DNA from: Saprospiraceae bacterium
Lineage (GTDB): Bacteria > Bacteroidota > Bacteroidia > Chitinophagales > Saprospiraceae
Direction: 5' to 3'
Assembly: GCA_044347755.1 (NCBI GenBank)
Contig: JBIKUE010000009.1
Location: 1,933-65,932, forward strand
DNA length: 64,000 nt
Shown here: positions 1 through 64,000 of the stretch, piece by piece
Layout of the letters: each line of letters begins with the position of its first letter
How positions within the stretch are numbered: position 1 is the first letter of the stretch
The notes under the pieces: generated by a model
Seen by the model: the letters and a program-made list of their open reading frames with translations, nothing else
What the model was told of the DNA's origin: nothing
Database searches by the model: none
Program-made: the position numbers and the translations under genes

Positions 1-1915
1 GTTTAGTATCACCGTTCAAGTGGAATTTGTTGCTGGCATCCATCACAAAATGGTAGCCAGTAAAATTGTAGCCTGTAACGCCACTGGAGCTACCCGGTAT
101 TGGAAATTCATAAAGATAATCTGGTGGATTTGGGAGATTGGGAGGTGGTATAACAGGAAAATCAAGATCACCAAAAATCTGAAAATGGCGGGCAGTCGTA
201 CCAGGTACAATTACATCAAGTACCGTTTGCCCTGGCTGAACAAATCGATTGAAAAAGGGATCAATTATAACTTCTCGGACTCCAATTTGTTGGCTTACAT
301 TTCCCATATATAATGAAACAAAGCCACCACCGTCCAAAAATGTAGGGCCTGGAGTGTACTTTAGTGTAAAATTTATGTCTTTCTGTGCATCTATATTGGG
401 GAATTCTGATATTATTTCCGGGTTAGTATTATCGTCTGGGCCTAGTGGGTTTTCACGAGCAATGAGCTCAAAATCTACCCCTCCCACCAAGGGTCTAACA
501 TGCGTAAAATAATCACTAAACCTTCCATCCTGGCCACTGAATACTTGTGCTAAATCTTTTTTAAATTTGGCTCTAATTGGATGATTGGCAGGATTACATC
601 CACCCTTGATTGTGGCAGAAAAGTTCATGATGTCGCTTTTCGTGGCACAGTTAAGTATCGGGTTTGGGTTGTCCGTTATAAACAGAGTCACTTTGGGCTC
701 ACAACGGGTACATTCATCACTAGTATATCCGTTAATTTGTTCAGCCAGACATTGGCACCTTAATTCAGGAGTGCTGGTCAACCCATTGAGGATCAAATGC
801 ATACAACCTGACATGCTAGCAGCGTCGCCATTACTTGTACACATCAAATAATTTGGGCTTGAAGCGCATGGTTGATTACAACCAAACTCATCATTTTCAT
901 GAGCTAAACCTATTAGATGGCCAATTTCGTGCGCAGCTGTATATCCTATTACTCCAGAACCCCATAAATTATCGGGCCCGCCAATTATCGCAACACGCTT
1001 ACCCCTGTTGTTATTTTGACAGTGGAAGTTCGTATTGGCATAAGTCTGTCCTCTCACTCCTCGTTGGCGCCCTGTAAAATATATAATCCCGTCTTTTCGC
1101 ACACAAGGCCGACCATTCCAATTGTTATTTATATTTTGAGACCAAGTTGTGAAATCATTATTGAATAAGTCTGGTTGAGTTGGCTCTTCAATCCAAACAG
1201 TACTGATTTGAAACCGTGTATCTATGGTATACCAAATATCGTCAGCAGTACTTATTGCATTTTGCGCAAAAATAGTAGCTTCAAGTAAAGGATCCGGGTA
1301 GTTAGAAAAGTGGTCTACAAATAGTTGGTCTACATGAACTCCAAGGTTTATGGAAACAACGCTACAAAGACTCTCATTTTCAGGACTGTCGGCTTTTTTT
1401 GTTGACTGTAAATATTGGTGTTCCACAAAAGAAAAAACGTTTGGCATAGATTTTCCTTCACGTTCGACATTTGAAATAGTATATTTTTTCTCACCGGTAA
1501 CGATAGTTGCATAGAATGATTGATCTGAAATGATCATTGACACCCTACTGTTTGGATCACCCTTGACATATCCTTTTTGAACAGCACTTCGAATAGCAGT
1601 CCCATTTCTGCTGGCACCTTTGCTCTCACCCTGTGTTGATAAAACCAATGTTGTGTTAAATATCCCAATTTTAAGGCTAAACTCCACTTCTTTATGGCGT
1701 TGAGGGTTGTGAATATATCTTGACAATTCCAGCGATGGGAAAGAAAAAATCAATGCATTATAGTCATTGGCTTGATAAAGCGATGCTTCCTTATCGTTTA
1801 AAAGAGTAGCCTCAAATATTGGCGGATGTATCCTGTTTTGTGCTAAACCAGGAGTAAAAGCAATAAACAACACGACAATTGCCGTGAAAAGTGAAAAATA
1901 ATTAGTTTGATTCAT
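1..1915 (-). CDS. secreted reprolysin-like (M12B-type metzincin) zinc metalloprotease; C-terminal end lies outside the window
   Basis: Absent from the ORF track because it is open at the window edge. My translation from the ATG at comp. 1915-1913 gives MNQTNYFSLFTAIVVLFIAFTPGLAQN (signal peptide) and stays open to position 1. HEIGHLIGLAHEND (HExxHxxGxxH) is encoded around 899-940 in the same frame, followed by a Cys-rich segment. Confidence 0.75.
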   Translation of the reverse strand, partial: MNQTNYFSLFTAIVVLFIAFTPGLAQNRIHPPIFEATLLNDKEASLYQANDYNALIFSFPSLELSRYIHNPQRHKEVEFSLKIGIFNTTLVLSTQGESKGASRNGTAIRSAVQKGYVKGDPNSRVSMIISDQSFYATIVTGEKKYTISNVEREGKSMPNVFSFVEHQYLQSTKKADSPENESLCSVVSINLGVHVDQLFVDHFSNYPDPLLEATIFAQNAISTADDIWYTIDTRFQISTVWIEEPTQPDLFNNDFTTWSQNINNNWNGRPCVRKDGIIYFTGRQRGVRGQTYANTNFHCQNNNRGKRVAIIGGPDNLWGSGVIGYTAAHEIGHLIGLAHENDEFGCNQPCASSPNYLMCTSNGDAASMSGCMHLILNGLTSTPELRCQCLAEQINGYTSDECTRCEPKVTLFITDNPNPILNCATKSDIMNFSATIKGGCNPANHPIRAKFKKDLAQVFSGQDGRFSDYFTHVRPLVGGVDFELIARENPLGPDDNTNPEIISEFPNIDAQKDINFTLKYTPGPTFLDGGGFVSLYMGNVSQQIGVREVIIDPFFNRFVQPGQTVLDVIVPGTTARHFQIFGDLDFPVIPPPNLPNPPDYLYEFPIPGSSSGVTGYNFTGYHFVMDASNKFHLNGDTK

Positions 1916-2547
1916 AATAGTTGAAAATTCTAAGTTAGAAAAGCTAAGTTTAGCCGCGGCGAAGTGATTTAGAAAAAATCACGGGATCCATGGCGAAATT
2001 GAGAACTGTTGAAATACTGGTGTTAATGAGTGATTCCGGACACCCCACGAATTAATTCACTTTGCGAAAAATATCCAAAATAGTTTGTTTAAAATCCTTA
2101 AAATTGGGATAAATGTGTATCGCCGGAAAAACTGTACCACTACCAAATTTTCAGGAAGAAACATAATAACAAGTTGGCATAAAATAAAAATAAATCGCAT
2201 AATCTGTCTAAATCAGACAAAACCTATAATTTTACTTTACCGTCCCACACGGTCATTCCATCCCAGCATCTGTTCAACCGCGTCTTTGGGACTTTCCGAC
2301 TTCATCGAGACAGGGCTTGACCCAGCGCCACGCGCGTGAACAGCCGGGCATTTGTTGCTACAAACGTTGGCCTCTACAAACGTTGGGCCTCTTACGAGGC
2401 CGGACGGGTCTTTACAAGAGGACAGGCCGGGGATGAGTGCGTGGCAGCAACGGAATCAGCCTCGCCTGGTATGCTGCTTTTGCCATTTTTTTCCCATCTT
2501 TGTACTTCCAAATTCAGATTACCTACACCAACCCTCCTTCTTTTTCC

Positions 2548-5500
2548 ATGAAGAAAATCCTTTCCCTCCTCACGCTACTGCTATTGGCCGTAGCCACGCT
2601 TTCTGCACAACGCAGCAAACCCGTTCCTCATAAAACCGACGAGCACCCTTTCACCCCGCAGATCAACTGGCCGGGCAAAGCGGTTCCGCCGGCAAACAAC
2701 CCGTTTTACGTAACGGCTCCGCGTTTCAAACCTGCCGGCCCGCTGACGCCCATTTCAGCCGTATCTGATGGCAATATTTCTGTAAAACGCGCCGAAAATG
2801 GCCTTCCTATGTTCTTTGAAGGCAAAACTGCGGCATCCGGCAGCATGGCCGAGAGCAAGCCCATGGACCAGCGCGCCCTGGAATACTGCGCCAGCCTGCA
2901 GCCACAGAGCATTGCCCAACCGGCACAGGAATTTACCGCAAAATCTGTTCAAACCGACGAGCAGGGCAACGCCCACGTGCGCCTGGAGCAAACCTTCAAC
3001 GGCCTGCCAGTTTGGGGTTCCGAACTCATTTGCCACACCCAGGGCGGCGCTTTCACGCGCATGAATGGCCGGTATTTCCCTACGCCTGAATTGGCTACCA
3101 TTACACCGGCCATGGATGCAGAAGCAGCCATATGGAAGGTAAAAACCGCTATCGGTTTGGAAAACCTCAAAACCGACTGGACGGAGCAAGACCTTAACAT
3201 GATTGATGGTGAGCCATTCAGCGCTATGCTCGTGGTTTTCCACGTGAACGAAAAACTCAACGGCGAACGCCTGGCCTGGCACGTAGCAGCCCGCCCCAAT
3301 GTATTCAGCCGCTCCGAATGGTTCATCGACGCCGCTACCGGCGAGGTGTTGAACTCCTTCGAACATACCTGCAATCTGCTGGGCCATTACCACGCCAAAG
3401 GGCACAACACCGCTTCGGTGGCAGCCCATGAAGGCCATGCGCCAAATGCGCCCAACATGGTAGACGGTCCGGTGAACATCAGCGGTGTAGACTTGCTGGA
3501 TGTAACCCGCAATCTACCTTTAGCCGGCTGGCAATTTGGCAATCAGGTAACACTTGAAGACGCCAGCAAAACCATGTTCAACGCTGGCGCTTCTAACATG
3601 CCCAGTGATCCGGTAGGCGTCATCGTAACCCTGGATGCCTCAAATACCTCTCCTGAAAATCAGAATTTCAATGTGGATTTGATTGTTTCCAACAATACTA
3701 CGTTTACCAATAAAAAGGCAGCGATCAGCTCACATTACAATGCCATCAAAAGCTTTGACTACTTCAAAACGAAGTTCAACCGCAATTCCATTGATGGGGT
3801 TGGAGGCAACGTAATCAGCATTGTAAATGTAACAGAAGCCGATGGCACTTCCATGGAAAATGCCTTCTGGAATGGCGCAGCCATGTTCTACGGAAATGGT
3901 GGCTCTGTGTTCAAACCTTTAGCCCGTGGCCTGGATGTAGGCGGCCACGAAATGACCCACGGGGTGATTGAAAAAACGGCTAACCTGATTTACCAAAACG
4001 AAAGTGGCGCCCTCAACGAATCCTTTGCCGATGTGTTCGGCCAGATGATTGATGGAGATCCAAACGACTGGAAAATCGGGGAAGATGTGATGCAAAGCGG
4101 TGGCGGCCTGCCAACTGCCCTGCGCGACATGCAAAACCCGAACAATGGCCAACCGGCCAATAGTTCTTTTTGGCAACCGGCTCACACCAATGATCAATAT
4201 GTTGGTCCGCAGGATAACGGAGGCGTACATATCAATTCCGGCATTATCAACCGCGCATACTTCCTGTTTGCTACTAACGCAGCTGTAGGTAATACAAAAG
4301 CTGAACAGGTGTTCTACAAAGCCCTGCGCGATTACCTGGTGAAATCCAGCAAATTCGTGGATTGCCGTTTAGCCGTAATCCAGGCTTCCAACGATTTGTA
4401 TGGCTCCACTGTGGCCGATGCAGCTGCAAATGCTTTCGCAGCGGTAGGTATCGGCAGCGGCGCCCCGAGCGGCAATTATCTGGGTCAACTGAGCCCAAAT
4501 CCAGGCACCGATTACATCCTTTGCACCAAAAACAACGGCGATCTGGAAATTGCCACCAGCACTGGCACCGTGATCGCATCGTTGTATACGGGGGGCATTA
4601 GTAGCCGTCCAAGCATAACCGACAATGGCGTAAGCATGGTGTTCATCAATGAGAACAATCAGTTGATGGCCATTGAATTCAACTGGCAGGCAAACCAATT
4701 CGTGGTGAGTACCGTGGATGATGGTCCATGGCGCAATGCCGCTATTTCAAAAGACGGTCGCTTCCTGGCCTTGCTGAAAGATTTTCTGGAGCCTCGCATT
4801 TATATCTATGATCTGGCGGATCCTTTTGGCGGATTTGAAACGTTTTTCCTGTACAATCCAACCTACACCCAGGGACAAATCACAGGCGATGTGGATTTTG
4901 CAGATGTAATGGAGTTTGATTATTCCAATACCTACCTGATGTACGATGCGTATAACACACTGGACAATATTGGCTACTGGGATATTGGTTTTATTCAATT
5001 CTGGGAAAATGACCAGTTTGCCGATGGTGGTGATGCATTTATCACCAAGCTCTTTTCCGGTTTGCCGGAAAAAGTGAGCATCAACAATCCAACGCTGTCT
5101 AAAAACTCGCCCTTTATTCTGGCATTCGATCTGATTGACGAAACCGGCACCGTGCGCAATGATATTTACGGCGCAAATTCAGAGACCGGCGATTATGACG
5201 TAATTGTATCCAATATTGGCGATCTGGGTTGGCCTAACTATAACCGTTTGGATACACGCCTGATTTACGACAATCCAACCGCTCAGGGATTTGATATCCG
5301 TTCTCAAGGCCTGAATCCAAATAAAATTCAGCCCCAGGGCAGCAACACTTCCCTGATTCCAGGACATTACTGGGGCGTTTGGTTTGCCAACGGAACCAGG
5401 AGCCTGCAAGTAGGTACAGAAGATCTGGAAGGTCAGGGATTTGCGATGAGTATTTCTCCAAACCCAACTGCAGACATAGCTCAACTGCGTATGAACGCTC

Positions 5501-5691
5501 CGGAAAGCACCAATGCCAGCATTAGCTTGCACGGCCTCCTGGGTGAAACCCTGCTTACCCGCAACGTGACCTTCTCAGAAGGCGAAAACGTGCTGGACAT
5601 TGACCTGCAATCCTACCCTTCCGGAAATTACATTGTGCGCATTGTATCTGAAACCGGCGCCGGTGCAGCTTTGAAAGTGGTGAAACTGTAG
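2548..5691 (+). CDS. secreted thermolysin-like (M4) metalloprotease with T9SS-type C-terminal sorting domain
   Basis: ORF 2437..5691 trimmed to ATG 2548 (MKKILSLLTLLLLAVATLSAQ signal peptide). M4 motifs HEMTHGV (HExxH) and GALNESFADVFG are present. There is a propeptide-like N-terminal region and a C-terminal ~80 aa segment (ISPNPTADIAQLRM...GNYIVRIVSE...KVVKL) typical of T9SS CTDs. Confidence 0.9.
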   Translation: MKKILSLLTLLLLAVATLSAQRSKPVPHKTDEHPFTPQINWPGKAVPPANNPFYVTAPRFKPAGPLTPISAVSDGNISVKRAENGLPMFFEGKTAASGSMAESKPMDQRALEYCASLQPQSIAQPAQEFTAKSVQTDEQGNAHVRLEQTFNGLPVWGSELICHTQGGAFTRMNGRYFPTPELATITPAMDAEAAIWKVKTAIGLENLKTDWTEQDLNMIDGEPFSAMLVVFHVNEKLNGERLAWHVAARPNVFSRSEWFIDAATGEVLNSFEHTCNLLGHYHAKGHNTASVAAHEGHAPNAPNMVDGPVNISGVDLLDVTRNLPLAGWQFGNQVTLEDASKTMFNAGASNMPSDPVGVIVTLDASNTSPENQNFNVDLIVSNNTTFTNKKAAISSHYNAIKSFDYFKTKFNRNSIDGVGGNVISIVNVTEADGTSMENAFWNGAAMFYGNGGSVFKPLARGLDVGGHEMTHGVIEKTANLIYQNESGALNESFADVFGQMIDGDPNDWKIGEDVMQSGGGLPTALRDMQNPNNGQPANSSFWQPAHTNDQYVGPQDNGGVHINSGIINRAYFLFATNAAVGNTKAEQVFYKALRDYLVKSSKFVDCRLAVIQASNDLYGSTVADAAANAFAAVGIGSGAPSGNYLGQLSPNPGTDYILCTKNNGDLEIATSTGTVIASLYTGGISSRPSITDNGVSMVFINENNQLMAIEFNWQANQFVVSTVDDGPWRNAAISKDGRFLALLKDFLEPRIYIYDLADPFGGFETFFLYNPTYTQGQITGDVDFADVMEFDYSNTYLMYDAYNTLDNIGYWDIGFIQFWENDQFADGGDAFITKLFSGLPEKVSINNPTLSKNSPFILAFDLIDETGTVRNDIYGANSETGDYDVIVSNIGDLGWPNYNRLDTRLIYDNPTAQGFDIRSQGLNPNKIQPQGSNTSLIPGHYWGVWFANGTRSLQVGTEDLEGQGFAMSISPNPTADIAQLRMNAPESTNASISLHGLLGETLLTRNVTFSEGENVLDIDLQSYPSGNYIVRIVSETGAGAALKVVKL

Positions 5692-5692
5692 T

Positions 5693-5819
5693 GGGAGATG
5701 AGTTAGGAGAGATGAGTTAGGAGAGATGAGTTAGGAGAGATGAGATATGATTTGGGCTCGGGTAATTGATCCATTTTACTAACCCGAGCCCAAATCATAT
5801 CTCATCTCTCCTAACTCAT
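5693..5819. repeat. intergenic word-repeat palindrome, likely a bidirectional terminator between convergent genes
   Basis: A 14-nt word gagatgagttagga is repeated 3x. A 38-nt inverted repeat follows (about 5726-5763 vs 5782-5819) around the core tttgggctcgggt...acccgagcccaaa. The right arm overlaps the stop codon of the minus-strand gene. Confidence 0.8.
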
Positions 5820-7312
5820 ATCCCATAACTCCCCACCGCTTCCATAAAGGCGCCGGATTTGATTTTAGTTTCGCGGAGTTCGTTTTCCGGCACGGATTCA
5901 TAGAGAAGGGTGGCGCCAGCGGAGAAAGAAAGCAGTCCATCTCGCACGTGGGCTGTTCGGATGGTGATGGCGGTATTCACATCCCCATTGAATAATAACC
6001 AGCCAATGCTGCCGCCGTAATACCCACGCGTATGTTGTTCAATCTCTTCAATGTACTGCATAGCGGCAATTTTGGGGGCGCCGGTGAGTGTGCCGGCATT
6101 CAGGCTGGCAATCAGCGCATCAAACCCTGAATAACGCGCCTGGAGCGTACCGCTCAATTGCGCCACAGTATGCGTTACGTGCGAATATTTCTCTACAATA
6201 CGGTAGTGTTCAATATCAATGCCCGGTTGGCAGATGCGCGCCAGGTCGTTGCGCCCAAGATCAATGAGCATATCCAGTTCCGAGTTCTCTTTGGGATCGT
6301 TGAGCAACTGCATCATCAGGCGATGATCTTCCATAGGATCCTGCGAGCGCCTGATAGAACCTGAAATGGGGCGTAAAGTAGCCCGTCCGTTCTCATAACG
6401 CAACATCAGCTCCGGACTGGCTCCTAGCAGGGTTTCATTCCCAAAATCAAAATAAAAAAGGTACGGAGAGGGGTTAATAGCCTTATAGCGGGCATACAAG
6501 GGCAGCAAATCGCCACTTACCGGAGCGGTGAGTTTCCGGCTGAGTACGATTTCCAAAAGTTCGCCTTCATGGCATAACTGAATGCCTCGTTGCACCTGCC
6601 TGCGAAATGTTTCATCATCCGGCGTAGCCACAAATTTCCCTATCTGCAGCGCCTCATCTGCGCCTCCCTGGGAAGGCACTGCGGGCGCTGCATGACACGG
6701 GTCTGTGTTTGATTTGGATAAAAACGCCTTGAGGTCCTGCTCAGCTGCCGGTTCATCGGCACGCGTGATGTACACCGTCAAATCAAGCGTTAAATGATTG
6801 AATAGCAGGATATTATCGAAAAGAAATAAATGAAAATCCGGTTCCGGACATGGCTTGGAATACGGCAAATCCTCAAACTGATACACAAACTGATATGCCA
6901 GCGCTCCGTACAGACCCATGAAGTTTTTGTCGGACATTTTGAAATGCGCCAACATGCTGCGCAATGGCTGTACAATGTTTTGTCGCTCCAGACGATCATC
7001 CTCCGCTCCGTGGAATGGAAGTTTTGGAATGTGCAACAACAGCCGGCCCTCCCGCTCACTTTCCACAAAAAGGGCAAATGTTTTTTTCAAAAAATCATAA
7101 AACACTTCTCCCCTGGCATCCAGCAAACGAATATCCAGGTGATCGTCTTTGCCGATCAATTCCAGTGTAGGCTCAAAACCTATAATCGAAAGCCTGCTGG
7201 ACTTGTCTACGGTAGAAGCTGACTCAAACAGGCAGGTAGGACCATTCCCTTTCAGTTGGCGGTACAACGAAAGGGCGTCGGCATATGGAAGTCGGGCGGT
7301 TGCAGTGTGCAT
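5816..7312 (-). CDS. chorismate-binding enzyme, anthranilate/aminodeoxychorismate synthase component I family
   Basis: ORF 5816..7393 trimmed to the ATG at comp. 7312 (MHTATARLPY...). Family motifs LFESAS, GTLTGAPK and RGYYGGSIGW...NTAITIRTA are present. No glutamine amidotransferase partner is adjacent, so TrpE vs PabB is unresolved. Confidence 0.85.
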   Translation of the reverse strand: MHTATARLPYADALSLYRQLKGNGPTCLFESASTVDKSSRLSIIGFEPTLELIGKDDHLDIRLLDARGEVFYDFLKKTFALFVESEREGRLLLHIPKLPFHGAEDDRLERQNIVQPLRSMLAHFKMSDKNFMGLYGALAYQFVYQFEDLPYSKPCPEPDFHLFLFDNILLFNHLTLDLTVYITRADEPAAEQDLKAFLSKSNTDPCHAAPAVPSQGGADEALQIGKFVATPDDETFRRQVQRGIQLCHEGELLEIVLSRKLTAPVSGDLLPLYARYKAINPSPYLFYFDFGNETLLGASPELMLRYENGRATLRPISGSIRRSQDPMEDHRLMMQLLNDPKENSELDMLIDLGRNDLARICQPGIDIEHYRIVEKYSHVTHTVAQLSGTLQARYSGFDALIASLNAGTLTGAPKIAAMQYIEEIEQHTRGYYGGSIGWLLFNGDVNTAITIRTAHVRDGLLSFSAGATLLYESVPENELRETKIKSGAFMEAVGSYGI

Positions 7313-7496
7313 AGCGGTACATGATGTACCCCGGAATGGTATTCCGGGAATTAGATAAATAAATTGCAATATCGTATCAGTACGATGATACAAAGGTGCA
7401 ATAAAATGAACCGGACTTGCAAGTGGGCAACCGGATTTTTTTAGGCATGTCGGTTTTGCGTATCAAAAGGCGGTATTTTTGCCTCAAATGTTACAC

Positions 7497-9734
7497 ATGA
7501 AACGGTTTATTCAGGCCCTGGCCTTTTTTTCTCCCCTTTTCCTGCTTGCCCAAACACCGGAAATACCGCTTACCAAAGGATTACGCATTGAGCAATCCTG
7601 CAAGGTGATCACCAACTTGTATGAAATTCCGGTATCTGCTAACGAGACCTGCATCACCATTTCCGGCGAAAACCTGGTTATCGATTTCCAGGGTGCAGAA
7701 TTGCGCGGCGCACCAACCAATGCTTTGCCCGATGGCCTGACGGGTACCGCCATTGTAGTGAGCGGGAAAAACATCACCATTAAAAACTGTAAAGCCCGTG
7801 GCTATAAAGTTGCTTTATATGCCGAAAACGTGGAAAACCTGGTCATTGAAAACTGCGAATTTTCCTACAATTACCGCCCGAGGCTACGCTCTATCCGTGA
7901 GCGCGAAGACTTTTCCGACTGGCTCAGCTATCACCAAAACGAAAAAGATGAATGGCTCCGATACGGCAGCGCCATGTATCTTAAAAATTGCTCAAAGCCT
8001 ACCGTGCGCGGATGCCGGGTTACCGGATGCCAAAATGCACTGCTCATGACCGGTTGCAATGATGGACTGGTGTACAACAATTTCTTTGTTTTCAACTCCG
8101 GCCTCGGCATCGGACTATATCGGAGCAGTCGCAACAAATTGATGCACAATCGGCTGGACTGGAATGTGCGCGGCTATTCCCATCGGTTTTACCAACGCGG
8201 GCAGGACTCGGCCGGCATTTTGCTGTATGAACAAAGCAGTAACAACACCATCGCATACAACTCCGTTACCCACTGCGGTGATGGGCTCTTCCTTTGGGCA
8301 GGGCAAAGCACAATGGATACAGGTAAGGGAGGCTGCAACGATAACTGGATTTTTGGCAACGACTTCAGCTATGCCCCTACCAATGGCATTGAAGTAACCT
8401 TTTCCCGAAATAAAATCCAGGGCAACGTGCTGCGAGAATGTACCTATGGTATATGGGGTGGTTACAGCTACGAAACCTATATCATGGGCAATTTTATTGC
8501 CGACTGCAAAACCGGTATCGCCATCGAACACGGGCAAAACGATACCATCAGGCAAAACGTGTTCCAGGGCGACAGCGTTGGTATTCAGCTTTGGGCCAGG
8601 GAAACACAGCCATCTGATTGGGGTTATGCTAAAAAGCGTGACACGCGCAGCCGTAATGCCATCATTGACCGGAACGTGTTTCTTTTGACTCGAAAACCCT
8701 TGAAAATCAGCCGCTCCAAAGATATTTCCATCAATGGAGTAAACCTGTTCCACGATTTTGAGACCTTGCTGGAAACCCCGCATCCCAACGAAAACCTGAA
8801 ATTCCTTCGCAATGAAGTGTACGGAACCGTGCCTCAGATCAAAGCCTTGTGGGCACATCCTGAAATAGCTGGTTCTGAAAATGTAAACTTTTCGCATCCG
8901 GGCCAAAAACCGGAAAATCCTTATTCCCCACTGGATATCACCTACGGAGAGTTGGTAGAGCCTGATAGCTTACCCGATGGCATGATTGCAGCGCTGCCTC
9001 GCGGGTTCCCAAAGGGAAGAACCTTTATCATCATGGATGAATGGGGCCCTTATGATTTTCTGCGCCCAATTGCCATATTGGATACCGTAGCGGGTAATAA
9101 GTATTCCATTGCCATTGTGGGGCCATCCGGCAACTGGAGCATAACCCAAACAGAAGGGGTGAAATATATCAGCGCCCGAAAAGGAGTTACTCCACAAACC
9201 ATTACCGTAGACCGCGATCCAGCCTCCAAATCCCTATATCTGGCATTTGAATACACCAGCCCTAAGAGCGCAAAAACAGTATTTGGTGAAGTTGTTCCCA
9301 CCGGCACTAAATACTACTTCACTTTCGACCGGCTGGAACAGAATTTCGACTGGAAAATGGAATTTTTCCGGTACGACAGTCTGTCCGGCAACAAAGCCTT
9401 TGCTACGCCGCCCCTGGCTACCCGGCAACAATCCGAACTTTACTCAGCGTGGTGGGGAAGCCCGGCGCCTGGCGTTCCGGAAGACGGTTTTGCTACAAAA
9501 GCAAGCACAGAATTTGACATCACCCCTGGCATCTACACTTTTGAACTAACTTCCGACGACGGCGTTCGGATGTATCTGGACGACCAACTGGTGGTAGACA
9601 ACTGGGATGTACACGAACCCGAAACCAACGAGATCAGTGTAAACCTGGGTGGCAAACATCGGATCAGGATTGAGCATTTCGATGCCGGCGGTTTCGCTAC
9701 ACTCGATCTCAGGATCAGGAAGAAAAGGAACTAA
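7497..9734 (+). CDS. secreted right-handed parallel beta-helix repeat protein with C-terminal PA14-like domain
   Basis: ORF 7479..9734 (TTG) trimmed to ATG 7497 (MKRFIQALAFFSPLFLLAQ). Reiterated beta-helix turns are visible (NNTIAYNSVTHCGDG, NWIFGNDF, NKIQGNVL). The C-terminus TFELTSDDGVRMYLDDQLVVDNW...HRIRIEHFDAGG resembles PA14. Confidence 0.8.
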   Translation: MKRFIQALAFFSPLFLLAQTPEIPLTKGLRIEQSCKVITNLYEIPVSANETCITISGENLVIDFQGAELRGAPTNALPDGLTGTAIVVSGKNITIKNCKARGYKVALYAENVENLVIENCEFSYNYRPRLRSIREREDFSDWLSYHQNEKDEWLRYGSAMYLKNCSKPTVRGCRVTGCQNALLMTGCNDGLVYNNFFVFNSGLGIGLYRSSRNKLMHNRLDWNVRGYSHRFYQRGQDSAGILLYEQSSNNTIAYNSVTHCGDGLFLWAGQSTMDTGKGGCNDNWIFGNDFSYAPTNGIEVTFSRNKIQGNVLRECTYGIWGGYSYETYIMGNFIADCKTGIAIEHGQNDTIRQNVFQGDSVGIQLWARETQPSDWGYAKKRDTRSRNAIIDRNVFLLTRKPLKISRSKDISINGVNLFHDFETLLETPHPNENLKFLRNEVYGTVPQIKALWAHPEIAGSENVNFSHPGQKPENPYSPLDITYGELVEPDSLPDGMIAALPRGFPKGRTFIIMDEWGPYDFLRPIAILDTVAGNKYSIAIVGPSGNWSITQTEGVKYISARKGVTPQTITVDRDPASKSLYLAFEYTSPKSAKTVFGEVVPTGTKYYFTFDRLEQNFDWKMEFFRYDSLSGNKAFATPPLATRQQSELYSAWWGSPAPGVPEDGFATKASTEFDITPGIYTFELTSDDGVRMYLDDQLVVDNWDVHEPETNEISVNLGGKHRIRIEHFDAGGFATLDLRIRKKRN

Positions 9735-9865
9735 GGGAACACAAAGGCACAAGGGCGCGAAGACGCGAAGGGGTATTATTTGGCTGTGCCAAATAATACC
9801 CCTCTCAATATTTGGCCGCAGGCCAACCCCTTTGCGTCTTCGCGCCTTTGTGCCTTAGTGTTCCC
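9735..9865. repeat. intergenic imperfect inverted repeat (word family ggcacaaagg/gcgaagacgc) with a nested inner hairpin
   Basis: Left arm gggaacacaaaggcacaagggcgcgaagacgcgaagggg pairs with right arm cccctttgcgtcttcgcgcctttgtgccttagtgttccc. The inner hairpin is ggtattatttggc/gccaaataatacc. It starts directly after the stop at 9734. Confidence 0.8.
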
Positions 9866-9875
9866 TTTCCGCCTT

Positions 9876-10361
9876 TTACTCAAATTTGATCTCCACAATA
9901 CGCAGCCGGTGTTTGTTACCCAGGCGGAGTTTACGGGATTTAGTCAGGAACCAGCCAGCACCTGCAGAAGCCAGGGCAATGCCGTACAACTTAGGCACAT
10001 TGATGCTTTTGTCCTGAAATCCAAACCTGCCCACGGTGGTAGCAAAAACCAGGGTGCCCCCTAAGGTATATCCCGCGCCTCCCAGGATACGCCATATGGG
10101 TTTGCGTTGTACTTTAATGCTTTGAATCTCAGGGATTTTTACAGCAAAGTTGTCCAGCATCAGCGTATTGGATTCTGGCAGCATATCGGTAATGGTGCGT
10201 TTGTACCAATAGTCTTCCTTGCCTTCCATACGGAATCTGAGCACATCGCCAATATACAATTTGGTAGTTCGGGCGCGGTTAGCGCGCTCTAGGAGCAGCA
10301 TTTTTTGTCCGGAAACACCGTATGTGGTCAGGCAGAGTAAGAGGAGTAAAACAGGTTTCAT
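9876..10361 (-). CDS. hypothetical protein with signal peptide and C-terminal hydrophobic segments
   Basis: 161-aa ORF. N-terminus MKPVLLLLLCLTTYGVSGQ. Two Gly/Ala-rich hydrophobic stretches lie near the C-terminus. No recognised motif. Confidence 0.55.
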   Translation of the reverse strand: MKPVLLLLLCLTTYGVSGQKMLLLERANRARTTKLYIGDVLRFRMEGKEDYWYKRTITDMLPESNTLMLDNFAVKIPEIQSIKVQRKPIWRILGGAGYTLGGTLVFATTVGRFGFQDKSINVPKLYGIALASAGAGWFLTKSRKLRLGNKHRLRIVEIKFE

Positions 10362-10465
10362 GGTATATTTTTATGTGAAGAAACGTTTATTCTGACATTA
10401 AGTGGCGTCCTTGTCCGGAATTATCTGATAATTTTGGTTTTGAATAATCCTTATTCAACCGAGCC

Positions 10466-13330
10466 ATGAAAAAGCTGCTCCCTGTACTCCTGATATTTTT
10501 GCCCATCTTGCTAGCAGGCCAGGTTGATGCGGCAAGGCAAATAGACAGTCTGATTAACCTCTCCAAAACCATGATGAACCAGGGCAAAAGCGGATTCGCC
10601 GAGGCCCTGAAAGCTATTGAAACAGCCGAAACCCTTGCCCGAAATGGCTTTGGAGAACAAAGCACAGTATATGCCAAATGCCGGTTTCAGCACGGGCGCT
10701 TGCTGGATGTTTCAGGCAAAATGGATGAAGCAGAGCCTATTTACCAGGAAGTAAAAGCCATTCAGGAGAAAACCATCGGCAGAGAAAATGCAGAGTATGC
10801 CGCTACCGTATATCACCTGGCCAGCGTTACCAAAGACCTTGGCTATTACCCCGAAGCAGAGGCATTATATCTGGAAGCGCTCCGCATTCAGGAAAAAACA
10901 CCGGGAAAAGAACACCCCGACTATGCCCGCACGGTAAATTTCCTGGCCAATCTGTACCGTGCCACTGGCGAATACGACAAAGCGGAACCGCTTTGCCTCG
11001 AGTCCATGAGGATTCGGGAGCGGGTAATGGGCAAGGAAAATTCCGATTTTGCCTGGAGCTTGAACAGCCTTGCCAATGTTTATACCGAGAAAGGCGATTT
11101 CGACAAAGCCGAACCGCTCTACCTGGAATCCATGGCCATACGGGAACGGGTACTGGGCAAGGATCATCCGAACTATTCTGCAAGCATGAATAACCTCGGC
11201 TTTTTGTACGTCAAAAAAAGACGTTACGACCGCGCCGAAGCGCTTTACCTGGAAGCCAAAGAGCGTCGCGAACGCGTGCTGGGAAAGGAGCACCCGGCTT
11301 ATGCCGTTACGCTGAACAACCTGGCCGAACTGTATTTCCTGAAGCAGGAATACGACAAGGTAGAACCTTTGTACCAGGAAGCCAAGGACATACAAGCCAG
11401 CGTATTCGGTAAAGACCACCCGGATTATGCCCTAAGTCTGGATAACCTGGCAAGGCTTTACCTGGCTAAAAAGGAATTCATAAAAGCGGAAGCTTACTAC
11501 CTCGAAGCCCGGGATATCCGTCAAAAAGTATTCGGAAAAGATCATCCTGATTATGCCGGCAGCCTGTTCCATCTGGCCGGCTTTTATGCCTCTCAGTGGC
11601 AACCCGATAAAGCACGCGCTTATTTCCTGGAATACATACCACTGGTATGGAACCTCGTCAATAAATCGGCCCAATATTCATCGGAAGCGCAACAAAATGC
11701 TTATTTAAAAACCTTTAATATACAGACAGATCAGTTTTATGCATTTGCCATGGCACATCCGGATCCGGCGGTAACACAGATGGCATTTTCCAATGCGTTA
11801 TTTTTTAACGGCTATTTACTTGAAAACTCCAGGCTGCTTCTGCGCGCCTGCGATGCAGCCGATAGCCTGACACGGGCAACCTATATGCAATGGCAGGAGG
11901 CCAGGCGCAAACTGGCCAAACGCTACGCCAGACCTGTTTCTGAACGAAAAAAAATTGCAGCGGTAGAACAAGAAGCCGAAGCCCTGGAAAAAAACCTTTT
12001 ACACAATCTGCCGGCATTTGAGCAGTCGCGCAGTATCCCACAATGGGAAACCGTCCGCAATGCCCTTAAACCCGGGGAAACAGCCATCGAGTTCGTTCGT
12101 TTTCAGCGAGAATCGCCTAAAAGTATCCATTATGCGGCTTTAATGGTAAAGCCCGGTGCAGTGGCTCCTGAAATGATTCCGCTGTTTGAAGAGGGCGATC
12201 TGGAGAAACTGTTGCATACCACCGGAGAAAAAAAAGTGGATTATGTGGAAACGCTGTATTCCGTTCCAAAACGCGGGTTAATTGTGATGGAAACGCCTCG
12301 CAAAACCCTCTTTGAGTTGATCTGGAAACCCCTGATGCCACATCTGAAAGACTTCAATACCTTATATTTTGCTCCTGCCGGCTTGCTGCACCGTATCAAT
12401 CTGGGTGCAGTAGCTATTAACCAAGATTCCATAGTAGCCGACCGGTTTCGATTGATCGGACTGGGCAGCACTCGCCAGTTAGCGAGTACTGACACATTCC
12501 AAACGGTAAATGCCCGTGCCGAGCTGTTTGGCGGTATTCAGTTCGATATGGACTCCACGGCCATACTGAAAGCCAATGAAAATTTCCTTCAGACCGAAAC
12601 GACATCCAGGGGATTGGCTGTGGACCAGACCTTTTCCGATCAGGAGCAAGCCGGGCCTTTTCGGTTTTTAAAGGGCTCCGTTAAAGAAATAAATGCCCTT
12701 GCTGGCATTGTTAAAGAAGCCGGTTTTACCCCAAAAACGTGGTCCGGATTTGCTGCCACAGAGGAAGCCGTTAAATTTTTAGGCACCCGGGAAGAAGCAC
12801 CCAGGGTGCTACACCTGGCCACCCACGGCTATTTTTTCCCGGATCCCAAAGACAGTGTCACACTGAACATTCCGGTGGATGAAACCACCACGGGTTTCAT
12901 TGCCAGCAGTCATCCGCTCATTCGTTCCGGACTGGCCATGGCTGGCGCCAACTATGCCTGGAGCACCGGAAAATCCCTTAAAAAAGGCATGGAAAACGGC
13001 ATTCTCACAGCCTACGAGATCAGCCATCTCAACCTGCAAAACACCGAATTGGTGGTGCTCTCTGCCTGCGAAACCGGCTTGGGGGACATTGAAGGGAACG
13101 AAGGAGTATACGGTCTGCAACGTTCGTTTAAATTAGCCGGGGCCAAATACCTCATCATGAGCCTGTGGAAAGTGCAGGATTATCAAACCCAGGAATTGAT
13201 GACCGCTTTCTACCGCTACTGGCTACTGGACAAACAAACCATTCCGGAGGCTTTCAGGTCCGCTCAGCTGGAGATGCGGGAGCGTTATGAAAATCCTTAT
13301 TTCTGGGCGGGTTTTGTGTTGATGGAGTGA
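10466..13330 (+). CDS. TPR-repeat protein with C-terminal CHAT (caspase-like) domain and N-terminal signal peptide
   Basis: N-terminus MKKLLPVLLIFLPILLAGQ. About eight 42-aa repeats match the pattern AEPLYLEA..IRE.VLGK.HPDYA..LNNLA.LY. The CHAT-like dyad contexts HLATHGYF and VLSACETG are present. Confidence 0.9.
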   Translation: MKKLLPVLLIFLPILLAGQVDAARQIDSLINLSKTMMNQGKSGFAEALKAIETAETLARNGFGEQSTVYAKCRFQHGRLLDVSGKMDEAEPIYQEVKAIQEKTIGRENAEYAATVYHLASVTKDLGYYPEAEALYLEALRIQEKTPGKEHPDYARTVNFLANLYRATGEYDKAEPLCLESMRIRERVMGKENSDFAWSLNSLANVYTEKGDFDKAEPLYLESMAIRERVLGKDHPNYSASMNNLGFLYVKKRRYDRAEALYLEAKERRERVLGKEHPAYAVTLNNLAELYFLKQEYDKVEPLYQEAKDIQASVFGKDHPDYALSLDNLARLYLAKKEFIKAEAYYLEARDIRQKVFGKDHPDYAGSLFHLAGFYASQWQPDKARAYFLEYIPLVWNLVNKSAQYSSEAQQNAYLKTFNIQTDQFYAFAMAHPDPAVTQMAFSNALFFNGYLLENSRLLLRACDAADSLTRATYMQWQEARRKLAKRYARPVSERKKIAAVEQEAEALEKNLLHNLPAFEQSRSIPQWETVRNALKPGETAIEFVRFQRESPKSIHYAALMVKPGAVAPEMIPLFEEGDLEKLLHTTGEKKVDYVETLYSVPKRGLIVMETPRKTLFELIWKPLMPHLKDFNTLYFAPAGLLHRINLGAVAINQDSIVADRFRLIGLGSTRQLASTDTFQTVNARAELFGGIQFDMDSTAILKANENFLQTETTSRGLAVDQTFSDQEQAGPFRFLKGSVKEINALAGIVKEAGFTPKTWSGFAATEEAVKFLGTREEAPRVLHLATHGYFFPDPKDSVTLNIPVDETTTGFIASSHPLIRSGLAMAGANYAWSTGKSLKKGMENGILTAYEISHLNLQNTELVVLSACETGLGDIEGNEGVYGLQRSFKLAGAKYLIMSLWKVQDYQTQELMTAFYRYWLLDKQTIPEAFRSAQLEMRERYENPYFWAGFVLME

Positions 13331-13358
13331 ATTGGCGCCTCGGGTAACGAAAATATAT

Positions 13359-14513
13359 CTACACCCCAACCATCTCCCGCACCGGCAAAATCCCCTTCAG
13401 TTTCTCCACCACAAAATCCACTTCCTCGCGGGTGTTGTAGTGGGAAAAGGAGAAGCGAATGCTTTTACGGGCCGGATCGGCGTGAATGGCTTCCAGCACG
13501 TGGCTGCCCTTTTCAGAGCCGCTGGAACAGGCTGAGCCGCCGGAACAACTGATGCCGGCAATATCCATGCTCAGGAGCAACAGTTCGTTTTTCGGGTTGG
13601 GCGGGAACGACACATTCAATACGGTGTACAGGCTCTGACCATTGTAGTCGCCGTTGAACTGGACGCCTTCAAAGGTTTCCTCCAGCCTGCTTTTCAGGTA
13701 ATTTCTGATTTCTGATATTTGAGCTACTCTGGCCTCCATTTCGTTGGTGGCCAGCTCCAGTGCTTTAGCCAGGCCCACTATACCGTACACGTTTTCGGTG
13801 CCTCCACGCATATTGCGCTCCTGCGCACCGCCATCGATAAACGGCTTGATGGGCGTTTCCGGATTGATGTAGATGAACCCCACCCCCTTGGGGCCGTGGA
13901 ATTTATGCGCTGCGCCGGAAAGGAAATTAACCTGTGTTTCCTGAACGTTCACAGGGAAATGCCCTACTGTTTGTACCGTATCGGAATGAAACAGGGCGCC
14001 GTACTGCTTGCAAAGTCCGGACACCAATCCGAGATCGATCATCGTGCCGATTTCATTGTTGGCGTGCATGAGCGACACCAGCGTTTTTTTACCATTGCTG
14101 TTTTGCAGGGCAACTTCGAGTGCCTTGTAATCCGGCCTACCCAGGGCATCCACCGGAAGCCAAACTACCTCCACCCCGTTTACTTTTTCCACCGTTTCGA
14201 TGGCGTGGGTACCGCAGTGGTGTTCGGTAGGGCTGGAAATGATGCGTTGCACCCCGAGGTCACGCACAGCACATTTGATGGCCATATTGTTGCTTTCCGT
14301 GCCACCGGAAGTGAAAAAGATCTCGCCGGTACCTGCTCCAATACATTGAGCAACGGTTTTTCGGGCCGCTTCAACAGCTGCACGCACACTGCGTCCTTCC
14401 GCATGAATACTGGAAGGATTGCCGTACTGGCCACGCAACACAGGCAGCATGGCATTGATTACTTCTTCAGAAATAGGGGTGGTGGCAGCGTTGTCGAAAT
14501 AAACTCTTTGCAT
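13359..14513 (-). CDS. cysteine desulfurase family protein (class V aminotransferase, NifS/IscS-like)
   Basis: 384 aa. PLP-lysine context SGAAHKFHGPKGVG and catalytic Cys loop SGGSACSSG. Confidence 0.9.
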   Translation of the reverse strand: MQRVYFDNAATTPISEEVINAMLPVLRGQYGNPSSIHAEGRSVRAAVEAARKTVAQCIGAGTGEIFFTSGGTESNNMAIKCAVRDLGVQRIISSPTEHHCGTHAIETVEKVNGVEVVWLPVDALGRPDYKALEVALQNSNGKKTLVSLMHANNEIGTMIDLGLVSGLCKQYGALFHSDTVQTVGHFPVNVQETQVNFLSGAAHKFHGPKGVGFIYINPETPIKPFIDGGAQERNMRGGTENVYGIVGLAKALELATNEMEARVAQISEIRNYLKSRLEETFEGVQFNGDYNGQSLYTVLNVSFPPNPKNELLLLSMDIAGISCSGGSACSSGSEKGSHVLEAIHADPARKSIRFSFSHYNTREEVDFVVEKLKGILPVREMVGV

Positions 14514-14648
14514 GGTTAAGGATGGACGGTAGACGGTTAACGGTGGACGGTATAGGGTTGGGCGTTGGAATTGTTTAGCAAAACATTGGAATCATGCATT
14601 TTCCTGATCAAGTCTTACGTCCAATGTAAAATTGGCCAAGGTCTAATA

Positions 14649-15090
14649 TCACGAAACCAACCGGCGGTGGTAGTTCACCTGTCCCAAATGGTAGTTCAGG
14701 TGCGTAAGCAAATGTAACAACATATATCGGTTGCTCACCACCTGTCCGTGTTTTTCCAGTGGATATGTTTTATCAAAATGTGCTTCAGAAAAAGACTGAA
14801 GCACATTTTTAATATCGGTGCGTGCTTCGTCAATACCGGCAAGCAATTCCTCCCGGGGAACATTTCGCAGGGAAAATTCCAGTTCCCGTTGGCGAATATA
14901 GCCCGTATTGCCCAGAATTGCTCCAACAAAATGTCTGAGATTGCCCGTAAGGTGCAAGCAAAGGGTGCCGGCGGAATTGGCTATTCCATCCCGAACCGCC
15001 CAAATGTGATGACTCATCAGCATAAAGGCCAATTTCTTCACGAAGTTTGAGTAGTTCGCGCTCAAAAAATTCAAGAAGGGTTGGAGACAT
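14649..15090 (-). pseudogene. DinB-family (DUF1572-like) protein with an apparent frameshift near 14995-15012
   Basis: ORF 14830..15090 encodes a DinB-like first helix (MSPTLLEFFERELLKLREEIGLYADESSHL) and then nonsense. ORF 14649..15200 encodes the remainder in another frame (HIWAVRDGIANSAGTLCLHLTGNLRHF...LLHLLTHLNYHLGQVNYH). The joined length of ~147 aa fits the family. Confidence 0.55.
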
Positions 15091-15091
15091 G

Positions 15092-15265
15092 GAATTTCCG
15101 ATTTACAACTTCCGATTTCCGATTTCCGAATGGGATTTAGGATTTGCGATTGGGGTAGCAAAGGTATGGTATTTTGCTCGAAACCGGTGGAAATCCCCAT
15201 TCGGAAATCCCCATTCGAAAATCCAATTCGGAAATCGGAAATCGGAAATTGTAAATCGGAAATTC
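15092..15265. repeat. intergenic 40-nt inverted repeat built from the word tccgattt
   Basis: gaatttccgatttacaacttccgatttccgatttccgaat (about 15092-15131) pairs with attcggaaatcggaaatcggaaattgtaaatcggaaattc (about 15226-15265). It is near-perfect and fills the gap between the glmM stop and the DinB start. Confidence 0.85.
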
Positions 15266-15266
15266 T

Positions 15267-16646
15267 CTACCTCACCTCCCCAATATCAGCCATTATTTTC
15301 TTGGCCAGATTGGCGGCTATCACCTCTGAATGACTTTCGGAATATACCCGGATGATGGGTTCTGTATTGGAGGGACGCAGATGCACCCAGCCATCTGCGA
15401 AGTCTATTTTGAGTCCGTCTTCGGTGTTAATTTCCTCCCGGTGATATTTTTCTTTCAAGGCAACAAATATCTTTTCCAGATCAATCTCGGGAGAGCGGTC
15501 CAGTTTGGTTTTGGCCATCCGGTAATCCGGATAGGTGTTACGCAGCGTGGAAATATGTTTACCAAAGTGTGCCAGGTGACTCAAAAACAAGGCTATCCCG
15601 GCCAGCGCATCCCGGCCGTAGTGTAATTCCGGCACTATAACCCCACCGTTGCCTTCACCACCAATGACCGCTTTCACGGCTTTCATTTTTTCTACCACAT
15701 TCACTTCGCCCACCGCTGCGGCAAAATATTCGCCACCGTATTTCTGAGTAACATCTCTGAGCGCCCGCGTGCTGCTAAGGTTGGAAACGGTATTGCCGCC
15801 TCCACGTTTAGACAGGACATAGTCTGCTACGGCTACTAGCGTGTATTCCTCTCCAAACAATTCACCATCTTCACACATGAACACGAGACGATCCACATCC
15901 GGGTCTACCGCAATGCCCAGATGGGCTTTTTGGCGTTGTACCTCTGTGGCCAATGTGCCTAGATGTTCTTTCAACGGCTCGGGATTGTGGGCAAAATGAC
16001 CGTTTACTTCTCCATTCACCACGCTGCACTGGCAACCCAGTGCTTCCAGCAGCGGTGGCACTGATAAAGCGCCGGTGGAATTAATCGCATCCACCACAAT
16101 TTTAAAGCCTTTGGCGCGCACTGCTTCCACATCCACCAGAGGCAGGGCCAGGATTTGATCAATATGCTTGCGGATATAAGTGTCGTCCGTACGATAAGCG
16201 CCCAGTTTATCAACACTTGCGTATTCAACTGATTTTTCCGCTACTTTTTTTAAAACCGCCGCGCCGTCGGCCGCGCTGATGAACTCACCTTTATGATTGA
16301 GAAGCTTCAGGGCATTCCACTCCTTGGGATTGTGGCTGGCGGTGAGGATAATGCCACCTCCGGCTTTTTCCAGAGGAACAGCTATTTCAACCGTAGGCGT
16401 TGTACTCAGGCCCAGATCCACCACGGATATGCCCATGCTGCGCAGGGTATTGATTACCAATGCGGAAGCAATTTCGCCGGAAATACGGCCATCACGCCCT
16501 ACTACAATATTGGAGTTTCCGGTAGTTTCCAGCACCCACTGTCCGAAGGCGGCGGTACATTCTACAATATCCTGCGGCGTAAGGTTGTCGCCCGGGCGGC
16601 CACCGATGGTGCCGCGGAAGCCGGAAATAGATTTAATGAGTGGCAA
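15267..16646 (-). CDS. glmM: phosphoglucosamine mutase
   Basis: 459 aa. N-terminus MPLIKSISGFRGTIGGRPGDNLTP. The phosphoserine loop TASHNPKEWNALK and length match the Bacteroidota GlmM type. Confidence 0.85.
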   Translation of the reverse strand: MPLIKSISGFRGTIGGRPGDNLTPQDIVECTAAFGQWVLETTGNSNIVVGRDGRISGEIASALVINTLRSMGISVVDLGLSTTPTVEIAVPLEKAGGGIILTASHNPKEWNALKLLNHKGEFISAADGAAVLKKVAEKSVEYASVDKLGAYRTDDTYIRKHIDQILALPLVDVEAVRAKGFKIVVDAINSTGALSVPPLLEALGCQCSVVNGEVNGHFAHNPEPLKEHLGTLATEVQRQKAHLGIAVDPDVDRLVFMCEDGELFGEEYTLVAVADYVLSKRGGGNTVSNLSSTRALRDVTQKYGGEYFAAAVGEVNVVEKMKAVKAVIGGEGNGGVIVPELHYGRDALAGIALFLSHLAHFGKHISTLRNTYPDYRMAKTKLDRSPEIDLEKIFVALKEKYHREEINTEDGLKIDFADGWVHLRPSNTEPIIRVYSESHSEVIAANLAKKIMADIGEVR

Positions 16647-16771
16647 GTAGGTATAAGGTTAGTTTAATAAATAAGGCTGCAAAGGTACGTAGGGATTTTG
16701 TTTAGAGGGGATGAAATAGATGTAGGCTGTAAAATGACAAAGCAAGGGTCGCATATAACCTGTTTACGGCA

Positions 16772-16962
16772 CAGAAACGTGAGGCATCCCGAATTTTCAG
16801 GTTGCTCCTGTTTGTTTTCTTAAATAGCGTAGCAGACCTCGCAAGAGGTCCCTCATTCACCTAATCCACGGTGCTACAAAGGTTGGACCTCTTGCGAGGT
16901 CTGCTACGCTATTTTAAACGGAACATAAGCCTCTGAAAAATTAGGGATACCTAACGTTTCTG
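16772..16962. repeat. ~190-nt nested palindromic intergenic element
   Basis: Outer arms are cagaaacgtgaggcatcccgaattttcag and ctctgaaaaattagggatacctaacgtttctg. Inner arms are a perfect 30-nt pair: aaatagcgtagcagacctcgcaagaggtcc (16822-16851) and ggacctcttgcgaggtctgctacgctattt (16885-16914). Confidence 0.8.
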
Positions 16963-16978
16963 CTTCAAACACATTTGG

Positions 16979-17890
16979 CTATTCTATCACAATTCTTTTC
17001 TCTCTGGCGAGTGTAAAGATCCCAAGGCCGTCTTTCAGGTTGTTGAATACAGAAATAGGCTCCACCAGAAAATTCTCCTCTGAATTCAGTTTTTCCAGAT
17101 ACGATCGCGACCACTTGTAGTAATCTTCCGTGATATTCCTGACCTGAATCAGATATGGATTGGAATTAGCATATACCTGCGCCTGGAACTTATAGGTTTT
17201 GCCCTCAAAAAATTGATCGCTGAATAAAGCACCGCCTTGAATTCCATTTAGCACTGAAGGATCTGAAAAGTCTTCCGGATACAAGTTATAGGAATCAAAA
17301 AAAATAGTATCCGGCTCGCCGGTAACCGGGTCTTCTCCGATGTTAAATAGCAGGGTAAAAATCTTCACTTCATAATAGTTGCGTACACCAGGCGCATCCT
17401 GAATGTACACATCTATCAAATCATACACATCTCCAAAAGGCCCGGATATGGCCTCCCGTTTCACTTTTGCTGAATCCAGTTGGAAATCGCCCGGCACTAC
17501 CTGGGTAGCTTCCACTAAAGGAAAATCTGGATGCGTGGCACGCACCGTGTACGTCTGTCCAATCTGGAATGGTTCCGGTAACGTACCGCTCAGCAGAAAA
17601 CTACTGTCGGTGCTTACGGGCTGTAGCGCAAGCCAGGGCTGGCCGTTTTTCAACAACTCCACAGAGCCGCCATATACCAAATACTGGTTCTGACTTGGTA
17701 CATATTCCAAAATGCCAAAATTTCGTGTCAAAATCACTTCTGCTACCGTATCCTGATCAGATAAGTTCAGGTGAAAAGAAAGTTGTTTTTCATAAGGAGG
17801 TGGATCAATTTCCACGGTTTGACTAAAGAAGCTTTCGCAGGATGTTAGTGCGATGGAGCTCAGGCAAAGTATGATGAGGATATTTTTCAT
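16979..17890 (-). CDS. DUF4249-like lipoprotein, the usual partner of a CarboxypepD_reg TonB-dependent receptor
   Basis: ORF 16979..17992 trimmed to the ATG at comp. 17890 (MKNILIILCLSSIALTSC lipobox). It lies immediately downstream of the TonB-dependent receptor gene. The family call rests on context, size and by-eye similarity only. Confidence 0.65.
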   Translation of the reverse strand: MKNILIILCLSSIALTSCESFFSQTVEIDPPPYEKQLSFHLNLSDQDTVAEVILTRNFGILEYVPSQNQYLVYGGSVELLKNGQPWLALQPVSTDSSFLLSGTLPEPFQIGQTYTVRATHPDFPLVEATQVVPGDFQLDSAKVKREAISGPFGDVYDLIDVYIQDAPGVRNYYEVKIFTLLFNIGEDPVTGEPDTIFFDSYNLYPEDFSDPSVLNGIQGGALFSDQFFEGKTYKFQAQVYANSNPYLIQVRNITEDYYKWSRSYLEKLNSEENFLVEPISVFNNLKDGLGIFTLAREKRIVIE

Positions 17891-17999
17891 GTGTGTGTTG
17901 GACGGTTGACGGTTAACGGTGGACGACCTACGGTAGCGAATTGGCTCTTTGGTTCCTGGACTAAAAGAAAATCCCAGGGGTGCCGCTACCATCCGCGGT

Positions 18000-20405
18000 T
18001 TAGAATTTAAAACTCCAGGCGATGTAAGGAATAATGGGGAAAAGTGCCGCTTTTTTGAGCACCGTGCGATCTTCTCCGTTCACCTCTTCGTCTTCCGTGA
18101 ACAGGAAGAATGGGTTTTTGCGATTGTAGGCATTATAAGCGCCAAAAGCCCAGGTGCGTTTGTACCGGCGTTTTTGTTTGGTAAACTCAAAACCAATGTC
18201 GAGCCGGTTATAAGACGGCATCCGGAAATTGTTCCGCTCAGGTGTGTGCGTTACCTGTTGCAGGTAGTTGCTGTAAGTATAATCACTTGGCCCCAGGTAT
18301 TTGGAGGTGCCGAAGGTGACAGCATTACCGGTAGAATACACCCAGCTGCCCGACATAGAGAACCGCTTGGTGAACTGATACGATCCGGTGATCTCAAAAT
18401 CATGTCGGCGGTCGTATTTGTATGGGAACACTTCCCCGAAATTGATATCGTCAAACTGGCGGGTGGCCCAGGACAATGTATATCCCACCCAACCGCTGAG
18501 TTTTCCGGTTTTTTTCTGCACAAAAAATTCGGCGCCATAAGCCGTTCCATCTCCTTGTGAAACCCTGTTTTCCCAATCCTGAAACTGCAACAAACTGGAT
18601 CCTTCCTTGAAGGCTATCACGTTTTTCATTTCCTTGTAATACAGTTCCACGCTGAATTCGTAATCCTTTCCAAGCGTTTTTGCGGTACCAATAGCAACCT
18701 GCCAGGCATCCTGAGGTTTTACTTTTTTGGTGGTTGGCAGCCACAAATCTGTTGGCAAACCGATGGTTTCGTTGGTCAGCAGGTGTATGTACTGGCGCAT
18801 CGTGCTGAAGCCTGCTTTTACAGACCAGCCCCGGCCGAATAAATAGCGCGCATTGAGCCTGGGCTGAAGAGAGAAATAAGGTTTCCCGGCAAGGGCAAAG
18901 CCCGAAAAGTGCAGGCCATAGTTGACCCGCCATTGGGCATTAATTTTCCAGTCGTCTTCTGCATAGGCGGCAAACTCGGTGGCCCGGACATTGTCCTGAA
19001 TGTAATTGGCGGTATTGCTCAGGGTGTCAAACCCCTCTTCAAAGGAATAAAAACTCGATTTGAAGGTACCCGGCCTGAAAGTGTGCAGTATGGCATTGGC
19101 TCCAAAACGAATGTAATGTTCCGGACTCGGCACATAATCAAAATCTACCTTGGCAGCCACATCATCAATACCGGAAAAATAATTCAGGTCAAACCGGTTT
19201 TCTGTAACCAAACGCCCATTTTCAAAATCGCGACTTTCAAATCCGGTACTGGTATTAAACCGGTAACGGCTATAGGTGATGGTCGTATTGGCAAAAAGCT
19301 TGGGATTCAGAATATGGTTCCAGCGCAATGCCGAGGTAACATTTCCCCAGCCTAAACCAGCCTTAAACCGATCTTCATAACCCGGGTCTTTTTCGCCAAA
19401 ATCTGAATAAAATTTATCCTTTCCTGTATAAAAACTGAGGTAAACCCGGTCTTTTTTTCCAAAACGGTAATTGACCTTGGCATTGATATCATCAAAAAAA
19501 TACCCTACAACGCCATCGCTACCATCGGAACGAAACCCGGCTTTGATGAGCGGCCGGGCCAGGATATCAATGTAGGTTCGGCGGCCTGAAACTATAAACG
19601 AGGACTTGCCTTTTTTGATTGGGCCTTCCAGGGTGAGCTTGGACGCCACCAAACCGATAGTCCCCTCTCCATGAAATTCGTTTTCATTGCCTTCTTTCAT
19701 GTTGATCTCTATCACCGACGATAGGCGCCCCCCATAACGTGCCGGGAATCCGCCTTTGATGAGCGACACATCTTTCACGGCATCCGGATTAAACACTGAG
19801 AAAAAGCCAAACAGGTGGGATACGTTGTACACCGGTACACCATCGAGCAGGATCAGGTTTTGATCAGGGCCGCCGCCGCGCACGTAGATGCCGCTTTGGC
19901 CTTCGCCGCCACCGGAAACACCAGGCAGCAATTGCAAGGCTTTGAGGACGTCTTTTTCGCCCAGAAAGGCCGGTACGTTTTTGATTTGCTGAATGGGAAT
20001 ATCAATCCGGCCCATTTGGGCGCGTTCTTCCACGCGTTCATAGCGTTGGGCCACTACTTCCACTTCTTTGAGCGTGGAGTTATCGGTCATGCCCACGTTT
20101 TGCTCTACATTGCTATTCAGCAGCAATCGGAAAGCTTCCGGTTTGTACCCTATATAGGTAATGACAATCAGGGCAGAATCAGCCGGCAGGGTCAGACTGT
20201 AAAAGCCGAAAGTATTGGTAACGGTGCCTTTTCCGGATTTCAGATCCCGCACAGTTGCCCCGATCAGGTGTTCGCCGCTGGCTTGGTCGGTAACCGTTCC
20301 GCTGATGGTATAGCGGCCTTGCGCGCATACCGATAAGGTACTGAAAAGGAGGGGTAAAAGGAGGATTGTCCTCCAGGGAGAGTAGCTTAGGTGTTTTCTT
20401 CGCAT
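18000..20405 (-). CDS. TonB-dependent outer-membrane receptor with N-terminal carboxypeptidase-regulatory-like domain
   Basis: 801 aa with a signal peptide. GRYTISGTVTDQASGEHLIGATVRDLKSGKGTVTNTFGFYSL is CarboxypepD_reg-like. Plug-domain motifs follow, the beta-barrel part is rich in aromatics, and the protein ends in F (...AWSFKF). Confidence 0.9.
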   Translation of the reverse strand: MRRKHLSYSPWRTILLLPLLFSTLSVCAQGRYTISGTVTDQASGEHLIGATVRDLKSGKGTVTNTFGFYSLTLPADSALIVITYIGYKPEAFRLLLNSNVEQNVGMTDNSTLKEVEVVAQRYERVEERAQMGRIDIPIQQIKNVPAFLGEKDVLKALQLLPGVSGGGEGQSGIYVRGGGPDQNLILLDGVPVYNVSHLFGFFSVFNPDAVKDVSLIKGGFPARYGGRLSSVIEINMKEGNENEFHGEGTIGLVASKLTLEGPIKKGKSSFIVSGRRTYIDILARPLIKAGFRSDGSDGVVGYFFDDINAKVNYRFGKKDRVYLSFYTGKDKFYSDFGEKDPGYEDRFKAGLGWGNVTSALRWNHILNPKLFANTTITYSRYRFNTSTGFESRDFENGRLVTENRFDLNYFSGIDDVAAKVDFDYVPSPEHYIRFGANAILHTFRPGTFKSSFYSFEEGFDTLSNTANYIQDNVRATEFAAYAEDDWKINAQWRVNYGLHFSGFALAGKPYFSLQPRLNARYLFGRGWSVKAGFSTMRQYIHLLTNETIGLPTDLWLPTTKKVKPQDAWQVAIGTAKTLGKDYEFSVELYYKEMKNVIAFKEGSSLLQFQDWENRVSQGDGTAYGAEFFVQKKTGKLSGWVGYTLSWATRQFDDINFGEVFPYKYDRRHDFEITGSYQFTKRFSMSGSWVYSTGNAVTFGTSKYLGPSDYTYSNYLQQVTHTPERNNFRMPSYNRLDIGFEFTKQKRRYKRTWAFGAYNAYNRKNPFFLFTEDEEVNGEDRTVLKKAALFPIIPYIAWSFKF

Positions 20406-20556
20406 AAAAGTCCGGGTTTAAATGTTGGATCAAATGACGAGGCAAAAGCGGAAGGGGTTGGATTGCATTGTGGCTAATTGTGTTTTTTTTAACATGAATG
20501 GAGGGGAAGGAGTCGTTTGGGGTCATTTTTTGGTCGTTGGCAATGCTCGGGCAACG

Positions 20557-20663
20557 GTCATCCTGAGCGCAGCGAAGGATCTGGCCAAAGCCAATGGAGT
20601 GGTAAAAATCTATGAAAGCTCGTAATTAATCATTGTCAGATCCTTTACTGTGCTCAGCATGAC
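20557..20663. repeat. inverted repeat of the gtcatcctgagcgcagcgaaggatct family
   Basis: gtcatcctgagcgcagcgaaggatctg (20557-20583) pairs with cagatcctttactgtgctcagcatgac (20637-20663). A second member of the same family is at 33079-33187. Confidence 0.8.
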
Positions 20664-20821
20664 AACCCACGTTACCCAAATATTAAAATCATGGAAAATC
20701 AGCTATATAGGTTGTAGTCTTGGCTAGGTGGAAGCGTTATAACTAACCCCCGGATTGCTCTTGTTTTGGCAAGACCGGGCGAGGCGTAAAAAAATAGATT
20801 TCATTGTCCTTGATCCGAAAA

Positions 20822-20855
20822 GCGGGGTTTCAAAGCCCACGCTCTGAAACCCCGC
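20822..20855 (-). terminator. stem-loop followed by a T-run after the toxin-immunity operon (copy A)
   Basis: On the minus strand the sequence reads gcggggtttca-loop-tgaaaccccgc followed by ttttcgg. It lies 12 nt after the stop at 20867. Confidence 0.6.
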
Positions 20856-20866
20856 ATGACAATCCC

Positions 20867-21592
20867 TTAGTTATTATAAGCCGCTGCAGCCTCCTGCATT
20901 TTGGCTTTTTTCTCTTCAGGCGTTAATTCTCCAAGCTCCTCTGTTGGCGTAAACCTTATACCAACTAAACCCTCCTTTTCGATGGCATCTTTTAGCCGCT
21001 CTGAAACATAAAAGCCGGATGGCATAAAAATGAGTCGAAACATGTCGGTGCCTTCAGCTGCCTTGGAAATCTTGAGGACTCTGACATACAGGTTTTCTTT
21101 TTTGAAGAAAAGAGCATTTTTTAAGGATCTGAATTCCTCGTAGCTACTGAATTTCAAGCCCATTTTAATTACCTGGACAGCAAAATCAGTAGTATGCATC
21201 ACCTCAGTGTGTTCCCAGTCTACAAACTCGGCTGCACTGTTTTTGGTAAAATAGAGCAGAAAGTATGCCCGCTCTTCTTCTGCTTGTCTCACTGTCACCG
21301 GAAAGGCTTGATGATCAGCCAATTTGAATTTTGAAAGTAGGAAATAGAACCGACTACTTATGAGCAGGAACCCACCACCTCCTGGAGTAAAAGAGAACAA
21401 ATCTATCCATCTGGCTTCCTTTTCTAACAAAAGCACCGGAAACTTTTTGTTCGGATCAAGCTTCCCCTCCAGAGGAATGGATTGAAACGGGTGACCTTCT
21501 CCGGTTTCAGGGTTATGTACAAATTTTCGAACCTGCCCATCGATTCCAATTTCTTTCAAGTCCAGGGAAAACGTGATTTTATAAAAGTTCAT
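20867..21592 (-). CDS. orphan immunity-like protein, Imm11/DUF1629-like; paralogue of 25193..25921
   Basis: 241 aa, clearly homologous to the ORF that directly follows the AHH toxin in copy B. The C-terminal pattern DMFRLIFMPSGFYVSERLKDAIEKEGLVGIRF resembles Imm11. It is preceded by a remnant of the AHH toxin 3' end. Confidence 0.6.
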   Translation of the reverse strand: MNFYKITFSLDLKEIGIDGQVRKFVHNPETGEGHPFQSIPLEGKLDPNKKFPVLLLEKEARWIDLFSFTPGGGGFLLISSRFYFLLSKFKLADHQAFPVTVRQAEEERAYFLLYFTKNSAAEFVDWEHTEVMHTTDFAVQVIKMGLKFSSYEEFRSLKNALFFKKENLYVRVLKISKAAEGTDMFRLIFMPSGFYVSERLKDAIEKEGLVGIRFTPTEELGELTPEEKKAKMQEAAAAYNN

Positions 21593-21596
21593 GGCA

Positions 21597-21686
21597 TTAG
21601 AAATTCAAATCGTTGATTTTTGTGGTCGGGTTTTGATCAATCAAATTGCCCAGCTGGTTTTGAAAATCACGCAATCGCTGACTTGC
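21597..21686 (-). pseudogene. remnant of the 3' end of an AHH-type toxin gene (last 30 codons plus stop)
   Basis: The reverse complement translates to ASQRLRDFQNQLGNLIDQNPTTKINDLNF*. This is identical in protein to residues 578-607 of the copy-B toxin, with a few synonymous differences. Homology ends abruptly at 21686. Confidence 0.75.
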
Positions 21687-21692
21687 TATTCT

Positions 21693-21739
21693 GCCGCGCT
21701 TGGGTCTTCCCGATGAAGTCGGGAAGACCCAAGCGCGGC
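21693..21739 (-). terminator. perfect 21-bp stem / 5-nt loop hairpin at the cassette junction
   Basis: gccgcgcttgggtcttcccga (21693-21713) pairs perfectly with tcgggaagacccaagcgcggc (21719-21739). It lies 20 nt downstream of the 212-aa ORF stop and 6 nt from the toxin remnant. There is no T-run. Confidence 0.55.
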
Positions 21740-21759
21740 GAACGAAACGAAACGCCCGA

Positions 21760-22398
21760 TTATCTTATATCGTCCAGTATGCTCAGGTTCAAACCTGCGG
21801 CAATAAATTCATCACTCACGATCATCTCTTCCGGTGTTTCCGGATGATCAAATAATACCCGGAAATGCCCCTCTCCCTCAGCAAAAATGTACACCCACTT
21901 GCCATTCTCAAAATGGAATCCGATAATATCAAGGGTCTTTTTGTTGATATGAATGACATCTGGCAACTCGGCATTGGGCGGAAAAAAGCAGGCAATTTCT
22001 TCCCTTCGTGAGGCGGTTTCTATTGTTTCTACCCGTACCTCACCCATCCCGACAATTCGTTGAACCGCTCCGTGATCTCCTTGAATGCAGAAATGATATC
22101 CCAGTTTTTTTAAGGTGTCCCTGCTGCTTACTTCCACATTCAGGAGGTTAGCTTCTATACCATACAAATTGCCGGCAACATTTTGCGTGCCTTTGGAATG
22201 AATTTCCAGCCTCATCGGTTTTTCCGGACGGGGGCGTTTGAATATCAGTAATAACGGGCAAAAGTGGCTGTATAATTCAAGCGGTTGTGACAGACCCAAA
22301 AAGCCATCTGGAACAAAAACCGTAAAGCCCTTTGTTCCGAGAGCATCCCGGAACAAAGGGTTAATGTTACACTCAAAGTCGATGTGAAGTTCTGACAT
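21760..22398 (-). CDS. putative cognate immunity protein for toxin A (no recognised family)
   Basis: 212-aa ORF. Its ATG overlaps the toxin stop (TGATG, 1-nt overlap), which suggests translational coupling. There is no signal peptide. The immunity role is inferred from position only. Confidence 0.55.
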   Translation of the reverse strand: MSELHIDFECNINPLFRDALGTKGFTVFVPDGFLGLSQPLELYSHFCPLLLIFKRPRPEKPMRLEIHSKGTQNVAGNLYGIEANLLNVEVSSRDTLKKLGYHFCIQGDHGAVQRIVGMGEVRVETIETASRREEIACFFPPNAELPDVIHINKKTLDIIGFHFENGKWVYIFAEGEGHFRVLFDHPETPEEMIVSDEFIAAGLNLSILDDIR

Positions 22399-24239
22399 CA
22401 GAATCGCATTTTAAATTCGAAAGAACCTTTTTTAATGGCAATGGTGGGTTCGCCAGATGAGGTAGATTCAAGGTAGAACCTCATAGTGTAGTTGTTTCCT
22501 CCAAGATTGAATTCTGCAGTTATCTCATTTCCGTTGTTCCCAGAACTAATGTTATCAGGATCAATCTCAAAAGCTTCTACCAGGTCATCCCAAACATCAA
22601 GCGGCCCAAGCCCGTTAACCTTTGCCCCATTTCCAGTCCACTCAATCTTGGCGTAAAGATCATCAATTTTATTTCTTAAAACCTGATAGACCCTGTATGC
22701 AACATCATCGCCAAGCGTATATACTTTCTTCATTACATCATAAAACTTCATCAGGCTCGTTGCCTTTTTACCCAAACTGACTCCAAATGAAGCCACTTTC
22801 GCTATCGGAACAAAGGTGCCTGCTTCATCCAGTGCAATTTCTGCAGCAGTCCATATTGCGCCAAGGTAATCTCCGCTTTTTAACTGGTCAATTGCTGCTG
22901 GGCCAAGCGTGATAATTGTACCACCCGGTATAATGTCTATTAAGGCATCCTTTAACGCTAGTTCAAGCTGCTCAATGATAATATCCCAAACAGGGTTACT
23001 GATTGAATTGCTCTGAGCGTCTTGAAAAAACTGTTGAACTTCAACTGATCCAGAAGAAAGCATTTGGATATAACTTACCACAACTGCTGCCGCTAAGTTG
23101 GCATCATGCTGGTTAGCATTGTGGCTCTGCAGGAACGATAAACACTCTCCAATTCGACCTGAATTACTTACCAACCAATTTAACTGCGCAGCATTAAATT
23201 GGCAGTCATTTATCAGTTGTACCAGCAATTCTGCAGCGTCTTTGGATGCTGCATCCCCTCCATTAAATGTTATGAAGGACCCAATTTCGTCAAATAAAGC
23301 CTGATCGTTTAGCAGCAGTGTTTTTTCGGCGGCAGTAAGATCAAACCAGTCATCTACGATCACCTCTTTGGTACATTGAGACAGGCCGCTGTTAAACGCA
23401 TCGTACCATTCGGGTCCGTCATAAGAGGAAAAACCACAAGTGTTTTTGATCTGCTCCATCAAATCGATCGGATGCTGCTCCAGGAAGAATTTATCCTTGA
23501 GCAAATGGGTCAAAAGGATTGCGAACGAGCCGTTGCATTTACCATTAATATAGGCTTTTAGCTTGTCGGCGGTTGCAATGTCCTTAGGACTGGCATCCCA
23601 ATATTTGATGATCTCCTCCTGCTGTGGATGGCCATATTGTGTGAACAGGCACATGGATTCTGCCCCGTTCAAACCAGCCTCATTGACAAGCATACAAAAA
23701 TCCAGATCTGTCTGACTATAGCCGGGTGGAATCTCTCCAATCGAGAGAATGTATTCATTGATGGCAGCACAGGTTGCCATCTGGCCGGAAAACTGCTGGT
23801 CAAAAATGCCTCCTCCGCCAGGTTGTTGGTAACCTTCCGGCGTAGTCCATCCCAATTGCCCTCCCGGGAAAAAATAGGATCCGGAATATGATTCGGAGCT
23901 GCCATTGATGGCATCCCAGATATTGCCGGCAACGGTACCGAAGTCTTTCCAAAATTCATTCCACCAACCCCAATCAATATTAATATTGTTGCTTCCAAAT
24001 TGAGGACACCTTACCTTCGGCTTGCCATCTCTGTCGGATGACGTTGAATCAGTTTGCGCAAATCCGGAGGAGATATCCCAAAACGGAATTTTACCGTCTC
24101 CTTTCAGAGCAATGTAGCCGTTAACCACCTTCACAAACTTTTCAATGGTATCTTCCTGGCTTACCAGCATCATAGTACCATTGAACTGACCGGTAGCATC
24201 CAAAGAGGAAAGAACGTGGACAGAGAGTCGGCTGCCCAT
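22398..24239 (-). CDS. polymorphic toxin A: shared 343-aa N-terminal region plus unique 270-aa C-terminus of unknown activity
   Basis: 613 aa. Residues 1-343 equal those of copy B except for 2 substitutions. Sequences diverge completely after ...AELLVQLI (nt ~23210). The C-terminal part has a PT-TG-like linker (DIIPGGTIITLGPAAIDQLKSGDYLGAIW) and then ~125 aa that I cannot assign. Confidence 0.7.
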   Translation of the reverse strand: MGSRLSVHVLSSLDATGQFNGTMMLVSQEDTIEKFVKVVNGYIALKGDGKIPFWDISSGFAQTDSTSSDRDGKPKVRCPQFGSNNINIDWGWWNEFWKDFGTVAGNIWDAINGSSESYSGSYFFPGGQLGWTTPEGYQQPGGGGIFDQQFSGQMATCAAINEYILSIGEIPPGYSQTDLDFCMLVNEAGLNGAESMCLFTQYGHPQQEEIIKYWDASPKDIATADKLKAYINGKCNGSFAILLTHLLKDKFFLEQHPIDLMEQIKNTCGFSSYDGPEWYDAFNSGLSQCTKEVIVDDWFDLTAAEKTLLLNDQALFDEIGSFITFNGGDAASKDAAELLVQLINDCQFNAAQLNWLVSNSGRIGECLSFLQSHNANQHDANLAAAVVVSYIQMLSSGSVEVQQFFQDAQSNSISNPVWDIIIEQLELALKDALIDIIPGGTIITLGPAAIDQLKSGDYLGAIWTAAEIALDEAGTFVPIAKVASFGVSLGKKATSLMKFYDVMKKVYTLGDDVAYRVYQVLRNKIDDLYAKIEWTGNGAKVNGLGPLDVWDDLVEAFEIDPDNISSGNNGNEITAEFNLGGNNYTMRFYLESTSSGEPTIAIKKGSFEFKMRF

Positions 24240-24613
24240 AAAACCAGTTTACTTTGAATTTGTCCGGCCGGGTCTTTATAAAAAGCCAGGCTACTCCCAA
24301 ATCGGGTGCCCGGAAGTGAGGCAGGAGTATCAACAGGCGTGATAAGTACCGGAAAGCCAGAAGGTGTTACAATATAGGATTCGTTCCAGAGGGGCGTTAC
24401 ACATAGTGGCAGCTTGTCTTCTGACCGGTCGAGAGCCCCTCCTCCATTTGAAAACCGGCCTTTTACTTCTTCCAATGAAATGGAGCGGTTGACCAGTTCA
24501 TTGGCTGGCTCACTCAACGGAATTTCTTGTAGTTCCTTTCTACATCCGCCTGCAAAAACTAAAGTAAGTAATACAATAACAGGCCACGCTGTGGCAAATT
24601 TGAATTGAATCAT
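24170..24613 (-). CDS. small lipoprotein ORF overlapping the toxin A start by 70 nt (possibly the original N-terminus of the toxin)
   Basis: 147 aa. MIQFKFATAWPVIVLLTLVFAGGC is a signal peptide plus lipobox. It ends 70 nt inside the toxin ORF in another frame. The frame junction is at a T4 run (ctggttttatggg). Confidence 0.6.
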   Translation of the reverse strand: MIQFKFATAWPVIVLLTLVFAGGCRKELQEIPLSEPANELVNRSISLEEVKGRFSNGGGALDRSEDKLPLCVTPLWNESYIVTPSGFPVLITPVDTPASLPGTRFGSSLAFYKDPAGQIQSKLVLWAADSLSTFFPLWMLPVSSMVL

Positions 24614-24782
24614 CTTGAAGGTTGTGTTTTGACGGTCTTCAGTTGTCCTTGCCTCGCGCGCCGGTGGGGATTTCTGATTACGTCAGGTTAAAAATTACTG
24701 TTGTTATTAATTGGATGCACAAATATGCGTGGCTCCCTCTCTAAAAAAATATAACACTTTTTGGCACTTATTCCCCACCAAC

Positions 24783-24893
24783 AGAATGGAGCGGGGCATT
24801 ATCAATGCCGGCTTAAGTCAATTATTCAAAATAGCCGAAGCGCTGGAAATTCACCCAAAGGAATTGTTTGATTTTGACCTGGAGGAGGATTAG
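24783..24893 (+). pseudogene. truncated XRE-family regulator remnant (C-terminal half only)
   Basis: Only RMERGIINAGLSQLFKIAEALEIHPKELFDFDLEED matches the intact copy at 28292..28531. The upstream part of ORF 24711..24893 is unrelated and lacks the first HTH helices. Confidence 0.7.
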
Positions 24894-24965
24894 TCCAATA
24901 AATCCTGCCTTCTGCGCACTTAGCGTGGACGGACCTTTAGAATAAGGCATCCACCCCGAAATAAA

Positions 24966-25021
24966 AAAGGCCCCGAAAACAGCCCAACATCCTAAAAATG
25001 TCGGGCCGCTCCGAGGCCTTT
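24966..25021. repeat. duplicated copy of the structured element/terminator found after the E2 gene (28724-28779)
   Basis: aaaggccccgaaaacagcccaacatcctaaaaatgtcgggccgctccgaggccttt is the same at both loci. It contains nested stems (gcccaacat/atgtcgggc inside aaaggcc..ggccttt). Confidence 0.75.
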
Positions 25022-25192
25022 ATATCAAATCACGGTTTGGCCTTAAAAGTGGCCAAGCTTTTTACGGCAGAGTAAGAGGCTAAAAGTGATAATCCATTTG
25101 TGTTATGTGAAGGAAACTACACTTAATTACCCCTAAACCTTAAAGTTTTTACCTTTCAGAGTCTACTCTCTGAAACCCCGCATGACAATCCC

Positions 25193-25921
25193 TTAGTTAT
25201 TATAAGCCGCTGCAGCTTCCTGCATTTTGGCTTTTTTCTCTTCCGGTGTTAATTCTCCAAGCTCCTCTGTTGGCGTAAACCTTATACCAACTAAACCTTC
25301 CTTTTGGATGGCATCTTTTAGCCGCTCTGAAACATAAAAGCCGGATGGCATAAAAACAAACTTGAACATGTCGGTACCTTCAGCTGCCTTGGCGATCTTG
25401 AGGACTCTAACATACAGGTTTTCTTTATTGTGTAGCAATTCCATTTTTCTGGCCAAAAACTCCTCATAGCTACTGAATTTCAAGCCCATTTTAATTACCT
25501 GGGCAGCAAAATCAGTAGTATGCATCACCTCAGTGTGTTCCCAATCTACAAACTCGGCTGCACAGTTTTTGGTAAAATAGAGCAGAAAGTATGCCCGCTC
25601 TTCCTCTCCTTGTCTCACTGTCACCGGGAAAGCTTGATAATCATCCAAATTGAATTGGCTCAACAGCATATAAAAACGACTGCTTATTAGAAGCAGACGC
25701 CCTGATCCGGGAACTTGTTCAAGCAGATCCGTCCATTTTGCAGCCTTTTCTAACAAAAGCACCGGAAACTTTTTGTTCGGATCAAGCTTACCCTCCAGAG
25801 GAATGGATTGAAAGGGGTGACCTTCTCTGGTTTCAGGGCTTTGTACAAATTTCTGAACTTGGTCATAAATTCCAATGACCTTCGGATCCAAAGAAAGTGC
25901 AAGTCTGAAAAACTTCATCAT
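25193..25921 (-). CDS. putative immunity protein for the AHH toxin, Imm11/DUF1629-like
   Basis: 242 aa. The start lies 1 nt after the toxin B stop. The C-terminal pattern DMFKFVFMPSGFYVSERLKDAIQKEGLVGIRF resembles Imm11, which is the usual neighbour of AHH/HNH toxins. Confidence 0.65.
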   Translation of the reverse strand: MMKFFRLALSLDPKVIGIYDQVQKFVQSPETREGHPFQSIPLEGKLDPNKKFPVLLLEKAAKWTDLLEQVPGSGRLLLISSRFYMLLSQFNLDDYQAFPVTVRQGEEERAYFLLYFTKNCAAEFVDWEHTEVMHTTDFAAQVIKMGLKFSSYEEFLARKMELLHNKENLYVRVLKIAKAAEGTDMFKFVFMPSGFYVSERLKDAIQKEGLVGIRFTPTEELGELTPEEKKAKMQEAAAAYNN

Positions 25922-25922
25922 A

Positions 25923-27746
25923 TTAGAAATTCAAATCGTTGATTTTTGTGGTGGGGTTTTGATCAATCAAATTTCCCAGCTGGTTTTGAAAATCACGCAA
26001 TCGCTGACTTGCAACATCTGGAGGAATATTATTAAGCCCTCCATATTGAGTTTCTAATTGACTCAAAATCTCATTCAAATTTATTCGGACTTTTTCATTA
26101 TATTGCGGATGATTTCCATGAACACCATCCTGTTGATCGAAACGGAACCGTTTTAACTCTCTTCCATTTTTTGGGTGGTTCATGTGAAAAGGGGTGTTAT
26201 TAGCCTTCGCCGCAAGTTGTACCAACTCGTGATCTTGTCTTGACCAAGGAATCAAATGATGCGCATCATTCGCTGCATCGGTAATTTCCATTACCTCTCT
26301 CAAACCTGTTCTTTCACCAAAGGTAATAAGTCCTCCATCATTTGTCAACTTCAATAAATGCTGAACGCCTGTAGATGCCTTTTTTACTGCGACATGTGCA
26401 TATTTACCGCCTGTAGATATCCATCCAGCGATTGGAAGGGTTGCTGCAAAGCTCAGGGATGCATTCAGCGGATCACCCTCGATTATGAATAGTACACCAT
26501 TGGTCAGATCACATGGCTCGCCAACTACAGGCAGAAGCCCACAAATGTCAAGAGCAATATGTAATTCATACATTACCTCTTTTACTGCCTGGAGAAAAAT
26601 GGTGTCCATATCCCAAGATGGATGTAAAATCTTCAACCATGCCATCTTCATAATCAACTGGACAAATACACCCGGAGGAAAATCCTCCTCCTTGAACGAT
26701 GGGTATTTACCTTGTGCAATTAGCTGTACCAGCAACTCCGCAGCGTCTTTGGATGCTGCATCCCCTCCATTAGAAGTTATGAAGGACCCAATTTTGTCAA
26801 ATAAAGCCTGATCATTCAGCAGTAGTGTTTTTTCGGCGGCAGTAAGATCAAACCAGTCATCTACGATCACCTCTTTGGTACACTGAGACAGACCACTGTT
26901 AAAAGCATCGTACCATTCGGGTCCGTCATAAGAGGAAAAGCCACAAGTGTTTTTGATCTGCTCCATCAAATCGATCGGATGCTGCTCCAGGAAGAATTTA
27001 TCCTTGAGCAAATGGGTCAAAAGGATTGCGAACGAGCCGTTGCATTTACCATTAATATAGGCTTTTAGCTTGTCGGCGGTTGCAATGTCCTTAGGACTGG
27101 CATCCCAATATTTGATGATCTCCTCCTGCTGTGGATGGCCATATTGTGTGAACAGGCACATGGATTCTGCCCCGTTCAAACCAGCCTCATTGACAAGCAT
27201 ACAAAAATCCAGATCTGTCTGACTATAGCCGGGTGGAATCTCTCCAATCGAGAGAATGTATTCATTGATGGCAGCACAGGTTGCCATCTGGCCGGAAAAC
27301 TGCTGGTCAAAAATGCCTCCTCCGCCAGGTTGTTGGTAACCTTCCGGCGTAGTCCATCCCAATTGCCCTCCCGGGAAAAAATAGGATCCGGAATATGATT
27401 CGGAGCTGCCATTGATGGCATCCCAGATATTGCCGGCAACGGTACCGAAGTCTTTCCAAAATTCATTCCACCAACCCCAATCAATATTAATATTGTTGCT
27501 TCCAAATTGAGGACACCTTACCTTCGGCTTGCCATCTCTGTCGGATGACGTTGAATCAGTTTGCGCAAATCCGGAGGAGATATCCCAAAACGGAATTTTA
27601 CCGTCTCCTTTCAGAGCAATGTAGCCGTTAACCACCTTCACAAACTTTTCAATGGTATCTTCCTGGCTTACCAGCATCATAGTACCATTGAACTGACCGG
27701 TAGCATCCAAAGAGGAAAGAACGTGGACAGAGAGTCGGCTGCCCAT
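25923..27746 (-). CDS. polymorphic toxin B: shared 343-aa N-terminal region plus C-terminal AHH-type HNH/EndoVII nuclease domain
   Basis: 607 aa. The C-terminus reads DAHHLIPWSRQDHELVQLAAKANNTPFHMNHPKNGRELKRF...DGVHGNHPQYNEKV, which fits the AHH family pattern (AHHxIP ... N..NG..L ... HxGxHxxYN). It is preceded by a PT-TG-like linker LLPVVGEPCDLTNGVLFIIEGDPLNA. Confidence 0.75.
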   Translation of the reverse strand: MGSRLSVHVLSSLDATGQFNGTMMLVSQEDTIEKFVKVVNGYIALKGDGKIPFWDISSGFAQTDSTSSDRDGKPKVRCPQFGSNNINIDWGWWNEFWKDFGTVAGNIWDAINGSSESYSGSYFFPGGQLGWTTPEGYQQPGGGGIFDQQFSGQMATCAAINEYILSIGEIPPGYSQTDLDFCMLVNEAGLNGAESMCLFTQYGHPQQEEIIKYWDASPKDIATADKLKAYINGKCNGSFAILLTHLLKDKFFLEQHPIDLMEQIKNTCGFSSYDGPEWYDAFNSGLSQCTKEVIVDDWFDLTAAEKTLLLNDQALFDKIGSFITSNGGDAASKDAAELLVQLIAQGKYPSFKEEDFPPGVFVQLIMKMAWLKILHPSWDMDTIFLQAVKEVMYELHIALDICGLLPVVGEPCDLTNGVLFIIEGDPLNASLSFAATLPIAGWISTGGKYAHVAVKKASTGVQHLLKLTNDGGLITFGERTGLREVMEITDAANDAHHLIPWSRQDHELVQLAAKANNTPFHMNHPKNGRELKRFRFDQQDGVHGNHPQYNEKVRINLNEILSQLETQYGGLNNIPPDVASQRLRDFQNQLGNLIDQNPTTKINDLNF

Positions 27747-28120
27747 AAAACCAGTTTACTTTGAATTTGTCCGGCCGGGTCTTTATAAAAAGCCAGGCTA
27801 CTCCCAAATCGGGTGCCCGGAAGTGAGGCAGGAGTATCAACAGGCGTGATAAGTACCGGAAAGCCAGAAGGTGTTACAATATAGGATTCGTTCCAGAGGG
27901 GCGTTACACATAGTGGCAGCTTGTCTTCTGACCGGTCGAGAGCCCCTCCTCCATTTGAAAACCGGCCTTTTACTTCTTCCAATGAAATGGAGCGGTTGAC
28001 CAGTTCATTGGCTGGCTCACTCAACGGAATTTCCTGTAGTTCCTTTCTACATCCGCCTGCAAAAACTAAAGTGAGTAATGCAATAACAGGCCACGCTGTG
28101 GCAATTTTGAATTGAATCAT
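27677..28120 (-). CDS. small lipoprotein ORF overlapping the toxin B start by 70 nt (paralogue of 24170..24613)
   Basis: 147 aa. It differs from the copy-A ORF at 2 residues (F6I, V14A) and has the same LVFAGGC lipobox and the same overlap geometry. Confidence 0.6.
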   Translation of the reverse strand: MIQFKIATAWPVIALLTLVFAGGCRKELQEIPLSEPANELVNRSISLEEVKGRFSNGGGALDRSEDKLPLCVTPLWNESYIVTPSGFPVLITPVDTPASLPGTRFGSSLAFYKDPAGQIQSKLVLWAADSLSTFFPLWMLPVSSMVL

Positions 28121-28243
28121 CTTGAAGTTTGTGTTTTGACGGTTTTCAGTTGTCCTTGCCTCGCGCGCCGGTGGGGATTTCCGTTGCCGTCGGGTTATTA
28201 AAATTGATAATTAGAACAAATATAGAGGCTCGGATCAAATTTG

Positions 28244-28255
28244 GGCAAATTTGCC
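28244..28255. promoter_or_regulatory. perfect 12-bp palindrome ggcaaatttgcc in the divergent promoter region; candidate operator
   Basis: It lies 37 nt upstream of the XRE start, inside the 170-nt region between the lipoprotein/toxin operon and the XRE gene. An adjacent direct repeat caaatttg occurs twice. It is absent from copy A. Confidence 0.3.
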
Positions 28256-28291
28256 TAAATTATTTTTTCACTACAGGCGGAATCTCGCCAT

Positions 28292-28531
28292 GTGAAATAC
28301 AGCGTACACAAAACCGGGTTGAAAGCTTTCGGGAGGCGCCTAAGGGCACTGCGAAAGTCTAAAGGACTCTCTCAAGAACAGTTAGCCTGGAAGGCAGACT
28401 CTGAGCTTAGTCAGATCAGCAGAATGGAACGGGGCATTATCAACGCCGGATTAAGTCAGTTATTCAAAATAGCCGAAGCGCTGGAAATTCACCCAAAGGA
28501 ATTGTTTGATTTTGACCTGGAGGAGGATTAG
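28292..28531 (+). CDS. XRE-family helix-turn-helix transcriptional regulator
   Basis: 79 aa with a GTG start. FGRRLRALRKSKGLSQEQLAWKADSELSQISRMERG is a typical HTH_3/XRE pattern. It is divergent from toxin operon B. Confidence 0.8.
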   Translation: MKYSVHKTGLKAFGRRLRALRKSKGLSQEQLAWKADSELSQISRMERGIINAGLSQLFKIAEALEIHPKELFDFDLEED

Positions 28532-28723
28532 TCCAATAAATCCTGCCTTCTGCGCACTTAGCGTGGACGGACCTTTAGAATAAGTCAGGCTTGGGGGATT
28601 AGAGTGGAGCAGAAAGAGCAGCACACATTGTTAAATATTTAGTGCGTTGCTAACGGGAGATAAGCATATTTTTTCAATATGAATATTTTTAGGTGGGGCA
28701 AAGCACTGCCCCCCCCCCAACAA

Positions 28724-28779
28724 AAAGGCCCCGAAAACAGCCCAACATCCTAAAAATGTCGGGCCGCTCCGAGGCCTTT
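28724..28779 (-). terminator. nested stem-loop element downstream of the E2 gene
   Basis: On the minus strand it follows the E2 stop (28820) by ~40 nt. The stem aaaggcctcgg...ccggggccttt is followed by T residues, with an internal hairpin gcccgacat/atgttgggc. Confidence 0.5.
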
Positions 28780-28819
28780 ATATCAAATGACGGTTTGGCC
28801 TTAGCCAAGGCCAGGTCTT

Positions 28820-30148
28820 TTACAACGCCCGGTTCGGATCAAACTGCTCCAGATAATCTGCTATCCGGCGCAGGAAAGAGCCGCCCAGGGAGCCGTCTAC
28901 CACACGGTGGTCGTAGGAAAGCGAGAGGAACATCATCTGGCGCACGGCAATTACATCGCCATATTCGGTTTCGAGTACGGCCGGTTTTTTGCGGATGGCG
29001 CCCGTGGCCAGGATGGCTACCTGCGGCTGGTTGATGATAGGCGTGCCCATCACATTGCCGAAGGTGCCCACATTGGTGATGGTGAACGTGCCGCCCTGAA
29101 TTTCGTCGGGCTTGAGCTGGTTCTGACGGGCGCGGTTGGCCAGGTCGTTCACCTGTTTGGTGAGTCCGGCCAGGTTGAGGTAATCGGCATTGCGAATCAC
29201 CGGTACAATCAGGTTGCCGCTGGGTAGCGCCGCCGCCATACCGATGTTGATGTCTTTCCGGACGATCAGTTTGGTACCATCCACAGAAATATTGATCATC
29301 GGGAAATCGCGGATAGCTCGGGCCACGGCCTCCACGAAAATGGGTGTGAACGTGATGTTCTCCCCGTATTGCTTTTTAAAGGAGTCCTTGATGCGGTTGC
29401 GCCAGTTCACCAGGTTGGTTACATCGGCCTCCACGAAGGACGTCACGTGCGGGCTGGTGTGTTTGCTCATCACCATGTGGTCGGCGATGAGTTTGCGCAT
29501 ACGATCCATTTCTACGATCTCCACATTTCCGGAAATGGAAACCGGCGGTGGTGCGGGTATGGACGGCGCGGGTGTTGGGGCGGGTGCGGAAGGCGCACTG
29601 GGCACTGCAGGGCTACTGGTCGCAACAGCGCCGGCTTTGCCCCGATTGGCCACATAAGCCAGGATATCTTTTTTGGTCACACGACCGTCTTGGCCGGTAC
29701 CCGGAATGGCATCCAGTTCTTGCTGGGAAACCCCTTCTTCTTTGGCGATGGTGCGCACCAGCGGAGAGTAAAAGCGGTCGGAGCTGGATTGTACGGCTGC
29801 CGGGGCTGCTGCCTGAGGTGCGTAAGGCACCTGGGCGGCTTGTACAGAAGCGGTATCCGGTGTGGTGGAGGCGGAAGCGCTGCTACCGGCGGAAACTGCG
29901 GCGCCTGCTTCGGTTTCGATGATGGCAATGGCCTTATTGATGGCTACTACCTCATTTTCCTGAAACAGAATTTCAACAAGCGTCCCGGCAACCGGAGAAG
30001 GCACTTCGGAGTCAACCTTATCCGTGGCGATATCAAGAACGGGTTCATCCAGTTCAACAGAATCGCCTGGTTTTTTGCGCCATTTGAGGATGGTGGCCTC
30101 CATGATGCTCTCGCCCATCTTGGGCATCACAAGTTCTACGCGAGCCAT
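28820..30148 (-). CDS. 2-oxoacid dehydrogenase E2 component (dihydrolipoamide acyltransferase)
   Basis: 442 aa. Lipoyl-lysine context DIATDKVDSEVPSP, an Ala/Pro-rich linker, an E3-binding region, and the catalytic motif LSYDHRVVDGSLGGSFL. Confidence 0.9.
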   Translation of the reverse strand: MARVELVMPKMGESIMEATILKWRKKPGDSVELDEPVLDIATDKVDSEVPSPVAGTLVEILFQENEVVAINKAIAIIETEAGAAVSAGSSASASTTPDTASVQAAQVPYAPQAAAPAAVQSSSDRFYSPLVRTIAKEEGVSQQELDAIPGTGQDGRVTKKDILAYVANRGKAGAVATSSPAVPSAPSAPAPTPAPSIPAPPPVSISGNVEIVEMDRMRKLIADHMVMSKHTSPHVTSFVEADVTNLVNWRNRIKDSFKKQYGENITFTPIFVEAVARAIRDFPMINISVDGTKLIVRKDINIGMAAALPSGNLIVPVIRNADYLNLAGLTKQVNDLANRARQNQLKPDEIQGGTFTITNVGTFGNVMGTPIINQPQVAILATGAIRKKPAVLETEYGDVIAVRQMMFLSLSYDHRVVDGSLGGSFLRRIADYLEQFDPNRAL

Positions 30149-30322
30149 GTGTGATTGTGTGATTGTGTGAATGAGGGATTTTAAGCCCCTCTAAGTTTGG
30201 TTAAAGCGCCGCAAAGGTAGTAATTGTTGGACTTTAAAGTGAGCTTGCAGATATTCCATTGTTGGTTATCATTTATTGTGTGCAATTTTGCAACCTTGTT
30301 TATCAATCATTTTTATTCGATT

Positions 30323-30712
30323 ATGGCTTTTGATGTTGAAGGCAAACTGCACCGCATATTCCCAACTGAGCAAAAATCTGCCAGTTTTACGGCTCGTGAG
30401 TTTGTTTTGGAAGTGCCGGACGGCAACTATCCGCAGTTAATCAAATTTCAGGCAGTACAGGACCGGTGTGGCCTGCTCGACAATTTCTCTGAAGGCGATC
30501 AGGTTCGGGTTTCGTTCGACCTGCGTGGTCGGGAATGGAACGGCAAGTACCTGACTAATCTGAATGCCTGGCGTATTGATGCAGCTACCGGCGAATCCGG
30601 TGGCGGCAATTCTGGTGCACGCAACAGAACAGCTTCTGAGAACGCCCCGGCTGATCCGTTCCCAAATTATTCGGATGCGCCACCGGTTAGCTCAGATGAT
30701 CTGCCGTTTTAA
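30323..30712 (+). CDS. DUF3127-like small protein
   Basis: ORF 30224..30712 trimmed to ATG 30323. MAFDVEGKLHRIFPTEQKSASFTAREFVLEVPDGNYPQLIKFQ...GREWNGKYLTNLNAWRI matches the DUF3127 pattern by eye. Confidence 0.7.
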   Translation: MAFDVEGKLHRIFPTEQKSASFTAREFVLEVPDGNYPQLIKFQAVQDRCGLLDNFSEGDQVRVSFDLRGREWNGKYLTNLNAWRIDAATGESGGGNSGARNRTASENAPADPFPNYSDAPPVSSDDLPF

Positions 30713-30832
30713 AGGCACAAAGGTGTGTGGACACTAAGGCGCAAAGACGCGAAGGCGCTAAGTGTTAGGTGCGCTTTGCGCACCATATTTTAAACTTCGT
30801 GCCTTCGCGTCTTTGTGCCTTAGTGTAACCTC
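30713..30832. repeat. intergenic nested inverted repeat (same word family as 9735-9865)
   Basis: cactaaggcgcaaagacgcgaaggc (30732-30756) pairs with gccttcgcgtctttgtgccttagtg (30801-30825). The inner palindrome is ggtgcgctttgcgcacc. Confidence 0.8.
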
Positions 30833-30844
30833 GTGCCTTGTAAT

Positions 30845-31447
30845 ATGAAAAGTGTACGGATCATATGCTGCTTTTTATACACGCTTGGAGCCATACCCGT
30901 ATCGGCTCAGGCGCCCTTCTTAACCACTGTGAGTTCCAGATGGCAGGATTCTTTTGTGGAATGGGAATTCTATGCCAGTATGGACGATCCACGCTTGCTG
31001 GAAGAAGGTGACGAATTGCAGGAGGAGCTGTACGGCGAACTCAAACTGCGCTGGTTAAATGTACGCGATGACTGGTCGGAATGGGATTTTGACCTGGGAG
31101 GACAGCGCGGTACGATACGCCAAAAATGGAAAGATGATCCGCAACAATGGGAGCTCCGCACCTACACCGGGGTGGTAATTACCATGCGCACTGCCTGGGC
31201 CGGCGATTTCAAGGAGTGGCGCGTATCTGACAATGATGTCACCCTCAATATCCGGAGTAAATGGTCCAACCAGTTTGATGAATGGCAAGTGCAGGATGCC
31301 AATTATGGAAATTTTCACCTCTATACGCTCCGCGCTCAGGACCCCAGAGATTGGGCCGTAAATGACCAACTTGCCCCCAACATTTCAGAGGAAATGAAAC
31401 TTGCCATGATTTTTCTGGTGATTTATAATACAAGCCCGAAGATGTAA
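30845..31447 (+). CDS. hypothetical secreted protein with about six Trp-rich ~25-aa repeats
   Basis: ORF trimmed to ATG 30845 (MKSVRIICCFLYTLGAIPVSAQA). The reiterated pattern is [RK]xxW...[DQ].xEW.[FLV]: SRWQDSFVEWEF, LRWLNVRDDWSEWDF, RQKWKDDPQQWEL, RTAWAGDFKEWRV, RSKWSNQFDEWQV. Confidence 0.6.
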   Translation: MKSVRIICCFLYTLGAIPVSAQAPFLTTVSSRWQDSFVEWEFYASMDDPRLLEEGDELQEELYGELKLRWLNVRDDWSEWDFDLGGQRGTIRQKWKDDPQQWELRTYTGVVITMRTAWAGDFKEWRVSDNDVTLNIRSKWSNQFDEWQVQDANYGNFHLYTLRAQDPRDWAVNDQLAPNISEEMKLAMIFLVIYNTSPKM

Positions 31448-31720
31448 TGTGGTTAATGTGGGGAATGTGGTTAATGTGGCAGAATGGGGCTGTCTGGCAA
31501 GTCATATTTTTAGTTTTACCGCAGAGAGCTTGATAACCAATATATACCCCTCCGCTTCTCTCCGCCTCTGCGGTAAAAAACACTTCTTAGAAACCCTTGT
31601 AATCGCAACTTAATCCCATTGAGTCTTGGAATAGCCACATACAAAAGCCAAGCGCAACGCCCACATTAACCACATTAACCACATTACGCTCATTCCCCAC
31701 ATTCTCTCATTACCCACATT
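31448..31720. repeat. intergenic element with aatgtgg word repeats on the left and ccacatt word repeats on the right
   Basis: The left arm tgtggttaatgtggggaatgtggttaatgtgg starts right after the stop at 31447. The right arm ccacattaaccacattaaccacatta...ccccacatt...acccacatt ends 8 nt before the next start. An internal hairpin taccgcagag..ctctgcggta is followed by an A-run. Confidence 0.75.
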
Positions 31721-31728
31721 CTTCCCTC

Positions 31729-33048
31729 GTGACAGAACTCAAACGCTCACTTTCGCTGTACGGACTCACCATGATTGCCATTGGCTGCACCATTGGCAGT
31801 GGTATCTTCCGTACTCCAGGCCATGTTGCCTTGAACGTACATGCTCCCGATTACGTCATCTGGTTATGGATACTGGGTGGCATCGTAGCGCTCGCCGGAG
31901 CGCTTACTTTTGCCGAGATGGGTGGAATGTTTCCAGGCGCAGGAGGCTTATATGTATACCTGCGTGAGGCATACGGTGATCTGGTAGGATTTTTATACGG
32001 CTGGTTTATCCTGTTTTGCAGTACCGCAGGCGCTATCGCAGCCTTGGCATTGGTATGCGCCGAACACCTGTGTTATCTATATGGTTCTTCGGGCGATTCC
32101 GTATGGGAGCTACCATTGGCGGCTGGCATCATTGTGGTGCTAACGGTGGTAAACCTGTTCGGAGTAGGTATCGGAGAGTGGATTGCCAATTTATTCGGTG
32201 GCGCCAAACTGGTAGGGCTGGTCATGATCATAGGCGCAGGAATGTTCTTTGCCAATCCGCAGGTGGATGCTGCCAACGCTGCCAGTGCCTTTGTGAATAC
32301 ACCGCCTGAAAACCTGATGAGTGCCCTGGCGCTGGGATTTATCGGGGTATTGTGGAGTTATGGAGGCTGGCAACATGCTTCCTACATGGCCGGAGAAACT
32401 AAGGACCCACAGCGCACCGTTCCGCGTGCCATGATTTTGGGTGCTATCGTGATCACGCTGGTTTACGTATTGGCCAATGTGGCGTACATGCGCCTTTTAC
32501 CCCTGGAGCAAATTGCGCATTCCAAAACCGTAGCCGCCGATGCTATGAACCATGTAACTTCTATGGGTGGAACGCTTATGGCACTTTTAATCGCGCTGAG
32601 TACATTCGGAAGTATCGGGATTTATTCTGTTACCTCCCCGCGTATGTATTATGCTATGGCTAAAGACGGAGTCTTCTTTGCCAAACTCGCAGAAATTCAT
32701 CCCAAATGGCGCACTCCCGTGTGGGCCATGATCATACAGAGTGTTTGGGCTTTGTTCCTGCTCTTTTTCTGGGGCACTTTCAACGATTTGATTGAATATG
32801 TAACGTTTCTCGACTGGATAGGGCTAATGCTGGTAGGCACCACTATTTTTGTTTTTCGCAAAAAACGCCCGGATGCTGAACGAAGCTACCGAACCACGCT
32901 TTACCCACTAACACCCATTGTTTTTGTGGCCATTTGTGCATGGTTTGTGGCATTTAACATAGTGGGTAGCTGGGAAAAAGCCCTCGCGGGACTGGTGGTT
33001 GTTTTGGCCGGTATCACGGCGTATTATGCTTTATTCCATAAAAAATAA
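31729..33048 (+). CDS. amino acid permease (APC superfamily)
   Basis: 439 aa with a GTG start. About 12 hydrophobic segments and the N-terminal motif IAIGCTIGSGIFRTPG typical of APC transporters. Confidence 0.85.
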   Translation: MTELKRSLSLYGLTMIAIGCTIGSGIFRTPGHVALNVHAPDYVIWLWILGGIVALAGALTFAEMGGMFPGAGGLYVYLREAYGDLVGFLYGWFILFCSTAGAIAALALVCAEHLCYLYGSSGDSVWELPLAAGIIVVLTVVNLFGVGIGEWIANLFGGAKLVGLVMIIGAGMFFANPQVDAANAASAFVNTPPENLMSALALGFIGVLWSYGGWQHASYMAGETKDPQRTVPRAMILGAIVITLVYVLANVAYMRLLPLEQIAHSKTVAADAMNHVTSMGGTLMALLIALSTFGSIGIYSVTSPRMYYAMAKDGVFFAKLAEIHPKWRTPVWAMIIQSVWALFLLFFWGTFNDLIEYVTFLDWIGLMLVGTTIFVFRKKRPDAERSYRTTLYPLTPIVFVAICAWFVAFNIVGSWEKALAGLVVVLAGITAYYALFHKK

Positions 33049-33078
33049 TAAGGGTAGGGGTCATTTGATCAACGTGAG

Positions 33079-33187
33079 TTGTCATCCTGAGCGCAGCGAA
33101 GTATCTGAAGATGAGGCCTTGTTTGACACAGATTTTTTATGTAGCTTGGGTGTTGGCCAGATCCTTCGCTACGCTCAGGATGACAAC
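33079..33187. repeat. inverted repeat of the gtcatcctgagcgcagcgaag family (second member)
   Basis: gttgtcatcctgagcgcagcgaagtatctg (33079-33108) pairs with cagatccttcgctacgctcaggatgacaac (33158-33187). Confidence 0.8.
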
Positions 33188-33203
33188 CCGTCGGAATAAT
33201 ACT

Positions 33204-33279
33204 AAATGGCCCAAATGACTTTTAAATGACCCCTAAATGACCCAAATGACTATTTAATGACCCCTAAATGACTCAAAAC
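33204..33279. repeat. tandem aaatgac word repeats
   Basis: aaatggcccaaatgacttttaaatgacccctaaatgacccaaatgactatttaatgacccctaaatgactc. The same word family occurs at 50947-51050 and 58151-58260. Confidence 0.75.
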
Positions 33280-33302
33280 CTCCTTCTCTTGAACATTTCT
33301 CC

Positions 33303-35324
33303 ATGAAAAAACATCTCTTTACCACCCTTTTAGCCATCACAAGCACACTCGCCGTGGCTCAAAACGACGCCTGGCATATTGTAGCCGATAATATCAATCC
33401 TTCCAAATATTACGGCATCACGGTGGCCAACGGCATGATCGGGCTGGTATCCTCGCCGGAACCGATGCGGGTAAAAGACGTAGTGCTGAACGGGGCCTAC
33501 GACAATTATGGCCGGGGCCGCGTATCCAATATCCTGAAGGGCTTCAATTTCATGAATATGAACCTGGATGTAGACGGCCGCCGGATCGGGCGGGCAGATA
33601 TTTCAGGGTACAAACAGGTGCTGGATATGCGCCATGCCCAGTTGCTGACCACTTACGATTTGGGCGATAAACTATCGGTCCGCCACACCCTCATGGCCTT
33701 GCGCCATTTGCCCTATTCCGCGCTCAGTATTGTAGAAATTACCGCCAAAAAAGACGTGATGATCACGCCCATGGCCGTGATAGAAGCGCCGGATATGCTG
33801 CAGGATGTGCGCAACCTGTATGCAGAAATTGACCGGCCGCACGTATTAATCCCGCTGCTCACCTCAGTAGGGAAAAGCCCCTCCGGCAAATACACGGTCG
33901 CATCCTCTGCCAGCTTTATTTTTGAAGAAAAACACGGCTCCGAACCGGATTTGATCCACGAGGACTGGGATTACAACATGCACCTGTTGAAATTCCATAA
34001 AAAATTGAAAGCCGGCGAAACCTATAAGTTCGCCATCGTCGGCACCCTTATTTCCTCCGCGCATACCGTAGACGCCCACAACGAGGCCGAGCGGCTCACC
34101 ATTTTTGCCGCACTGGAACGCACCGAACGCCTGCTCAAACGTCATAATGCCGAGTGGGACAAACTCTGGGCTTCAGACATCACCATTGAAGGCGATGTGG
34201 ATGCTACCCGCGACGTGCATTCTGCCATGTATCATCTCTACGCTTTCGGCCGGGAAGGAACCGCCCTGAGCTTGTCGCCTATGGGTTTAAGTGGTTTGGG
34301 TTACAACGGGCACGTTTTCTGGGATACCGAATTGTGGATGTACCCTCCCATGTTGCTACTGCATCCGGAAATAGCCCGTTCCTTTCTGGAATTCCGGTAT
34401 CAATTGTTGGACGAAGCCAAACAAAACGCCTTTTCACATGGCTACCGCGGCGCCATGTACCCTTGGGAAAGCACCACCACCGGGCAGGAAGAAACCCCGG
34501 TTTGGGCGCTTACCGGACCCTTTCAGCACCATATTACCGGATGCGTGGGCTGGGCGGCCTGGCAGTATTACCTGGTGACGAAAGATAAGGTCTGGCTGCG
34601 TGACCGCGGCTGGCCCATCCTGAAAGAGGTAGCCGATTTCTGGGCCAGCAGGGTAGAACGTGATGGCCCTGGCCAATACAACATCTACAACGTAATAGGC
34701 GCCAATGAATGGCAGGAAAACATAGACAATAATGCCTTCACCAACGGTATGGCAAAAACAGTACTGGGTTATGCCACCGATGCCGCCCGTGAGCTGGGCC
34801 TGCCCGCCGACCCCGATTGGGCGCATGTGGCCTCCAATATTCCGCTGTTGAAATTCCCTGACGGCGTTACCCGCGAAAATGCCACCTACAATGGAGAAAC
34901 CATCAAACAGGCCGATGTAAACCTGCTGGCCTATCCCCTCAAAGTCATTACCGATCCGGCCCAGATCAAAAAAGATCTTGATTACTACGAACCCCGGATG
35001 TCGGCAGAAGGCCCGGCCATGGGCAACGCCATCCTCACCGTTTCTGCCGCGCGCGCAGGCGATGCTGAACGTGCTTACGGACTGTGGGTAAAGAGCTACA
35101 AACCCAACGAAGTGCCGCCTTTTGGTGTACTGGCAGAATGTGCCGGCGGCACCAATCCCTATTTCGCCACCGGCGCAGGAGGATTCCTCCAGGCTACCAT
35201 CATGGGCTTCGGCGGACTGGATATTACGCCCCAGGGTATTGTTCAATTGAAAACGAAGCTGCCTAAAAAATGGAAATCCATTAAAATCACGGGGGTGGGT
35301 GGAAAAACCTGGGAAGTACGATAA
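33303..35324 (+). CDS. glycoside hydrolase family 65 protein with signal peptide
   Basis: 673 aa. N-terminus MKKHLFTTLLAITSTLAVAQ. The central-domain motifs HVFWDTELWMYPPMLLLHPEIARSFLEFRY and GANEWQENIDNNAFTN are GH65-like. Confidence 0.8.
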   Translation: MKKHLFTTLLAITSTLAVAQNDAWHIVADNINPSKYYGITVANGMIGLVSSPEPMRVKDVVLNGAYDNYGRGRVSNILKGFNFMNMNLDVDGRRIGRADISGYKQVLDMRHAQLLTTYDLGDKLSVRHTLMALRHLPYSALSIVEITAKKDVMITPMAVIEAPDMLQDVRNLYAEIDRPHVLIPLLTSVGKSPSGKYTVASSASFIFEEKHGSEPDLIHEDWDYNMHLLKFHKKLKAGETYKFAIVGTLISSAHTVDAHNEAERLTIFAALERTERLLKRHNAEWDKLWASDITIEGDVDATRDVHSAMYHLYAFGREGTALSLSPMGLSGLGYNGHVFWDTELWMYPPMLLLHPEIARSFLEFRYQLLDEAKQNAFSHGYRGAMYPWESTTTGQEETPVWALTGPFQHHITGCVGWAAWQYYLVTKDKVWLRDRGWPILKEVADFWASRVERDGPGQYNIYNVIGANEWQENIDNNAFTNGMAKTVLGYATDAARELGLPADPDWAHVASNIPLLKFPDGVTRENATYNGETIKQADVNLLAYPLKVITDPAQIKKDLDYYEPRMSAEGPAMGNAILTVSAARAGDAERAYGLWVKSYKPNEVPPFGVLAECAGGTNPYFATGAGGFLQATIMGFGGLDITPQGIVQLKTKLPKKWKSIKITGVGGKTWEVR

Positions 35325-35330
35325 CTGGCC

Positions 35331-35407
35331 GTTGGGCTGGTGCTCATTTTTTACTTAGAGTCTCACTCCGAGTGAGACTCTAAGTAAAAAATGAGCACCA
35401 GCCCAAC
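35331..35407 (+). terminator. perfect 37-bp stem / 3-nt loop hairpin immediately after the GH65 gene
   Basis: gttgggctggtgctcattttttacttagagtctcact ccg agtgagactctaagtaaaaaatgagcaccagcccaac. It starts 7 nt after the stop codon. Confidence 0.7.
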
Positions 35408-35443
35408 ATATCCATTGAACAATTCCCCCAAACCAGAGTTTCC

Positions 35444-35550
35444 CCACATTAACCACATTAACCACATTAACCACATTAACCACATTCCCCACATTAATCA
35501 CATTCCCCACATTAATCACATTCCCCACATTAACCACATTCCCCACATTC
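35444..35550. repeat. tandem array of ~9-10-nt ccacatt words abutting the bcp start codon
   Basis: ccacattaa x4 is followed by alternating ccacattcc / ccacattaat units, ending 4 nt before ATG 35555. All units run in one orientation, with no inverted partner nearby. Confidence 0.85.
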
Positions 35551-35554
35551 AAAA

Positions 35555-36007
35555 ATGTCCCACTTAAAAGAAGGCGATCTCGCCCCTGCATTTTCTGCCC
35601 TGAATGAAAAGGGGCAAACCATTAGCCTGTCTGATTACAAAGGCAAAAAACTGGTGTTGTATTTTTATCCGAAAGACGACACCCCAGGTTGTACTGCGGA
35701 ATCCTGCAGCCTGCGGGATGGTTATCCCAGGTTTCAATCTCAGGGCTATGAAATACTGGGCGTGAGTCCGGATTCCGTAAAGAAGCACGTGAAGTTTCAG
35801 GATAAATACAGCCTGCCTTTCAGCCTTTTGGCCGACGAAGACCACAAAGTGGCAGAATCATATGGCGTTTGGGGCGAGAAAAAATTCATGGGTCGCGCTT
35901 ACATGGGCATTCTCCGCACCACCTTCGTGATCAATGGCGAGGGCAAGATCGAGCGCATCATTTCCAAAGTAGATACGGAAAACCATACCGAGCAGTTGCT
36001 GGGGTAG
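35555..36007 (+). CDS. bcp: thioredoxin-dependent peroxiredoxin (Bcp type)
   Basis: 150 aa. The motif FYPKDDTPGCTAESC and overall AhpC/TSA pattern are present. Confidence 0.9.
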   Translation: MSHLKEGDLAPAFSALNEKGQTISLSDYKGKKLVLYFYPKDDTPGCTAESCSLRDGYPRFQSQGYEILGVSPDSVKKHVKFQDKYSLPFSLLADEDHKVAESYGVWGEKKFMGRAYMGILRTTFVINGEGKIERIISKVDTENHTEQLLG

Positions 36008-36116
36008 ACGGTAGACGGCTTACGGTGGACGGTGGTGTTGCTTTTTAGATTCGTTTTAGACTTTAAGTAAGAAAGAAACCTCAAGGGCACCGTAAGCCGT
36101 CCACCGTAAGCCGCCC
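36008..36116. repeat. intergenic inverted repeat built from gacgg/tggacgg words
   Basis: gacggtagacggcttacggtggacggtgg starts right after the stop and pairs with caccgtaagccgtccaccgtaagccgccc (about 36088-36116). Confidence 0.75.
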
Positions 36117-36245
36117 GATATTCAAAAAGTTATTTAGTTTTACGCCCGGACCTGTATGGGCGGCGAAAAGCAGTTGAATGGCGGCTTTTCGTGCTGGCAT
36201 AAGGGGTTCATTTGTCAGCATTTCAAAAATCAACGAACAACATTC

Positions 36246-37241
36246 ATGAAAAAAATCGGAATTCTCCACGGAAAAGAAAGCTCTTTTCCAGAGGCTTTTG
36301 TGGCCCGTGTTAATGCCAAAAATGTGAAAGGTGTAATGGCAGAACCCACCCATGTAGACGAGTTGATGCAGGGTAATCCAACACCTTATGCCGTAATGAT
36401 TGACCGAATCAGTCAGGACGTGCCGTTTTACCGCGCCTATTTGAAAAATGCTGCGCTGAACGGAACTGCTGTACTAAACAACCCTTTCTGGTGGAGTGCC
36501 GACGAGAAATTTTTCAACAATTGCCTGAGCACCAAAATTGGCGTTCCGGTACCCAAGACCATTTTGTTGCCTTCCAAGGAAATGCCGCCTGATACTTCTG
36601 GTCAGAGCTTCCGCAACATGAAATACCCGCTGGATTGGGAAAAAATGATTGACTACCTGGGTGGTTTCCCACTATTCATGAAGCCTCATGCCGGAGGTGG
36701 ATGGAAAAACGTGTATAAAGTAGAAAATTTCGATGAGTTTTTCCGCGATTACAACGAAACCAATACCCTGGTTATGTTGCTGCAGGAAGCCATCAATTTC
36801 GATGCTTACTTCCGATGCTATTGTCTGGGTGGCAAATATGTGCGCATCATGGACTACGAGCCACGTAATCCACACCACCTGCGTTATGTAGCCGATCATA
36901 AAGTGAGCAAGGAACTTCGCCAGCAAATGCATGATCTGGTACTTCGTATCAATCAATACCTCGGCTACGATTTCAATACTGTGGAATTTGCTATTCGCGA
37001 TGGTATTCCTTATGCCATCGATTTCTGCAACCCTGCTCCGGATGCCGATGTCAATTCTGTTGGCGAAGAAAACTTCGAATGGGTAGTGGAAAACGCTGCC
37101 AATATGGCCATCGAAAAAGCCCTTGCCCACAAAGAAGGCGGCAATAACCTTACCTGGGGTCAGTACGTACAAGATTCCGTTGTCGGAAAAATGTCGGCTA
37201 TTGCAACAGAGACTAAGGCTGCCAAAGGCAAGAAAAAGTAG
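36246..37241 (+). CDS. ATP-grasp family protein (substrate unknown)
   Basis: ORF 36156..37241 trimmed to ATG 36246 (MKKIGILHGKESSFPEAF). The size and layout (FMKPHAGGGWKNVYKV ... TVEFAIRDGIPYAIDFCNPAPD) resemble ATP-grasp ligases. The call is by-eye only. Confidence 0.6.
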   Translation: MKKIGILHGKESSFPEAFVARVNAKNVKGVMAEPTHVDELMQGNPTPYAVMIDRISQDVPFYRAYLKNAALNGTAVLNNPFWWSADEKFFNNCLSTKIGVPVPKTILLPSKEMPPDTSGQSFRNMKYPLDWEKMIDYLGGFPLFMKPHAGGGWKNVYKVENFDEFFRDYNETNTLVMLLQEAINFDAYFRCYCLGGKYVRIMDYEPRNPHHLRYVADHKVSKELRQQMHDLVLRINQYLGYDFNTVEFAIRDGIPYAIDFCNPAPDADVNSVGEENFEWVVENAANMAIEKALAHKEGGNNLTWGQYVQDSVVGKMSAIATETKAAKGKKK

Positions 37242-37447
37242 TGTTTGAGTGTTCGGGTGTTTGAGTTGGCGTTCGGCTTGGAATTACCACCAGACTCTGG
37301 GTATTGGTATTGTTCTAAATACCTCTGAAGTATTTAAAAAATAAGGGATGCTAAACAACAAAATACTCAAACACCTTACTGCGGCAGCATAAGACACCTA
37401 GCCGAACGCCAACTCAAACACCCAAACACTCAAACACCCAAACACTC
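37241..37447. repeat. intergenic 38-nt inverted repeat built from gtgtttgag words, ~120-nt spacer
   Basis: gtgtttgagtgttcgggtgtttgagttggcgttcggct (37241-37278) pairs with agccgaacgccaactcaaacacccaaacactcaaacac (37400-37437) with 1 mismatch, plus an extra ccaaacactc. It spans the whole gap from stop to next ATG. Confidence 0.85.
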
Positions 37448-37450
37448 TCT

Positions 37451-38611
37451 ATGTACCCGGATCTTTCCTATCTTTTTCACGACCTTATCGGAACGTCGCC
37501 CGATAATTGGTTGTCTATTTTTAAAACCTTCGGATTTGTACTGGCACTGTCGTTCCTGGTGAGCGCACTGGTGTTCAATATTGAGTTGCGGCGCAAAGCC
37601 AAAGAAGGCTTTTATGTTCCTGATGTGGTGAAAATAACGGAAGGATTGCCGGCTACTATAGGAGAAATCCTGTCGAATGCCGTGGCAGGACTGCTCATTT
37701 TCGGAAAAGGCATGTATGCCTACCTTCATTATGCCGAATTTCGACACGATCCTGCGTCAGTCATTCTCTCTGGAAAGATGCACTGGATTGGCGGTATTCT
37801 GGGCGCCGCTGCACTGGCCGGATTTACCTGGTGGGATGGTCAGCGCCGAAAAATGCCGGAACCAAAGGTTACAGAACGCAAATTATACCCACACGACAGG
37901 CTCAGTGAAATGACCGTAATGGCGGCCATTGGCGGAATACTGGGCGCCAAACTGTTTGATTTGTTCGACAACTGGGAGTCCTTTATTCAAGACCCCATTG
38001 GTTCCTTAGCCTCCGGAGGTGGACTGGCCTTTTTTGGCGGATTGGTGATGGGATTTGTCATGGTAGTCTGGTATATGTGGCGCCATAACATTCCATTCTG
38101 GCCTACTGCAGATGCCGTTGCACCAGCTCTGACTGCCGGCTATGGATTTGGCCGAATTGGCTGCCAACTTTCTGGCGATGGCGACTGGGGTATCGACAAC
38201 CTTGCACCAAAACCCGATTGGATGTCTTTCCTTCCCGACTGGATGTGGGCATACCGTTACCCACACAATGTACTGAAGGAAGGTGTGCCTATGGAAGGTT
38301 GCCATTTTGATTACTGCCGGGAGCTGGCCAATCCCGTATTCCCTACCCCATTTTATGAGGTAGTAATGATGAGCATCATATTTGCCATTCTGTGGTCTTT
38401 ACGCAGCCGCATCAAAACAGTGGGCATGATGTTCTTCATCTATCTGGGACTCATTGCTGTGGAACGTTTCATCATTGAAAAAATACGGGTGAACGTGGTA
38501 CACGATGTGCTTGGGTTCCAATTAACGCAGGCTGAAATTATTTCTATTTGCCTGTTCCTCATTAGTCTGGGTGGCATGGTGTACGTGAGTAAGTTTCGGG
38601 ACAAATCGTAA
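37451..38611 (+). CDS. lgt: prolipoprotein diacylglyceryl transferase
   Basis: 386 aa, polytopic. The motifs GGLAFFGGLVMG, FGRIGCQLSGDGDWG and FPTPFYEVV parallel Lgt signature regions. Confidence 0.8.
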   Translation: MYPDLSYLFHDLIGTSPDNWLSIFKTFGFVLALSFLVSALVFNIELRRKAKEGFYVPDVVKITEGLPATIGEILSNAVAGLLIFGKGMYAYLHYAEFRHDPASVILSGKMHWIGGILGAAALAGFTWWDGQRRKMPEPKVTERKLYPHDRLSEMTVMAAIGGILGAKLFDLFDNWESFIQDPIGSLASGGGLAFFGGLVMGFVMVVWYMWRHNIPFWPTADAVAPALTAGYGFGRIGCQLSGDGDWGIDNLAPKPDWMSFLPDWMWAYRYPHNVLKEGVPMEGCHFDYCRELANPVFPTPFYEVVMMSIIFAILWSLRSRIKTVGMMFFIYLGLIAVERFIIEKIRVNVVHDVLGFQLTQAEIISICLFLISLGGMVYVSKFRDKS

Positions 38612-38666
38612 AGCAGTAGCTTTTCATCGCGCACTTTGCGATCTTCGCGGTGAAACCTTACTTAGC

Positions 38667-40445
38667 ATGAAACGAATCTTATTCGCCTTCCTCCTGTTTC
38701 TCCCCTCGCTTGTACAAGCGCAACCGGAATTTGATCAGCGACTAAACTTTGATCAGATCAAAGAAATGCTCGCTGAGGGTATCAGTGACAAAGACCTGCG
38801 TAAACAAGCCCTGGCCTGGTATCATTGGGCGTATTATGACGAAGAACAAACCGGCCTTTCCGACTCTGCCTTTCAGTATCTGGCCCGAAGTGTAGATCGC
38901 TTTGGGAAGTCTGGTGATTCCCTGGCCTACCATCGTACCCGTGCCGATCTGGCTGATCGCATGGCCGCACGTGGTCTTCACGATGAAGCCATTAAAATGC
39001 AACAGGATGCGCTGGCATTTTCTGAAAGAACCGCCAATCTGTACCTCAAAACTCATCTGCTGGCTCGCCTTAGTCGTATCTATTCAGATAAAGGCGATGT
39101 TCAAAAATCTTTGGTTCTACGCAGAGCTTTTACCAAGGAAAACCAGGCCCTGAAAGACACCGTACTGGATATCCTGGTGGCCAAACACGAGGTAGAGCAC
39201 AACGGAAAGATTGGGAAATATGCCATAGCCCGGTATGAAGCCTCCAGCGCACTCCGGTTGGCGGAGCAGATCAAACGACCTGATTTTATCACCTGGGGTC
39301 AATATTCCGTAGGCAAATACAGCAATTTGGATGGCGACTATAATATGGCCCTGTTTTTCCTGAAAAAAGCGGAAAAATCAGCCCCCAGGACCAATGTAGC
39401 ACTTCGACACGACATCTGCCGGCAGCTATCTTCCGCTTATGCATCGCTGGACAGCCTGCAGCTGGCCCTTCACTACGCCACTCGTTCTTCAGAAATTGGC
39501 GATACCCTGCTTGCTTTGGAGCGTGAGGCCGCTTTACATCGGCTGGCTTTGCAATTTGACACCCGGGAAAAAAGAAGAGAAATTGCCCAACTGGAGAAAG
39601 AAAAAAGCGAAGTGGAAGAACAGTCCAAACAACAAAAAATTGGCCTGACTACGATGGGTGTTGCTATTGCGGCCCTGATTCTCGCAATGTTTGTAGTAGT
39701 GCGCGATTACAAGCACCGGATCCGAATGGATAAAATTGTTTCTGCTCAGCGGGAAGAGATCAACCAGCAGAAAATTCGGGCGCTCGAAAACAACCTTAAA
39801 ATTGAATCCATGCAAAGTATGCTCGCTGGTCAGGAAAGTGAGCGCCAGCGTGTGGCTCAGGATTTGCACGATAGTGTGGGTGGATTATTGGCAGCCGTAA
39901 AAATTCAGATGGAAACCATCAATGCCAAAAAGCCTGCACTGTCAAAAGACGAAGATTGGATAAAAATTCGAATGCTACTGGACGAAACCGTTTCCGAAAC
40001 CCGGCATATCGCCCGGAATATGCAGCCCAGCGCTTTGCTGGAATTTGGGTTGGTTACAGCCTTGCGCGATCTCACTTCCAGGGTTCATGGCAAGGGTATG
40101 CCTCAAATAACCTTTCAGCATTTTGGCGATTTCAGTGACCTGGATCGTGATCTGGCCTTAAATTGTTATCGAATCATTCAGGAGTTGGTCCAAAACAGCC
40201 TTAAACATGCCAAGGCAAACGAGATCTTGGTGCAGATAACCCGCACCGAGGCTGAAATAGCCCTTCATGTGGAAGATGATGGCAAGGGATTTAACCCAAA
40301 TACCACCCAAAAAGGCATGGGAACAGATAATTTGGCCCGAAGATCACAGTTTTTAAATGCCGATTTAAGCGTTCAAAGCGCTGTTGGGCAGGGCACCAGC
40401 ACTGTGGTAACCGTTCCTTTAACCAAAACTCAGGGTAAACCCTGA
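38667..40445 (+). CDS. sensor histidine kinase (HisKA_3/NarL-partner type) with TPR-like N-terminal region
   Basis: 592 aa with a signal peptide and one internal TM segment (GLTTMGVAIAALILAMFVVV). The H-box is ERQRVAQDLHDSVGGLL and a HATPase_c segment (N-box QNSLKHA, G-box EDDGKGF ... GMGTDN) follows. No response regulator is adjacent. Confidence 0.85.
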   Translation: MKRILFAFLLFLPSLVQAQPEFDQRLNFDQIKEMLAEGISDKDLRKQALAWYHWAYYDEEQTGLSDSAFQYLARSVDRFGKSGDSLAYHRTRADLADRMAARGLHDEAIKMQQDALAFSERTANLYLKTHLLARLSRIYSDKGDVQKSLVLRRAFTKENQALKDTVLDILVAKHEVEHNGKIGKYAIARYEASSALRLAEQIKRPDFITWGQYSVGKYSNLDGDYNMALFFLKKAEKSAPRTNVALRHDICRQLSSAYASLDSLQLALHYATRSSEIGDTLLALEREAALHRLALQFDTREKRREIAQLEKEKSEVEEQSKQQKIGLTTMGVAIAALILAMFVVVRDYKHRIRMDKIVSAQREEINQQKIRALENNLKIESMQSMLAGQESERQRVAQDLHDSVGGLLAAVKIQMETINAKKPALSKDEDWIKIRMLLDETVSETRHIARNMQPSALLEFGLVTALRDLTSRVHGKGMPQITFQHFGDFSDLDRDLALNCYRIIQELVQNSLKHAKANEILVQITRTEAEIALHVEDDGKGFNPNTTQKGMGTDNLARRSQFLNADLSVQSAVGQGTSTVVTVPLTKTQGKP

Positions 40446-40701
40446 GTTTAAAACCCGGCTTTGCCCTGATATTTCACAATGAAACTTGCCTGACTTTTGT
40501 GTTGGGCATTTCATGAACCGATTACAAACTTGCCCTACCCCCCGATTTTCATTCTTGTTGTTCTCGATAAGCATTTTGCTATTTGATGACTTCGTTCTAA
40601 ACCTTTTCTATTCCGGCGTAATGCTGAATCCAATCAAGGACGATCAAGTTGGTACACTTTAAAAACTTCTTCGTCTGGTTACTTATCCTTTAGGCAGATT
40701 T

Positions 40702-40738
40702 AACCGCCCGCCACTCAATGGAGTAGCGGGCGGTTTTA
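40702..40738 (+). terminator. GC-rich stem-loop followed by a T-run inside a 440-nt ORF-less region
   Basis: aaccgcccgc cactcaatggagta gcgggcggtt tttac. It is oriented for plus-strand transcripts, ~260 nt after the kinase stop. Confidence 0.4.
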
Positions 40739-40885
40739 CTATAATGTCACCGCTACGCGGTTTTTGGGGTCGCTTCGCGACGTTGGGCGGGGAGTTGGTG
40801 GGAATGAGTACTTTTGAGCTGCTGAGTTTGTGCCTGGAGTCCATTATCCCGGGATCAATTCCAGCGGCCAATAGACTTCCTGCCA

Positions 40886-41359
40886 ATGCAATTAACCCAT
40901 ACTCCTGCCCGAACATTCGTGGGTATCTCCTTGTCTATGAGTTTGCTAGACAACAAAACGGCTGAACTTTGGCAGCAATTTATGCCTCGTAGGCATGATA
41001 TAGCAGGTCGGATTGGCTCCGATTTATATTCTCTTCAAGTGTATCCGGAAAGATATTATCAGCAGTTTAACCCAGCCACAGTTTTTGAAAAATGGGCGTT
41101 GGTGGAGGTGGTCCCAGGTACGGTTCCACCGGAAGGCATGGAGGTTTTCCTGCTCCCCCAAGGTGATTACGTGATGTTTGTACACAAGGGCGATATCTCG
41201 GCTTTTGTTCAAAAATTGCAATATGTGCTACGGGAATGGATACCAACATCCGGGCTTTTACTGGATGAACGACCACATTTTGAAGTGCTGGGTGAAAAAT
41301 ACCGGAATGGAGATCCGGAGTCGGAAGAAGAAGTATGGGTGCCCGTAAGGCAGCCTTGA
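40886..41359 (+). CDS. GyrI-like small-molecule-binding domain protein
   Basis: 157 aa. ARTFVGISLSMSLLDNKTAELWQQFMPR ... PHFEVLGEKYRNGDPESEEEVWVPV fits the GyrI-like/AraC effector-binding pattern. There is no DNA-binding domain. Confidence 0.7.
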   Translation: MQLTHTPARTFVGISLSMSLLDNKTAELWQQFMPRRHDIAGRIGSDLYSLQVYPERYYQQFNPATVFEKWALVEVVPGTVPPEGMEVFLLPQGDYVMFVHKGDISAFVQKLQYVLREWIPTSGLLLDERPHFEVLGEKYRNGDPESEEEVWVPVRQP

Positions 41360-41461
41360 ATATTTCATCTCTCTTATTTTTCCAATTCTGCTGAACAACT
41401 TACTTTTCGGGCTGTTTTGAAGGCTCCACTCCTCAAGTTATTTACAAAATTCATCATAAAA

Positions 41462-42079
41462 ATGGCATTCACCTTACCAGATCTACCCTATGCCCACAAT
41501 GCGCTTGAACCGCATGTGGATACACGTACCATGGAAATTCACCATGGTAAACACCACGCCGCTTATGTCAATAACCTCAATGCTGCGCTTCAGGGCACCG
41601 AGCATGAGGGCAAAAACCTGGAAGATTTGTTTGCCATGATGAGCAAACTCCCACCGGCAGTGCGCAACAACGGTGGCGGTCACTGGAACCATACCATGTT
41701 CTGGGAAATCATGGGCCCTAATGGCGGCGGTGCTCCAACCGGCGATCTGGCCTCTAAAATCAACAAGAATTTCGGCTCTTTTGAAGACATGCAAAAACTG
41801 TTTGCTCAAGCCGCCACTACCCGCTTCGGCTCAGGCTGGGCATGGCTTTGCGTGGATGAGAACGACGATCTTTTTATTACTTCCACGCCAAACCAGGACA
41901 ACCCGTTGATGGACGTTGCAGATAAAAAAGGTCGGCCTATCCTCGGCCTTGATGTTTGGGAGCATGCTTATTACCTGCACTACCAAAACCGCCGTCCGGA
42001 TTATATCACCTCCTGGTGGAACGTAGTGAATTGGGAAGAAGTTGGCCGTCGGTACCGCAGTGCCGTACGCATCAACTAA
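41462..42079 (+). CDS. Fe/Mn superoxide dismutase
   Basis: ORF trimmed to ATG 41462 ([32 protein letters not shown]). The C-terminal motif is [18 protein letters not shown]. Confidence 0.92.
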
Positions 42080-42099
42080 ATCTCAGTTAAAATAGATAA

Positions 42100-42142
42100 A
42101 ACGGGGGCTGTCTGAGTTTCATCAGGCAGCCCCCGTTGTTTT
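42100..42142 (+). terminator. rho-independent-type terminator after the SOD gene
   Basis: aacgggggctgtctga gtttca tcaggcagcccccgtt gtttt. The stem is 16 bp with 1 mismatch. Confidence 0.65.
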
Positions 42143-42183
42143 ACCATTGGTTCTACCTATTTTTGTGGCCAGAATCACATGCT

Positions 42184-42690
42184 ATGACACTATCCGAGCT
42201 TTTTGAATACCTCGATGCCAATCCGGTCACGGTGGTTGGTTACTTCTTGCTAATCCTGATTACTGCACTTCTGGCAGGAATGATGGGCCGAGGAGAAGGT
42301 CACCTAAGCCCCTGGAAATACCTGTATGCTACGATTGTTTACCTGGTATGTGTACCAGGTATTTTTGCCGCTGCACTTGCGGTATACCTTTTTCTGTTTG
42401 AAAAAGGGGGAAGTATTTTTAATGTCAATCTGCTTACACAGGCACTGCCTATTGTTGCCATGCTAACTACGCTGACGGTTGTACGAAGGAATGTCGCATT
42501 CGGGTCTATCCCGGGATTCGGCAAGCTTACGGACCTGATCATGACTATTTTTAGTGTGTTTGTGCTGATGTACTTCCTCAATCGCCTCCATTTGGTGGCC
42601 TGGGTATATGTGCCGGTACAATGGTTGATCCTGATCGTGGCTGCATTGCTACTGATTGTGCGCTTCGGACTCAAACGCCTTACCTCCTGA
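42184..42690 (+). CDS. hypothetical integral membrane protein (about 4-5 TM segments)
   Basis: ORF trimmed to ATG 42184 (MTLSELFEYLDANPVTVVGYFLLILITALLAG). Its stop overlaps the next start (TGATG). Confidence 0.6.
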   Translation: MTLSELFEYLDANPVTVVGYFLLILITALLAGMMGRGEGHLSPWKYLYATIVYLVCVPGIFAAALAVYLFLFEKGGSIFNVNLLTQALPIVAMLTTLTVVRRNVAFGSIPGFGKLTDLIMTIFSVFVLMYFLNRLHLVAWVYVPVQWLILIVAALLLIVRFGLKRLTS

Positions 42691-43235
42691 TGAAATCATT
42701 GGTTTGGAAATTATTGATAGTGCTTTTACTGCCAGCCTGCACGGATAATTTAAAAGAAACTCGTCAGGTATTCACGCAGGACGATGTAGCCGTAGAGATT
42801 GGCCGGGAAGTGGAAATCCTGTATTCCGACAGCGCTTATGTACGGGTACGGGTAATCGGACCATTACTACACAACTACTCCAGTCGTGAAAAACCCCGAC
42901 AGGAATTTCCGGAAGGCATTCAAATGGATTTTTTGATGCCTGACCTAAGCGTGAGAAGTGTCCTGACCGCTAAATCGGCCACACGCTATCAAACAGAAGG
43001 CCGAATTGTGGCGCGTGATAGCGTGGTAATTACGACCGTCAAGCAAGAAAAACTGGAAACAGAAGAGCTGATCTGGGATGAAAAAACAGCCAAGATCCGC
43101 ACCGATAAATTCGTTAAAGTAAGTCAGCCCGGTGAAGTCATCTATGGATTCGGGCTGGAAGCTGAACAGGATTTTTCCTATTGGCGCATCCTGGTGCCCA
43201 AAGGCAGAATAAAAGTGGAACAAATACCTAATTGA
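42690..43235 (+). CDS. LptC-like lipoprotein (LPS export periplasmic component candidate)
   Basis: ORF trimmed to ATG 42690 (MKSLVWKLLIVLLLPAC lipobox), 181 aa. It is beta-rich, and the gene order with a following CBS/CorC gene is common next to lptC in Bacteroidota. The call is tentative. Confidence 0.5.
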   Translation: MKSLVWKLLIVLLLPACTDNLKETRQVFTQDDVAVEIGREVEILYSDSAYVRVRVIGPLLHNYSSREKPRQEFPEGIQMDFLMPDLSVRSVLTAKSATRYQTEGRIVARDSVVITTVKQEKLETEELIWDEKTAKIRTDKFVKVSQPGEVIYGFGLEAEQDFSYWRILVPKGRIKVEQIPN

Positions 43236-43346
43236 GTGTTTTAGTTGACGTTCGGTTGGGTATGGCCGGGAGCTAATCGATTTTAAGGTTGCTGTTGCCT
43301 CTGAAGCACTAAAACACCAAAACACTAAAACACTAAAACACCAACC
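43236..43346. repeat. intergenic element with gtgttttag / ctaaaacac word repeats
   Basis: The left end gtgttttagttgacgttcgg starts right after the stop. The right end is cactaaaacaccaaaacactaaaacactaaaacaccaacc. Confidence 0.7.
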
Positions 43347-43371
43347 ATTGAACCCTCTTTCATCCACACGA

Positions 43372-44340
43372 ATGGCCGGATGGTTTTCGGCGCTGCGGAT
43401 AGGTAGCCATACCTTTCCCGCAACCCTGTTGCTATTGACCATTTCAACCCTGGTTACCTGGTGGTTATTGCCGTTATTCCAATATTTACTCGGTACCGGG
43501 CCGGTAGCTGTGATCGTGGTACTTTTTTTAATCTTTGGGGTAATATTGTTGTTTAAAAGCCTGATATTTAAGGGAATATACAAAAATCCTCATCTCGACG
43601 GTGAAGCGGCGTTGCTGGAATATTTGGTACAGCAAAACCAATCCGGCGCACCGGGGGAAGAAGAAGTGGAGATGGAATTGCTGGAAAACGCCCTGCACCT
43701 TAAGCAGGTACGTGCGCATGACTGTATGGCACCCCGAAATGAAATTATTCATATTGATGTGAACGCCTCGGTAGCGGAGTTAAGGGAAACGTTTATTCAA
43801 AGCAGGCTTTCACGCATTGTTGTAACCGCCGGCGGAGATTTGGACAGAGTACTCGGCTACGTGCATGTACAGCAATTGTTTCGGCAACCGAAGGATATTC
43901 ACAGCATGGTGATGCCCATTACTTTTGTTCCGGTGAGCATCCAGGCCAACGACCTGCTGAATAAATTTGTGAAAAATCGCACCAATATTGCCTGTGTGGT
44001 TGACGAATATGGCAGTATTGCCGGCCTCGTAACCATGGAAGATGCTTTAGAGCAACTTTTTGGTGAAATTGACGACGAACACGATCAGGAGGAGTTTATT
44101 GAAATCCAGATATCTGATCAGGAGTTTATGTTTTCCGGCCGCTTAGAGATCCAATATCTTAATGAAAAATACCCCCAGTTGGACCTGCCGGAAGGCGATT
44201 ACAATACCCTTTCCGGTTATATTGTCAGCGCCACACAAACCATCCCTGAGCAGGGCCTTCGCATTAAACTCGACGGTAAAACCTTTCTCCTCGAGTTGGT
44301 CAGCGATCGGAAAATCGAAACGATCCGGGTGATGGTGTGA
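43372..44340 (+). CDS. hemolysin/CorC-family protein (CBS pair plus CorC_HlyC domain) with N-terminal TM segments
   Basis: ORF 43348 (TTG) trimmed to ATG 43372. The CBS region starts at VRAHDCMAPRNEIIHIDV and the C-terminal transporter-associated domain at FSGRLEIQYLNEKY... Confidence 0.8.
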   Translation: MAGWFSALRIGSHTFPATLLLLTISTLVTWWLLPLFQYLLGTGPVAVIVVLFLIFGVILLFKSLIFKGIYKNPHLDGEAALLEYLVQQNQSGAPGEEEVEMELLENALHLKQVRAHDCMAPRNEIIHIDVNASVAELRETFIQSRLSRIVVTAGGDLDRVLGYVHVQQLFRQPKDIHSMVMPITFVPVSIQANDLLNKFVKNRTNIACVVDEYGSIAGLVTMEDALEQLFGEIDDEHDQEEFIEIQISDQEFMFSGRLEIQYLNEKYPQLDLPEGDYNTLSGYIVSATQTIPEQGLRIKLDGKTFLLELVSDRKIETIRVMV

Positions 44341-44464
44341 TACCGGTATAAAAAGCGAAAGGCCTCCCACAGCAGGGAAGCCTCCACGCATTCAAACTTG
44401 CAGCGAATCTTTTTGTGTTTACCTGATTTGGGTAAAATATGGTCTTTTGTAGTCCCGCGTTTCA

Positions 44465-45145
44465 TTAGGCGAGCTTTTCCACATCGCGGATGAGGATGCT
44501 GTTTCGATTGAAATATATGAGGTTTGAGCGTTTTAGTTCGTTAAAAACAGAAGTCACGGTTTGTCGGCTGGTGCCGGTTAAACTGGCAATCTCCTGCTGG
44601 GTCAGATGATGTTTCACCAGCGTTTCAAAACCAACCCGCCGACCCTCGCGAGTAGCCGTTTCCTGTAAAAATTCGATGATCCGTTCCCGGGCATCCTTCA
44701 CAACCAGTTTGGCCAGGCGCTCCTCCACACGCTGTAATCGCTGGGAAATATGCGCCATACAAGCAAAAATTAATCGTTGATTATCCTGCATCAACTTTTG
44801 GAAATCCTTCAGTTTGATCACAAGAAACTCGGCGCCATCATGCAAGCTTTGGGCAAATTCACTCCGACAAGTTTCTCCTGCCAGCGTCAAATCGCCAAAA
44901 ACCATCTGCGGAGCAATAATCTCCTTGATAATCTCCCTTCCTTCGCCGGAAAAAGTGCCAGTCTTAATGCGACCTTTCGTAAGAAAATAAAGGTGTTCGG
45001 CCGTCTCGTCCGGTACGTAAACAAAATGATAGCGAGATGCAACCTGGTGGTGTGCCGCATCTGCCAGTTGAGCCACTTCCGTCTCGTTTAGGGAGCCAAA
45101 CATTGGCAGTGATTTCAGGTAGTTGATTTTTGCTTGCTTGTCCAT
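44465..45145 (-). CDS. Crp/Fnr-family transcriptional regulator
   Basis: ORF trimmed to the ATG at comp. 45145 (MDKQAKINYLKSLPMFGSL). It has a cNMP-binding-like N-terminal domain and the C-terminal HTH LTQQEIASLTGTSRQTVTSVFNELK. Confidence 0.85.
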   Translation of the reverse strand: MDKQAKINYLKSLPMFGSLNETEVAQLADAAHHQVASRYHFVYVPDETAEHLYFLTKGRIKTGTFSGEGREIIKEIIAPQMVFGDLTLAGETCRSEFAQSLHDGAEFLVIKLKDFQKLMQDNQRLIFACMAHISQRLQRVEERLAKLVVKDARERIIEFLQETATREGRRVGFETLVKHHLTQQEIASLTGTSRQTVTSVFNELKRSNLIYFNRNSILIRDVEKLA

Positions 45146-45471
45146 GAGTAAGGCTTTTGTGTTGATTATGAAGATTGATGGAACAAAAGTATCCTTACCA
45201 GACCGCCATAAAAAGGACAAATTCGCAGGTTTGTCGAAATAAAAAATAAAATTATTAAGCTTTAACAAATTGAATATCAATTAATTAAAACAACTATCAA
45301 TATCAAAGAATATGGAAAATTCCTTTTGAAATCAATGAAATAACCACGGTTTTTCGCCCTATTCCACCCACCTTTGTACTTTGAAAACGACTTACGGCAG
45401 ATAATTTGCAGTAAATCTCCGCGAGCTTTGATAAGTCGTTTGGTCGTATTCACCCACTTTCCGATTATCCC

Positions 45472-47028
45472 ATGAATACCCGATTATTCTTATTGCTGAG
45501 TGGTATCTGCATGCCTGTGTTGATGGTAGCGCAGAATTGCCCCAACCCCATTACGCTCAATTCAATATTGGTAACCAATACTTCCTGTGGGGCATCTACA
45601 GGAACCGTGATCGTTACTCCTAACGGAAACATCGGGGCGTTTTCTTACACCTGGACCCCCAACGTGGCCAGTTCCAATGTGGCGCTTAATCTCGCAGCCG
45701 GTTCTTATAATCTCCGGATTACCCGTAACAATAACCCCAACTGCACACTGGATACCCTCATTGTTGTCAACAACAGCAATGGCCCGCAAGTAACCCCCAC
45801 GATCCAACCTGCGCAGTGCCTGGCCAATAACGGAGCCATCAGCCTTTCTCCCAACAACCTGTGGTATAGCTGGAGCAATGGCGGTTCCGGCCCGTCCATC
45901 TCCGGCCTCCAAAGCAAAAACTATTACGTTACAGTTACCAACCCTTCCAACGGGTGTTTCTCCATTTTTAAATACTTTGTTCCACGTGACTTGAATGCGC
46001 TTATGGTTAATGCTCAGGTGCAAAACCAGTCTAAATGTGGACAAAACAATGGCCGGGCACTGGTTACTGTTTCAGGAGGTTCCGGACAATATTCCTATAC
46101 TCCCGGACCTGGCCCGCAATACAATAACCTTCCGCCGGGCAATCATACCGTACAGGTTCTGGATCTGGTAAGCGGATGCACCGGCTCTATCACATTCAAT
46201 ATCCAGGATTTACCGGTGAGCGGCTCGGTAAGCATTACACCAAACCCCAGCAAATGTGCCGGCCAGGCAGATGGCTTTGTATCATTCGATGTTAACCCTG
46301 GCGCTAACTTTACCTTGCCGCATACTTTTACCCTAAAAGATGCCAACGGGAATAACTACTCCCCCGGAAGTTTGCCGGGCGGAACCTATTTTCTCCAAAT
46401 TTTTGATGCCGATGGTTGTCCCCTGCCCGCTCAATCATTCACCATACAAGCACCGCCTGCTTTTGTACCACAGATATTTGCAGGGCCTGAAACCTGCCTC
46501 GAAAAAGGGCAAATTCAGCTTCAGCTATCCGGAGGGAATGGCACACCTTACCTGACCAACTGGACTGACCTTCCGGGTGATGAGAATCCGGAAGATCGCT
46601 TGAACCTGTCCGCGGGGATTTATTCGGCAGTGGTATACGACTCCTTGTTTTGTGCCTACCCCCTGACCAATATTCAGGTAGCCGCACAATGCAACCGGGC
46701 CAAACGAGTGCACATGGTTTTACCGGTGAACAGTTCAGATTCCTATTGTATTCCCACCCCGACAGGAACACAACAGGGTTCCACCATGTTCAATCTGGAA
46801 GCCGGTGGTAACGCGGGTAATTCATTTTACGGCAGCTGGATACTGAATGCCAATGGTTGTCTGAATTATCAGGCTGGCGCCCAGGCCGGTTTTGCCGTAG
46901 ATACCATTTGTGTGCTACGCACAAATGCTGTCCTGGGCTTAAAAGACACCTTATGTGTGGTAGTGAGTATCACGCAACAAACCGGTCCGGATGTTAAACT
47001 TCAAAAGTTTAGTATCCGGACTATTTAA
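45472..47028 (+). CDS. secreted protein with SprB-type repeats
   Basis: 518 aa with a signal peptide. The pattern C..(S/N)(T/N)G.(I/L/V).V...G..G...Y(S/T)(W/Y)(T/S) recurs several times (TSCGASTGTVIVTPNGNIGAFSYTWTP; SKCGQNNGRALVTVSGGSGQYSYTPG). Confidence 0.65.
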   Translation: MNTRLFLLLSGICMPVLMVAQNCPNPITLNSILVTNTSCGASTGTVIVTPNGNIGAFSYTWTPNVASSNVALNLAAGSYNLRITRNNNPNCTLDTLIVVNNSNGPQVTPTIQPAQCLANNGAISLSPNNLWYSWSNGGSGPSISGLQSKNYYVTVTNPSNGCFSIFKYFVPRDLNALMVNAQVQNQSKCGQNNGRALVTVSGGSGQYSYTPGPGPQYNNLPPGNHTVQVLDLVSGCTGSITFNIQDLPVSGSVSITPNPSKCAGQADGFVSFDVNPGANFTLPHTFTLKDANGNNYSPGSLPGGTYFLQIFDADGCPLPAQSFTIQAPPAFVPQIFAGPETCLEKGQIQLQLSGGNGTPYLTNWTDLPGDENPEDRLNLSAGIYSAVVYDSLFCAYPLTNIQVAAQCNRAKRVHMVLPVNSSDSYCIPTPTGTQQGSTMFNLEAGGNAGNSFYGSWILNANGCLNYQAGAQAGFAVDTICVLRTNAVLGLKDTLCVVVSITQQTGPDVKLQKFSIRTI

Positions 47029-47040
47029 TATTTTCAATCC

Positions 47041-49176
47041 ATGCGCCATACCTACCTATCCATTGCGGCTTTCATTATCTTTCTTTCTAATGCCCCACAT
47101 GCCCAAAACATCTGGTTTGTAAACGCTTCAAGTCAGGCTGTTCAACCAAGCGGCGTTTCCTGGCAGGATGCTTATCCCCGTTTGCAGGATGCCCTGCAAG
47201 TGGCTCAATATGGCGACCAAATCTGGGTAGCAGCTGGCGTATACAAACCTACCCAAACAGCACAGAGAGACCTCTCTTTTGTACTGAAAAACGGCGTTGC
47301 CATGCTGGGTGGTTTTGCGGGCACAGAATCCGCTGCTGAACAGCGCAACCCGATCCTGAACCTCACCAGACTGAGTGGCAACATCGGCGATACGGCTATT
47401 GATACCGACAATTCATTTCATGTACTCACGGGTATAGGATTGGATGAACAAACCGTATTAGACGGGTTTGTCATTTCAGACGGAAACTCATCTGGCTCCG
47501 TCAACACAGAATCTGATCAATATGGCGCAGGTATGTTTTTGCTTGGCGCTGAGGGATTGCCTGATTCCCGGCCATTGATTGCAAACTGTGTTTTTGAACA
47601 CAATGAAGCCGGGCAAGGAGGTGGGGGCATTTTTGTCGGACATATTAATCCCTCCGATCCATTTGGCCCGCAGCATTTGGTTAATCCGCGACTGAAGAAC
47701 TGTACATTTTTTCAAAACCGGGGAAATATTTACGGTGGCGGATTAATGAAAATAGGCCCTACGGCCCCCAATGATACCTTTGTACTTGAAAATTGCCGGT
47801 TTACGGATAATTATGCTTTTGCTGCACATGGTGGAGGCGTGCAGATTGAAAAAACAGGCAATTCTACCATTGCTTTTAAGGACTGTATTTTTAAATACAA
47901 CGAAACGCAGGGTGGAAACGGTGGAGGGTTAAATATAACGGCTAATTCAGATGGGGCATTTACTATTTTACTAATCATGCAAGGCTGTACTTTTATTAAA
48001 AATAATGCGGCGACTGGTGGCGGATTTAATATCGATGGCATTATCTATCTCCCTATGAATTATACTATTAATTTATCCATAGAGAATTGCTTGTTTGAGG
48101 AAAATGATAGTAGGAATGAAGCGGGTGGAGCTTATTTAGTTTATATCGGCCGCAATGGGGTTGTAAACGCAACTATCCGTAACAGCCAATTCTTACGCAA
48201 TGTAGCCAACAGTTATTTTGCTACCGCTTTTCTATGCAATGATACCAGTTCAGCTAATGTTTTGGTGGAAAATTGTTCTTTTATCGGCAACAGACAAAGA
48301 AATAATCCTAATAGTTACTTTGTGGCGTATAGCGCGGGTGGCAACAATGTACACAGCCGCCTCAATAACTGTTTATTTGCCAATAATCCTGGCGGGGCCA
48401 TTTTCGCCGGAGGTCATGAAGAAACCAAAGTGCTGACCGAAGTAACCAATTGCACCTTTTACAACAATGGCGCTAATCCGTTCGGGAAACGCTGGTATTC
48501 CTCTTTTAACCAAGCCGGTGCACAGTTTTACAACAAGATGAATTTTTACAACTGCGCCATTTGGGAGCCACAGTCCAAGCATCGTCTGATCTACAATAAC
48601 AACCAAAATAATATCAACGGATTCTGGTTTCGTTTCGAGTATTGTAGTATGAGTCCATTGGTTCCCGGGATAGCCATAATCCCCAACTATAATTTGGTTT
48701 TCGGGGATAGCGTTTACCACAATGTCTACCCTGGATTTGTGGATACCCTGGGTGGAGATTTTCGGCTTGGCCAATGTTCACCGGTTCTCAATAGAGGTAG
48801 CAATGAGGCTGTTGACAGCGCCGGCATTACAACAGACTTTGACGGGCAGGCACGCATCCGCTTTGGTCGGGTAGATTTGGGCGCGTATGAGCAGCAGGAT
48901 TCCTGTGTAATTTCTTCCACGGATGAACTGGAAGCTGTTAACTCCGGTAAACTTTGGCCTAACCCTGCATCACCAGGCAGTCGGTTGCAATGGGAATTAC
49001 CAGAGATATCACAAAAAGCAGGACGGTGGCACTTGCTGGATGCGTACGGACGGCTTTTGATGGAGGGTTCAGATCTGAGCACAGGCATTACTGCCCCAGC
49101 TATACCAGGAATATATTGGGTAATCCTGCACATTGAACAACAAACGATTCAGCGTAAATTAGTGGTGCAACGATGA
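47041..49176 (+). CDS. secreted right-handed beta-helix protein with T9SS-type C-terminal sorting domain
   Basis: 711 aa with a signal peptide. GGG(I/L/F)-type turns are reiterated (GQGGGGIFV, GGGLMK, HGGGVQI, GNGGGLNI, TGGGFNI). The DLGAYE motif is present. The C-terminus is LWPNPASPGSRLQWEL...GIYWVILHIEQQTIQRKLVVQR. Confidence 0.8.
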   Translation: MRHTYLSIAAFIIFLSNAPHAQNIWFVNASSQAVQPSGVSWQDAYPRLQDALQVAQYGDQIWVAAGVYKPTQTAQRDLSFVLKNGVAMLGGFAGTESAAEQRNPILNLTRLSGNIGDTAIDTDNSFHVLTGIGLDEQTVLDGFVISDGNSSGSVNTESDQYGAGMFLLGAEGLPDSRPLIANCVFEHNEAGQGGGGIFVGHINPSDPFGPQHLVNPRLKNCTFFQNRGNIYGGGLMKIGPTAPNDTFVLENCRFTDNYAFAAHGGGVQIEKTGNSTIAFKDCIFKYNETQGGNGGGLNITANSDGAFTILLIMQGCTFIKNNAATGGGFNIDGIIYLPMNYTINLSIENCLFEENDSRNEAGGAYLVYIGRNGVVNATIRNSQFLRNVANSYFATAFLCNDTSSANVLVENCSFIGNRQRNNPNSYFVAYSAGGNNVHSRLNNCLFANNPGGAIFAGGHEETKVLTEVTNCTFYNNGANPFGKRWYSSFNQAGAQFYNKMNFYNCAIWEPQSKHRLIYNNNQNNINGFWFRFEYCSMSPLVPGIAIIPNYNLVFGDSVYHNVYPGFVDTLGGDFRLGQCSPVLNRGSNEAVDSAGITTDFDGQARIRFGRVDLGAYEQQDSCVISSTDELEAVNSGKLWPNPASPGSRLQWELPEISQKAGRWHLLDAYGRLLMEGSDLSTGITAPAIPGIYWVILHIEQQTIQRKLVVQR

Positions 49177-49283
49177 TGAACTATGAACTATGAACGATGG
49201 GCTTGCGCTCGGTGTAATAGGTGATTTTCACTTCATCGAGCGCAAGTTCATCGTCTATCGTTCATCGTCCAACAGTCCATCGT
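49177..49283. repeat. intergenic word-repeat palindrome with conserved core (cttgcgctcgg...cgagcgcaag)
   Basis: tgaactatgaactatgaacgatgg gcttgcgctcggtgtaataggtgattttcacttcatcgagcgcaagttc atcgtctatcgttcatcgtcc. It sits between convergent genes and touches both stop codons. Confidence 0.8.
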
Positions 49284-50174
49284 CTAAGGCCTGCCTGCCA
49301 GGGCGCGTTGAATAATACCCCATACCTGCGCTCTTTCTTCACCTTCCAGAGGCAATCTGGGCGCGCGCACGTGTTCGGTGCCGAGGCCGGTGGCTACTTC
49401 TGCCAGTTTGATGTATTGCACCAGCTTGGGGTGGATATCCAGTTCCAGCAGCGGCATGAACCACTGATAGATGCGGCGGGCTTCTTCTATTTTGCCGGCT
49501 TTGGCGAGCTGATAGATGGCCATCGTTTCCTTTGGGAAAGCATCCACCAGGCCGGCCACCCATCCGTGAGCGCCCAATAACAAGGATTCCAGCGCAAGGG
49601 TATCCACACCGCAAAGGATCTTGAATCGATCCCCAAAGCGGTTAATCATCCGGGTGATGTTGGTTACATCGCGGGTGCTTTCCTTTACGGCCTGGATGGT
49701 AGGCCAATCGGCCATAGTTTCGAACATATCCAGCGTTACCAGAATCTTGTAATCTACCGGATTGTTGTAGATCATGATAGGTAGCGGAGTGGCATCAGCT
49801 ACTGCGCGGAAATAGGCCAGCGTTTCGCGGTCGTCGGCCTTATACCGCATGGGAGGCAAAAGCATGAGTCCCGAGGCGCCGCAGCGTTGGGCTTCCTCAG
49901 CGGCAGCAACGGCAGCACGAGTAGTTTGCTCCGCAATGTTCATGATGACCGGCACGCGTCCGGCGGCATTTTCTACGGTAAAACGCACGAGTTCGTATTT
50001 TTCTTCATTGAGCAAACTGCTGGCTTCTCCCAGTGTGCCGCCTAAAATCAGGCCACTCGCACCAGCAGCAAGCTGGGCTTCCATGTTGAGGGCAAAAACA
50101 GGAAAATCAATCGAATCGTTTTCGGTAAAGGGGGTGGTGAGGGCGGGATAAACGCCATGCCAAAGAGGATTCAT
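49284..50174 (-). CDS. dihydrodipicolinate synthase (DapA/NAL) family class I aldolase
   Basis: 296 aa. GLILGGTLGEASSL is a GTTGE-like motif, and the Schiff-base lysine context is IQAVKESTRD. Confidence 0.8.
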   Translation of the reverse strand: MNPLWHGVYPALTTPFTENDSIDFPVFALNMEAQLAAGASGLILGGTLGEASSLLNEEKYELVRFTVENAAGRVPVIMNIAEQTTRAAVAAAEEAQRCGASGLMLLPPMRYKADDRETLAYFRAVADATPLPIMIYNNPVDYKILVTLDMFETMADWPTIQAVKESTRDVTNITRMINRFGDRFKILCGVDTLALESLLLGAHGWVAGLVDAFPKETMAIYQLAKAGKIEEARRIYQWFMPLLELDIHPKLVQYIKLAEVATGLGTEHVRAPRLPLEGEERAQVWGIIQRALAGRP

Positions 50175-50185
50175 ACATCAATTAA

Positions 50186-50803
50186 TTATTTCTGGTATTT
50201 GAATATTCGTTCGTCTACTTCTGGCGCCAACCTAACGGCAGAAAAAGCAAAGAATTTTTTGGTGGAAGCGTTTTTATCTGAAATGGTAAACTCCAGAATA
50301 AACCCGACTGATAACAGATCCGGATCCATAATAATACCCATTGGGGTTTGGATTTGCTTCGTGGCCCAACCCCTGATAACCGTGTTGTCCTTTCCGGAAC
50401 TGGCTTCAGCAACAAAAGAAAAACACTCATACCCAAGAATTTTTTTCTTTTCATTACCAATGGTAACCTTGTACGAGTACTTGGTATGACTTGCAGCCAA
50501 TTGTTGCTGAATGCTCATGGCCGGAACGGAAATAAACTTATTACTTACCAGAAAATGATAGACAGAATCTGTGGCAAACTCGTAAATGGAGCGAAACCCT
50601 GGAGAACTCTTGTCTTTAATGGCTACCGATGCCCCAAATCCCGGTTTAAAACAGATGATTTGACTGCCTGTATCCTTGGTAGCCAAATTCGTGAAAGAAA
50701 ATCGCACCGTACCGGTTTGAAGTACACTCTGTGCCTGAAGACTGAGATGCTGAACCCAGAAATACAGAATGATACCAATGAATTTGAAGTTAAAACCGAT
50801 CAT
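50186..50803 (-). CDS. hypothetical secreted protein
   Basis: 205 aa. The N-terminus MIGFNFKFIGIILYFWVQHLSLQAQS is signal-like. No motif recognised. Confidence 0.5.
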   Translation of the reverse strand: MIGFNFKFIGIILYFWVQHLSLQAQSVLQTGTVRFSFTNLATKDTGSQIICFKPGFGASVAIKDKSSPGFRSIYEFATDSVYHFLVSNKFISVPAMSIQQQLAASHTKYSYKVTIGNEKKKILGYECFSFVAEASSGKDNTVIRGWATKQIQTPMGIIMDPDLLSVGFILEFTISDKNASTKKFFAFSAVRLAPEVDERIFKYQK

Positions 50804-50946
50804 GAAAGCTCGCTGAATGGATGAATGGGCCCGCGAATGTAGACTTAACCTGCAACTGCACCAAAACGAACAGCGTTTTTCCCTACTTTTGTGCTTTCAT
50901 TGCAAAAAGCGGTGGATTTCTAAAGGTCATTAGAGTTATTTAGGAG

Positions 50947-51050
50947 TTCTTTTGGGTCATTTGGGGGTCATTAAGAGTCATTTTAAATCATTCCAAATGA
51001 CTCAAATGACCTAAAATGACTCTTAATGACCCCCAAATGACCCAAAAGAA
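50947..51050. repeat. perfect 38-nt inverted repeat built from aaatgac words
   Basis: ttcttttgggtcatttgggggtcattaagagtcatttt (50947-50984) pairs with aaaatgactcttaatgacccccaaatgacccaaaagaa (51013-51050). catcgttcatcgtt words follow, up to the next ATG. Confidence 0.85.
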
Positions 51051-51091
51051 CCCCACACCGTCCCATCGTTCATCGTTCATCGTTTAATTAC

Positions 51092-52300
51092 ATGTCAAGA
51101 GTTCTCATTATTGGCGCAGGCGGTGTAGGCCGGGTTGTTGCCTACAAATGCGCCCAACACCGCGATGTTTTCAGCGAAATCATGCTCGCTTCGCGCACCC
51201 AATCCAAATGCGATACCATCGCCAATGCCATTCATGCCGCTTATGGTGGTAAAAAAATAGAAACCGCTCGCGTAGATGCCGATAATGTGGCGGAAACGGT
51301 GGCGCTCATCCGTCAGTTCAAGCCGGATTTGCTCATCAATGTGGCCCTGCCTTATCAGGATTTGCCCCTCATGGACGCCTGCCTCGAAACTGGCGTGAAC
51401 TACATGGATACCGCCAACTATGAGCCAAAAGATGAAGCCAAGTTTGAATACTCCTGGCAATGGGCTTATCAGGATCGCTTCCGCGAAAAAGGCATCATGG
51501 CCCTGCTCGGCTGCGGCTTCGATCCGGGCGTAACCTCTGTATTCACCAAATACGCCGCCAAACATTACTTCGACGAAATCCACGAGCTTGACATCATTGA
51601 TGCCAACGCCGGCAACCACGGCAAGGCTTTTGCCACCAACTTCAACCCGGAGATCAACATCCGTGAAGTGACGCAAAAAGGTCGCTACTGGCAGGACGGC
51701 AAATGGATCGAAACCGAGCCGCACGAGATCTGGAAAGACATTGACTACCCGGAAATCGGCCCAAAACGCTCTTATCTGATCTACCACGAAGAACTGGAGA
51801 GTCTGGTGAAGAACTTCCCTACCCTGCGCCGCGCTCGTTTCTGGATGACTTTCGGTCAGGAATACCTCACACACCTGCGCGTGATCCAGAACATTGGTAT
51901 GGCCGGTATTGAACCCATCAAATTCCAGGGCATGGACATCATTCCATTGGAATTTCTCAAAGCGGTTCTGCCTGCACCGGAAGAGCTCGGTGAGAACTAC
52001 ACCGGCTTCACCAGTATCGGCTGCCGCATCAAGGGCGTAAAAGACGGCAAAGAGCGCACGTATTACGTTTGGAACAATTGCTCTCACGTGGATGCCTACA
52101 AAGAAACCGGCACGCAGGCCGTAAGCTACACCACCGGCGTACCGGCCATGATTGGCGCCCGCATGATCCTGGAAGGAAAATGGGCCGGCAAAGGCGTATT
52201 CAACGTGGAAGAAATGGATCCTGATCCGTTCATGGACCGTCTCAACAAGGACGGACTACCCTGGCACGAACAGGTAGATATTGATCTGGAGATGGATTAA
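51092..52300 (+). CDS. saccharopine dehydrogenase family protein (likely carboxynorspermidine/carboxyspermidine dehydrogenase)
   Basis: 402 aa. Rossmann N-terminus MSRVLIIGAGGVGRVVAYKCAQ. The size and overall pattern fit the family. The specific activity is inferred. Confidence 0.75.
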   Translation: MSRVLIIGAGGVGRVVAYKCAQHRDVFSEIMLASRTQSKCDTIANAIHAAYGGKKIETARVDADNVAETVALIRQFKPDLLINVALPYQDLPLMDACLETGVNYMDTANYEPKDEAKFEYSWQWAYQDRFREKGIMALLGCGFDPGVTSVFTKYAAKHYFDEIHELDIIDANAGNHGKAFATNFNPEINIREVTQKGRYWQDGKWIETEPHEIWKDIDYPEIGPKRSYLIYHEELESLVKNFPTLRRARFWMTFGQEYLTHLRVIQNIGMAGIEPIKFQGMDIIPLEFLKAVLPAPEELGENYTGFTSIGCRIKGVKDGKERTYYVWNNCSHVDAYKETGTQAVSYTTGVPAMIGARMILEGKWAGKGVFNVEEMDPDPFMDRLNKDGLPWHEQVDIDLEMD

Positions 52301-52309
52301 TGGCTTGGA

Positions 52310-53020
52310 CTATAGTCCAATGTCTAACAATCCAAAAACCGTCACCGCATACAAGCCAGCCGTTTCCGTGCGCAGGCGCGCTTCGCCTAGGCTGATGGCC
52401 TGGAAGCCGCTGGAAAGCGCTAATGTCACTTCTTCCGGGCTAAAATCACCTTCAGGCCCGATGGCTATGACGGTGCTCTGATCCGGCAGCAGGGTGTTTT
52501 TCAGATGCGGCATGGGTTCGTCCCCACACCAGGCGAGGCGCTTTTGCGTCTCGCCTGTTTTTTTGACAAAATCTGTAAACTTCGTGAGTGGGTTGAGCTG
52601 CGGAAGCCAGGCGCGCAGACTCTGTTTCATAGCCGAAACCAGAATTTTCTCCAGACGGTCCAGTCGGAGGCTATCCCGCTCTGAATGTTTGCAGAGGATA
52701 GGTGTGATTTCATCCACGCCTATTTCCGTGGCTTTTTCCAGAAACCACTCCAGGCGATCCATGTTTTTGGTGGGCGCTATAGCCATGTGAAGCAGCCCGC
52801 GATCAGGCCGCGGTACACTTTCACTGGAAATGATGCGGGCAAGCACCTGTCGCTTGCCCGCATCAGCCAGTTCGGCTTCGTAAAAAGATCCTTTCCCATC
52901 AGTGAGGCGGAGCCTGTCGCCCGGTTTTTTGCGCAAAACCGTACTCAGGTGCCGGCCCTCCTCTTCCTCAAAAATAGCGAAACCGTTTTCAATCTTCGGT
53001 GTGAAGAACAACTGACTCAT
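52310..53020 (-). CDS. rsmE: 16S rRNA (uracil1498-N3)-methyltransferase
   Basis: 236 aa. N-terminus MSQLFFTP...EEEGRHLSTVLRKKPGDRLRLTDGKGSFYEAEL and C-terminal IAIGPEGDFSPEEV...LGEARLRTETAG are typical of RsmE. Confidence 0.85.
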   Translation of the reverse strand: MSQLFFTPKIENGFAIFEEEEGRHLSTVLRKKPGDRLRLTDGKGSFYEAELADAGKRQVLARIISSESVPRPDRGLLHMAIAPTKNMDRLEWFLEKATEIGVDEITPILCKHSERDSLRLDRLEKILVSAMKQSLRAWLPQLNPLTKFTDFVKKTGETQKRLAWCGDEPMPHLKNTLLPDQSTVIAIGPEGDFSPEEVTLALSSGFQAISLGEARLRTETAGLYAVTVFGLLDIGL

Positions 53021-53024
53021 AGGG

Positions 53025-54359
53025 TCACTTGCGGGTCTTCAACTCTTTGTTTACGTACTCGCCGATTTGCTTACCAACTTTCAAACCTGCTTCGTTGCCC
53101 CGACGGTAGTGAATACCGCCGTACAAACGGCTTACGCCTACTTCTTCAGAGGCCTCATAGAACGATTTGAAAGAGCGGGTAGGCAGGCCAAATTCCACTT
53201 CGGTGCTGTCGGTAAACGCAAAGTTATCGCCAAAAATGCCGGTCAAAACCGCCGCAGAGGCCATAGAAATGGTACTGTGACCGCTGGTGTGTTCCGGGAA
53301 CGGAGGCGTTTGGATCAGTGGCTGCCAGCTTTGGTCAATGTATTGGTTGATGTAGGATTCCGGACGAATCAGGTTGGTTTTATACTTGGTATCCCAACTG
53401 GAAATGAAGGCATCGGCCAGCGCACAGGCTACTTTCACATAAGCTTCGGCAGATACCATGGCATCGGCGTTGGCTTTGCGGCAGGCATGACCAACAATGT
53501 TCATCCAGTGGCCGCCCGGGCTGATTTTCTTTTTGGCAAAAGCCACGTGGCCACTCACTTCCATGGCAAACGGGTTATCGTCCCAATACCAGGCAATGGC
53601 TTCTTTTTCCGGGTTTTTCTCGTTCACGATGTCGCGAACTTCCAGTGCCTGCTTGTAAAATTCGCTGTTTTTTTCCTTGCTGAAAGGAACCGGAGCATCG
53701 GCAGGGAATTGCGCTGCAGAGTCCATGACCCATGGACGAATCTTGGGCCAGTGTGGCTCCAGTGCATCACCGTAAGCAGGTGGTGTAGGGCGCCAGCGGG
53801 AAGGATTTTCCACATCAATGGTGAACTTGGCCGCGCTGCGTGTCTGCGCATAGTTGTCGGTTTTAGACCAAGCAATAATGTGCTTGGCTACGGATTCGCC
53901 ATAAGCCATGGAGCGGTCGTACACATCATTCGGGATATCCATTTTTTTGAAATCCTCAAAGATTTGCTCCTTGAGTTCTTCTACATCGCCTTCTGAAAAA
54001 ACCAGTGCTTTACCCACAATCAACTGGGCATTCACACTGGCCAGCGGAAAACAATAATCCTTACCTGCTTCCGGCTGTGGCACAGGCGTAAGACCATTGA
54101 GCTGGCCGGCGAGGCTTTGGTAATTCGGGAAACCCGGCACCAGCGCTTCATAGGCTGCAACTGCGCCGTAAGCATAGATTCTGGAAGAAATGGGCGGCGC
54201 AAAAATGTCATGACGGATAATGTCTGTTATACGGCGAACACCGGCGTGAATAAACTCGGCATTGTTCGCTTTTTGCTGGTATTCGTTACTGCCTGTTTGA
54301 CAAGCGGGGAGCCACATCAGCAAAGCAAATGCAGCAAACAAGAATGATTTTAAATTCAT
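53025..54359 (-). CDS. vanadium-haloperoxidase-like / PAP2-superfamily protein, lipoprotein
   Basis: ORF trimmed to the ATG at comp. 54359 (MNLKSFLFAAFALLMWLPAC). The acid-phosphatase motifs PEHTSGHSTIS and SRLYGGIHYRRGNEAG are present. Confidence 0.7.
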   Translation of the reverse strand: MNLKSFLFAAFALLMWLPACQTGSNEYQQKANNAEFIHAGVRRITDIIRHDIFAPPISSRIYAYGAVAAYEALVPGFPNYQSLAGQLNGLTPVPQPEAGKDYCFPLASVNAQLIVGKALVFSEGDVEELKEQIFEDFKKMDIPNDVYDRSMAYGESVAKHIIAWSKTDNYAQTRSAAKFTIDVENPSRWRPTPPAYGDALEPHWPKIRPWVMDSAAQFPADAPVPFSKEKNSEFYKQALEVRDIVNEKNPEKEAIAWYWDDNPFAMEVSGHVAFAKKKISPGGHWMNIVGHACRKANADAMVSAEAYVKVACALADAFISSWDTKYKTNLIRPESYINQYIDQSWQPLIQTPPFPEHTSGHSTISMASAAVLTGIFGDNFAFTDSTEVEFGLPTRSFKSFYEASEEVGVSRLYGGIHYRRGNEAGLKVGKQIGEYVNKELKTRK

Positions 54360-54538
54360 AATAAACGTTTTATGGAAAATGCAAAAGCCATTTTCTAATG
54401 CAAAATTCCGGGTAATAGCACGTGAAAAATCAGGTTTCGGGCTTTTTAATACTATTCTAATGGCTGACTTCGGCAAAAATAAAGCACGAAAAAGGAAAAA
54501 CAACTGCTACTTTTCAGCCTTTAAAACAAGCCTAGTCT

Positions 54539-57500
54539 ATGCAGCAATTTGTACGAGCCTTTTTTGCCCTTTTAGCCCTCACCATTTTTCTACCAAATTG
54601 CTCTGATCACATCCCGCCACGCATCCTTATTTTCTCCAAAACAGAAGGTTACCGGCATGAATGTATTCCGGTAGCTACCGCAGCTTTGCGCAAACTTTGT
54701 GTGGAAAACGGCATTGCAGTGGATACTACTGAGGATGCTGAAGATTTCAACGCCAAAAACCTGCGTCGCTATAATGCCGTCATATTCTTATGCACCACCG
54801 GCGATGTACTTAACCCAACGCAAGAAACAGATTTTGAACGATACATCCAGGCCGGAGGCGGTTACGTGGGTATCCACTCTTCTACCGATACAGAGTATGG
54901 ATGGACCTGGTATGGCGGTCTGGCCGGCGGGTATTTCAACGGCCACCCCGCCATTCAGGAGGCTACCCTGAATATTGAAGATCGCTCACACCCTTCCACT
55001 AATCACCTGCAAGGGGTTACCTGGCAACGCAAAGATGAGTGGTATAATTTCAAAAACCTCAACCCCAACGTAACAGTGCTGCTGAGCCTCGATGAGTCTA
55101 CTTACGAAGGTGGCACGAATTGCAAAGACGGAACTCCCGGCAATAAACCATGTCATCCGGCAGCCTGGTGTCATGAATATGATGGCGGGCGCGCATTTTA
55201 CACTGCGGGAGGCCACACCAAAGAAAGCTACGCCGAGCCTGATTTTCTGAAACACATCCTGGGCGGAATCCGCTATGCCATTGGCAAACAAAAGCGCCTG
55301 GATTATACCGCCTGCCGAACCCCGGAAATCCCGGATCCTACCCGTTTTCAGAAAACCGTACTGGCATCAGAACTCACCGAGCCTATGGAACTGGAGCTAC
55401 TCCCCGACGGCAAGGTGATGTTTATTGAACGCCGCGGCAACATAAAGCTGTACGATCCAGCCACAGGGCTAACCAATATCGCCTGTAAACTGCCCGTTTA
55501 TTCGGAACAGGAAGATGGCCTGATGGGCCTTGCACTGGATCCCAACTATGAAAAAAACCACTGGATATACCTGTACTATTCGCCCGTGGGCAACGAAGCC
55601 GTGAACAACCTTTCCCGCTTTGTTTTTCAGGGAGATTCCTTAGATCGTGCTTCCGAAAAAGTGATTCTGCAGGTGGCCGTACAACGCGAGGAATGTTGCC
55701 ATGCCGGCGGATGCCTGGAGTTTGACCCTGAAGGAAACCTTTTCCTGAGTACGGGCGACAACACCAATCCCTTTGCGTCAGATGGGTATTCTCCCTCCGA
55801 CGAGCGCCCCGGCCGCAGCCCCTGGGATGCGCAAGGCTCTTCTGCCAATACCAATGATTTGCGGGGCAAAATCCTGCGCATCAAACCTTTGCCTGACGGC
55901 AGCTATATATGCCCGGCAGGAAACTTATTTAACGGCACCAAAGAAATGGAGATGCGCTGGCCGGATCACAAAAAATTGCCGGAGTGGCAAAAAGGACGTC
56001 CGGAAATTTACGTTATGGGTTGCCGAAACCCTTTCCGCATTTCCATTGACGAGCGCCGCAAACTGCTGTTTTGGGGTGAAGTTGGCCCGGATGCCGGCGA
56101 ACCGGATACCGCCCGTGGCCCGCAAGGGCACGACGAGGTAAACCGCGCCCGTGCTGCCGGATTCTTCGGCTGGCCTTATTTTGTGGGTAACAACAAACCT
56201 TATCGTGATCACGATTTTGCGAGCGGGAAAAACGGCCCGCTGCACCATCCGGAGCGCCCCATCAACGAATCGCCCAATAACACCGGTATGCGGGAGTTGC
56301 CCCCGGCACAATCCGCCTTTATCTGGTATCCTTATGGCAACTCCCCGGAATTCCCCCTCGTAGGCACCGGTGGCCGCAATGCTATGGCCGGCCCGGTATA
56401 TTACTGCGATAAATACCCGTCAGAAACACGATTGCCGGATTATTACGATGGCAAACTCATCATTTATGAATGGATGCGCGGCTGGATGATGGCTGTTACG
56501 GTAGACTCTATGGGTAACTTCAGTAAAATGGAACCCTTTGCGGAGCAACTCAAATTTTCCCGGCCCATGGATATGGTGGTGGATAAAAACGGCTCTATCT
56601 GGATTCTGGAATATGGCACGCAATGGTTTGCAACCAACCCGGATGCTCGCCTCTCGCGAATTGACTATGTACGCGGCAACCGTCCGCCCATACCTTCGCT
56701 CCAGGTTAAAAAATCCGCCGGCGCCGCGCCATTCGCTGCAGTTGTGGATATTTCCAAAACCCAGGATTACGACGGAGAATACCTGGAATACACGCTTGAT
56801 TTTGGCGACGGGACTTCACCCATGAACATTCATCCGAAAAAGCCAACGGCAAGAGGAGGATTGGCTTCTGTAGATCCGGCAGCTCATCCGCGCAAGCGCT
56901 CAGCATTGGACAGTATTGTACATTACTACACCAATCCCGGCAATTATGAGGTCACGCTTAAGGTTAAAGATGCTGCCGAGGCTGTCCGAACCATAAAACA
57001 GAAAATATTTGTAGGCAACGAACCACCCCTGGTGTACTGGAATTTCAACGGCAAAAACCGGAGCTTTTATCAACCAGGTCAGGTGCTAAAATACCACCTG
57101 GAGGTTTCAGATGCTGAAGACGGCTCCCTGCTAAAAGGCAATATTTTCCCAGCTGCGGTGGCAACTACCGTAGATTATCTGGAAACAGGATTTGATATTA
57201 CCAGTATTGCCCAAGGGCACCAGGCTGCCAGGCAGACAGCGGAATATGCTCGCGGCAAACTGCTCATCAGTCGTTCAGACTGCGGAACCTGCCATGCGGA
57301 AGAAAGACTGGTGAACGGCCCTTCCTACACCGCCATCGCCGAACGCTACCGGAAAGACGATTTTGCTGTGCGCAACTTATCCAAGAAAGTGATCAAGGGT
57401 GGCGCCGGCAATTGGGGCGAAACCGTAATGAGCGCTCACCCGCAGGTATCGGAAGAAGATGCCGGTGAAATGGTGCGATGGATCTTGTCGCTCGGAAGTC

Positions 57501-58102
57501 CGCCTAAACCGCAACAAGCCTTTCCACTGGCTGGAGATTATACACTCTCACCGCCTCCGCCACCCGATAAAAACGCTAAACCCAAACAGGGTACCTTTAT
57601 CTTTAAGGCCAGTTACCGGGATCGAGGCAGCTCCAGTCAGGCCCCATTGGAACACAGCGAAACCATTGCCCTGCGTCCGGCGTATCAGCAAGCCGAACAA
57701 GCCGATAGCATGTCGAAAAACATTCGGACGTATCGGCCGTTTAATGGGGATACCGTGGTGTTGAATGAAATCAAGCCCAACAGCTTCTTCATGTTTAAAC
57801 ATGTGGATCTAACCGGGGTACATGGTGTAGCAGTAGGTATCGGGATGAGCGATGGGCGTTATCAGTATGGTGGAGGCCGGATTGAAGCCCGACTCGGCTC
57901 TGGCAAAGGCAAGCTTTTAGGACAAGTCGTATTGCCTGTGCCGGAACAAGCCGCCCGAATGACGTTCGCAGAAGTCAATATTCCCCTGGAAACGGTGACC
58001 GATGGTACGTTCCATGACCTTTATTTTGTGTTAAAAAACGAAAATAACCCCTCTAAGCCGGTTATTGCGGTGGATTGGGTGCGGTTTGATATGAGAAATT
58101 GA
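54539..58102 (+). CDS. multidomain ThuA-like / PQQ-dependent sugar dehydrogenase beta-propeller / PKD / cytochrome c fusion protein
   Basis: 1187 aa with a signal peptide. The N-terminus is ThuA-like (ILIFSKTEGYRHECI...GGYVGIHS). An SGDH-like propeller follows (MGLALDPNYEKNHWIYLYYSP, RNPFRIS), then a PKD-like segment (YTLDFGDGTSP) and the heme-binding site CGTCH. Confidence 0.8.
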   Translation: MQQFVRAFFALLALTIFLPNCSDHIPPRILIFSKTEGYRHECIPVATAALRKLCVENGIAVDTTEDAEDFNAKNLRRYNAVIFLCTTGDVLNPTQETDFERYIQAGGGYVGIHSSTDTEYGWTWYGGLAGGYFNGHPAIQEATLNIEDRSHPSTNHLQGVTWQRKDEWYNFKNLNPNVTVLLSLDESTYEGGTNCKDGTPGNKPCHPAAWCHEYDGGRAFYTAGGHTKESYAEPDFLKHILGGIRYAIGKQKRLDYTACRTPEIPDPTRFQKTVLASELTEPMELELLPDGKVMFIERRGNIKLYDPATGLTNIACKLPVYSEQEDGLMGLALDPNYEKNHWIYLYYSPVGNEAVNNLSRFVFQGDSLDRASEKVILQVAVQREECCHAGGCLEFDPEGNLFLSTGDNTNPFASDGYSPSDERPGRSPWDAQGSSANTNDLRGKILRIKPLPDGSYICPAGNLFNGTKEMEMRWPDHKKLPEWQKGRPEIYVMGCRNPFRISIDERRKLLFWGEVGPDAGEPDTARGPQGHDEVNRARAAGFFGWPYFVGNNKPYRDHDFASGKNGPLHHPERPINESPNNTGMRELPPAQSAFIWYPYGNSPEFPLVGTGGRNAMAGPVYYCDKYPSETRLPDYYDGKLIIYEWMRGWMMAVTVDSMGNFSKMEPFAEQLKFSRPMDMVVDKNGSIWILEYGTQWFATNPDARLSRIDYVRGNRPPIPSLQVKKSAGAAPFAAVVDISKTQDYDGEYLEYTLDFGDGTSPMNIHPKKPTARGGLASVDPAAHPRKRSALDSIVHYYTNPGNYEVTLKVKDAAEAVRTIKQKIFVGNEPPLVYWNFNGKNRSFYQPGQVLKYHLEVSDAEDGSLLKGNIFPAAVATTVDYLETGFDITSIAQGHQAARQTAEYARGKLLISRSDCGTCHAEERLVNGPSYTAIAERYRKDDFAVRNLSKKVIKGGAGNWGETVMSAHPQVSEEDAGEMVRWILSLGSPPKPQQAFPLAGDYTLSPPPPPDKNAKPKQGTFIFKASYRDRGSSSQAPLEHSETIALRPAYQQAEQADSMSKNIRTYRPFNGDTVVLNEIKPNSFFMFKHVDLTGVHGVAVGIGMSDGRYQYGGGRIEARLGSGKGKLLGQVVLPVPEQAARMTFAEVNIPLETVTDGTFHDLYFVLKNENNPSKPVIAVDWVRFDMRN

Positions 58103-58150
58103 TAAAGGCAGCAACTTTTTCCGCAATTTTGCGTCTTGGGAGAATAGATT

Positions 58151-58260
58151 TGGGAGTCATTAAAGGTCATTTGAGTCATTTAGGGTCATTTGTAAATGGC
58201 ATTAATGACTCAAATGACCTTTAAAATGACTCAAATGACCCTTAACGACCAATAAATGAC
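58151..58260. repeat. intergenic inverted repeat built from aaatgac words
   Basis: gtcattaaaggtcatttgagtcatttagggtcattt ... aatgactcaaatgacctttaaaatgactcaaatgaccc. Confidence 0.75.
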
Positions 58261-58269
58261 TTTTTTTTA

Positions 58270-60369
58270 ATGCTTGACTTCTCTTTTCAATACCCTGCCT
58301 GGTTTTTGATTTTATGCGTGTTGCTGGGGCTGGGGTACGCGATGTTGCTGTATTACCGGGATACTACGTTCAAGGAACAGGCGCCGAGGCTGAACCTGTG
58401 GTTAGGTATATTGCGTTTTTTGGCAGTTACGATTTTGAGTGCCTTGTTGTTATCACCACTCCTGAAAAGCTATTTCACCGAAACCAAAAAACCCATTGTT
58501 GTACTGGCACAGGACCAATCAGAAAGCATGGCCTCGGATTTAAAAGGAGAGGCGCTTGAAAAGTATAAGCAGGATTGGGCAGGATTGAAAAATGCCTTGT
58601 CCGAATCCTATGAAGTACATGAAATTGCTTTTGGTGATCAGGTGCGGGAAGGCGTAGATTTCAGTTTCACCGATAAGGTTTCAAACTTTTCGGAACTCGT
58701 CCGCGGGGTGTATGACCTGTATGGCGGTCAAAATTTCGGCGCGCTGGTGCTTGCTTCTGATGGCAATTATAATGAAGGCAGTAACCCTGCCTATTCCGAT
58801 GCACCCCTGTCGGCGCCGGTGTATACGGTAGCGCTGGGCGATACTACTCCTAAAAAAGATTTGCTGCTGAAGCGGGTGTTTCACAACAAAATAGCCTACC
58901 TGGGTGACAAGTTCACCTTGCAAATTGACCTGACTGCAACCAATTTGGCTGGCCAGCAAACCGTAGTCACCGTATCTAAATCTACGGATAACGGGCTCAA
59001 ACAATTGCAAAGTATCCCGGTATCAATATCCGGCAATGACTTTTTCATCACCAAAGAAGTAATACTTGATGCTGACCAGGCCGGTGTGGTTTCTTACGTA
59101 ATCAGTGCTGCTGCGCTTCCCGGCGAAGCAGCAACTTCCAACAACCGCCGCGAGATTTTTATCGACGTGCTGGATGCGCGTCAAAAAATCCTCCTCCTGG
59201 CCAATAGTCCGCACCCGGATCTGTCTGCCCTGAAAACCTCCCTCGAAGGCAATAAAAATTACCAGTTATTCATCCAATACATTGGTGATGCCGGTGTAGA
59301 TGTGGGCAAATATGATTTTGTAGTGCTGCATAATTTGCCATCAACGACCAATGACCTTTCAGGTTTGCTGAACACCATGAACGAAAAGCGTATCCCGCGA
59401 CTGTTCATAGCAGGGATGCAAACCGGTTACACGGCTTTGGGCAAGGCACAAGGGCTGGTGAGTATGCAAAGCAACGCCGCACAGAGCGATGAAGTTCAGG
59501 GTCGTGTTTCCCCATCCTTTGCCGCCTTTTCACTAAGCCCGAAAGTGAAGGAAGAATTGCCCCGTTTCAACCCTATGACCGCTGCGTTCGGGAATTTCGG
59601 CGCAACTCCACAAGCGCAGGTATTATTGTACAAACGCATCGGCAAAGTGGATACAGAACAGCCTATGCTGGCTCTGGGCGAAACCAATGGCATCAAAACG
59701 GGTATCCTGCTTGGCGAAGGTCTCTGGCGCTGGCGTTTGTTCGATTTTTTACAGCACCAAAACCACGAAATTTTTGATGAATTGGTGGGTAAAACGGTGC
59801 AATACCTGTCGCTGAAAGAAGATAAGCGCAAGTTTCGGGTAACCCTCGACAAGAACATATTCAACGAAAACGAAGCCGTCACGTTTGGGGCGGAATTGTA
59901 TAACGACAATTACGAACTCACCAACGACCCCGATGTGGCCATGAGTATTCGCAACCGCGACGGGAAGGAGTTCACCTATACTTTTAACAAACTGGGTAAA
60001 GCATACACCCTCAATGCCGGCATATTGCCGGTTGGCCCGTATACCTTCAAGGCTACCACCAATTTCAACGGCCAGGCTTTAGTGTACGAGGGCAAATTCA
60101 GCGTGCAGCCCATCGAGTTAGAATTGTTTGAAACCACGGCCAACCATGCCGTGCTGCGGCAATTGAGCGCCAAATTTGGTGGCGAAACCGTGTTTCCAAC
60201 ACAGCTCAGCAGCATAGCCGACAAGATCAAGGCTAACGAAACCGTGAAACCTGTGATCTATCAAACCACTCAAACCAACCCGCTCATCAACCTGAAATGG
60301 ATATTTGCCCTGCTGGCCCTGCTGCTGGCGGGTGAATGGTTCCTGAGAAGGTATTTCGGAGCGTATTAA
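58270..60369 (+). CDS. membrane protein with BatA-like N-terminal double-TM region and vWA-like domain
   Basis: 699 aa. The N-terminus FQYPAWFLILCVLLGLGYAMLLYY plus a second TM segment is BatA-like. A MIDAS-like DxSxS motif occurs in LAQDQSESM. There is a C-terminal TM segment (WIFALLALLLAGEWF). Confidence 0.6.
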   Translation: MLDFSFQYPAWFLILCVLLGLGYAMLLYYRDTTFKEQAPRLNLWLGILRFLAVTILSALLLSPLLKSYFTETKKPIVVLAQDQSESMASDLKGEALEKYKQDWAGLKNALSESYEVHEIAFGDQVREGVDFSFTDKVSNFSELVRGVYDLYGGQNFGALVLASDGNYNEGSNPAYSDAPLSAPVYTVALGDTTPKKDLLLKRVFHNKIAYLGDKFTLQIDLTATNLAGQQTVVTVSKSTDNGLKQLQSIPVSISGNDFFITKEVILDADQAGVVSYVISAAALPGEAATSNNRREIFIDVLDARQKILLLANSPHPDLSALKTSLEGNKNYQLFIQYIGDAGVDVGKYDFVVLHNLPSTTNDLSGLLNTMNEKRIPRLFIAGMQTGYTALGKAQGLVSMQSNAAQSDEVQGRVSPSFAAFSLSPKVKEELPRFNPMTAAFGNFGATPQAQVLLYKRIGKVDTEQPMLALGETNGIKTGILLGEGLWRWRLFDFLQHQNHEIFDELVGKTVQYLSLKEDKRKFRVTLDKNIFNENEAVTFGAELYNDNYELTNDPDVAMSIRNRDGKEFTYTFNKLGKAYTLNAGILPVGPYTFKATTNFNGQALVYEGKFSVQPIELELFETTANHAVLRQLSAKFGGETVFPTQLSSIADKIKANETVKPVIYQTTQTNPLINLKWIFALLALLLAGEWFLRRYFGAY

Positions 60370-60372
60370 ACG

Positions 60373-61425
60373 ATGAGCGAAAAAAAAGACATCCGCACCC
60401 TATCCCTGCCAGACCTTGAAGCAACCTTTGCCGACTGGGGTGAGCCGCGCTTTCGTGCCGGACAAGTATGGGACTGGCTTTGGAGCAAAGGGGCGCCGGA
60501 ATTTAATGCCATGACCAACCTGTCGAAAGCCCTGCGCGCGCGCCTGGCCGAGACCTATGCGCTCAATTCCCTTACCGAGGAAAAAACGCAGCATAGCCTG
60601 GATGGAACCTTGAAAACCCGTTGGCTGACTTACGACGGGCACCGTATTGAAAGTGTACTGATTCCGGTAACGGATGATGACCGCTATACAGTGTGTGTAA
60701 GTACCCAGGTAGGCTGTAGCCTCACCTGTGCCTTTTGCGCCACCGGGCGAATGGGCAGACGCAGAAACCTGGATGCGGCCGAAATTTTTGATCAGGTGGT
60801 TGGTGTAAACCGTCAAAGCATGGAATACTTCGGCAAGCCCATCACGAATGTGGTATATATGGGTATGGGCGAGCCCCTTCTCACTTACCCCAATACCATG
60901 GCCAGTATTGCCCGCCTCACGGCGCCTCCTGAAGACGGAGGCCTGGGATTGGGCGCCCGGCGGATCACGGTAAGTACCGCAGGTATTGCCAAAATGATTC
61001 GCAAACTGGCTGACGACGGGTTTCGCTCCAATCTGGCCCTCAGTTTGCATGCGGCTGACGACACCAAACGCAATGAGATCATGCCCATCAACGAGACCAA
61101 CAACCTCGAGGTATTGATGGAAAGTCTGGAGTATTTCTATCGGAAAACTAAAGGTCGTATCTCTTACGAATACATTGCCTTTCAACAATTTAACGATTCT
61201 TTGGACGATGCCCGCCGGTTGGTGCAACTCTGCCGAAAGCAGTTCCCGGTTAGGGTCAACATCATTGAATACAACCCAATTGGCGGGGTGCCTTTCGAGA
61301 AATCTGACGAGAACCGTCTAAACGAATTCGGTGCTTTCCTGGCCAAAGAAGGCGTAACCGTAACCGTCCGGCGAAGCCGGGGCAAGGATATTGACGCCGC
61401 CTGCGGGCAACTAGCCAACAAGTGA
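60373..61425 (+). CDS. rlmN: 23S rRNA/tRNA (adenine-C2)-methyltransferase, radical SAM
   Basis: 350 aa. It has the FRAGQVWDWLW N-terminal motif, the radical-SAM cluster CSLTCAFCATG, and the C-terminal DIDAACGQL. Confidence 0.9.
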   Translation: MSEKKDIRTLSLPDLEATFADWGEPRFRAGQVWDWLWSKGAPEFNAMTNLSKALRARLAETYALNSLTEEKTQHSLDGTLKTRWLTYDGHRIESVLIPVTDDDRYTVCVSTQVGCSLTCAFCATGRMGRRRNLDAAEIFDQVVGVNRQSMEYFGKPITNVVYMGMGEPLLTYPNTMASIARLTAPPEDGGLGLGARRITVSTAGIAKMIRKLADDGFRSNLALSLHAADDTKRNEIMPINETNNLEVLMESLEYFYRKTKGRISYEYIAFQQFNDSLDDARRLVQLCRKQFPVRVNIIEYNPIGGVPFEKSDENRLNEFGAFLAKEGVTVTVRRSRGKDIDAACGQLANK

Positions 61426-61537
61426 CGTTGGACAATGGACTGTTAGACAATGGACATTGGACTTGGGCTCTGGGTAATATGTAATTACAGCTACAACGAG
61501 CGCAAGTCCAATGTCTAATATCCAACAGTCCAACGTC
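61424..61537. repeat. intergenic word-repeat palindrome with conserved core (ggacaatggac words)
   Basis: gacgttggacaatggactgttagacaatggacattggacttgggctctgggtaatatgtaattacagctacaacgagcgcaagtccaatgtctaatatccaacagtccaacgtc. It starts inside the rlmN stop codon. Confidence 0.8.
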
Positions 61538-61634
61538 CATATCATACGTGGTTTTGAACGAGGATGCTTTTCAATAAATTTGAAATCAAGTACTTGCATC
61601 ACGAAAATCATCAAAATCACGCTAATCACAGTAT

Positions 61635-61949
61635 ATGATCAAGCGTATTGTAAAAATGACCTTCCGCGATGATGCGGCAGAGACCTTTGTATCGGAAGTT
61701 TTTGAGCAAAGCAAGGAGAAAATCCGCGCTTTTAACGGCTGCCGGCACATGGAATTGTTGCGGCAGAAAAACAAGCCCAACATAATGTTCACCCTTAGTA
61801 TCTGGGATCATGAAGAGGCGCTGAATGCATATCGCGCTTCAGAGTTGTTTGCCGATACCTGGGCTAAAACCAAGGCATTGTTTGCTGCCAAGGCCGAAGC
61901 CTGGACCACTGAGGTTATTGACGAACCAAATCACCGCGAAGAACGCTAA
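61635..61949 (+). CDS. antibiotic-biosynthesis-monooxygenase (ABM) domain protein
   Basis: 104 aa. MIKRIVKMTF...FNGCRHMELLRQ...FTLSIWDHEEALNAYRASELF fits the ABM ferredoxin-like fold pattern. Confidence 0.7.
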   Translation: MIKRIVKMTFRDDAAETFVSEVFEQSKEKIRAFNGCRHMELLRQKNKPNIMFTLSIWDHEEALNAYRASELFADTWAKTKALFAAKAEAWTTEVIDEPNHREER

Positions 61950-61995
61950 GTACCCAAAATTCAACACTTTGCGCACTTAGCGTTCTTCGCGGTGA
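61931..61995 (+). terminator. perfect 21-bp inverted repeat whose left arm is the last codons of the ABM gene
   Basis: tcaccgcgaagaacgctaagt (61931-61951, including the stop) pairs with acttagcgttcttcgcggtga (61975-61995). Confidence 0.6.
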
Positions 61996-62020
61996 ATAGT
62001 CATCATAATCAATATCGAAT

Positions 62021-62749
62021 ATGGAAAAAGAAAATTTGGAGCCCAAGAATGGCTCAACCAGAAAACAAAAACAATGGAGTAAAAAACGCGGCGAAAATGC
62101 CTGGACCATGTTCAAGGTTATGGCCGAGTTTGTGGATGGCTTTGAAGTCCTGAACGAAGTGGGCCCCTGCGTATCCATTTTCGGATCGGCCCGCACTAAA
62201 CCGGGTACGGTGTATTACGAACTAGCGGTAAAAACAGCTTCGAGGCTGGTAGAAGAAGGCTATGGCGTGATTACCGGTGGCGGTCCGGGCATCATGGAGG
62301 CTGGCAACAAAGGCGCCTGGATGAAAGGCGGAACATCTATTGGACTCAACATCAACCTGCCTTTTGAGCAGCACCATAATCCGTTCATTGCGCCGGATCA
62401 CAACTTGAAATACCGCTATTTCTTTGTTCGGAAAGTGATGTTTGTAAAATATGCCCAGGCATTCGTAGTAATGCCCGGCGGTTTTGGCACGTTGGATGAA
62501 CTGTTTGAGGTGTTAACGCTCGTTCAAACCAATAAAATTTCGCGCATGCCCATCGTACTCATGGGCGTTGAATTCTGGGAAGGATTGAAAAACTGGATTG
62601 TGGAAATCATGCTTAAGCGTCACCATAATATCCACGCAGAAGATCTGGATCTTTTCCTGGTGACAGATGATGTAGAAGAAGCTGTTCAGTACATCAACAA
62701 GTTCTACGCTCAGGATTCCAGCTTGCTGGAGCCGAATTTTGAGTTGTAG
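62021..62749 (+). CDS. LOG-family protein (TIGR00730; nucleotide 5'-monophosphate nucleosidase / cytokinin riboside phosphoribohydrolase-like)
   Basis: 242 aa. The motifs GGGPGIMEA and PGGFGTLDELFE are present. Confidence 0.85.
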   Translation: MEKENLEPKNGSTRKQKQWSKKRGENAWTMFKVMAEFVDGFEVLNEVGPCVSIFGSARTKPGTVYYELAVKTASRLVEEGYGVITGGGPGIMEAGNKGAWMKGGTSIGLNINLPFEQHHNPFIAPDHNLKYRYFFVRKVMFVKYAQAFVVMPGGFGTLDELFEVLTLVQTNKISRMPIVLMGVEFWEGLKNWIVEIMLKRHHNIHAEDLDLFLVTDDVEEAVQYINKFYAQDSSLLEPNFEL

Positions 62750-62860
62750 ACGATGGACGGTTGGACAATGGACGTTGGACTTGCGCTCAGGGTAGATGAT
62801 GTCTTTTTACTTCATCGAGCGCAAGTCCTACGTCTAACAGTCTAATCCCAACCAACAGTC
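62749..62860. repeat. intergenic word-repeat palindrome with conserved core (closest relative of 61424-61537 and 49177-49283)
   Basis: gacgatggacggttggacaatggacgttggacttgcgctcagggtagatgatgtctttttacttcatcgagcgcaagtcctacgtctaacagtctaatcccaaccaacagtc. Confidence 0.8.
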
Positions 62861-63068
62861 TGAATTTGAAATGCACAGGGATGAGGCTGCTGGAAAGCAA
62901 TGATTTCAAGGTTTATATCTTGAATTTACAGTGTTAAGCACTACGGTTGTTAAAATTGCCTAAATTGGTCAATCCTTTAGAATTAACAAATCTCCATTCT
63001 TAACCAACTATATCTTTATGAGTTCTTCGTAAAAAATAGCGCATTTTTAACCAATCTATTATAACATT

Positions 63069-64000
63069 ATGATGATCTTACAAAGATTTTCACGCATCAC
63101 GCATCACGCATCACGCATCACGCATCACGCTTTCTGCTTTTTTAATCCTCCTAAATATAGGTTTATCGAAAGCACAAAGTATTGAATGTGGAACGCCAGA
63201 TATCCCCCTTGCTCAAATGGAGCAGATTTTGGCAAATCTTAATCCGCAGGTAAGTGGTTCAGGTTCTTCACCCATCAGAATTCCGGTTTATTATTTTTTA
63301 TTAAGGCAAACAAACGGCAGCACTTCACATGATTCTTATGATATTGAACAAAGCATCAATACTGTAAACGATCATTTTGGTGGACTGTTTGAATTCTACG
63401 TTTGTGGACAGGCGTTAATTGACAATGACCAATTTCATGTAATGAATTTGAATGCATCTTCCTCGGATGTTATTGATTTGCACGGAATTGTAAATCTTAA
63501 CTTTCCAGTTTCACAAGAGTGTGTTAAAGTGTTTTTTTGTGATCTAATTGAGTGGGGAGGTGGAAATCCCGGAGGTTTTGCACATGAAAGATTTAATTAC
63601 GGTACTAATGGCGCTGTATATTGCGTTAGTCCGATAATCTCCGTCCTCTCACACGAACTTGGTCACTATTTCGGATTGCCACATACCTTCCAAGATCCAC
63701 CAACTCAATATGTACATGATTTTGCCAATCCGATTTTTATCAATGGCGTAAAATATACCTGCAAACAAACTGGCGATGGTTTTTGTGATACCCCCGCAGA
63801 TTTGGAAGAGTGTTACGCGAACACGGCCTGCACTCAGATTACTTGCCCCAGCGCTGATCCATTGGGAGTTGCATATACTCCGGACCAAACCAATTTGATG
63901 AGTTATTACGCAGGTTGTGCAATCAGATTTTCATTGGAGCAGCAAGAACGAATGAGAACGATCTATGAATTACATCCTGACTATGAAGAACTAAGGATCA
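63069..64000 (+). CDS. secreted M43 (pappalysin/cytophagalysin-type) zinc metalloprotease, 3' end outside the window; start codon currently out of frame with the body
   Basis: An open frame runs from 63076 to the window end and encodes ...LSAFLILLNIGLSKAQS (signal core), HELGHYFGLPHTF, GDGFCDTPAD and NLMSYY (M43 motifs). The only upstream ATGs (63069, 63072) are in a different frame, which stops at 63183-63185. A 7-nt tandem repeat lies between them. Confidence 0.7.
63091..63130. repeat. heptanucleotide tandem repeat (cacgcat) x5.7
   Basis: cacgcat units start at 63091, 63098, 63105, 63112 and 63119, plus a partial cacgc at 63126-63130. The array lies inside the 5' end of the M43 protease gene. 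Confidence 0.95.

Follow-up and report, generated by a model that had tools for sequence, protein, structure and literature searches.

Two tandem modules on the minus strand of the window, a stretch of 64,000 nucleotides from a Saprospiraceae contig, have near-identical heads and unrelated tails, and are best explained as a duplicated lipoprotein toxin module of which both copies are frameshifted and the tail is displaced in module 1 (probability about 80%). Judged from its sequence, this is a true polymorphic toxin locus whose lipoprotein delivery region is undescribed and lineage-specific. The unit duplicated in tandem would comprise an XRE regulator, a lipoprotein polymorphic toxin and an immunity gene.

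All ORFs of the initial annotation were recovered at the same coordinates, every one on the minus strand: two lipobox ORFs of 147 aa each (24170-24613; 27677-28120), two large ORFs (22398-24239, 613 aa; 25923-27746, 607 aa) and three small downstream ORFs (21760-22398; 20867-21592; 25193-25921). The spacing of 3507 bp between the conserved parts of the two modules was reproduced (23212-24696 matches 26719-28205 at 98.1% by blastn), as were the heads of the two large proteins, which up to residue 343 differ only by E318K and F325S, and the unrelated tails, which diverge completely from residue 344 on (tail-versus-tail BLASTP E = 0.43). The suspected AT-richness of the island was substantiated (GC 44.4% versus 48.5% in the remainder of the window), and a Pfam scan of the other window ORFs of at least 150 aa, the flank genes being taken from the contig annotation, gave no T6SS, integrase or transposase domain, in agreement with the absence noted by eye. 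Overlooked at that stage were a 70-nt overlap of lipobox ORF and large ORF in different frames and, treated below, a divergent XRE gene with a truncated copy, a 30-codon remnant of an AHH tail and a long stretch in which the two copies are 100% identical.

One toxin gene split by a 10-nt deletion

By alignment with intact relatives, the 147-aa ORF is no gene of its own: it forms the 5′ portion of the toxin gene. Toxin gene 2 (25923..28120, minus strand) comprises a lipoprotein signal peptide, an N-terminal domain and a Cys-rich head, followed by the AHH nuclease tail; in it a deletion of 10 nt at about 27711/27712 generates the ORFs 27677-28120 and 25923-27746, and in toxin gene 1 (22398..24613, minus strand; lipoprotein head as in gene 2, then tail1, a putative toxin domain) the identical deletion at about 24204/24205 generates the ORFs 24170-24613 and 22398-24239. 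DNA alignment with intact alleles reveals the 10-nt gap in both window copies: the metagenome allele L004 (99% identical) and P0005 (88% identical) run in a single frame across the deletion site, where they read ...DSLSTFFP-QRVP-LDATGQ.... The N-terminal domain of intact relatives can be aligned in register with the 147-aa ORF. In the AlphaFold model of one of these relatives (P0008), which has one beta domain (residues 38-180) at a pLDDT of about 80-89, the deletion site lies after strand 116-125 and before strand 146-151. The separate lipoprotein partner and the MafA/MafB-like layout that had been proposed thus have to be given up: the lipobox ORF is the toxin's own N-terminus, and intact members are single lipoproteins. 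Since the 147-aa ORF belongs to the toxin gene, the missing signal peptide on the large protein, which the initial annotation had remarked upon, is a frameshift artefact, and trafficking is signalled by an ordinary signal peptide of the Sec/type II (lipoprotein) kind.

A two-gene system, in which a separate MafA-like 147-aa lipoprotein serves as anchor or escort for a 610-aa toxin that has no signal, would be in keeping with both ORFs being open in an arrangement equal in both copies, and with a similar split in the relative L016, where the lipobox ORF has 116 aa and the other ORF 636 aa. We regard it as extremely unlikely, however, because the split sites are lineage-specific (a 10-nt deletion here, the loss of 1 nt from a T run in L016), a single ORF spans the gene in near-identical alleles and in ten relatives, conserved coding sequence is read out of frame by the 147-aa ORF over its last 22 residues and by the large ORF over its first 12, the split cuts through a predicted beta domain, and profile searches gave no match to MafB-N/DUF1020.

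In the single gene, the deletion lies inside the beta domain and would leave the 607/613-aa remainder without signal peptide and without the first four of the predicted strands. With the signal peptide thus parted from the rest, both toxin genes are most likely export-dead pseudogenes in this genome. The three candidate immunity ORFs stay open. The long downstream ORFs are also still open, which leaves room for residual function.

If the gap were an assembly or sequencing artefact, both toxin genes would be intact and functional. An intact allele does exist in nature (L004, at 99% identity), the 607/613-codon downstream frames contain no further lesion, and a consensus error could have spread to both copies, which are identical around the site; but a 10-nt deletion outside homopolymers is an atypical sequencing error, the assembler resolved the copies, which are 19 substitutions apart in the flanking coding parts, and the error would be needed in both copies although these differ elsewhere. 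As the N-terminal region of this gene is also often hit by independent lesions elsewhere (assemblies L001, L002/L003, L012, L016), we consider an artefact unlikely.

Less likely still is a functional split, be it an ON/OFF export switch (by phase variation or sister-copy conversion) or an internally initiated cytoplasmic product. It would account for the lesions lying within the first 200 or so codons in all disrupted loci (window, L012, L016, L001, L002/L003), for the long remainder being open in every one of them, and for two lesions being changes in T-run length, T8/T9 (in signal-peptide codons) and T5/T4. However, the window lesion and three nonsense codons are irreversible by slippage, head-based searches favour long open remainders (ascertainment bias), the T-run differences in metagenomes may be errors, and the majority of family members are intact.

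Exchangeable tails and the history of the two copies

The polymorphic toxin-immunity character of the locus, which had been proposed from the two window modules, was borne out by the relatives, in which one scaffold carries at least seven tail classes and not one fixed C-terminus, each with its own downstream ORF. Every tail type recurs with that ORF in independent loci: AHH with Imm11, tail1 with a 212-aa ORF, and a Cys/His tail with a small membrane protein.

The AHH motif recognized by eye (DAHHLIPW...HGNHPQYN) is intact, and the Pfam scan assigned the tail to PF14412 (residues 489-567; 32.2 bits, cut-off 22.3). The 241- and 242-aa ORFs, for which a Pfam check had been suggested, are both Imm11 (PF07791; 34.3 and 37.8 bits, cut-off 22.1). 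One of them (25193..25921, minus strand; E = 1.6e-9), the candidate immunity gene of the AHH tail, begins 1 nt past the toxin stop codon, and the pair is seen again in L004 and L019. Imm11 is given with Tox-AHH in Zhang et al. 2012 (PMC3482391).

L012 and P0016 also carry tail1 on the lipoprotein scaffold, as does P0009 in a more distant form (28%), and P0006 is an ORF that has tail1 but lacks the lipoprotein head. The 212-aa ORF (21760..22398, minus strand), whose start shares 1 nt with the stop codon of the toxin, lies downstream of tail1 in the window, L012 (87%), L014 (40%) and L018 (41%), and this recurrence makes it the candidate tail1 immunity protein. Searches with tail1 matched no known family or fold, those with the 212-aa ORF gave no match in Pfam or PDB, and the roles of both were therefore assigned from their context. 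As the 212-aa ORF has no signal peptide by inspection, tail1 probably acts in the cytoplasm.

Selection may be reflected in the 15 substitutions that separate the copies in 23214-23433, as 13 of them are synonymous. The adjoining 1.09 kb (23434-24526), which span the deletion, are identical, and this indicates gene conversion, which would have passed the lesion on to the sister copy. In module 1 the end of an AHH tail, 30 codons long (IASQRLRDFQNQLGNLIDQNPTTKINDLNF and stop codon; 21593..21686, minus strand) and recognized by translation and blastn, stands ahead of an orphan Imm11 paralogue (20867..21592, minus strand; PF07791 E = 1.9e-8) with 81% amino-acid identity to the other Imm11 copy (blastp), and 20828-21686 is 86% identical in nucleotides to 25154-26012. 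The remnant ahead of the orphan gene is evidence of a new cassette displacing an older AHH tail: tail1 with its 212-aa ORF would have taken its place, leaving the 30-codon remnant and the orphan Imm11. L012 likewise contains an orphan AHH tail with Imm11, plus further modules.

Instead of antibacterial toxins, the proteins might be surface lipoprotein enzymes whose C-terminal domains vary and whose downstream ORFs are unrelated to them; this could be argued from a head without known function and from the fact that, among the seven tail classes, just one has a recognised toxin domain. This is hardly credible in view of AHH-Imm11 being a documented toxin-immunity pair (Zhang et al. 2012), of tail-specific downstream ORFs recurring across loci with stop and start codons overlapping or abutting, and of the orphan tail remnants and tail displacement, which are hallmarks of polymorphic toxins.

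The divergent regulator and the upstream elements

Divergent from toxin gene 2 lies a gene for an XRE-family HTH regulator of 79 aa (28292..28531, plus strand; Pfam HTH_3 E = 1.3e-12), which by tblastn is also upstream of relatives (L013, 78% over the full length; L016, 77% over aa 1-44; partial matches in L012 and L002). The intergenic region contains a palindrome, TAGGCAAATTTGCC(C)A (28242..28257), which is the sole match in the window, for which 0.19 matches are expected by chance (at least two in 3 of 100 shuffles). At the same place L013 has AGGCGAATTCGCCT, with both half-sites changed and the palindrome preserved, and L016 has a palindrome too. We infer that the palindrome is likely the XRE operator; the divergent regulator and the conserved palindrome are part of the module.

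Promoters of Bacteroidota have the -7 motif TAnnTTTG. A putative -7 box fitting it, TATATTTG, is located upstream of toxin gene 2 (28217..28224, minus strand), its position being conserved in window copy 2, L013, L012, L002 and L016. It is followed by a 5′ leader core, GAAATCCCCACCGGCGCGCGAGGCAAGGACAACTGAAAACCGTCAAAACAC (28131..28181, minus strand), conserved and almost invariant across the window, L012, L002 and L013, with no Rfam match, a weak predicted fold and no covariation found. Comparison with copy 2 locates the leader core of copy 1 at 24624..24674 (minus strand); the palindrome and the -7 box are both absent upstream of it. Of the regulator, copy 1 has a truncated remnant (24711..24893, plus strand) whose translation matches the intact XRE protein only over the final 38 codons, which start at MERGIINAGL and run to the stop (24779-24946 equals 28417-28584 at 97% by blastn).

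The intact lipoprotein and its closest known counterparts

Intact relatives are single lipoproteins of 616-767 aa. They begin with a type II signal peptide and the lipobox Cys, after which comes x-K-[D/E]; a beta-rich domain of about 140 aa is joined through a Trp/Gly-rich linker to a Cys-rich domain (~230 aa) that is all-helical and has conserved cysteines, and the variable tail stands last. The constant N-terminal region matched no Pfam or NCBIfam model, PDB sequence or PDB fold, which agrees with the earlier failure to see a known trafficking module in the head. Of the delivery family then suspected, the undescribed, lineage-specific lipoprotein region stands and the separate lipoprotein partner does not. 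The family comprises 25 cluster representatives among 1.84 billion, was found in two genomes, both Saprospiraceae, among 185,579 species, and occurs so far only in Saprospiraceae genomes and metagenomes. The surface-export signal of Capnocytophaga is C-X-K-(D/E)2, and in C. canimorsus KD by itself is insufficient for surface export. K at +3 and D/E at +4 after the lipobox Cys are present in 12 of 13 sequences, a second acidic residue in 1 of 13, so that the residues fit this signal only in part.

From the signal peptide and lipobox, the intact toxin would be exported by Sec and lipidated, and then anchored in the outer membrane, possibly at the cell surface, although the surface-export signal is matched only in part. 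Speculatively, the C-terminal toxin, in this genome the AHH nuclease or the putative tail1, would be passed to a neighbouring cell by contact or vesicles, and the comparative evidence suggests that the product of the adjacent gene would protect the producer.

Much of this is found in SitA of Myxococcus (PMC5562445, PMC8546572), a toxin that itself bears a lipobox and a type II signal peptide and whose polymorphic C-terminal nuclease comes after an N-terminal 'escort' region conserved across the family; the immunity gene follows immediately downstream and several cassettes occur per genome. SitA is delivered by TraAB outer-membrane exchange, and its authors did not find homologues outside Myxococcales. 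It belongs to a different phylum, has no known sequence relationship to the proteins here, and is preceded by sitB, whereas here the XRE gene is in that place. By inspection, none of the window's ORFs stood out as resembling TraA or TraB.

Constant, taxon-restricted N-terminal domains after a signal peptide, with highly variable C-termini and a proposed role in surface anchoring, are also known from MAFB-N, Microscilla-N and Amoebophilus APD1/APD2 (Zhang et al. 2012, PMC3482391 section 37), of which APD1/APD2 share with the present family the lipobox and the phylum Bacteroidota. The domain sequences differ, the one here being without Pfam or NCBIfam match. Adjacent immunity genes and displaced tail remnants further distinguish the proteins here from the APD effectors and therefore point to the behaviour of classical serially variable toxins. 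The BSAPs of Bacteroidales (PMC12853789) are likewise lipoproteins and antibacterial proteins of Bacteroidota (here candidates), and their activity requires surface export via a signal beside the lipidated Cys, which is matched here only partially; they are, however, pore formers with a fixed MACPF domain and without exchangeable C-terminal toxin or adjacent cytoplasmic immunity protein.

Neisseria MafA/MafB/MafI resembles the locus in constant N-terminal region, variable toxin tail, downstream immunity gene and tandem modules, but MafA is a truly separate lipoprotein gene, whereas the apparent one here is a toxin frameshift fragment, and MafB has a DUF1020/MAFB-N domain, which is missing here. 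From CdiA/Rhs systems the locus differs by the absence of haemagglutinin/YD repeats, of a VENN or PxxxxDPxGL junction and of a T5SS/T6SS context; it shares with them the orphan CT/immunity cassettes, represented by the old-tail remnant and its immunity gene (21593-21686, 20867-21592) and by the orphan AHH tail cassettes seen in L012.

A split lipoprotein toxin gene

The initial annotation described two tandem minus-strand modules in the window, each with a 147-aa lipobox ORF, a large ORF of ~610 aa and small downstream ORFs. An ORF listing of the window reproduced all of its coordinates, and a repeat finder and blastn found the copies as described, offset by 3507 bp, with positions 23212-24696 corresponding to 26719-28205 at 98.1% identity. 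The constant head with a swapped tail also held: up to position 343 the two large proteins are identical except at two residues, and beyond it they bear no relation to each other (BLASTP of the tails, E = 0.43). The island is more AT-rich than its surroundings, as suspected, with a GC content of 44.4% versus 48.5% in the remaining window.

What did not hold was the separate lipoprotein partner gene. Judged by the sequences of relatives, the 147-aa ORF (24170-24613 in copy 1 and 27677-28120 in copy 2) is the N-terminus of the toxin itself, and the "partner" is an artefact of a frameshift. The 147-aa ORF and the large ORF overlap by 70 nt in different frames, and the frame of the large ORF is closed four codons 5' of its ATG. 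The sole database relative of the 147-aa ORF, protein P0005 (88% identical), continues unbroken from ...KLVLWAADSLATFFP through ERAPLDATGQFNGTMMLVSQEDTIEKF..., i.e. into the "large" protein, and L004, a contig from a JGI metagenome with 99% identity to copy 2, encodes DSLSTFFPQRVPLDATGQ in a single frame. DNA alignment revealed that 10 nt are missing from both window copies (TTTCC-TCAACGTGTGC-CTTTGG in the intact form versus TTTCC-TCTTTGG in the window), the deletion site being at ~24204/24205 in copy 1 and at ~27711/27712 in copy 2. In L004, P0005, the related locus L013 and ten other relatives, the lipobox ORF runs on into the toxin. In the alignment, the 147-aa ORF is in register with the N-terminal domain of the relatives via the motifs ITLEEV, LPL..P.W and GGNLAFYKD, and the large ORF picks up their sequence at APLDS/FSG.M/QDTI.

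For the intact member P0008, AlphaFold (27-row alignment) gave a model that is confident in two parts, a beta-rich domain (residues 38-180, pLDDT ~80-89) and an all-helical domain (residues 277-506, pLDDT 85-95). According to the modelled structure, the loop that contains the deletion lies between strands 116-125 and 146-151; neither ORF would then encode a whole domain. Both window toxin genes are probably export-inactive. The frameshift produced the apparent two-gene layout, and at such loci gene calls should be checked against relatives.

Tails, partner genes and the history of the copies

That the head would be fused to other C-termini in relatives was borne out: one scaffold carries at least seven tail classes, and in independent loci a tail is followed by its own downstream ORF. 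These are the AHH tail (window copy 2, P0019, P0011), the tail of window copy 1, from here on tail1 (also in L012 and P0016, with P0009 distant), a Cys/His tail that matches Lnb_N weakly (P0004, P0010, P0012, P0017), an HHAVP tail (P0015, P0025) and three singletons (P0008, P0002, P0023). The AHH motif noticed by eye in the 607-aa protein (25923-27746) is a Pfam AHH domain (PF14412; 32.2 bits versus a gathering score of 22.3), and DAHHLIPW...NHPKNG...HGNHPQYN agrees with the motif definition [AG]HH...N...H...H...Y. Both the 241- and the 242-aa ORF (20867-21592 and 25193-25921), for which a search with Imm11 had been suggested, match that family above the gathering score (PF07791; 34.3 and 37.8 bits versus 22.1). 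The AHH tail is followed by Imm11 at L004 and L019 as well as in the window, and Zhang et al. (PMC3482391) had named Imm11 as a partner of Tox-AHH. In the same way tail1 (of the 613-aa protein, 22398-24239) is paired with a 212/208-aa ORF (21760-22398 in the window) in the window, L012, L014 and L018, at 33-87% identity, and the Cys/His tail of L015 and L016 with a membrane protein of ~110 aa.

As in the polymorphic toxin systems (Zhang/Aravind 2012), a shared N-terminal region is thus joined to unrelated C-termini, the small ORF immediately downstream co-varies with the tail, and there are displaced or orphan tail cassettes, namely an AHH remnant in the window and an AHH tail with Imm11 in L012. 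By these sequence features we read the island as a genuine array of polymorphic toxin and immunity genes, whose predicted lipoprotein delivery region is undescribed.

The AlphaFold model of tail1 is confident in residues 150-270 only, and in the PDB Foldseek found nothing below E = 0.4; an RNase-like fold, guessed for this tail, found no support there and was dropped. A profile for the family of the 212-aa ORF matched nothing in the PDB or Pfam. A weak similarity between the two window tails was sought as a shared pre-toxin module, which at a BLASTP E value of 0.43 was not demonstrated. The ORF P0006 carries tail1 without the lipoprotein head. At L014 (158-3413) this headless protein and its 212-aa partner ORF adjoin IS1-family transposase genes, a hint of how such cassettes might be mobilised.

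In module 1 the orphan Imm11 gene (20867-21592) is preceded by the last 30 codons of an AHH tail, from which we infer that the tail1 and 212-aa cassette displaced an AHH tail. The array of the related MAG locus L012 (4610-9016) is larger than that of the window: besides a tail1 toxin it has a second scaffold, a Gly-rich protein of 435 aa whose tail is of the P0008 type and behind which lie two lipoprotein-like ORFs. It also has an orphan AHH tail of 240 aa, accompanied by Imm11, and, beyond an N-run at the contig end, the N-terminus of yet another toxin gene.

The two window copies are 100% identical over 1.09 kb (23434-24526 versus 26941-28033), a stretch that spans the deletion. Of the differences outside it, 15 lie in 23214-23433, 13 of them synonymous, and four in 24527-24598. 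This pattern fits diverged alleles that were under purifying selection, followed by a gene-conversion tract of ~1.1 kb, through which the deletion would have spread to the second copy.

The upstream region and lesions in relatives

The XRE gene (28292-28531, plus strand) is kept 5' of the toxin genes of relatives, and in L013 its product is 78% identical, while the toxin head there is 52% identical. Between the divergent XRE and toxin genes lies a perfect palindrome, (T)AGGCAAATTTGCC(T/C), at 28242-28257, which is unique in the window. In L013 (9456-9471) it reads AGGCGAATTCGCCT, with both half-sites altered and the symmetry retained; L016, another related locus, also has the palindrome (7799-7814). 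It is likely to be an operator. The palindrome is followed by a TAnnTTTG box and then by a 50-nt leader (minus strand; 28131-28181 and 24624-24674), which is nearly invariant even where the toxin heads share only 52% identity. An Rfam search of 20500-29000 gave one miRNA match at chance level and none for the leader, whose consensus fold is weak and has no covariation. Copy 1 lacks the 5' part of the XRE gene, the palindrome and the TAnnTTTG box.

Several relatives carry lesions of their own. A poly-T run in the signal-peptide codons is T9 and out of frame in L012 (9631-9653) and T8 and in frame in L002 (302-323) and L003 (282-303); this difference may be due to phase variation or, alternatively, to an error of assembly. 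In L016 (7986-10180) one T has been lost from a T run at GGNLAF|Y, which splits the gene into a lipobox ORF of 116 aa and an ORF of 636 aa. L002 and L003 have in-frame TAG and TAA codons (L002 ~260-1093), and L001 (2-2023) has an in-frame TAA. All these lesions (L012, L016, L001, L002/L003) are independent and lie within the first ~200 codons, the long remainder of the gene still being open. They may reflect decay plus ascertainment bias, or a switch.

The constant head, its predicted export and the neighbourhood

Relatives of the head are few. Four turned up in a word-indexed search of 5.8 billion proteins, and 25 when 1.84 billion cluster representatives were searched exhaustively with HMMER. 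Among 185,579 species genomes scanned there were two loci, both in Saprospiraceae MAGs. A metagenome scan gave three candidate loci, one of which, L017, was a false positive that encodes an unrelated protein. A scan of viral contigs gave zero relatives and hence no phage link. Across the family, five Cys columns in the head hardly vary. Neither the beta-rich nor the helical domain has a match in Pfam or NCBIfam, or among the sequences and folds of the PDB; the best Foldseek hit of the P0008 model against the PDB was not meaningful (E = 0.036, TM < 0.1), the 613-aa protein had zero matches among PDB sequences, and NCBIfam gave nothing relevant for the window proteins and intact relatives. A literature search found no paper on this Saprospiraceae lipoprotein toxin family.

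The initial annotation had seen no known trafficking module; Pfam, NCBIfam and the PDB agree, but the lipobox of the 147-aa ORF belongs to the toxin itself, and it implies, as a prediction, Sec export and lipidation. YD and haemagglutinin repeats, PAAR, VgrG, the T9SS C-terminal domain and TANFOR had no Pfam or NCBIfam match in the window proteins and intact relatives, which by these features do not belong with the Rhs, CDI, T6SS, T9SS or TANFOR toxins. In the MafA/MafB system, to which the layout had been likened, MafA is encoded by a separate upstream lipoprotein gene, whereas the lipobox part of this family is contiguous with the toxin; Pfam found no MAFB-N or DUF1020 in the window proteins or intact relatives.

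To our knowledge, the experimentally characterised polymorphic toxins that are lipoproteins come from myxobacteria only, where their delivery relies on a dedicated membrane-exchange machine. Bacteroidota send lipoproteins both to the cell surface and into vesicles, and in this phylum the family poses the question by which route an outer-membrane-anchored protein with a nuclease tail would enter a foreign cytoplasm. It adds to the catalogue a new constant delivery region, several toxin tails as yet unassigned and new candidate immunity families, its value being limited in that it is rare, is known from uncultured or little-studied Saprospiraceae only and has two window copies that look inactivated.

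The myxobacterial SitA is a lipoprotein antibacterial toxin delivered by TraAB membrane exchange, and its authors did not find homologues outside Myxococcales (PMC5562445, PMC8546572). It likewise has a lipobox on the toxin, a polymorphic C-terminal toxin domain and a downstream immunity gene, an arrangement present in the window only once the 10-nt deletion is allowed for. General Pfam scans of the ORFs of the 64-kb window recognised nothing as TraA or TraB. The BSAPs of Bacteroidales are also lipoprotein antibacterial toxins and need surface export for activity (PMC12853789), and lineage-specific N-terminal domains behind a signal peptide or lipobox, some of them from Bacteroidota, were described by Zhang et al. 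(PMC3482391). The export signal (LES) of Bacteroidota surface lipoproteins is defined as C-X-K-(D/E)2 or S-(D/E)3 right after the lipidated Cys. The family resembles the first form, that of Capnocytophaga, usually with one acidic residue only: K at +3 and D/E at +4 are found in 12 of 13 sequences (CRKELQE in the window, counted from the lipidated Cys), a second acidic residue at +5 only in P0010. In C. canimorsus a single acidic residue in a signal of this type did not suffice for surface export.

We consider it rather unlikely, with a probability of roughly 0.2, that the family is a Bacteroidota counterpart of SitA. The proteins would then be lipid-anchored nuclease toxins of the outer membrane, transferred by vesicle fusion or membrane contact with the beta-rich and Cys-rich helical domains as escort; the N-terminal lesions, including the T-run length differences in the signal-peptide codons, would be an ON/OFF switch of export, and the XRE protein a repressor acting on the palindrome.

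Among the other window ORFs of at least 150 aa, Pfam identified housekeeping genes, one T9SS substrate, a SprB-repeat protein and Lgt; T6SS genes, integrases and transposases, reported as lacking, were not found in these scans either. The T9SS substrate is a thermolysin-like peptidase (M4) that carries a C-terminal sorting domain of the T9SS; its gene and that of the SprB-repeat protein (2437-5691 and 45472-47028) indicate that the organism has a T9SS and gliding-type surface proteins. Lgt, the prolipoprotein diacylglyceryl transferase, is the first enzyme in lipoprotein maturation; its gene (37451-38611) lies ~9 kb from the island, probably by coincidence. A 954-aa TPR-CHAT protein is encoded at 10466-13330; CHAT is a caspase-like protease domain frequent in conflict systems, and no link of this gene to the island was seen.

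Follow-up and report, generated by a model that had tools for sequence, protein, structure and literature searches.

How did the last codons of an AHH nuclease gene, followed by an intact immunity gene, come to lie directly behind a toxin/immunity pair with an unrelated toxin tip? This question is raised by a chromosomal polymorphic-toxin locus on the minus strand of a 64,000-nucleotide stretch of Saprospiraceae DNA (hereafter, the window). A sequence-only reading had proposed that an incoming unit of new C-terminus, immunity gene and hairpin replaced most of an ancestral AHH C-terminus, leaving a 3' stub and its immunity gene behind. Here we follow the breakpoints of this arrangement, its recurrence in other assemblies and relatives, and the nature of the hairpin at the junction, and weigh the histories that could have produced it.

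Organization of the locus

The locus encodes lipoprotein-anchored toxins whose N-terminal region is constant and whose C-terminal tip can be exchanged, each tip with its own immunity gene (Table 1), and its closest relatives are found in Saprospiraceae MAGs. It comprises two tandem modules. Module B is composed of an N-domain, an AHH nuclease and Imm11, in that order. Module A carries the same N-domain, followed by a 270-aa tip (CT-A), imm212 (a putative immunity gene of 212 aa) and a perfect 21-bp hairpin, beyond which lie 6 nt, 90 nt of an AHH 3' end and an intact Imm11 paralogue. The ORF of module A spans 613 aa, the first 343 of which are 99% identical to module B, with no similarity beyond. 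The locus thus combines identical N-terminal bodies with unrelated tips, a tip (CT-A) that also occurs on differing N-terminal architectures, and an immunity gene directly downstream of each tip, as expected for polymorphic toxins. Module B qualifies as a Tox-AHH/Imm11 pair by profile scores above the curated thresholds (32.2 bits for the toxin against Pfam AHH PF14412, cut-off 22.3) and by the AHH motif, present in the translation as DAHHLIPW. Its immunity gene starts 1 nt past the toxin stop.

Both toxin genes in the window are frameshifted by a 10-nt deletion, which in module B, too, cuts the 5' part off from the remainder. Module A holds an intact ORF of 741 aa in L031 and L032, haplotypes in which the 5' part of module B is also fused to the downstream ORF to give a protein of 735 aa. 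Since both toxin genes are frameshifted, the sampled locus may make no secreted toxin at all. The population data contain toxin-null, immunity-proficient haplotypes with the same 10-nt deletion in both toxin copies, which bears on the ecology of cheating in bacterial warfare.

Table 1. Coordinates of the features of the toxin locus in the window.
Feature	Position	Strand	Remarks
Module B toxin gene, 5' part: lipoprotein signal peptide and N-domain start	27677..28120	-	ORF starts MIQFK...LVFAGGC
Module B toxin: shared N-domain (aa 1-343) and AHH (HNH/EndoVII) nuclease C-terminus	25923..27746	-	Pfam AHH
Imm11-b, cognate immunity gene of the AHH toxin	25193..25921	-	Pfam Imm11 PF07791, 37.8 bits (cut-off 22.1)
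Module A toxin gene, 5' part: lipoprotein signal and N-domain start	24170..24613	-	Split off by the same 10-nt deletion as in module B
Conserved pre-toxin region, aa ~351-471 of the intact protein	23218..23603	-	Common to modules A, B and L003
CT-A, 270-aa C-terminal domain, presumed toxin domain of module A	22398..23217	-	Unrelated to module B
imm212, 212-aa putative CT-A immunity gene	21760..22398	-	ATG overlaps the toxin stop (TGATG)
Perfect GC-rich palindrome, 21-bp stem and 5-nt loop, 3' end of the CT-A/imm212 unit	21693..21739	.	Arms 21693-21713 and 21719-21739
Junction hexamer AGAATA, from hairpin to stub	21687..21692	-	L003 blastn block ends at 21687
AHH 3' stub: 29 codons and stop, without start codon or catalytic domain	21597..21686	-	Matches 25923-26012
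Imm11-a, intact orphan immunity gene, divergent allele of Imm11-b	20867..21592	-	241-aa ORF, Pfam Imm11 34.3 bits (cut-off 22.1)
15-bp hairpin, 11 nt past the Imm11-a stop	20822..20855	-	Loop contains the 3' end of the A/B homology

The stub, the orphan immunity gene and the breakpoints

The anatomy described in the sequence-only reading was recovered to the base. The two arms of the hairpin are 100% complementary and begin 20 nt past the stop of the 212-aa ORF, and 6 nt beyond them the homology to the AHH gene starts abruptly, 21686-21597 matching 26012-25923 with two mismatches in 90 nt, both of them synonymous. The stub translates as ASQRLRDFQNQLGNLIDQNPTTKINDLNF followed by a stop, i.e., the last 29 codons and the stop codon of an old nuclease tip. 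Its reading frame meets a stop codon about 24 codons upstream and lacks a start codon, which rules out a longer ORF around the stub; a longer intact gene enclosing it is likewise absent from every assembly examined. The next gene, taken for an Imm11-like paralogue, indeed scores above the Pfam Imm11 cut-off. At the protein level, Imm11-a and Imm11-b are 81% identical; their codons differ at 45 non-synonymous and 36 synonymous positions and their DNA by 15.8%, far more than the stub diverges (2/90; binomial P = 3e-5). A search of the stub by eye for the Bacteroidota-type promoter TAnnTTTG yielded only TTTG cores, and a sigma-70 scan remained at chance level.

The alignment of the two modules that had been proposed as a check places the breakpoints precisely. 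The two share 98-100% identity from the upstream region to codon 343 (23218); beyond this point they are unrelated, and the similarity resumes only at 21686. The differences between them cluster at 23433-23229, after 1,093 identical nt.

Recurrence in other assemblies and in relatives

The arrangement of stub and hairpin is fixed in its population, where it recurs in at least 23 independent metagenome contigs. The same junction appears at 99.8-100% identity in the contigs of many JGI and ENA samples (L001, L002, L030-L037) and so is no assembly artefact. Being long and nearly identical to each other, the two modules are repeats that an assembler can mis-join, and the three SNPs of one haplotype (L032) all fall within a hairpin arm, so that the 90-nt match and the hairpin could conceivably be accidents of repetitive metagenome assembly, or a chance similarity. 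Against this stand 88 identities in 90 positions followed by a homologous gene of 726 nt, the independent assembly of the same junction from many samples by different pipelines, and analogous scars in L038 and L040. The chance of such an accident is negligible, and this reading is already effectively refuted.

The incoming unit can be delimited independently by means of L003. Its single continuous block of 87% identity to module A (23603 to 21687) extends over the pre-toxin region, the CT-A and imm212 coding sequences, spacer and hairpin, and breaks off at the very start of the stub. Within the pre-toxin region, L003 DNA is 87% identical to module A and to module B alike. The L003 and window toxin proteins are 42-68% identical over the N-terminal 350 aa and 78-98% identical from aa 351 onward, a jump which indicates that the cassette has a history different from that of the gene body. 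L038 shows the mirror image of the window: a hairpin is followed by 65 nt, a 78-nt stub of CT-A and an orphan imm212, in a unit that is repeated, with three imm212 copies in all. The same type of scar thus recurs in a relative. In L008, the orphan is a full 240-aa AHH C-terminus without a pre-CT region. The gene order of L008 had prompted the idea that module B arose by fusion of a duplicated N-domain to an older orphan AHH C-terminus; this was rejected, as the L008 orphan lacks the pre-toxin homology that such a fusion needs.

CT-A and imm212 as a candidate toxin/immunity pair

Homologues of CT-A form 66 clusters, nearly all of them located at the C-terminal end of proteins of 450-820 aa. Two that were read directly (P0004, P0009) have differing N-termini, and the toxin2 tip is common to the 741-aa protein of L003 and to P0005. 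Judged from these sequences, CT-A appears to behave as a portable C-terminal domain. An imm212-type gene always follows the CT-A homologues (L003; L005, 212 aa and ~45% identity; L006, 240 aa), and imm212 also occurs as orphan copies in L038. In sequence searches of Pfam, NCBIfam and PDB, CT-A, imm212 and the N-domain had no match, and the AlphaFold2 model of CT-A, built on a four-sequence alignment, is uninformative on the fold (pLDDT 49.6). The toxicity of CT-A and the immunity function of imm212 are therefore putative assignments made from gene context, which make CT-A (~66 clusters) and imm212 candidates for a new toxin/immunity pair. A query with the full-length toxin returned a family of nine clusters among 5.8 billion proteins.

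The palindrome at the junction

The 47-nt hairpin alone folds at -45.8 kcal/mol, and a 106-nt piece around it has a folding z-score of -8.2 against 200 shuffles. In this genome, strong hairpins commonly follow stop codons, with 12 of 38 gene 3' flanks having one. The 21-mer itself has no other copy within the 64 kb at up to three mismatches (0.00 expected by chance), and a covariance model of the hairpin likewise finds a single copy in the window. In relatives, a search for the hairpin beside other toxin/immunity pairs, suggested along with the original reading, was successful: it lies behind imm212 in L003 and L013, behind the orphan AHH-CT/Imm11 pair in L008, and in three copies at the cassette borders of the L038 array. 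From more distant toxin loci (L004-L006, L045-L048) it is absent by covariance model, bar one weak match of 20 bits in L047. It is also not exclusive to toxin loci, occurring after an AbiEii-like gene in L016 and after the gene of a T9SS-CTD protein in L029. Nor is it a common genome-wide repeat, with one or two strict copies per genome, dispersed over unrelated contexts in four MAGs.

From genome to genome, and in contexts that are not homologous, the sequence of the element (47-66 nt) is 88-98% conserved; it occurs in both loop orientations. Loop and flanks give conflicting signals on its orientation, and both orientations occur even within one genome. It lies 11-20 nt past stop codons (~60 nt in L008). 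What follows imm212 and its hairpin differs between the window, L003 and L013, each having a sequence of its own there; synteny breaks at the hairpin. At the junction, AGAWTA is common to the window and L003, and AGAATAGCAA resembles the flank of the L008 copy, for which reason GCAA may represent a 4-nt microhomology at the join.

The original suggestion was that the hairpin is either part of the mobile unit or a terminator that insulates the orphan gene. Membership of the unit agrees with the block shared with L003, which spans the hairpin. A terminator role is hypothetical: no U-tract adjoins the window hairpin (3' flanks AGAATAGCAAG in sense and GAACGAAACG in antisense) or any other copy examined, and a terminator scan made no call at the window hairpin. 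Six aligned copies give no covariation signal, as the stem is nearly invariant (17 of 21 pairs). Some matches were set aside. The sole hit of an Rfam scan of 20-29 kb, a sub-threshold miRNA at the hairpin, was dismissed as meaningless, and about 18 matches in unrelated phyla from a genome_contigs scan with variable loop were discarded as chance after blastn. Two scans of metagenome_contigs, with the hairpin pattern and with an imm212 profile, returned no matches. The hairpin is thus a low-copy, lineage-specific palindrome, which probably marks the ends of cassettes as an element of the 3'-end or REP-like type.

Replacement, deletion or site-specific recombination

The displacement scar and the orphan immunity gene claimed for this locus are supported by the breakpoints, the L003 block and the mirror scar in L038; the further claim of an incoming replacement is inseparable from a deletion within a three-module array. 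We nevertheless regard it as probable that the tip of module A was replaced by an incoming cassette, which reduced the old AHH tip to a stub, orphaned Imm11-a and brought the palindrome along as its 3' end. The downstream module would once have ended in an AHH nuclease tip with Imm11-a. The incoming cassette would have consisted of the conserved pre-toxin region, CT-A, imm212 and the terminal GC-rich palindrome. Homologous recombination in the conserved pre-toxin stretch (23603-23218), which probably served as the left homology arm, may have formed the left join, and an illegitimate event in the old AHH gene, 0-6 nt beyond the palindrome, the right one. The AHH tip would have been lost save its last 29 codons, with Imm11-a kept intact as an orphan. 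The palindrome could then be the natural 3' end of the cassette, just past the stop codons. As RNA it most likely forms a 3' end, by blocking transcription or stopping an exonuclease; as DNA it most likely serves as a shared homology patch or fragile site at which cassettes are joined. Because no haplotype was found in which module A still carries AHH-a, we infer the direction and mechanism of the event. The N-domains are 100% identical over 1.09 kb, whereas Imm11-a and Imm11-b differ by 15.8% in DNA; the history must have involved gene conversion or independent acquisitions and not one simple step.

Alternatively, the locus may have been a tandem array of three full modules (B, A and a third, C, with AHH-a and Imm11-a), from which roughly 2 kb between the 3' edge of the module-A hairpin and a point within the AHH-a gene was deleted. 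The upstream region, the N-domain and most of the nuclease of C would have been lost in this way, with the stub and Imm11-a remaining. Tandem duplication has clearly been at work here, as the upstream regions and N-domains are duplicated and homogenised, and long perfect palindromes are known as fragile sites. Moreover, the stub in L038 joins 65 nt past the hairpin, to what in L003 is ordinary post-hairpin intergenic DNA, which resembles a deletion between adjacent modules. We consider this deletion unlikely, though to be taken seriously: a relative with three modules was not found, the cassette shared with L003 ends 0-6 nt from the junction (expected for a join at a cassette end, a coincidence for a random endpoint), and the mosaic identity with L003 shows that lateral exchange of the CT-A cassette has taken place at some time.

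The palindrome might also be an active recombination site itself, comparable to an integron attC site, a REP/RAYT target or a Xer-type site, used by a recombinase encoded elsewhere to carry toxin-tip/immunity cassettes from one locus to another, with the stub junction made by site-specific cutting at the hairpin edge. Its conserved sequence in non-homologous contexts and in both loop orientations would fit such a role, as would its presence at every cassette border of the L038 array and the break in synteny at its 3' edge in three genomes; in the rAID-1 arrays of Bacteroidales, too, orphan immunity genes and repetitive intergenic sequences occur together with a recombinase of the XerD family (bioRxiv 10.1101/471110). 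Yet no recombinase, transposase or integrase is present among the ~40 genes of the window or among the called genes of L003, L008 and L038, for which a Pfam list (L003), an empty Pfam list (L038) and an ORF list only (L008) were available. The stem is perfect, unlike that of attC sites, the junction distances are unequal (6 nt in the window, 65 nt in L038), the element has a single copy in 64 kb, and more distant members of the toxin family lack it. An active site of this kind is accordingly very unlikely. It is a quite speculative and improbable extension that the palindrome is the recombination site of an undescribed Saprospiraceae cassette system, which, through a recombinase elsewhere or through strand exchange directed by the hairpin, would shuffle toxin-tip/immunity pairs and other conflict genes (AbiE) between chromosomal loci; the near-unchanged stubs, of 90 nt in the window and 78 nt in L038, would then be kept because expression signals of the orphan immunity genes lie in them. 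If such a system exists, each cassette bears its own portable 'end'.

Comparison with known systems

In the established model of polymorphic toxins, the 3' tip is replaced together with its immunity gene, and old immunity genes are left behind in strings (PMC3482391; PMC9086364). The locus resembles those described by Zhang, Aravind et al. (2012, PMC3482391) in its constant N-terminal body with alternative C-terminal tips, its toxin-then-immunity order, a cassette with its own immunity gene, an old immunity gene downstream and the pairing of AHH with Imm11; Tox-AHH/Imm11 pairs occur in polymorphic toxin loci of Bacteroidetes (PMC3482391). It differs in that its lipoprotein N-body, CT-A and imm212 match no described family, the toxin family is very small, and a palindrome marks the cassette ends.

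The likeness to CDI and Rhs loci put forward at the outset applies in part. Classical orphan cdiA-CT/cdiI and Rhs-CT/immunity modules lack a start codon but retain the whole toxin domain and part of the conserved pre-toxin motif (VENN, PxxxxDPxGL), and can be re-activated by recombination (Poole et al. 2011; Koskiniemi et al. 2014; PMC9086364). Shared with them are a toxin remnant and an intact orphan immunity gene downstream of an active pair. By analogy, the orphan gene presumably persists because it protects against neighbours that still have the old toxin. The complete toxin domain and pre-toxin region are not retained here: the stub comprises 29 codons only, without toxin domain or upstream homology arm, and is therefore dead and not re-activatable. 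The 240-aa AHH C-terminus of L008 is a full orphan of the classical CDI/Rhs type, though without the pre-CT region.

A resemblance to rAID-1 arrays (Ross et al. 2019, bioRxiv 10.1101/471110) and integron cassette arrays, in which a repeated intergenic element parts the cassettes, is best seen in L038, with its three hairpin and three imm212 copies, whereas the window holds one copy of the element. Unlike in those systems, there is no adjacent tyrosine recombinase, the element is a perfect conserved palindrome instead of a degenerate attC-like site, and the locus includes active full-length toxins. With REP/BIME palindromes and intrinsic terminators, the element shares a GC-rich stem-loop past stop codons and the occurrence of the same sequence after unrelated genes in relatives; it lacks the U-tract of a canonical terminator, and its very low copy number and 21-bp perfect stem set it apart from a typical REP.

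Set against these systems, the scar is a clear but ordinary example of toxin-locus evolution, i.e., an event of a familiar kind in a toxin family that is new. It adds an exchange of tips resolved to the base pair, with a conserved pre-toxin region of 385 nt as left arm, a palindrome as right end and the old tip reduced to 29 codons, from a freshwater-type Bacteroidota lineage; lineage and toxin family had not been described previously. A single conserved palindrome that recurs at the borders of cassettes in several genomes further offers a testable handle on the right-hand end of the exchange, the step that the published models compared here (PMC3482391; PMC9086364) leave unexplained.

Organization of the toxin modules

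All locus genes lie on the minus strand, and the two tandem modules are flanked by a 2-oxoacid dehydrogenase E2 gene and a TonB-dependent receptor gene. Each module opens with a lipoprotein signal peptide, followed by a common N-terminal region (N-domain) without a known domain. The C-terminus of module B is an AHH (HNH/EndoVII) nuclease (PF14412, 32.2 bits) and is succeeded by the immunity gene Imm11-b. Module A carries a 270-aa C-terminus, CT-A, followed by imm212, the start of which overlaps the toxin stop. Both toxins share 99% identity over 343 residues and are unrelated thereafter. The nearest genomes are Saprospiraceae MAGs (83-88% DNA identity).

An exhaustive profile-free search returned 66 clusters of CT-A homologues, nearly all matching at the extreme C-terminus of 450-820-aa proteins; two of these homologues, P0004 and P0009, were read directly and differ in their N-termini. 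CT-A behaves as a portable tip with a putative toxin role. An imm212-type gene always follows CT-A in the related loci inspected (L003, L005 and L006). Because neither protein has a match in Pfam, NCBIfam or PDB sequences and the AlphaFold model of CT-A is of too low quality for use, the toxin and immunity roles are derived from context alone. CT-A/imm212 is a new tip/immunity pair with putative roles, and the lipoprotein toxins are a new toxin family. A second family of lipoprotein toxins, toxin2 (649-741 aa), shares its arrays with the CT-A cassettes (L003 8695-11266; L038 3434-5723 and 10904-11248). Its C-terminal domain is also found in protein P0005, and a putative immunity gene of 111-124 aa comes after it.

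One 10-nt deletion (CAACGTGTGC), present at ~24205 and ~27712 (minus strand), breaks each toxin gene of the window into two ORFs, one of 147 aa and the other of 613 or 607 aa. In haplotypes L031 and L032, otherwise 99.8-99.9% identical, neither copy has lost the 10 nt, and the lipoprotein toxins are intact at 741 and 735 aa. The deletion is found in both copies or in neither, which points to concerted evolution of the toxin copies; deletion haplotypes are possibly toxin-null, immunity-proficient strains. The N-domains are 100% identical over 1,093 nt, and differences cluster on either side, in the upstream region and in the 205 nt that precede the tips. This indicates a tract of recent gene conversion between the two tandem modules. 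In the related locus L004 (3150-3460), the AHH homologue P0007 (719 aa) ends soon after its AHH motif, with the usual C-terminal tail (…INDIVPP…) encoded just downstream in another frame and a 226-aa gene coming next; the P0007 gene is therefore frameshifted or partly deleted.

A truncated AHH gene behind a palindrome

The sequence-only reading had described a perfect 21-bp hairpin 20 nt after imm212, an abrupt start of AHH homology six nucleotides beyond it and an Imm11-like paralogue following this remnant, all of which are borne out. The stub matches the end of the module B toxin gene at 88 of 90 nt, both mismatches being synonymous, and translates to ASQRLRDFQNQLGNLIDQNPTTKINDLNF*. It is not part of a longer intact gene, as its frame has a stop codon ~24 codons upstream and no start codon. 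Imm11-a shares 81% protein identity with Imm11-b. The 47-nt hairpin has a folding energy of -45.8 kcal/mol, and a 106-nt piece around it a z-score of -8.2 against shuffles. An assembly accident is ruled out, and an artefact excluded for practical purposes, because the arrangement recurs at 99.8-100% identity in contigs from numerous JGI and ENA samples; one of them (L030) is 100% identical to the window across 12.6 kb.

Features of the module A junction and related elements (window positions unless a contig is named)
Feature	Position	Strand	Remarks
imm212 ORF	21760-22398	minus	212 aa
Perfect 21-bp inverted repeat	21693-21713 / 21719-21739		5-nt loop; 20 nt past imm212
Hexamer AGAATA			six nt separating hairpin from AHH homology
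AHH 3' stub	21686-21597	minus	matches 26012-25923; 2 mismatches in 90 nt
Imm11-a ORF	20867-21592	minus	Imm11 family, 34.3 bits (cut-off 22.1)
Imm11-b	25193-25921		
L008 Imm11	L008 4879-5604		
Identical N-domain tract	23434-24526 vs 26941-28033		1,093 nt
15-bp hairpin after Imm11-a	20822-20855		
Module B counterpart	25154-25181		8-bp hairpin
~75-110-nt repeat	2278-2352; L016 4642-4748 and 5645-5775		two copies in L016
Long palindromes	5714-5831; 16822-16914; 30731-30826; 35331-35407; 49174-49274; 50943-51054; 58156-58249; 61429-61539; 61931-61995		

Limits of the probable incoming cassette

In the breakpoint alignment of modules A and B, the tips diverge after 23218 and homology is found again only at 21686. 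Locus L003, from a related organism, encodes an intact 745-aa toxin and aligns with module A in one unbroken block (window 23603 to 21687, 87% identity) that covers the pre-toxin region, CT-A, imm212, the spacer and the hairpin. This block ends exactly at the first stub base; beyond it the sequence is unrelated and AHH and Imm11 are absent from L003. Over residues 1-350 the window and L003 toxins share 42-68% protein identity; from residue 351 onward they share 78-98%, and the history of the cassette therefore differs from that of the gene body. The segment 23603-23218, conserved in both modules and L003, would be the obvious left homology arm. Modules A and B are identical over 24526-23434 and then show 13 differences in the final 205 nt ahead of the tips, a clustering that fits a crossover or conversion-tract end near 23433.

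The DNA divergence between Imm11-a and Imm11-b is 15.8%, against 2.2% for the stub (binomial P = 3e-5) and 0% for the N-domains. Given this unequal divergence, gene conversion and allele mosaicism are involved, and the locus has a history of more than one step. The Imm11 alleles themselves are mosaic: that of L008, a related toxin locus, resembles Imm11-a at the N-terminus and Imm11-b in the middle. The codon differences between Imm11-a and Imm11-b (45 non-synonymous, 36 synonymous) fit a combination of recombination and diversifying selection acting on immunity specificity.

The same scar in related loci

The hairpin also lies beside other toxin C-terminus/immunity pairs, in L003, L008, L013 and L038. 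In L038 and the related contigs L039-L044, imm212 alleles are 80% identical to that of the window. L038 reads toxin2, its immunity gene, a hairpin copy, 65 nt matching what follows the hairpin in L003, the final 78 nt of CT-A (25 codons and stop), an orphan imm212, a second hairpin copy, a second imm212, a third hairpin, the 65 nt and stub repeated and a truncated third imm212. The displacing cassette of the window is thus the displaced one in L038. L008 has a full orphan AHH C-terminus (240 aa, without N-domain) with its Imm11, then the same hairpin and a CT-A-type module, and in L013 imm212 and the hairpin are followed by a third, different sequence.

Nature of the palindrome

When its core was scanned against 185,579 species genomes, real matches were confined to four contigs of three Saprospiraceae/Chitinophagales MAGs, and two of the four are toxin loci (L008 and L013). 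The palindrome is not a common genome-wide repeat. The other copies lie 11 nt past an AbiEii-like gene (L016) and ~10-15 nt past a T9SS-CTD protein gene (L029). Within the window, the arm has no second occurrence at up to three mismatches, and a covariance model finds one copy in the 64 kb; on more distant toxin loci, this model gave nothing except a weak 20-bit match in L047. The conserved unit spans ~47-66 nt. Since 17 of the 21 stem pairs never vary, covariation evidence is lacking; the little variation there is amounts to one compensatory pair, some G·U pairs and single bulges. Both loop orientations, WGRAG and CTTCW, are found, even in one genome. The flank on the 5' side is T-rich and a 3' U-tract is missing from every copy, hence this is not a canonical intrinsic terminator. 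Strong hairpins right after stop codons are common in this genome: among 38 gene 3' flanks, 12 rank below the 5th percentile of coding controls in folding, and their stems reach 37 bp. We conclude that the hairpin is a 3'-end or REP-like palindrome, specific to this lineage and low in copy number, which moves together with cassettes and marks where they end. It may also have a role in joining, whether as a patch of shared homology, as a fragile palindrome or as a genuine recombination site.

The window is also rich in very long, often perfect palindromes (arms 21-50 nt), most of them just after stop codons and some composed of short internal repeats. The L032 counterpart of the window hairpin (5306-5378) holds all three substitutions that separate the two sequences over 11.3 kb; they lie in the right arm (TCGGTAAGACCAATGCGCGGC), break the perfect stem and may either reflect genuine local variation or be an artefact of sequencing through so strong a hairpin. 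A repeat of ~75-110 nt starts with one hairpin arm and the loop and continues as ...CAGGTCTTGACCCAGCGC.CACG.GTGA.C.GCC.GGCATT.GT; its window copy is located upstream of an M4 peptidase/T9SS gene. The loop of the 15-bp hairpin after Imm11-a holds the 3' limit of A/B homology, and module B keeps only the 5' arm, in a shorter 8-bp hairpin with new sequence. This site is a second rearrangement junction at a hairpin.

Origin of the scar

The displacement scar and orphan immunity gene proposed by the sequence-only reading are supported; the data do not decide between replacement and deletion as the route, and searches found no ancestral haplotype of the locus. Replacement of the lost AHH tip of module A by a pre-CT/CT-A/imm212/palindrome cassette is the best-supported explanation and, in our judgement, rather probable. 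The left crossover would be homologous, the right join illegitimate at the palindrome edge. The junction flank AGAATAGCAA resembles that of the L008 copy and the AHH sequence is TTGCAAGTC, which suggests a possible 4-nt GCAA microhomology at the junction. The main alternative, unlikely in our view, is a ~2-kb deletion that began at the edge of the palindrome and reached into a third module of the tandem array; the junction in L038, which lies 65 nt beyond its hairpin, resembles such a deletion more. An active site-specific recombination system is highly improbable, as no recombinase or transposase was found in the window and the cut position is not fixed.

Relation to known systems

In the standard model of polymorphic toxins, the 3' tip and immunity gene are replaced together and earlier immunity genes are left behind (PMC3482391); the window locus fits this general model as well as the AHH/Imm11 pairing. 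For CDI and Rhs, orphan CT/immunity modules are well documented (PMC9086364). The window locus falls outside the classical orphan definition because only 29 codons and no homology arm are left. Immunity arrays with repeats in between, as in L038, are reminiscent of rAID-1 (bioRxiv 10.1101/471110), but the recombinase that defines rAID-1 is absent here. The conserved palindrome at cassette ends is a new feature worth testing.

Follow-up and report, generated by a model that had tools for sequence, protein, structure and literature searches.

A candidate toxin/immunity cassette without recognised family in a polymorphic lipoprotein toxin locus of a Saprospiraceae bacterium

The stretch analysed here (the window) comprises 64,000 nucleotides of contig JBIKUE010000009.1 from a Saprospiraceae bacterium and carries two closely related toxin modules, A and B (Table 1). 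In module A, a 613-aa toxin ORF is followed by a 212-aa ORF whose start codon has one base in common with the toxin stop (TGATG, read as TTC TGA / ATG TCA). Module B, recognised through its Pfam matches (AHH at 1.2e-07, Imm11 at 1.6e-09), has a toxin ORF that ends at 25923. The overlapping ORFs of module A had been pointed out in a preliminary description, and both are confirmed: dN/dS was 0.14-0.155 for the toxin C-terminal region and the 212-aa gene (against two relatives at 87-89% identity), by which measure both genes are under purifying selection, and these low values, together with homologues elsewhere, make them more than chance ORFs. The boundaries proposed for the C-terminus of module A (residues 344-613, nt 22401-23210 of the minus strand, residue 344 beginning at nt 23210) were correct as well, but the 613-aa ORF proved to be only the downstream part of a 741-aa lipoprotein.

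Table 1. Features of the swapped module (module A) and its surroundings, in window coordinates.
Feature	Position	Strand	Basis or remark
613-aa toxin ORF	24239..22398	(-)	ORF listing
212-aa ORF, candidate cognate immunity protein	21760..22398	(-)	start overlaps toxin stop
Constant toxin head, residues 1-343 of the ORF, common to module B	23211..24239	(-)	
Helical pre-toxin region, residues 344-478, in the swapped cassette	22806..23210	(-)	
Alpha+beta C-terminal toxin domain (predicted), residues 479-613 of the ORF (607-741 of the intact protein)	22401..22805	(-)	
Perfect 21-bp stem with 5-nt loop, 3' cassette edge	21693..21739	(-)	strand folding
30-codon AHH toxin 3'-end remnant	21597..21686	(-)	blastn against module B
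Orphan Imm11 immunity gene	20867..21592	(-)	Pfam Imm11, E = 1.9e-08
147-aa ORF, detached toxin N-terminus with lipoprotein-type signal (…LVFAGGC-RKE)	24170..24613	(-)	
10-nt deletion site splitting the lipoprotein toxin	24205..24206	(-)	DNA alignments
Module B: same head, AHH nuclease C-terminus, Imm11 gene	25193..27746	(-)	Pfam

The heads of the two modules are nearly the same protein: 341 of 343 residues are identical through residue 343, and beyond that point the alignment finds them unrelated. As DNA, the heads are 98.1% identical, with the break at 23211/23212. On the far side of the cassette, blastn finds homology to module B resuming at 21686, where positions 20828-21686 of module A match 25154-26012 of module B at 86.3% identity; the orphan Imm11 gene found there and its counterpart in module B are paralogues. 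Read from these alignments, 21687-23211 is a cassette that took the place of the AHH-nuclease end on a near-identical head, and the AHH remnant and orphan Imm11 gene are the leftovers of that displacement. The same DNA comparison places the 212-aa gene inside the exchanged segment, so that it was swapped along with the C-terminus and not with the head. The stem at the 3' cassette edge folds at -51.8 kcal/mol (z = -9.3).

The intact toxin is a lipoprotein that in this genome is split into the 147-aa and 613-aa ORFs. In three sequences (P0002, L010 and P0111), the 147-aa ORF and the toxin form one continuous reading frame, and L022/L023 have the locus intact, with alleles of 741 and 735 aa. Alignments with L010, L001, L022 and L024 show that intact alleles carry CAACGTGTGC where module A has a 10-nt deletion. 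Module B carries this deletion too (27712/27713), and the split products recur across many independent contigs. Given the deletion relative to intact alleles and the recurrence of the split products, both a programmed frameshift and a homopolymer error were rejected as the cause of the 147/613 split.

A lipobox-like Cys is present in 31 of 59 full-length relatives, and the intact allele P0111 has a lipoprotein-type signal. Of the 31 lipobox-bearing relatives, 25 have K at position +3 and 24 have D/E at position +4, giving a consensus of C-x-K-D. By its residues, this resembles the Bacteroidetes lipoprotein export signal (LES), in which the lipobox Cys is followed by K-(D/E)2 or Q-A-(D/E)2 (PMC5080379); the window and P0111 read C-R-K-E-L-Q-E from the Cys, and the family usually has one acidic residue where the published signal has two. 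Since the 10-nt deletion detaches the lipoprotein signal in both genes, the toxins are probably not exported in this genome, with the immunity genes still intact, and the pair may be inactive as a weapon here, both toxin genes of the window being split.

Searches of 1.84 billion proteins with the exchangeable 270-aa region returned 95 representative relatives (50% identity clusters); with few exceptions, the matched segment extends to the C-terminal end of the protein or stops no more than about 25 residues short of it. Some relatives match only profile positions 160-278, which correspond to the alpha+beta domain; no other part of the family is conserved so widely. BLAST grouped the heads of the 61 longest relatives into 24 clusters, i.e., the region occurs behind at least 24 different uncharacterised N-terminal heads. 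The preliminary description had suggested looking for the domain on other delivery heads such as Rhs, T6SS or CDI; the variety of heads was indeed found, but none was recognised as belonging to those three, so that the domain appears to be mobile only within one lineage-specific lipoprotein toxin class. Among the relatives searched, the family is found only in Saprospiraceae/Lewinellaceae-like Bacteroidota. Pfam identified no recognised delivery domain in 67 full-length relatives, and the toxin head of module A matches no Pfam family. One of the 67 carries LRR and SprB repeats.

Homologues of the 212-aa partner adjoin toxin relatives on the downstream side at seven loci with at least 40% toxin identity (L001, L002, L003/L004, L005, L006, L010 and L011), those in L005 and L006 being more divergent. 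In distant toxin subfamilies (L012/L014 and L013), the downstream genes are of similar length (214-218 aa) and have no detectable similarity to the 212-aa partner. Two further loci carry remnants of the toxin. In L025, a 22-codon toxin remnant (ending in ...LESTSSGEPTIAIKKGSFEFKMRF and a stop) overlaps the ATG of an intact orphan partner, and both sit behind a toxin with a different C-terminus; in L028, a 50-codon remnant accompanies an intact orphan partner. To judge from these remnants, a module A-type cassette was itself displaced in both. Three hallmarks of polymorphic toxin systems (PMC3482391) are thus present: a near-constant N-terminal region with unrelated C-terminal domains in paralogues, a small gene directly downstream that covaries with the C-terminal domain, and displaced remnants with orphan immunity genes, both in the window and in L025/L028.

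In the AF2 model, the pre-toxin region (344-478) is all-helical; it contains the Gly/Ala-rich stretch DIIPGGTIITLGPAAIDQLKSGDYLGAIW and is conserved jointly with the toxin domain in most relatives. It may be an entry or translocation module. The toxin domain is modelled with helices first and a sheet of 5-7 strands after them. Of five AF2 models only one was confident, which leaves the toxin fold uncertain and makes the Foldseek-based test for an RNase fold a weak one: with this moderately reliable model, the best PDB match was at E 0.19 and no RNase was among the matches. Only Tyr589, Lys610 and Arg612 are nearly invariant (at least 84-95% conserved in 77- and 44-sequence alignments), the protein terminating in K-x-R-F, and no constellation of His, Cys, Asp or Glu is kept family-wide in the same alignments. 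The domain has a pI of 5.2 and is not basic, unlike many nuclease toxins.

The partner has no signal peptide or TM segment by inspection, and its AF2 model (pLDDT 85.9) is mostly beta. Lacking a signal peptide, it should act in the cytoplasm, which would place the target of the toxin in the cytoplasm as well.

Neither protein could be assigned to a known family. The C-terminal region and the 212-aa partner had no match in Pfam, NCBIfam, PADLOC or PHROGs; 44 toxin-domain pieces gave only scattered single Pfam matches at E<=1; and the partner matched none of the Pfam families, including Imm11 and Imm43, which the 241- and 242-aa ORFs of the window do match. PDB sequence searches with single sequences and three profiles returned nothing below E = 0.2, and Foldseek returned nothing below E = 0.1 for both AF2 models against PDB and for the toxin model against BFVD. 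The novelty surmised at the outset therefore survived its check by AlphaFold and Foldseek, with no fold relative for the C-terminal domain or the 212-aa ORF. PLSDB plasmids held no tblastn match to either protein, and no description of the toxin family was found in the literature on lipoprotein toxins of Bacteroidota. The earlier statement that the C-terminal region has no nameable catalytic motif also stands, as no HNH/AHH, deaminase or ART model from Pfam, NCBIfam or PADLOC matched it; the AHH/HNH-EndoVII family (PF14412) matches only module B, and the module A family has no conserved His. A PT-TG-like linker had been proposed ahead of the domain, but Pfam (including PF14449) gave nothing for the 613-aa protein at E<=1, so the likeness is merely a loose one; PF14449 was likewise without a match in the 67 relatives at E<=0.001.

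Taken together, we think it likely that the swapped segment is a toxin/immunity cassette in a polymorphic toxin locus, made up of an undescribed toxin family and its cognate immunity protein. The cassette swap, the linkage of the partner, the 24 heads, the orphan partners and the lack of family or fold matches all point this way, and the new toxin/immunity pair suggested in the preliminary description is upheld as a candidate drawn from sequence. The intact protein would start with a signal peptide bearing a lipobox Cys; an N-terminal head, then a Gly-rich linker and a set of helical repeats would lead up to the exchangeable 270-aa end. Such a lipoprotein would be exported by Sec/Lol, become surface-exposed, and be passed to adjacent cells either on contact or by outer-membrane vesicles, with the helical region aiding entry. 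The alpha+beta domain would attack a phosphate-bearing substrate, most likely RNA, while the partner would bind the toxin domain in the cytoplasm of the producer as its cognate immunity protein. That RNA would be attacked through a Tyr/Lys/Arg site of the metal-independent RNase type is a tentative proposal, which we consider less likely than not.

The killing part of the pair could lie elsewhere: the Gly/Ala-rich helical region (residues ~430-500) might act as a pore or ionophore, leaving the alpha+beta end for targeting or immunity docking. The helical segment IIPGGTIITLGPAAI...YLGAIWTAAEIAL...GTFVPIAKVASFGVSLG is amphipathic, hydrophobic and well conserved (G456 94%, P478 90%), and the alpha+beta domain has no acid/base catalytic residues kept family-wide. 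We nevertheless find this improbable, given that the immunity proteins of membrane-acting toxins are normally located in the membrane or periplasm and the 212-aa partner lacks both signal peptide and TM segment, that the alpha+beta domain is what the family retains most widely, as the relatives matching only profile positions 160-278 show, and that module B has a comparable region ahead of a soluble AHH nuclease.

Two readings in which the pair is no toxin/immunity pair at all are each less probable still. The 212-aa protein might instead serve the C-terminal domain specifically, as chaperone, adaptor or export helper; its gene is translationally coupled to the toxin gene, and its function is a predicted one. 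Against this, the gene sits where Imm11 sits in module B, was exchanged with the C-terminus rather than with the head, and is kept intact as an orphan beside 22-50-codon toxin remnants, a retention that fits protection and not export help, and we give the idea very little credence. The variable C-terminus might also be a surface recognition or adhesion domain of the lipoprotein, with a downstream gene unrelated in function, as its want of a catalytic motif or known fold, its acidic pI and its surface lipoprotein context would allow. However, this C-terminus has supplanted a genuine AHH nuclease on the same head and came with a downstream gene of its own, and arrays of remnants with orphan genes are the signature of toxin/immunity displacement (PMC3482391), which makes a role in adhesion highly unlikely.

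Within the preferred reading of a toxin/immunity cassette, there is a more radical version: the alpha+beta domain would be a new fold with a new activity, its Tyr/Lys/Arg site working without the usual acid/base residues or metal ligands; delivery into neighbouring cells would be Bacteroidota-specific, by surface-exposed lipoprotein or outer-membrane vesicles without a dedicated secretion machine; and the 212-aa beta protein would likewise represent an immunity fold not seen before. We consider this rather unlikely. Were the activity of the domain new, the domain might find use as a tool or a target; should it turn out to be another RNase or DNase, the finding would be routine. As it stands, the cassette would extend the known range of interbacterial weapons by one uncharacterised family of toxin domains and one of immunity proteins. 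It also points to lipid-anchored polymorphic toxins as a class present in environmental and wastewater-type Bacteroidota with no secretion system associated. The locus and its relatives appear to display the whole life cycle of a cassette, from insertion to remnant with orphan immunity gene and tandem duplication, along with a population polymorphism that would disarm both toxins and spare the immunity genes.

Among known enzymes, the RelE/BECR RNases resemble the modelled toxin domain in chemistry and general layout only, with helices on a small antiparallel sheet and, towards the C-terminus, conserved Tyr, Lys and Arg in place of His, Asp or Glu; they differ in the order of secondary-structure elements, and there is no Foldseek PDB match and no sequence or profile match between them. 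Among known systems, SitA/SitI, the lipoprotein polymorphic toxins of myxobacteria (Vassallo et al., 2017; PMC5562445), offer an analogy: a lipoprotein-anchored polymorphic toxin with a cognate cytoplasmic immunity gene, whose C-terminal domain would act inside the recipient. They belong to another phylum and have no detected sequence relationship to the proteins described here. SitA delivery needs TraA/B outer-membrane exchange, of which there is no evidence here, and the SitB-like accessory gene is absent; SitA C-terminal domains are nucleases, whereas the activity of the module A toxin is putative. Within the window, module B (AHH PF14412 with Imm11 PF07791) shares with module A a 99% identical head, the order of the genes and the tight coupling between toxin and partner genes; its C-terminus and partner are unrelated in sequence to those of module A, which has no AHH/HNH domain and a partner that is not Imm11 or Imm43.

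The displacement of C-terminal cassettes in polymorphic toxins, and Imm11 as the AHH immunity protein, were described by Zhang, Aravind et al. (2012; PMC3482391), whose catalogue includes lineage-specific Sec-exported classes with lipobox or anchor domains (MafB-N/MafA, Microscilla-N, and Amoebophilus APD1/APD2). Unlike the entries of that catalogue, the head, the 270-aa region and the 212-aa partner are not recognised by any Pfam model built from it, and no PT-TG, RHS, HINT or other processing domain was detected here. In common with those systems, the locus has a constant N-terminus, a variable C-terminal toxin, an immunity gene directly downstream, displaced remnants with orphan immunity genes, and no dedicated secretion machine nearby; in common with the lineage-specific classes, it has a lipobox-type N-terminus and belongs to Bacteroidota. 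Judged by these comparisons of sequence and gene order, the toxin and immunity families are new, and the kind of system is one already known.

Module A encodes a 613-aa toxin and its 212-aa partner; module B is its AHH/Imm11 paralogue. The large proteins of the two modules agree at 341 of 343 positions over residues 1-343 and are unrelated beyond residue 343. The module B toxin carries an AHH nuclease domain (PF14412, 1.2e-07) at its C-terminus; for the C-terminal 270 residues of module A and for the partner, no match was obtained in Pfam at E<=1 or in NCBIfam or PADLOC. ORF calls, protein comparison and these searches bear out the preliminary description of the module A ORFs, of their overlap (one base common to the TGA of the 613-aa ORF and the ATG of the 212-aa ORF) and of the unnamed C-terminus, while its label of the linker as "PT-TG-like" found no HMM support.

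Comparison of the two modules by blastn gave two blocks, A 23212-24696 / B 26719-28205 (98.1% identity) and A 20828-21686 / B 25154-26012 (86.3% identity); since these flank 21687-23211, this segment is an insertion that replaced the AHH toxin end except for its last 30 codons. It carries the coding sequence of the 270-aa C-terminal region together with the partner gene (212 aa), and also a perfect 21-bp hairpin with no U-tract after it. C-terminal displacement is known from polymorphic toxin systems, and the layout of module A matches the pattern (PMC3482391).

Coordinates of features of modules A and B
Feature	Position	Strand	Remarks
Module A toxin ORF, 613 aa	24239..22398	minus	
Module A partner ORF, 212 aa	22398..21760	minus	
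Hairpin, perfect 21-bp stem	21693-21739		-51.8 kcal/mol, z = -9.3; exactly at the cassette's 3' recombination junction
AHH remnant, last 30 codons	21597-21686		downstream of cassette
Orphan Imm11 gene	20867-21592		Pfam 1.9e-08; downstream of cassette
Post-Cys motif region	24613-24540		
10-nt deletion site, module A	between 24206/24205		
10-nt deletion site, module B	between 27713/27712		
Module B toxin ORF, 607 aa	27746..25923	minus	upstream of module A
Module B second ORF, 242 aa			Imm11 protein, 1.6e-09; 3' of toxin B

A word-indexed search with residues 344-613 returned 11 relatives (41-100% identity), and a profile search run against 1.84 billion representatives returned 95 at E<=1e-3 (35 at E<=1e-30), in nearly all of which the matched part extends to or near the protein C-terminus. 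The preliminary description had proposed looking for this domain on other heads, and the 61 longest family members have N-terminal parts that sort into 24 BLAST clusters, with none recognised by Pfam except in one LRR/SprB protein. Among named genomes, MAGs of Saprospiraceae and Lewinellaceae carry the domain; it occurs in 6 of 401 genomes sampled across the order and in 1 of 301 sampled across the class, this one being the genome of the window itself. No PLSDB plasmid has it. In one Lewinellaceae MAG (L011:3975-5854) the tblastn toxin-end match reaches 5854 and the ORF ends at 5735, probably through a frameshift (a long-read assembly error or a pseudogene); the partner gene there (5861-6514) is intact.

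Homologues of the partner (32-88% identity) lie directly 3' of the toxin gene at L001, L002, L003/L004, L010 and L011, and more divergent ones follow it at L005 and L006; in the distant subfamilies L012/L014 and L013 the downstream genes (214-218 aa) have no detectable similarity to it. Against L001 and L010, dN/dS of 0.14-0.155 indicates purifying selection on both toxin and partner genes. At L025, a toxin that has another C-terminus, together with a small partner of its own, precedes a 22-codon remnant ("...LESTSSGEPTIAIKKGSFEFKMRF*"); the stop codon of this remnant overlaps the start codon (ATG) of an orphan that is intact, 212 aa long and 80% identical to the partner. L028 holds a 50-codon toxin remnant with a 210-aa partner. 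The cassette therefore both displaces and is displaced, and the partner outlasts the toxin, as one would expect of an immunity gene. Further lipoprotein toxins at related loci (L025:2443-10248; L001:8695-10920), of 646 aa and 741 aa and with C-termini lacking a Pfam match, precede arrays of unassigned small genes (111, 212, 246, 77, 121, 175 aa and others); these genes are probably further examples of uncharacterised toxin ends and of orphan immunity genes.

A lipobox-like Cys is present in 31 of 59 full-length family members, followed by a conserved C-x-K-D motif (K in 25 and D/E in 24 of the 31) that is in part like K-(D/E)2, the export signal of Bacteroidetes lipoproteins, although the family usually has one acidic residue where the signal has two (PMC5080379). 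[quoted passage not shown] Near-identical intact alleles of both modules, P0111 (741 aa) and P0128 (735 aa), occur on metagenome contigs of the same locus (L022, L023); both window copies lack 10 nt, CAACGTGTGC, present in intact alleles (L022, L023, L024), and this deletion splits the 741/735-aa lipoprotein into 147 aa and 613/607 aa. Exactly this 147-aa product is on record from 27 contigs, so the deletion allele is common and does not stem from one assembly error; in metagenomes the intact allele is common too. The window toxins have probably lost their export signal in this genome, with the immunity genes intact, and the deletion may represent a disarmed state that still retains immunity. 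At L024:1-4265 module A (741 aa + 212 aa) comes directly after an E2 (2-oxoacid dehydrogenase) gene and module B is missing, so the tandem arrangement varies between haplotypes, probably because the heads, at 98% identity, recombine with each other. Close upstream of module A the window has an XRE-like ORF of 60 aa (24711-24893), and a small XRE/HTH gene recurs just 5' of such lipoprotein toxins at loci with unrelated surroundings (L002:976-1215; L005:5642-5887; L006:5222-5662); it may serve as a dedicated regulator.

Lacking a signal peptide, the partner should act in the cytoplasm, which would place the toxin's target there as well. Within the toxin domain (residues 479-613) only Tyr589, Lys610 and Arg612 are nearly invariant family-wide, besides several Lys and structural Gly/Pro/Trp/Phe, and the alignments hold no family-wide His/Cys/Asp/Glu constellation. 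The conserved Tyr/Lys/Arg chemistry suggests a phosphate-bearing substrate, and our single best guess, a tentative one, is a metal-independent RNase-like activity. The main alternative is that the hydrophobic helical region is membrane-active. In the AF2 model for the 270-aa region (pLDDT 84.6, pTM 0.76; confident in one of five models only), helices extend up to around residue 164 of the modelled piece; an alpha+beta domain follows, in which two helices lead into a hairpin, another helix and an antiparallel sheet of five strands. The partner is modelled as mostly beta (pLDDT 85.9, pTM 0.83). Foldseek, which the preliminary description had recommended for the unnamed C-terminus and partner, found no fold relative for either AF2 model in PDB or BFVD (best E about 0.2), and profile searches of PDB sequences gave no match.

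Module A is, in every comparative respect tested, a polymorphic toxin/immunity cassette, in keeping with the new pair first proposed for it; its toxin domain, pre-toxin region, head and immunity protein are outside all described families, with no fold relative found. A novel activity or delivery route would add to its interest. In function it comes closest to lipoprotein or lipobox-associated, Sec-exported toxins, namely SitA/SitI (PMC5562445), and MafB/MafA, Microscilla-N and APD1/2 (PMC3482391).
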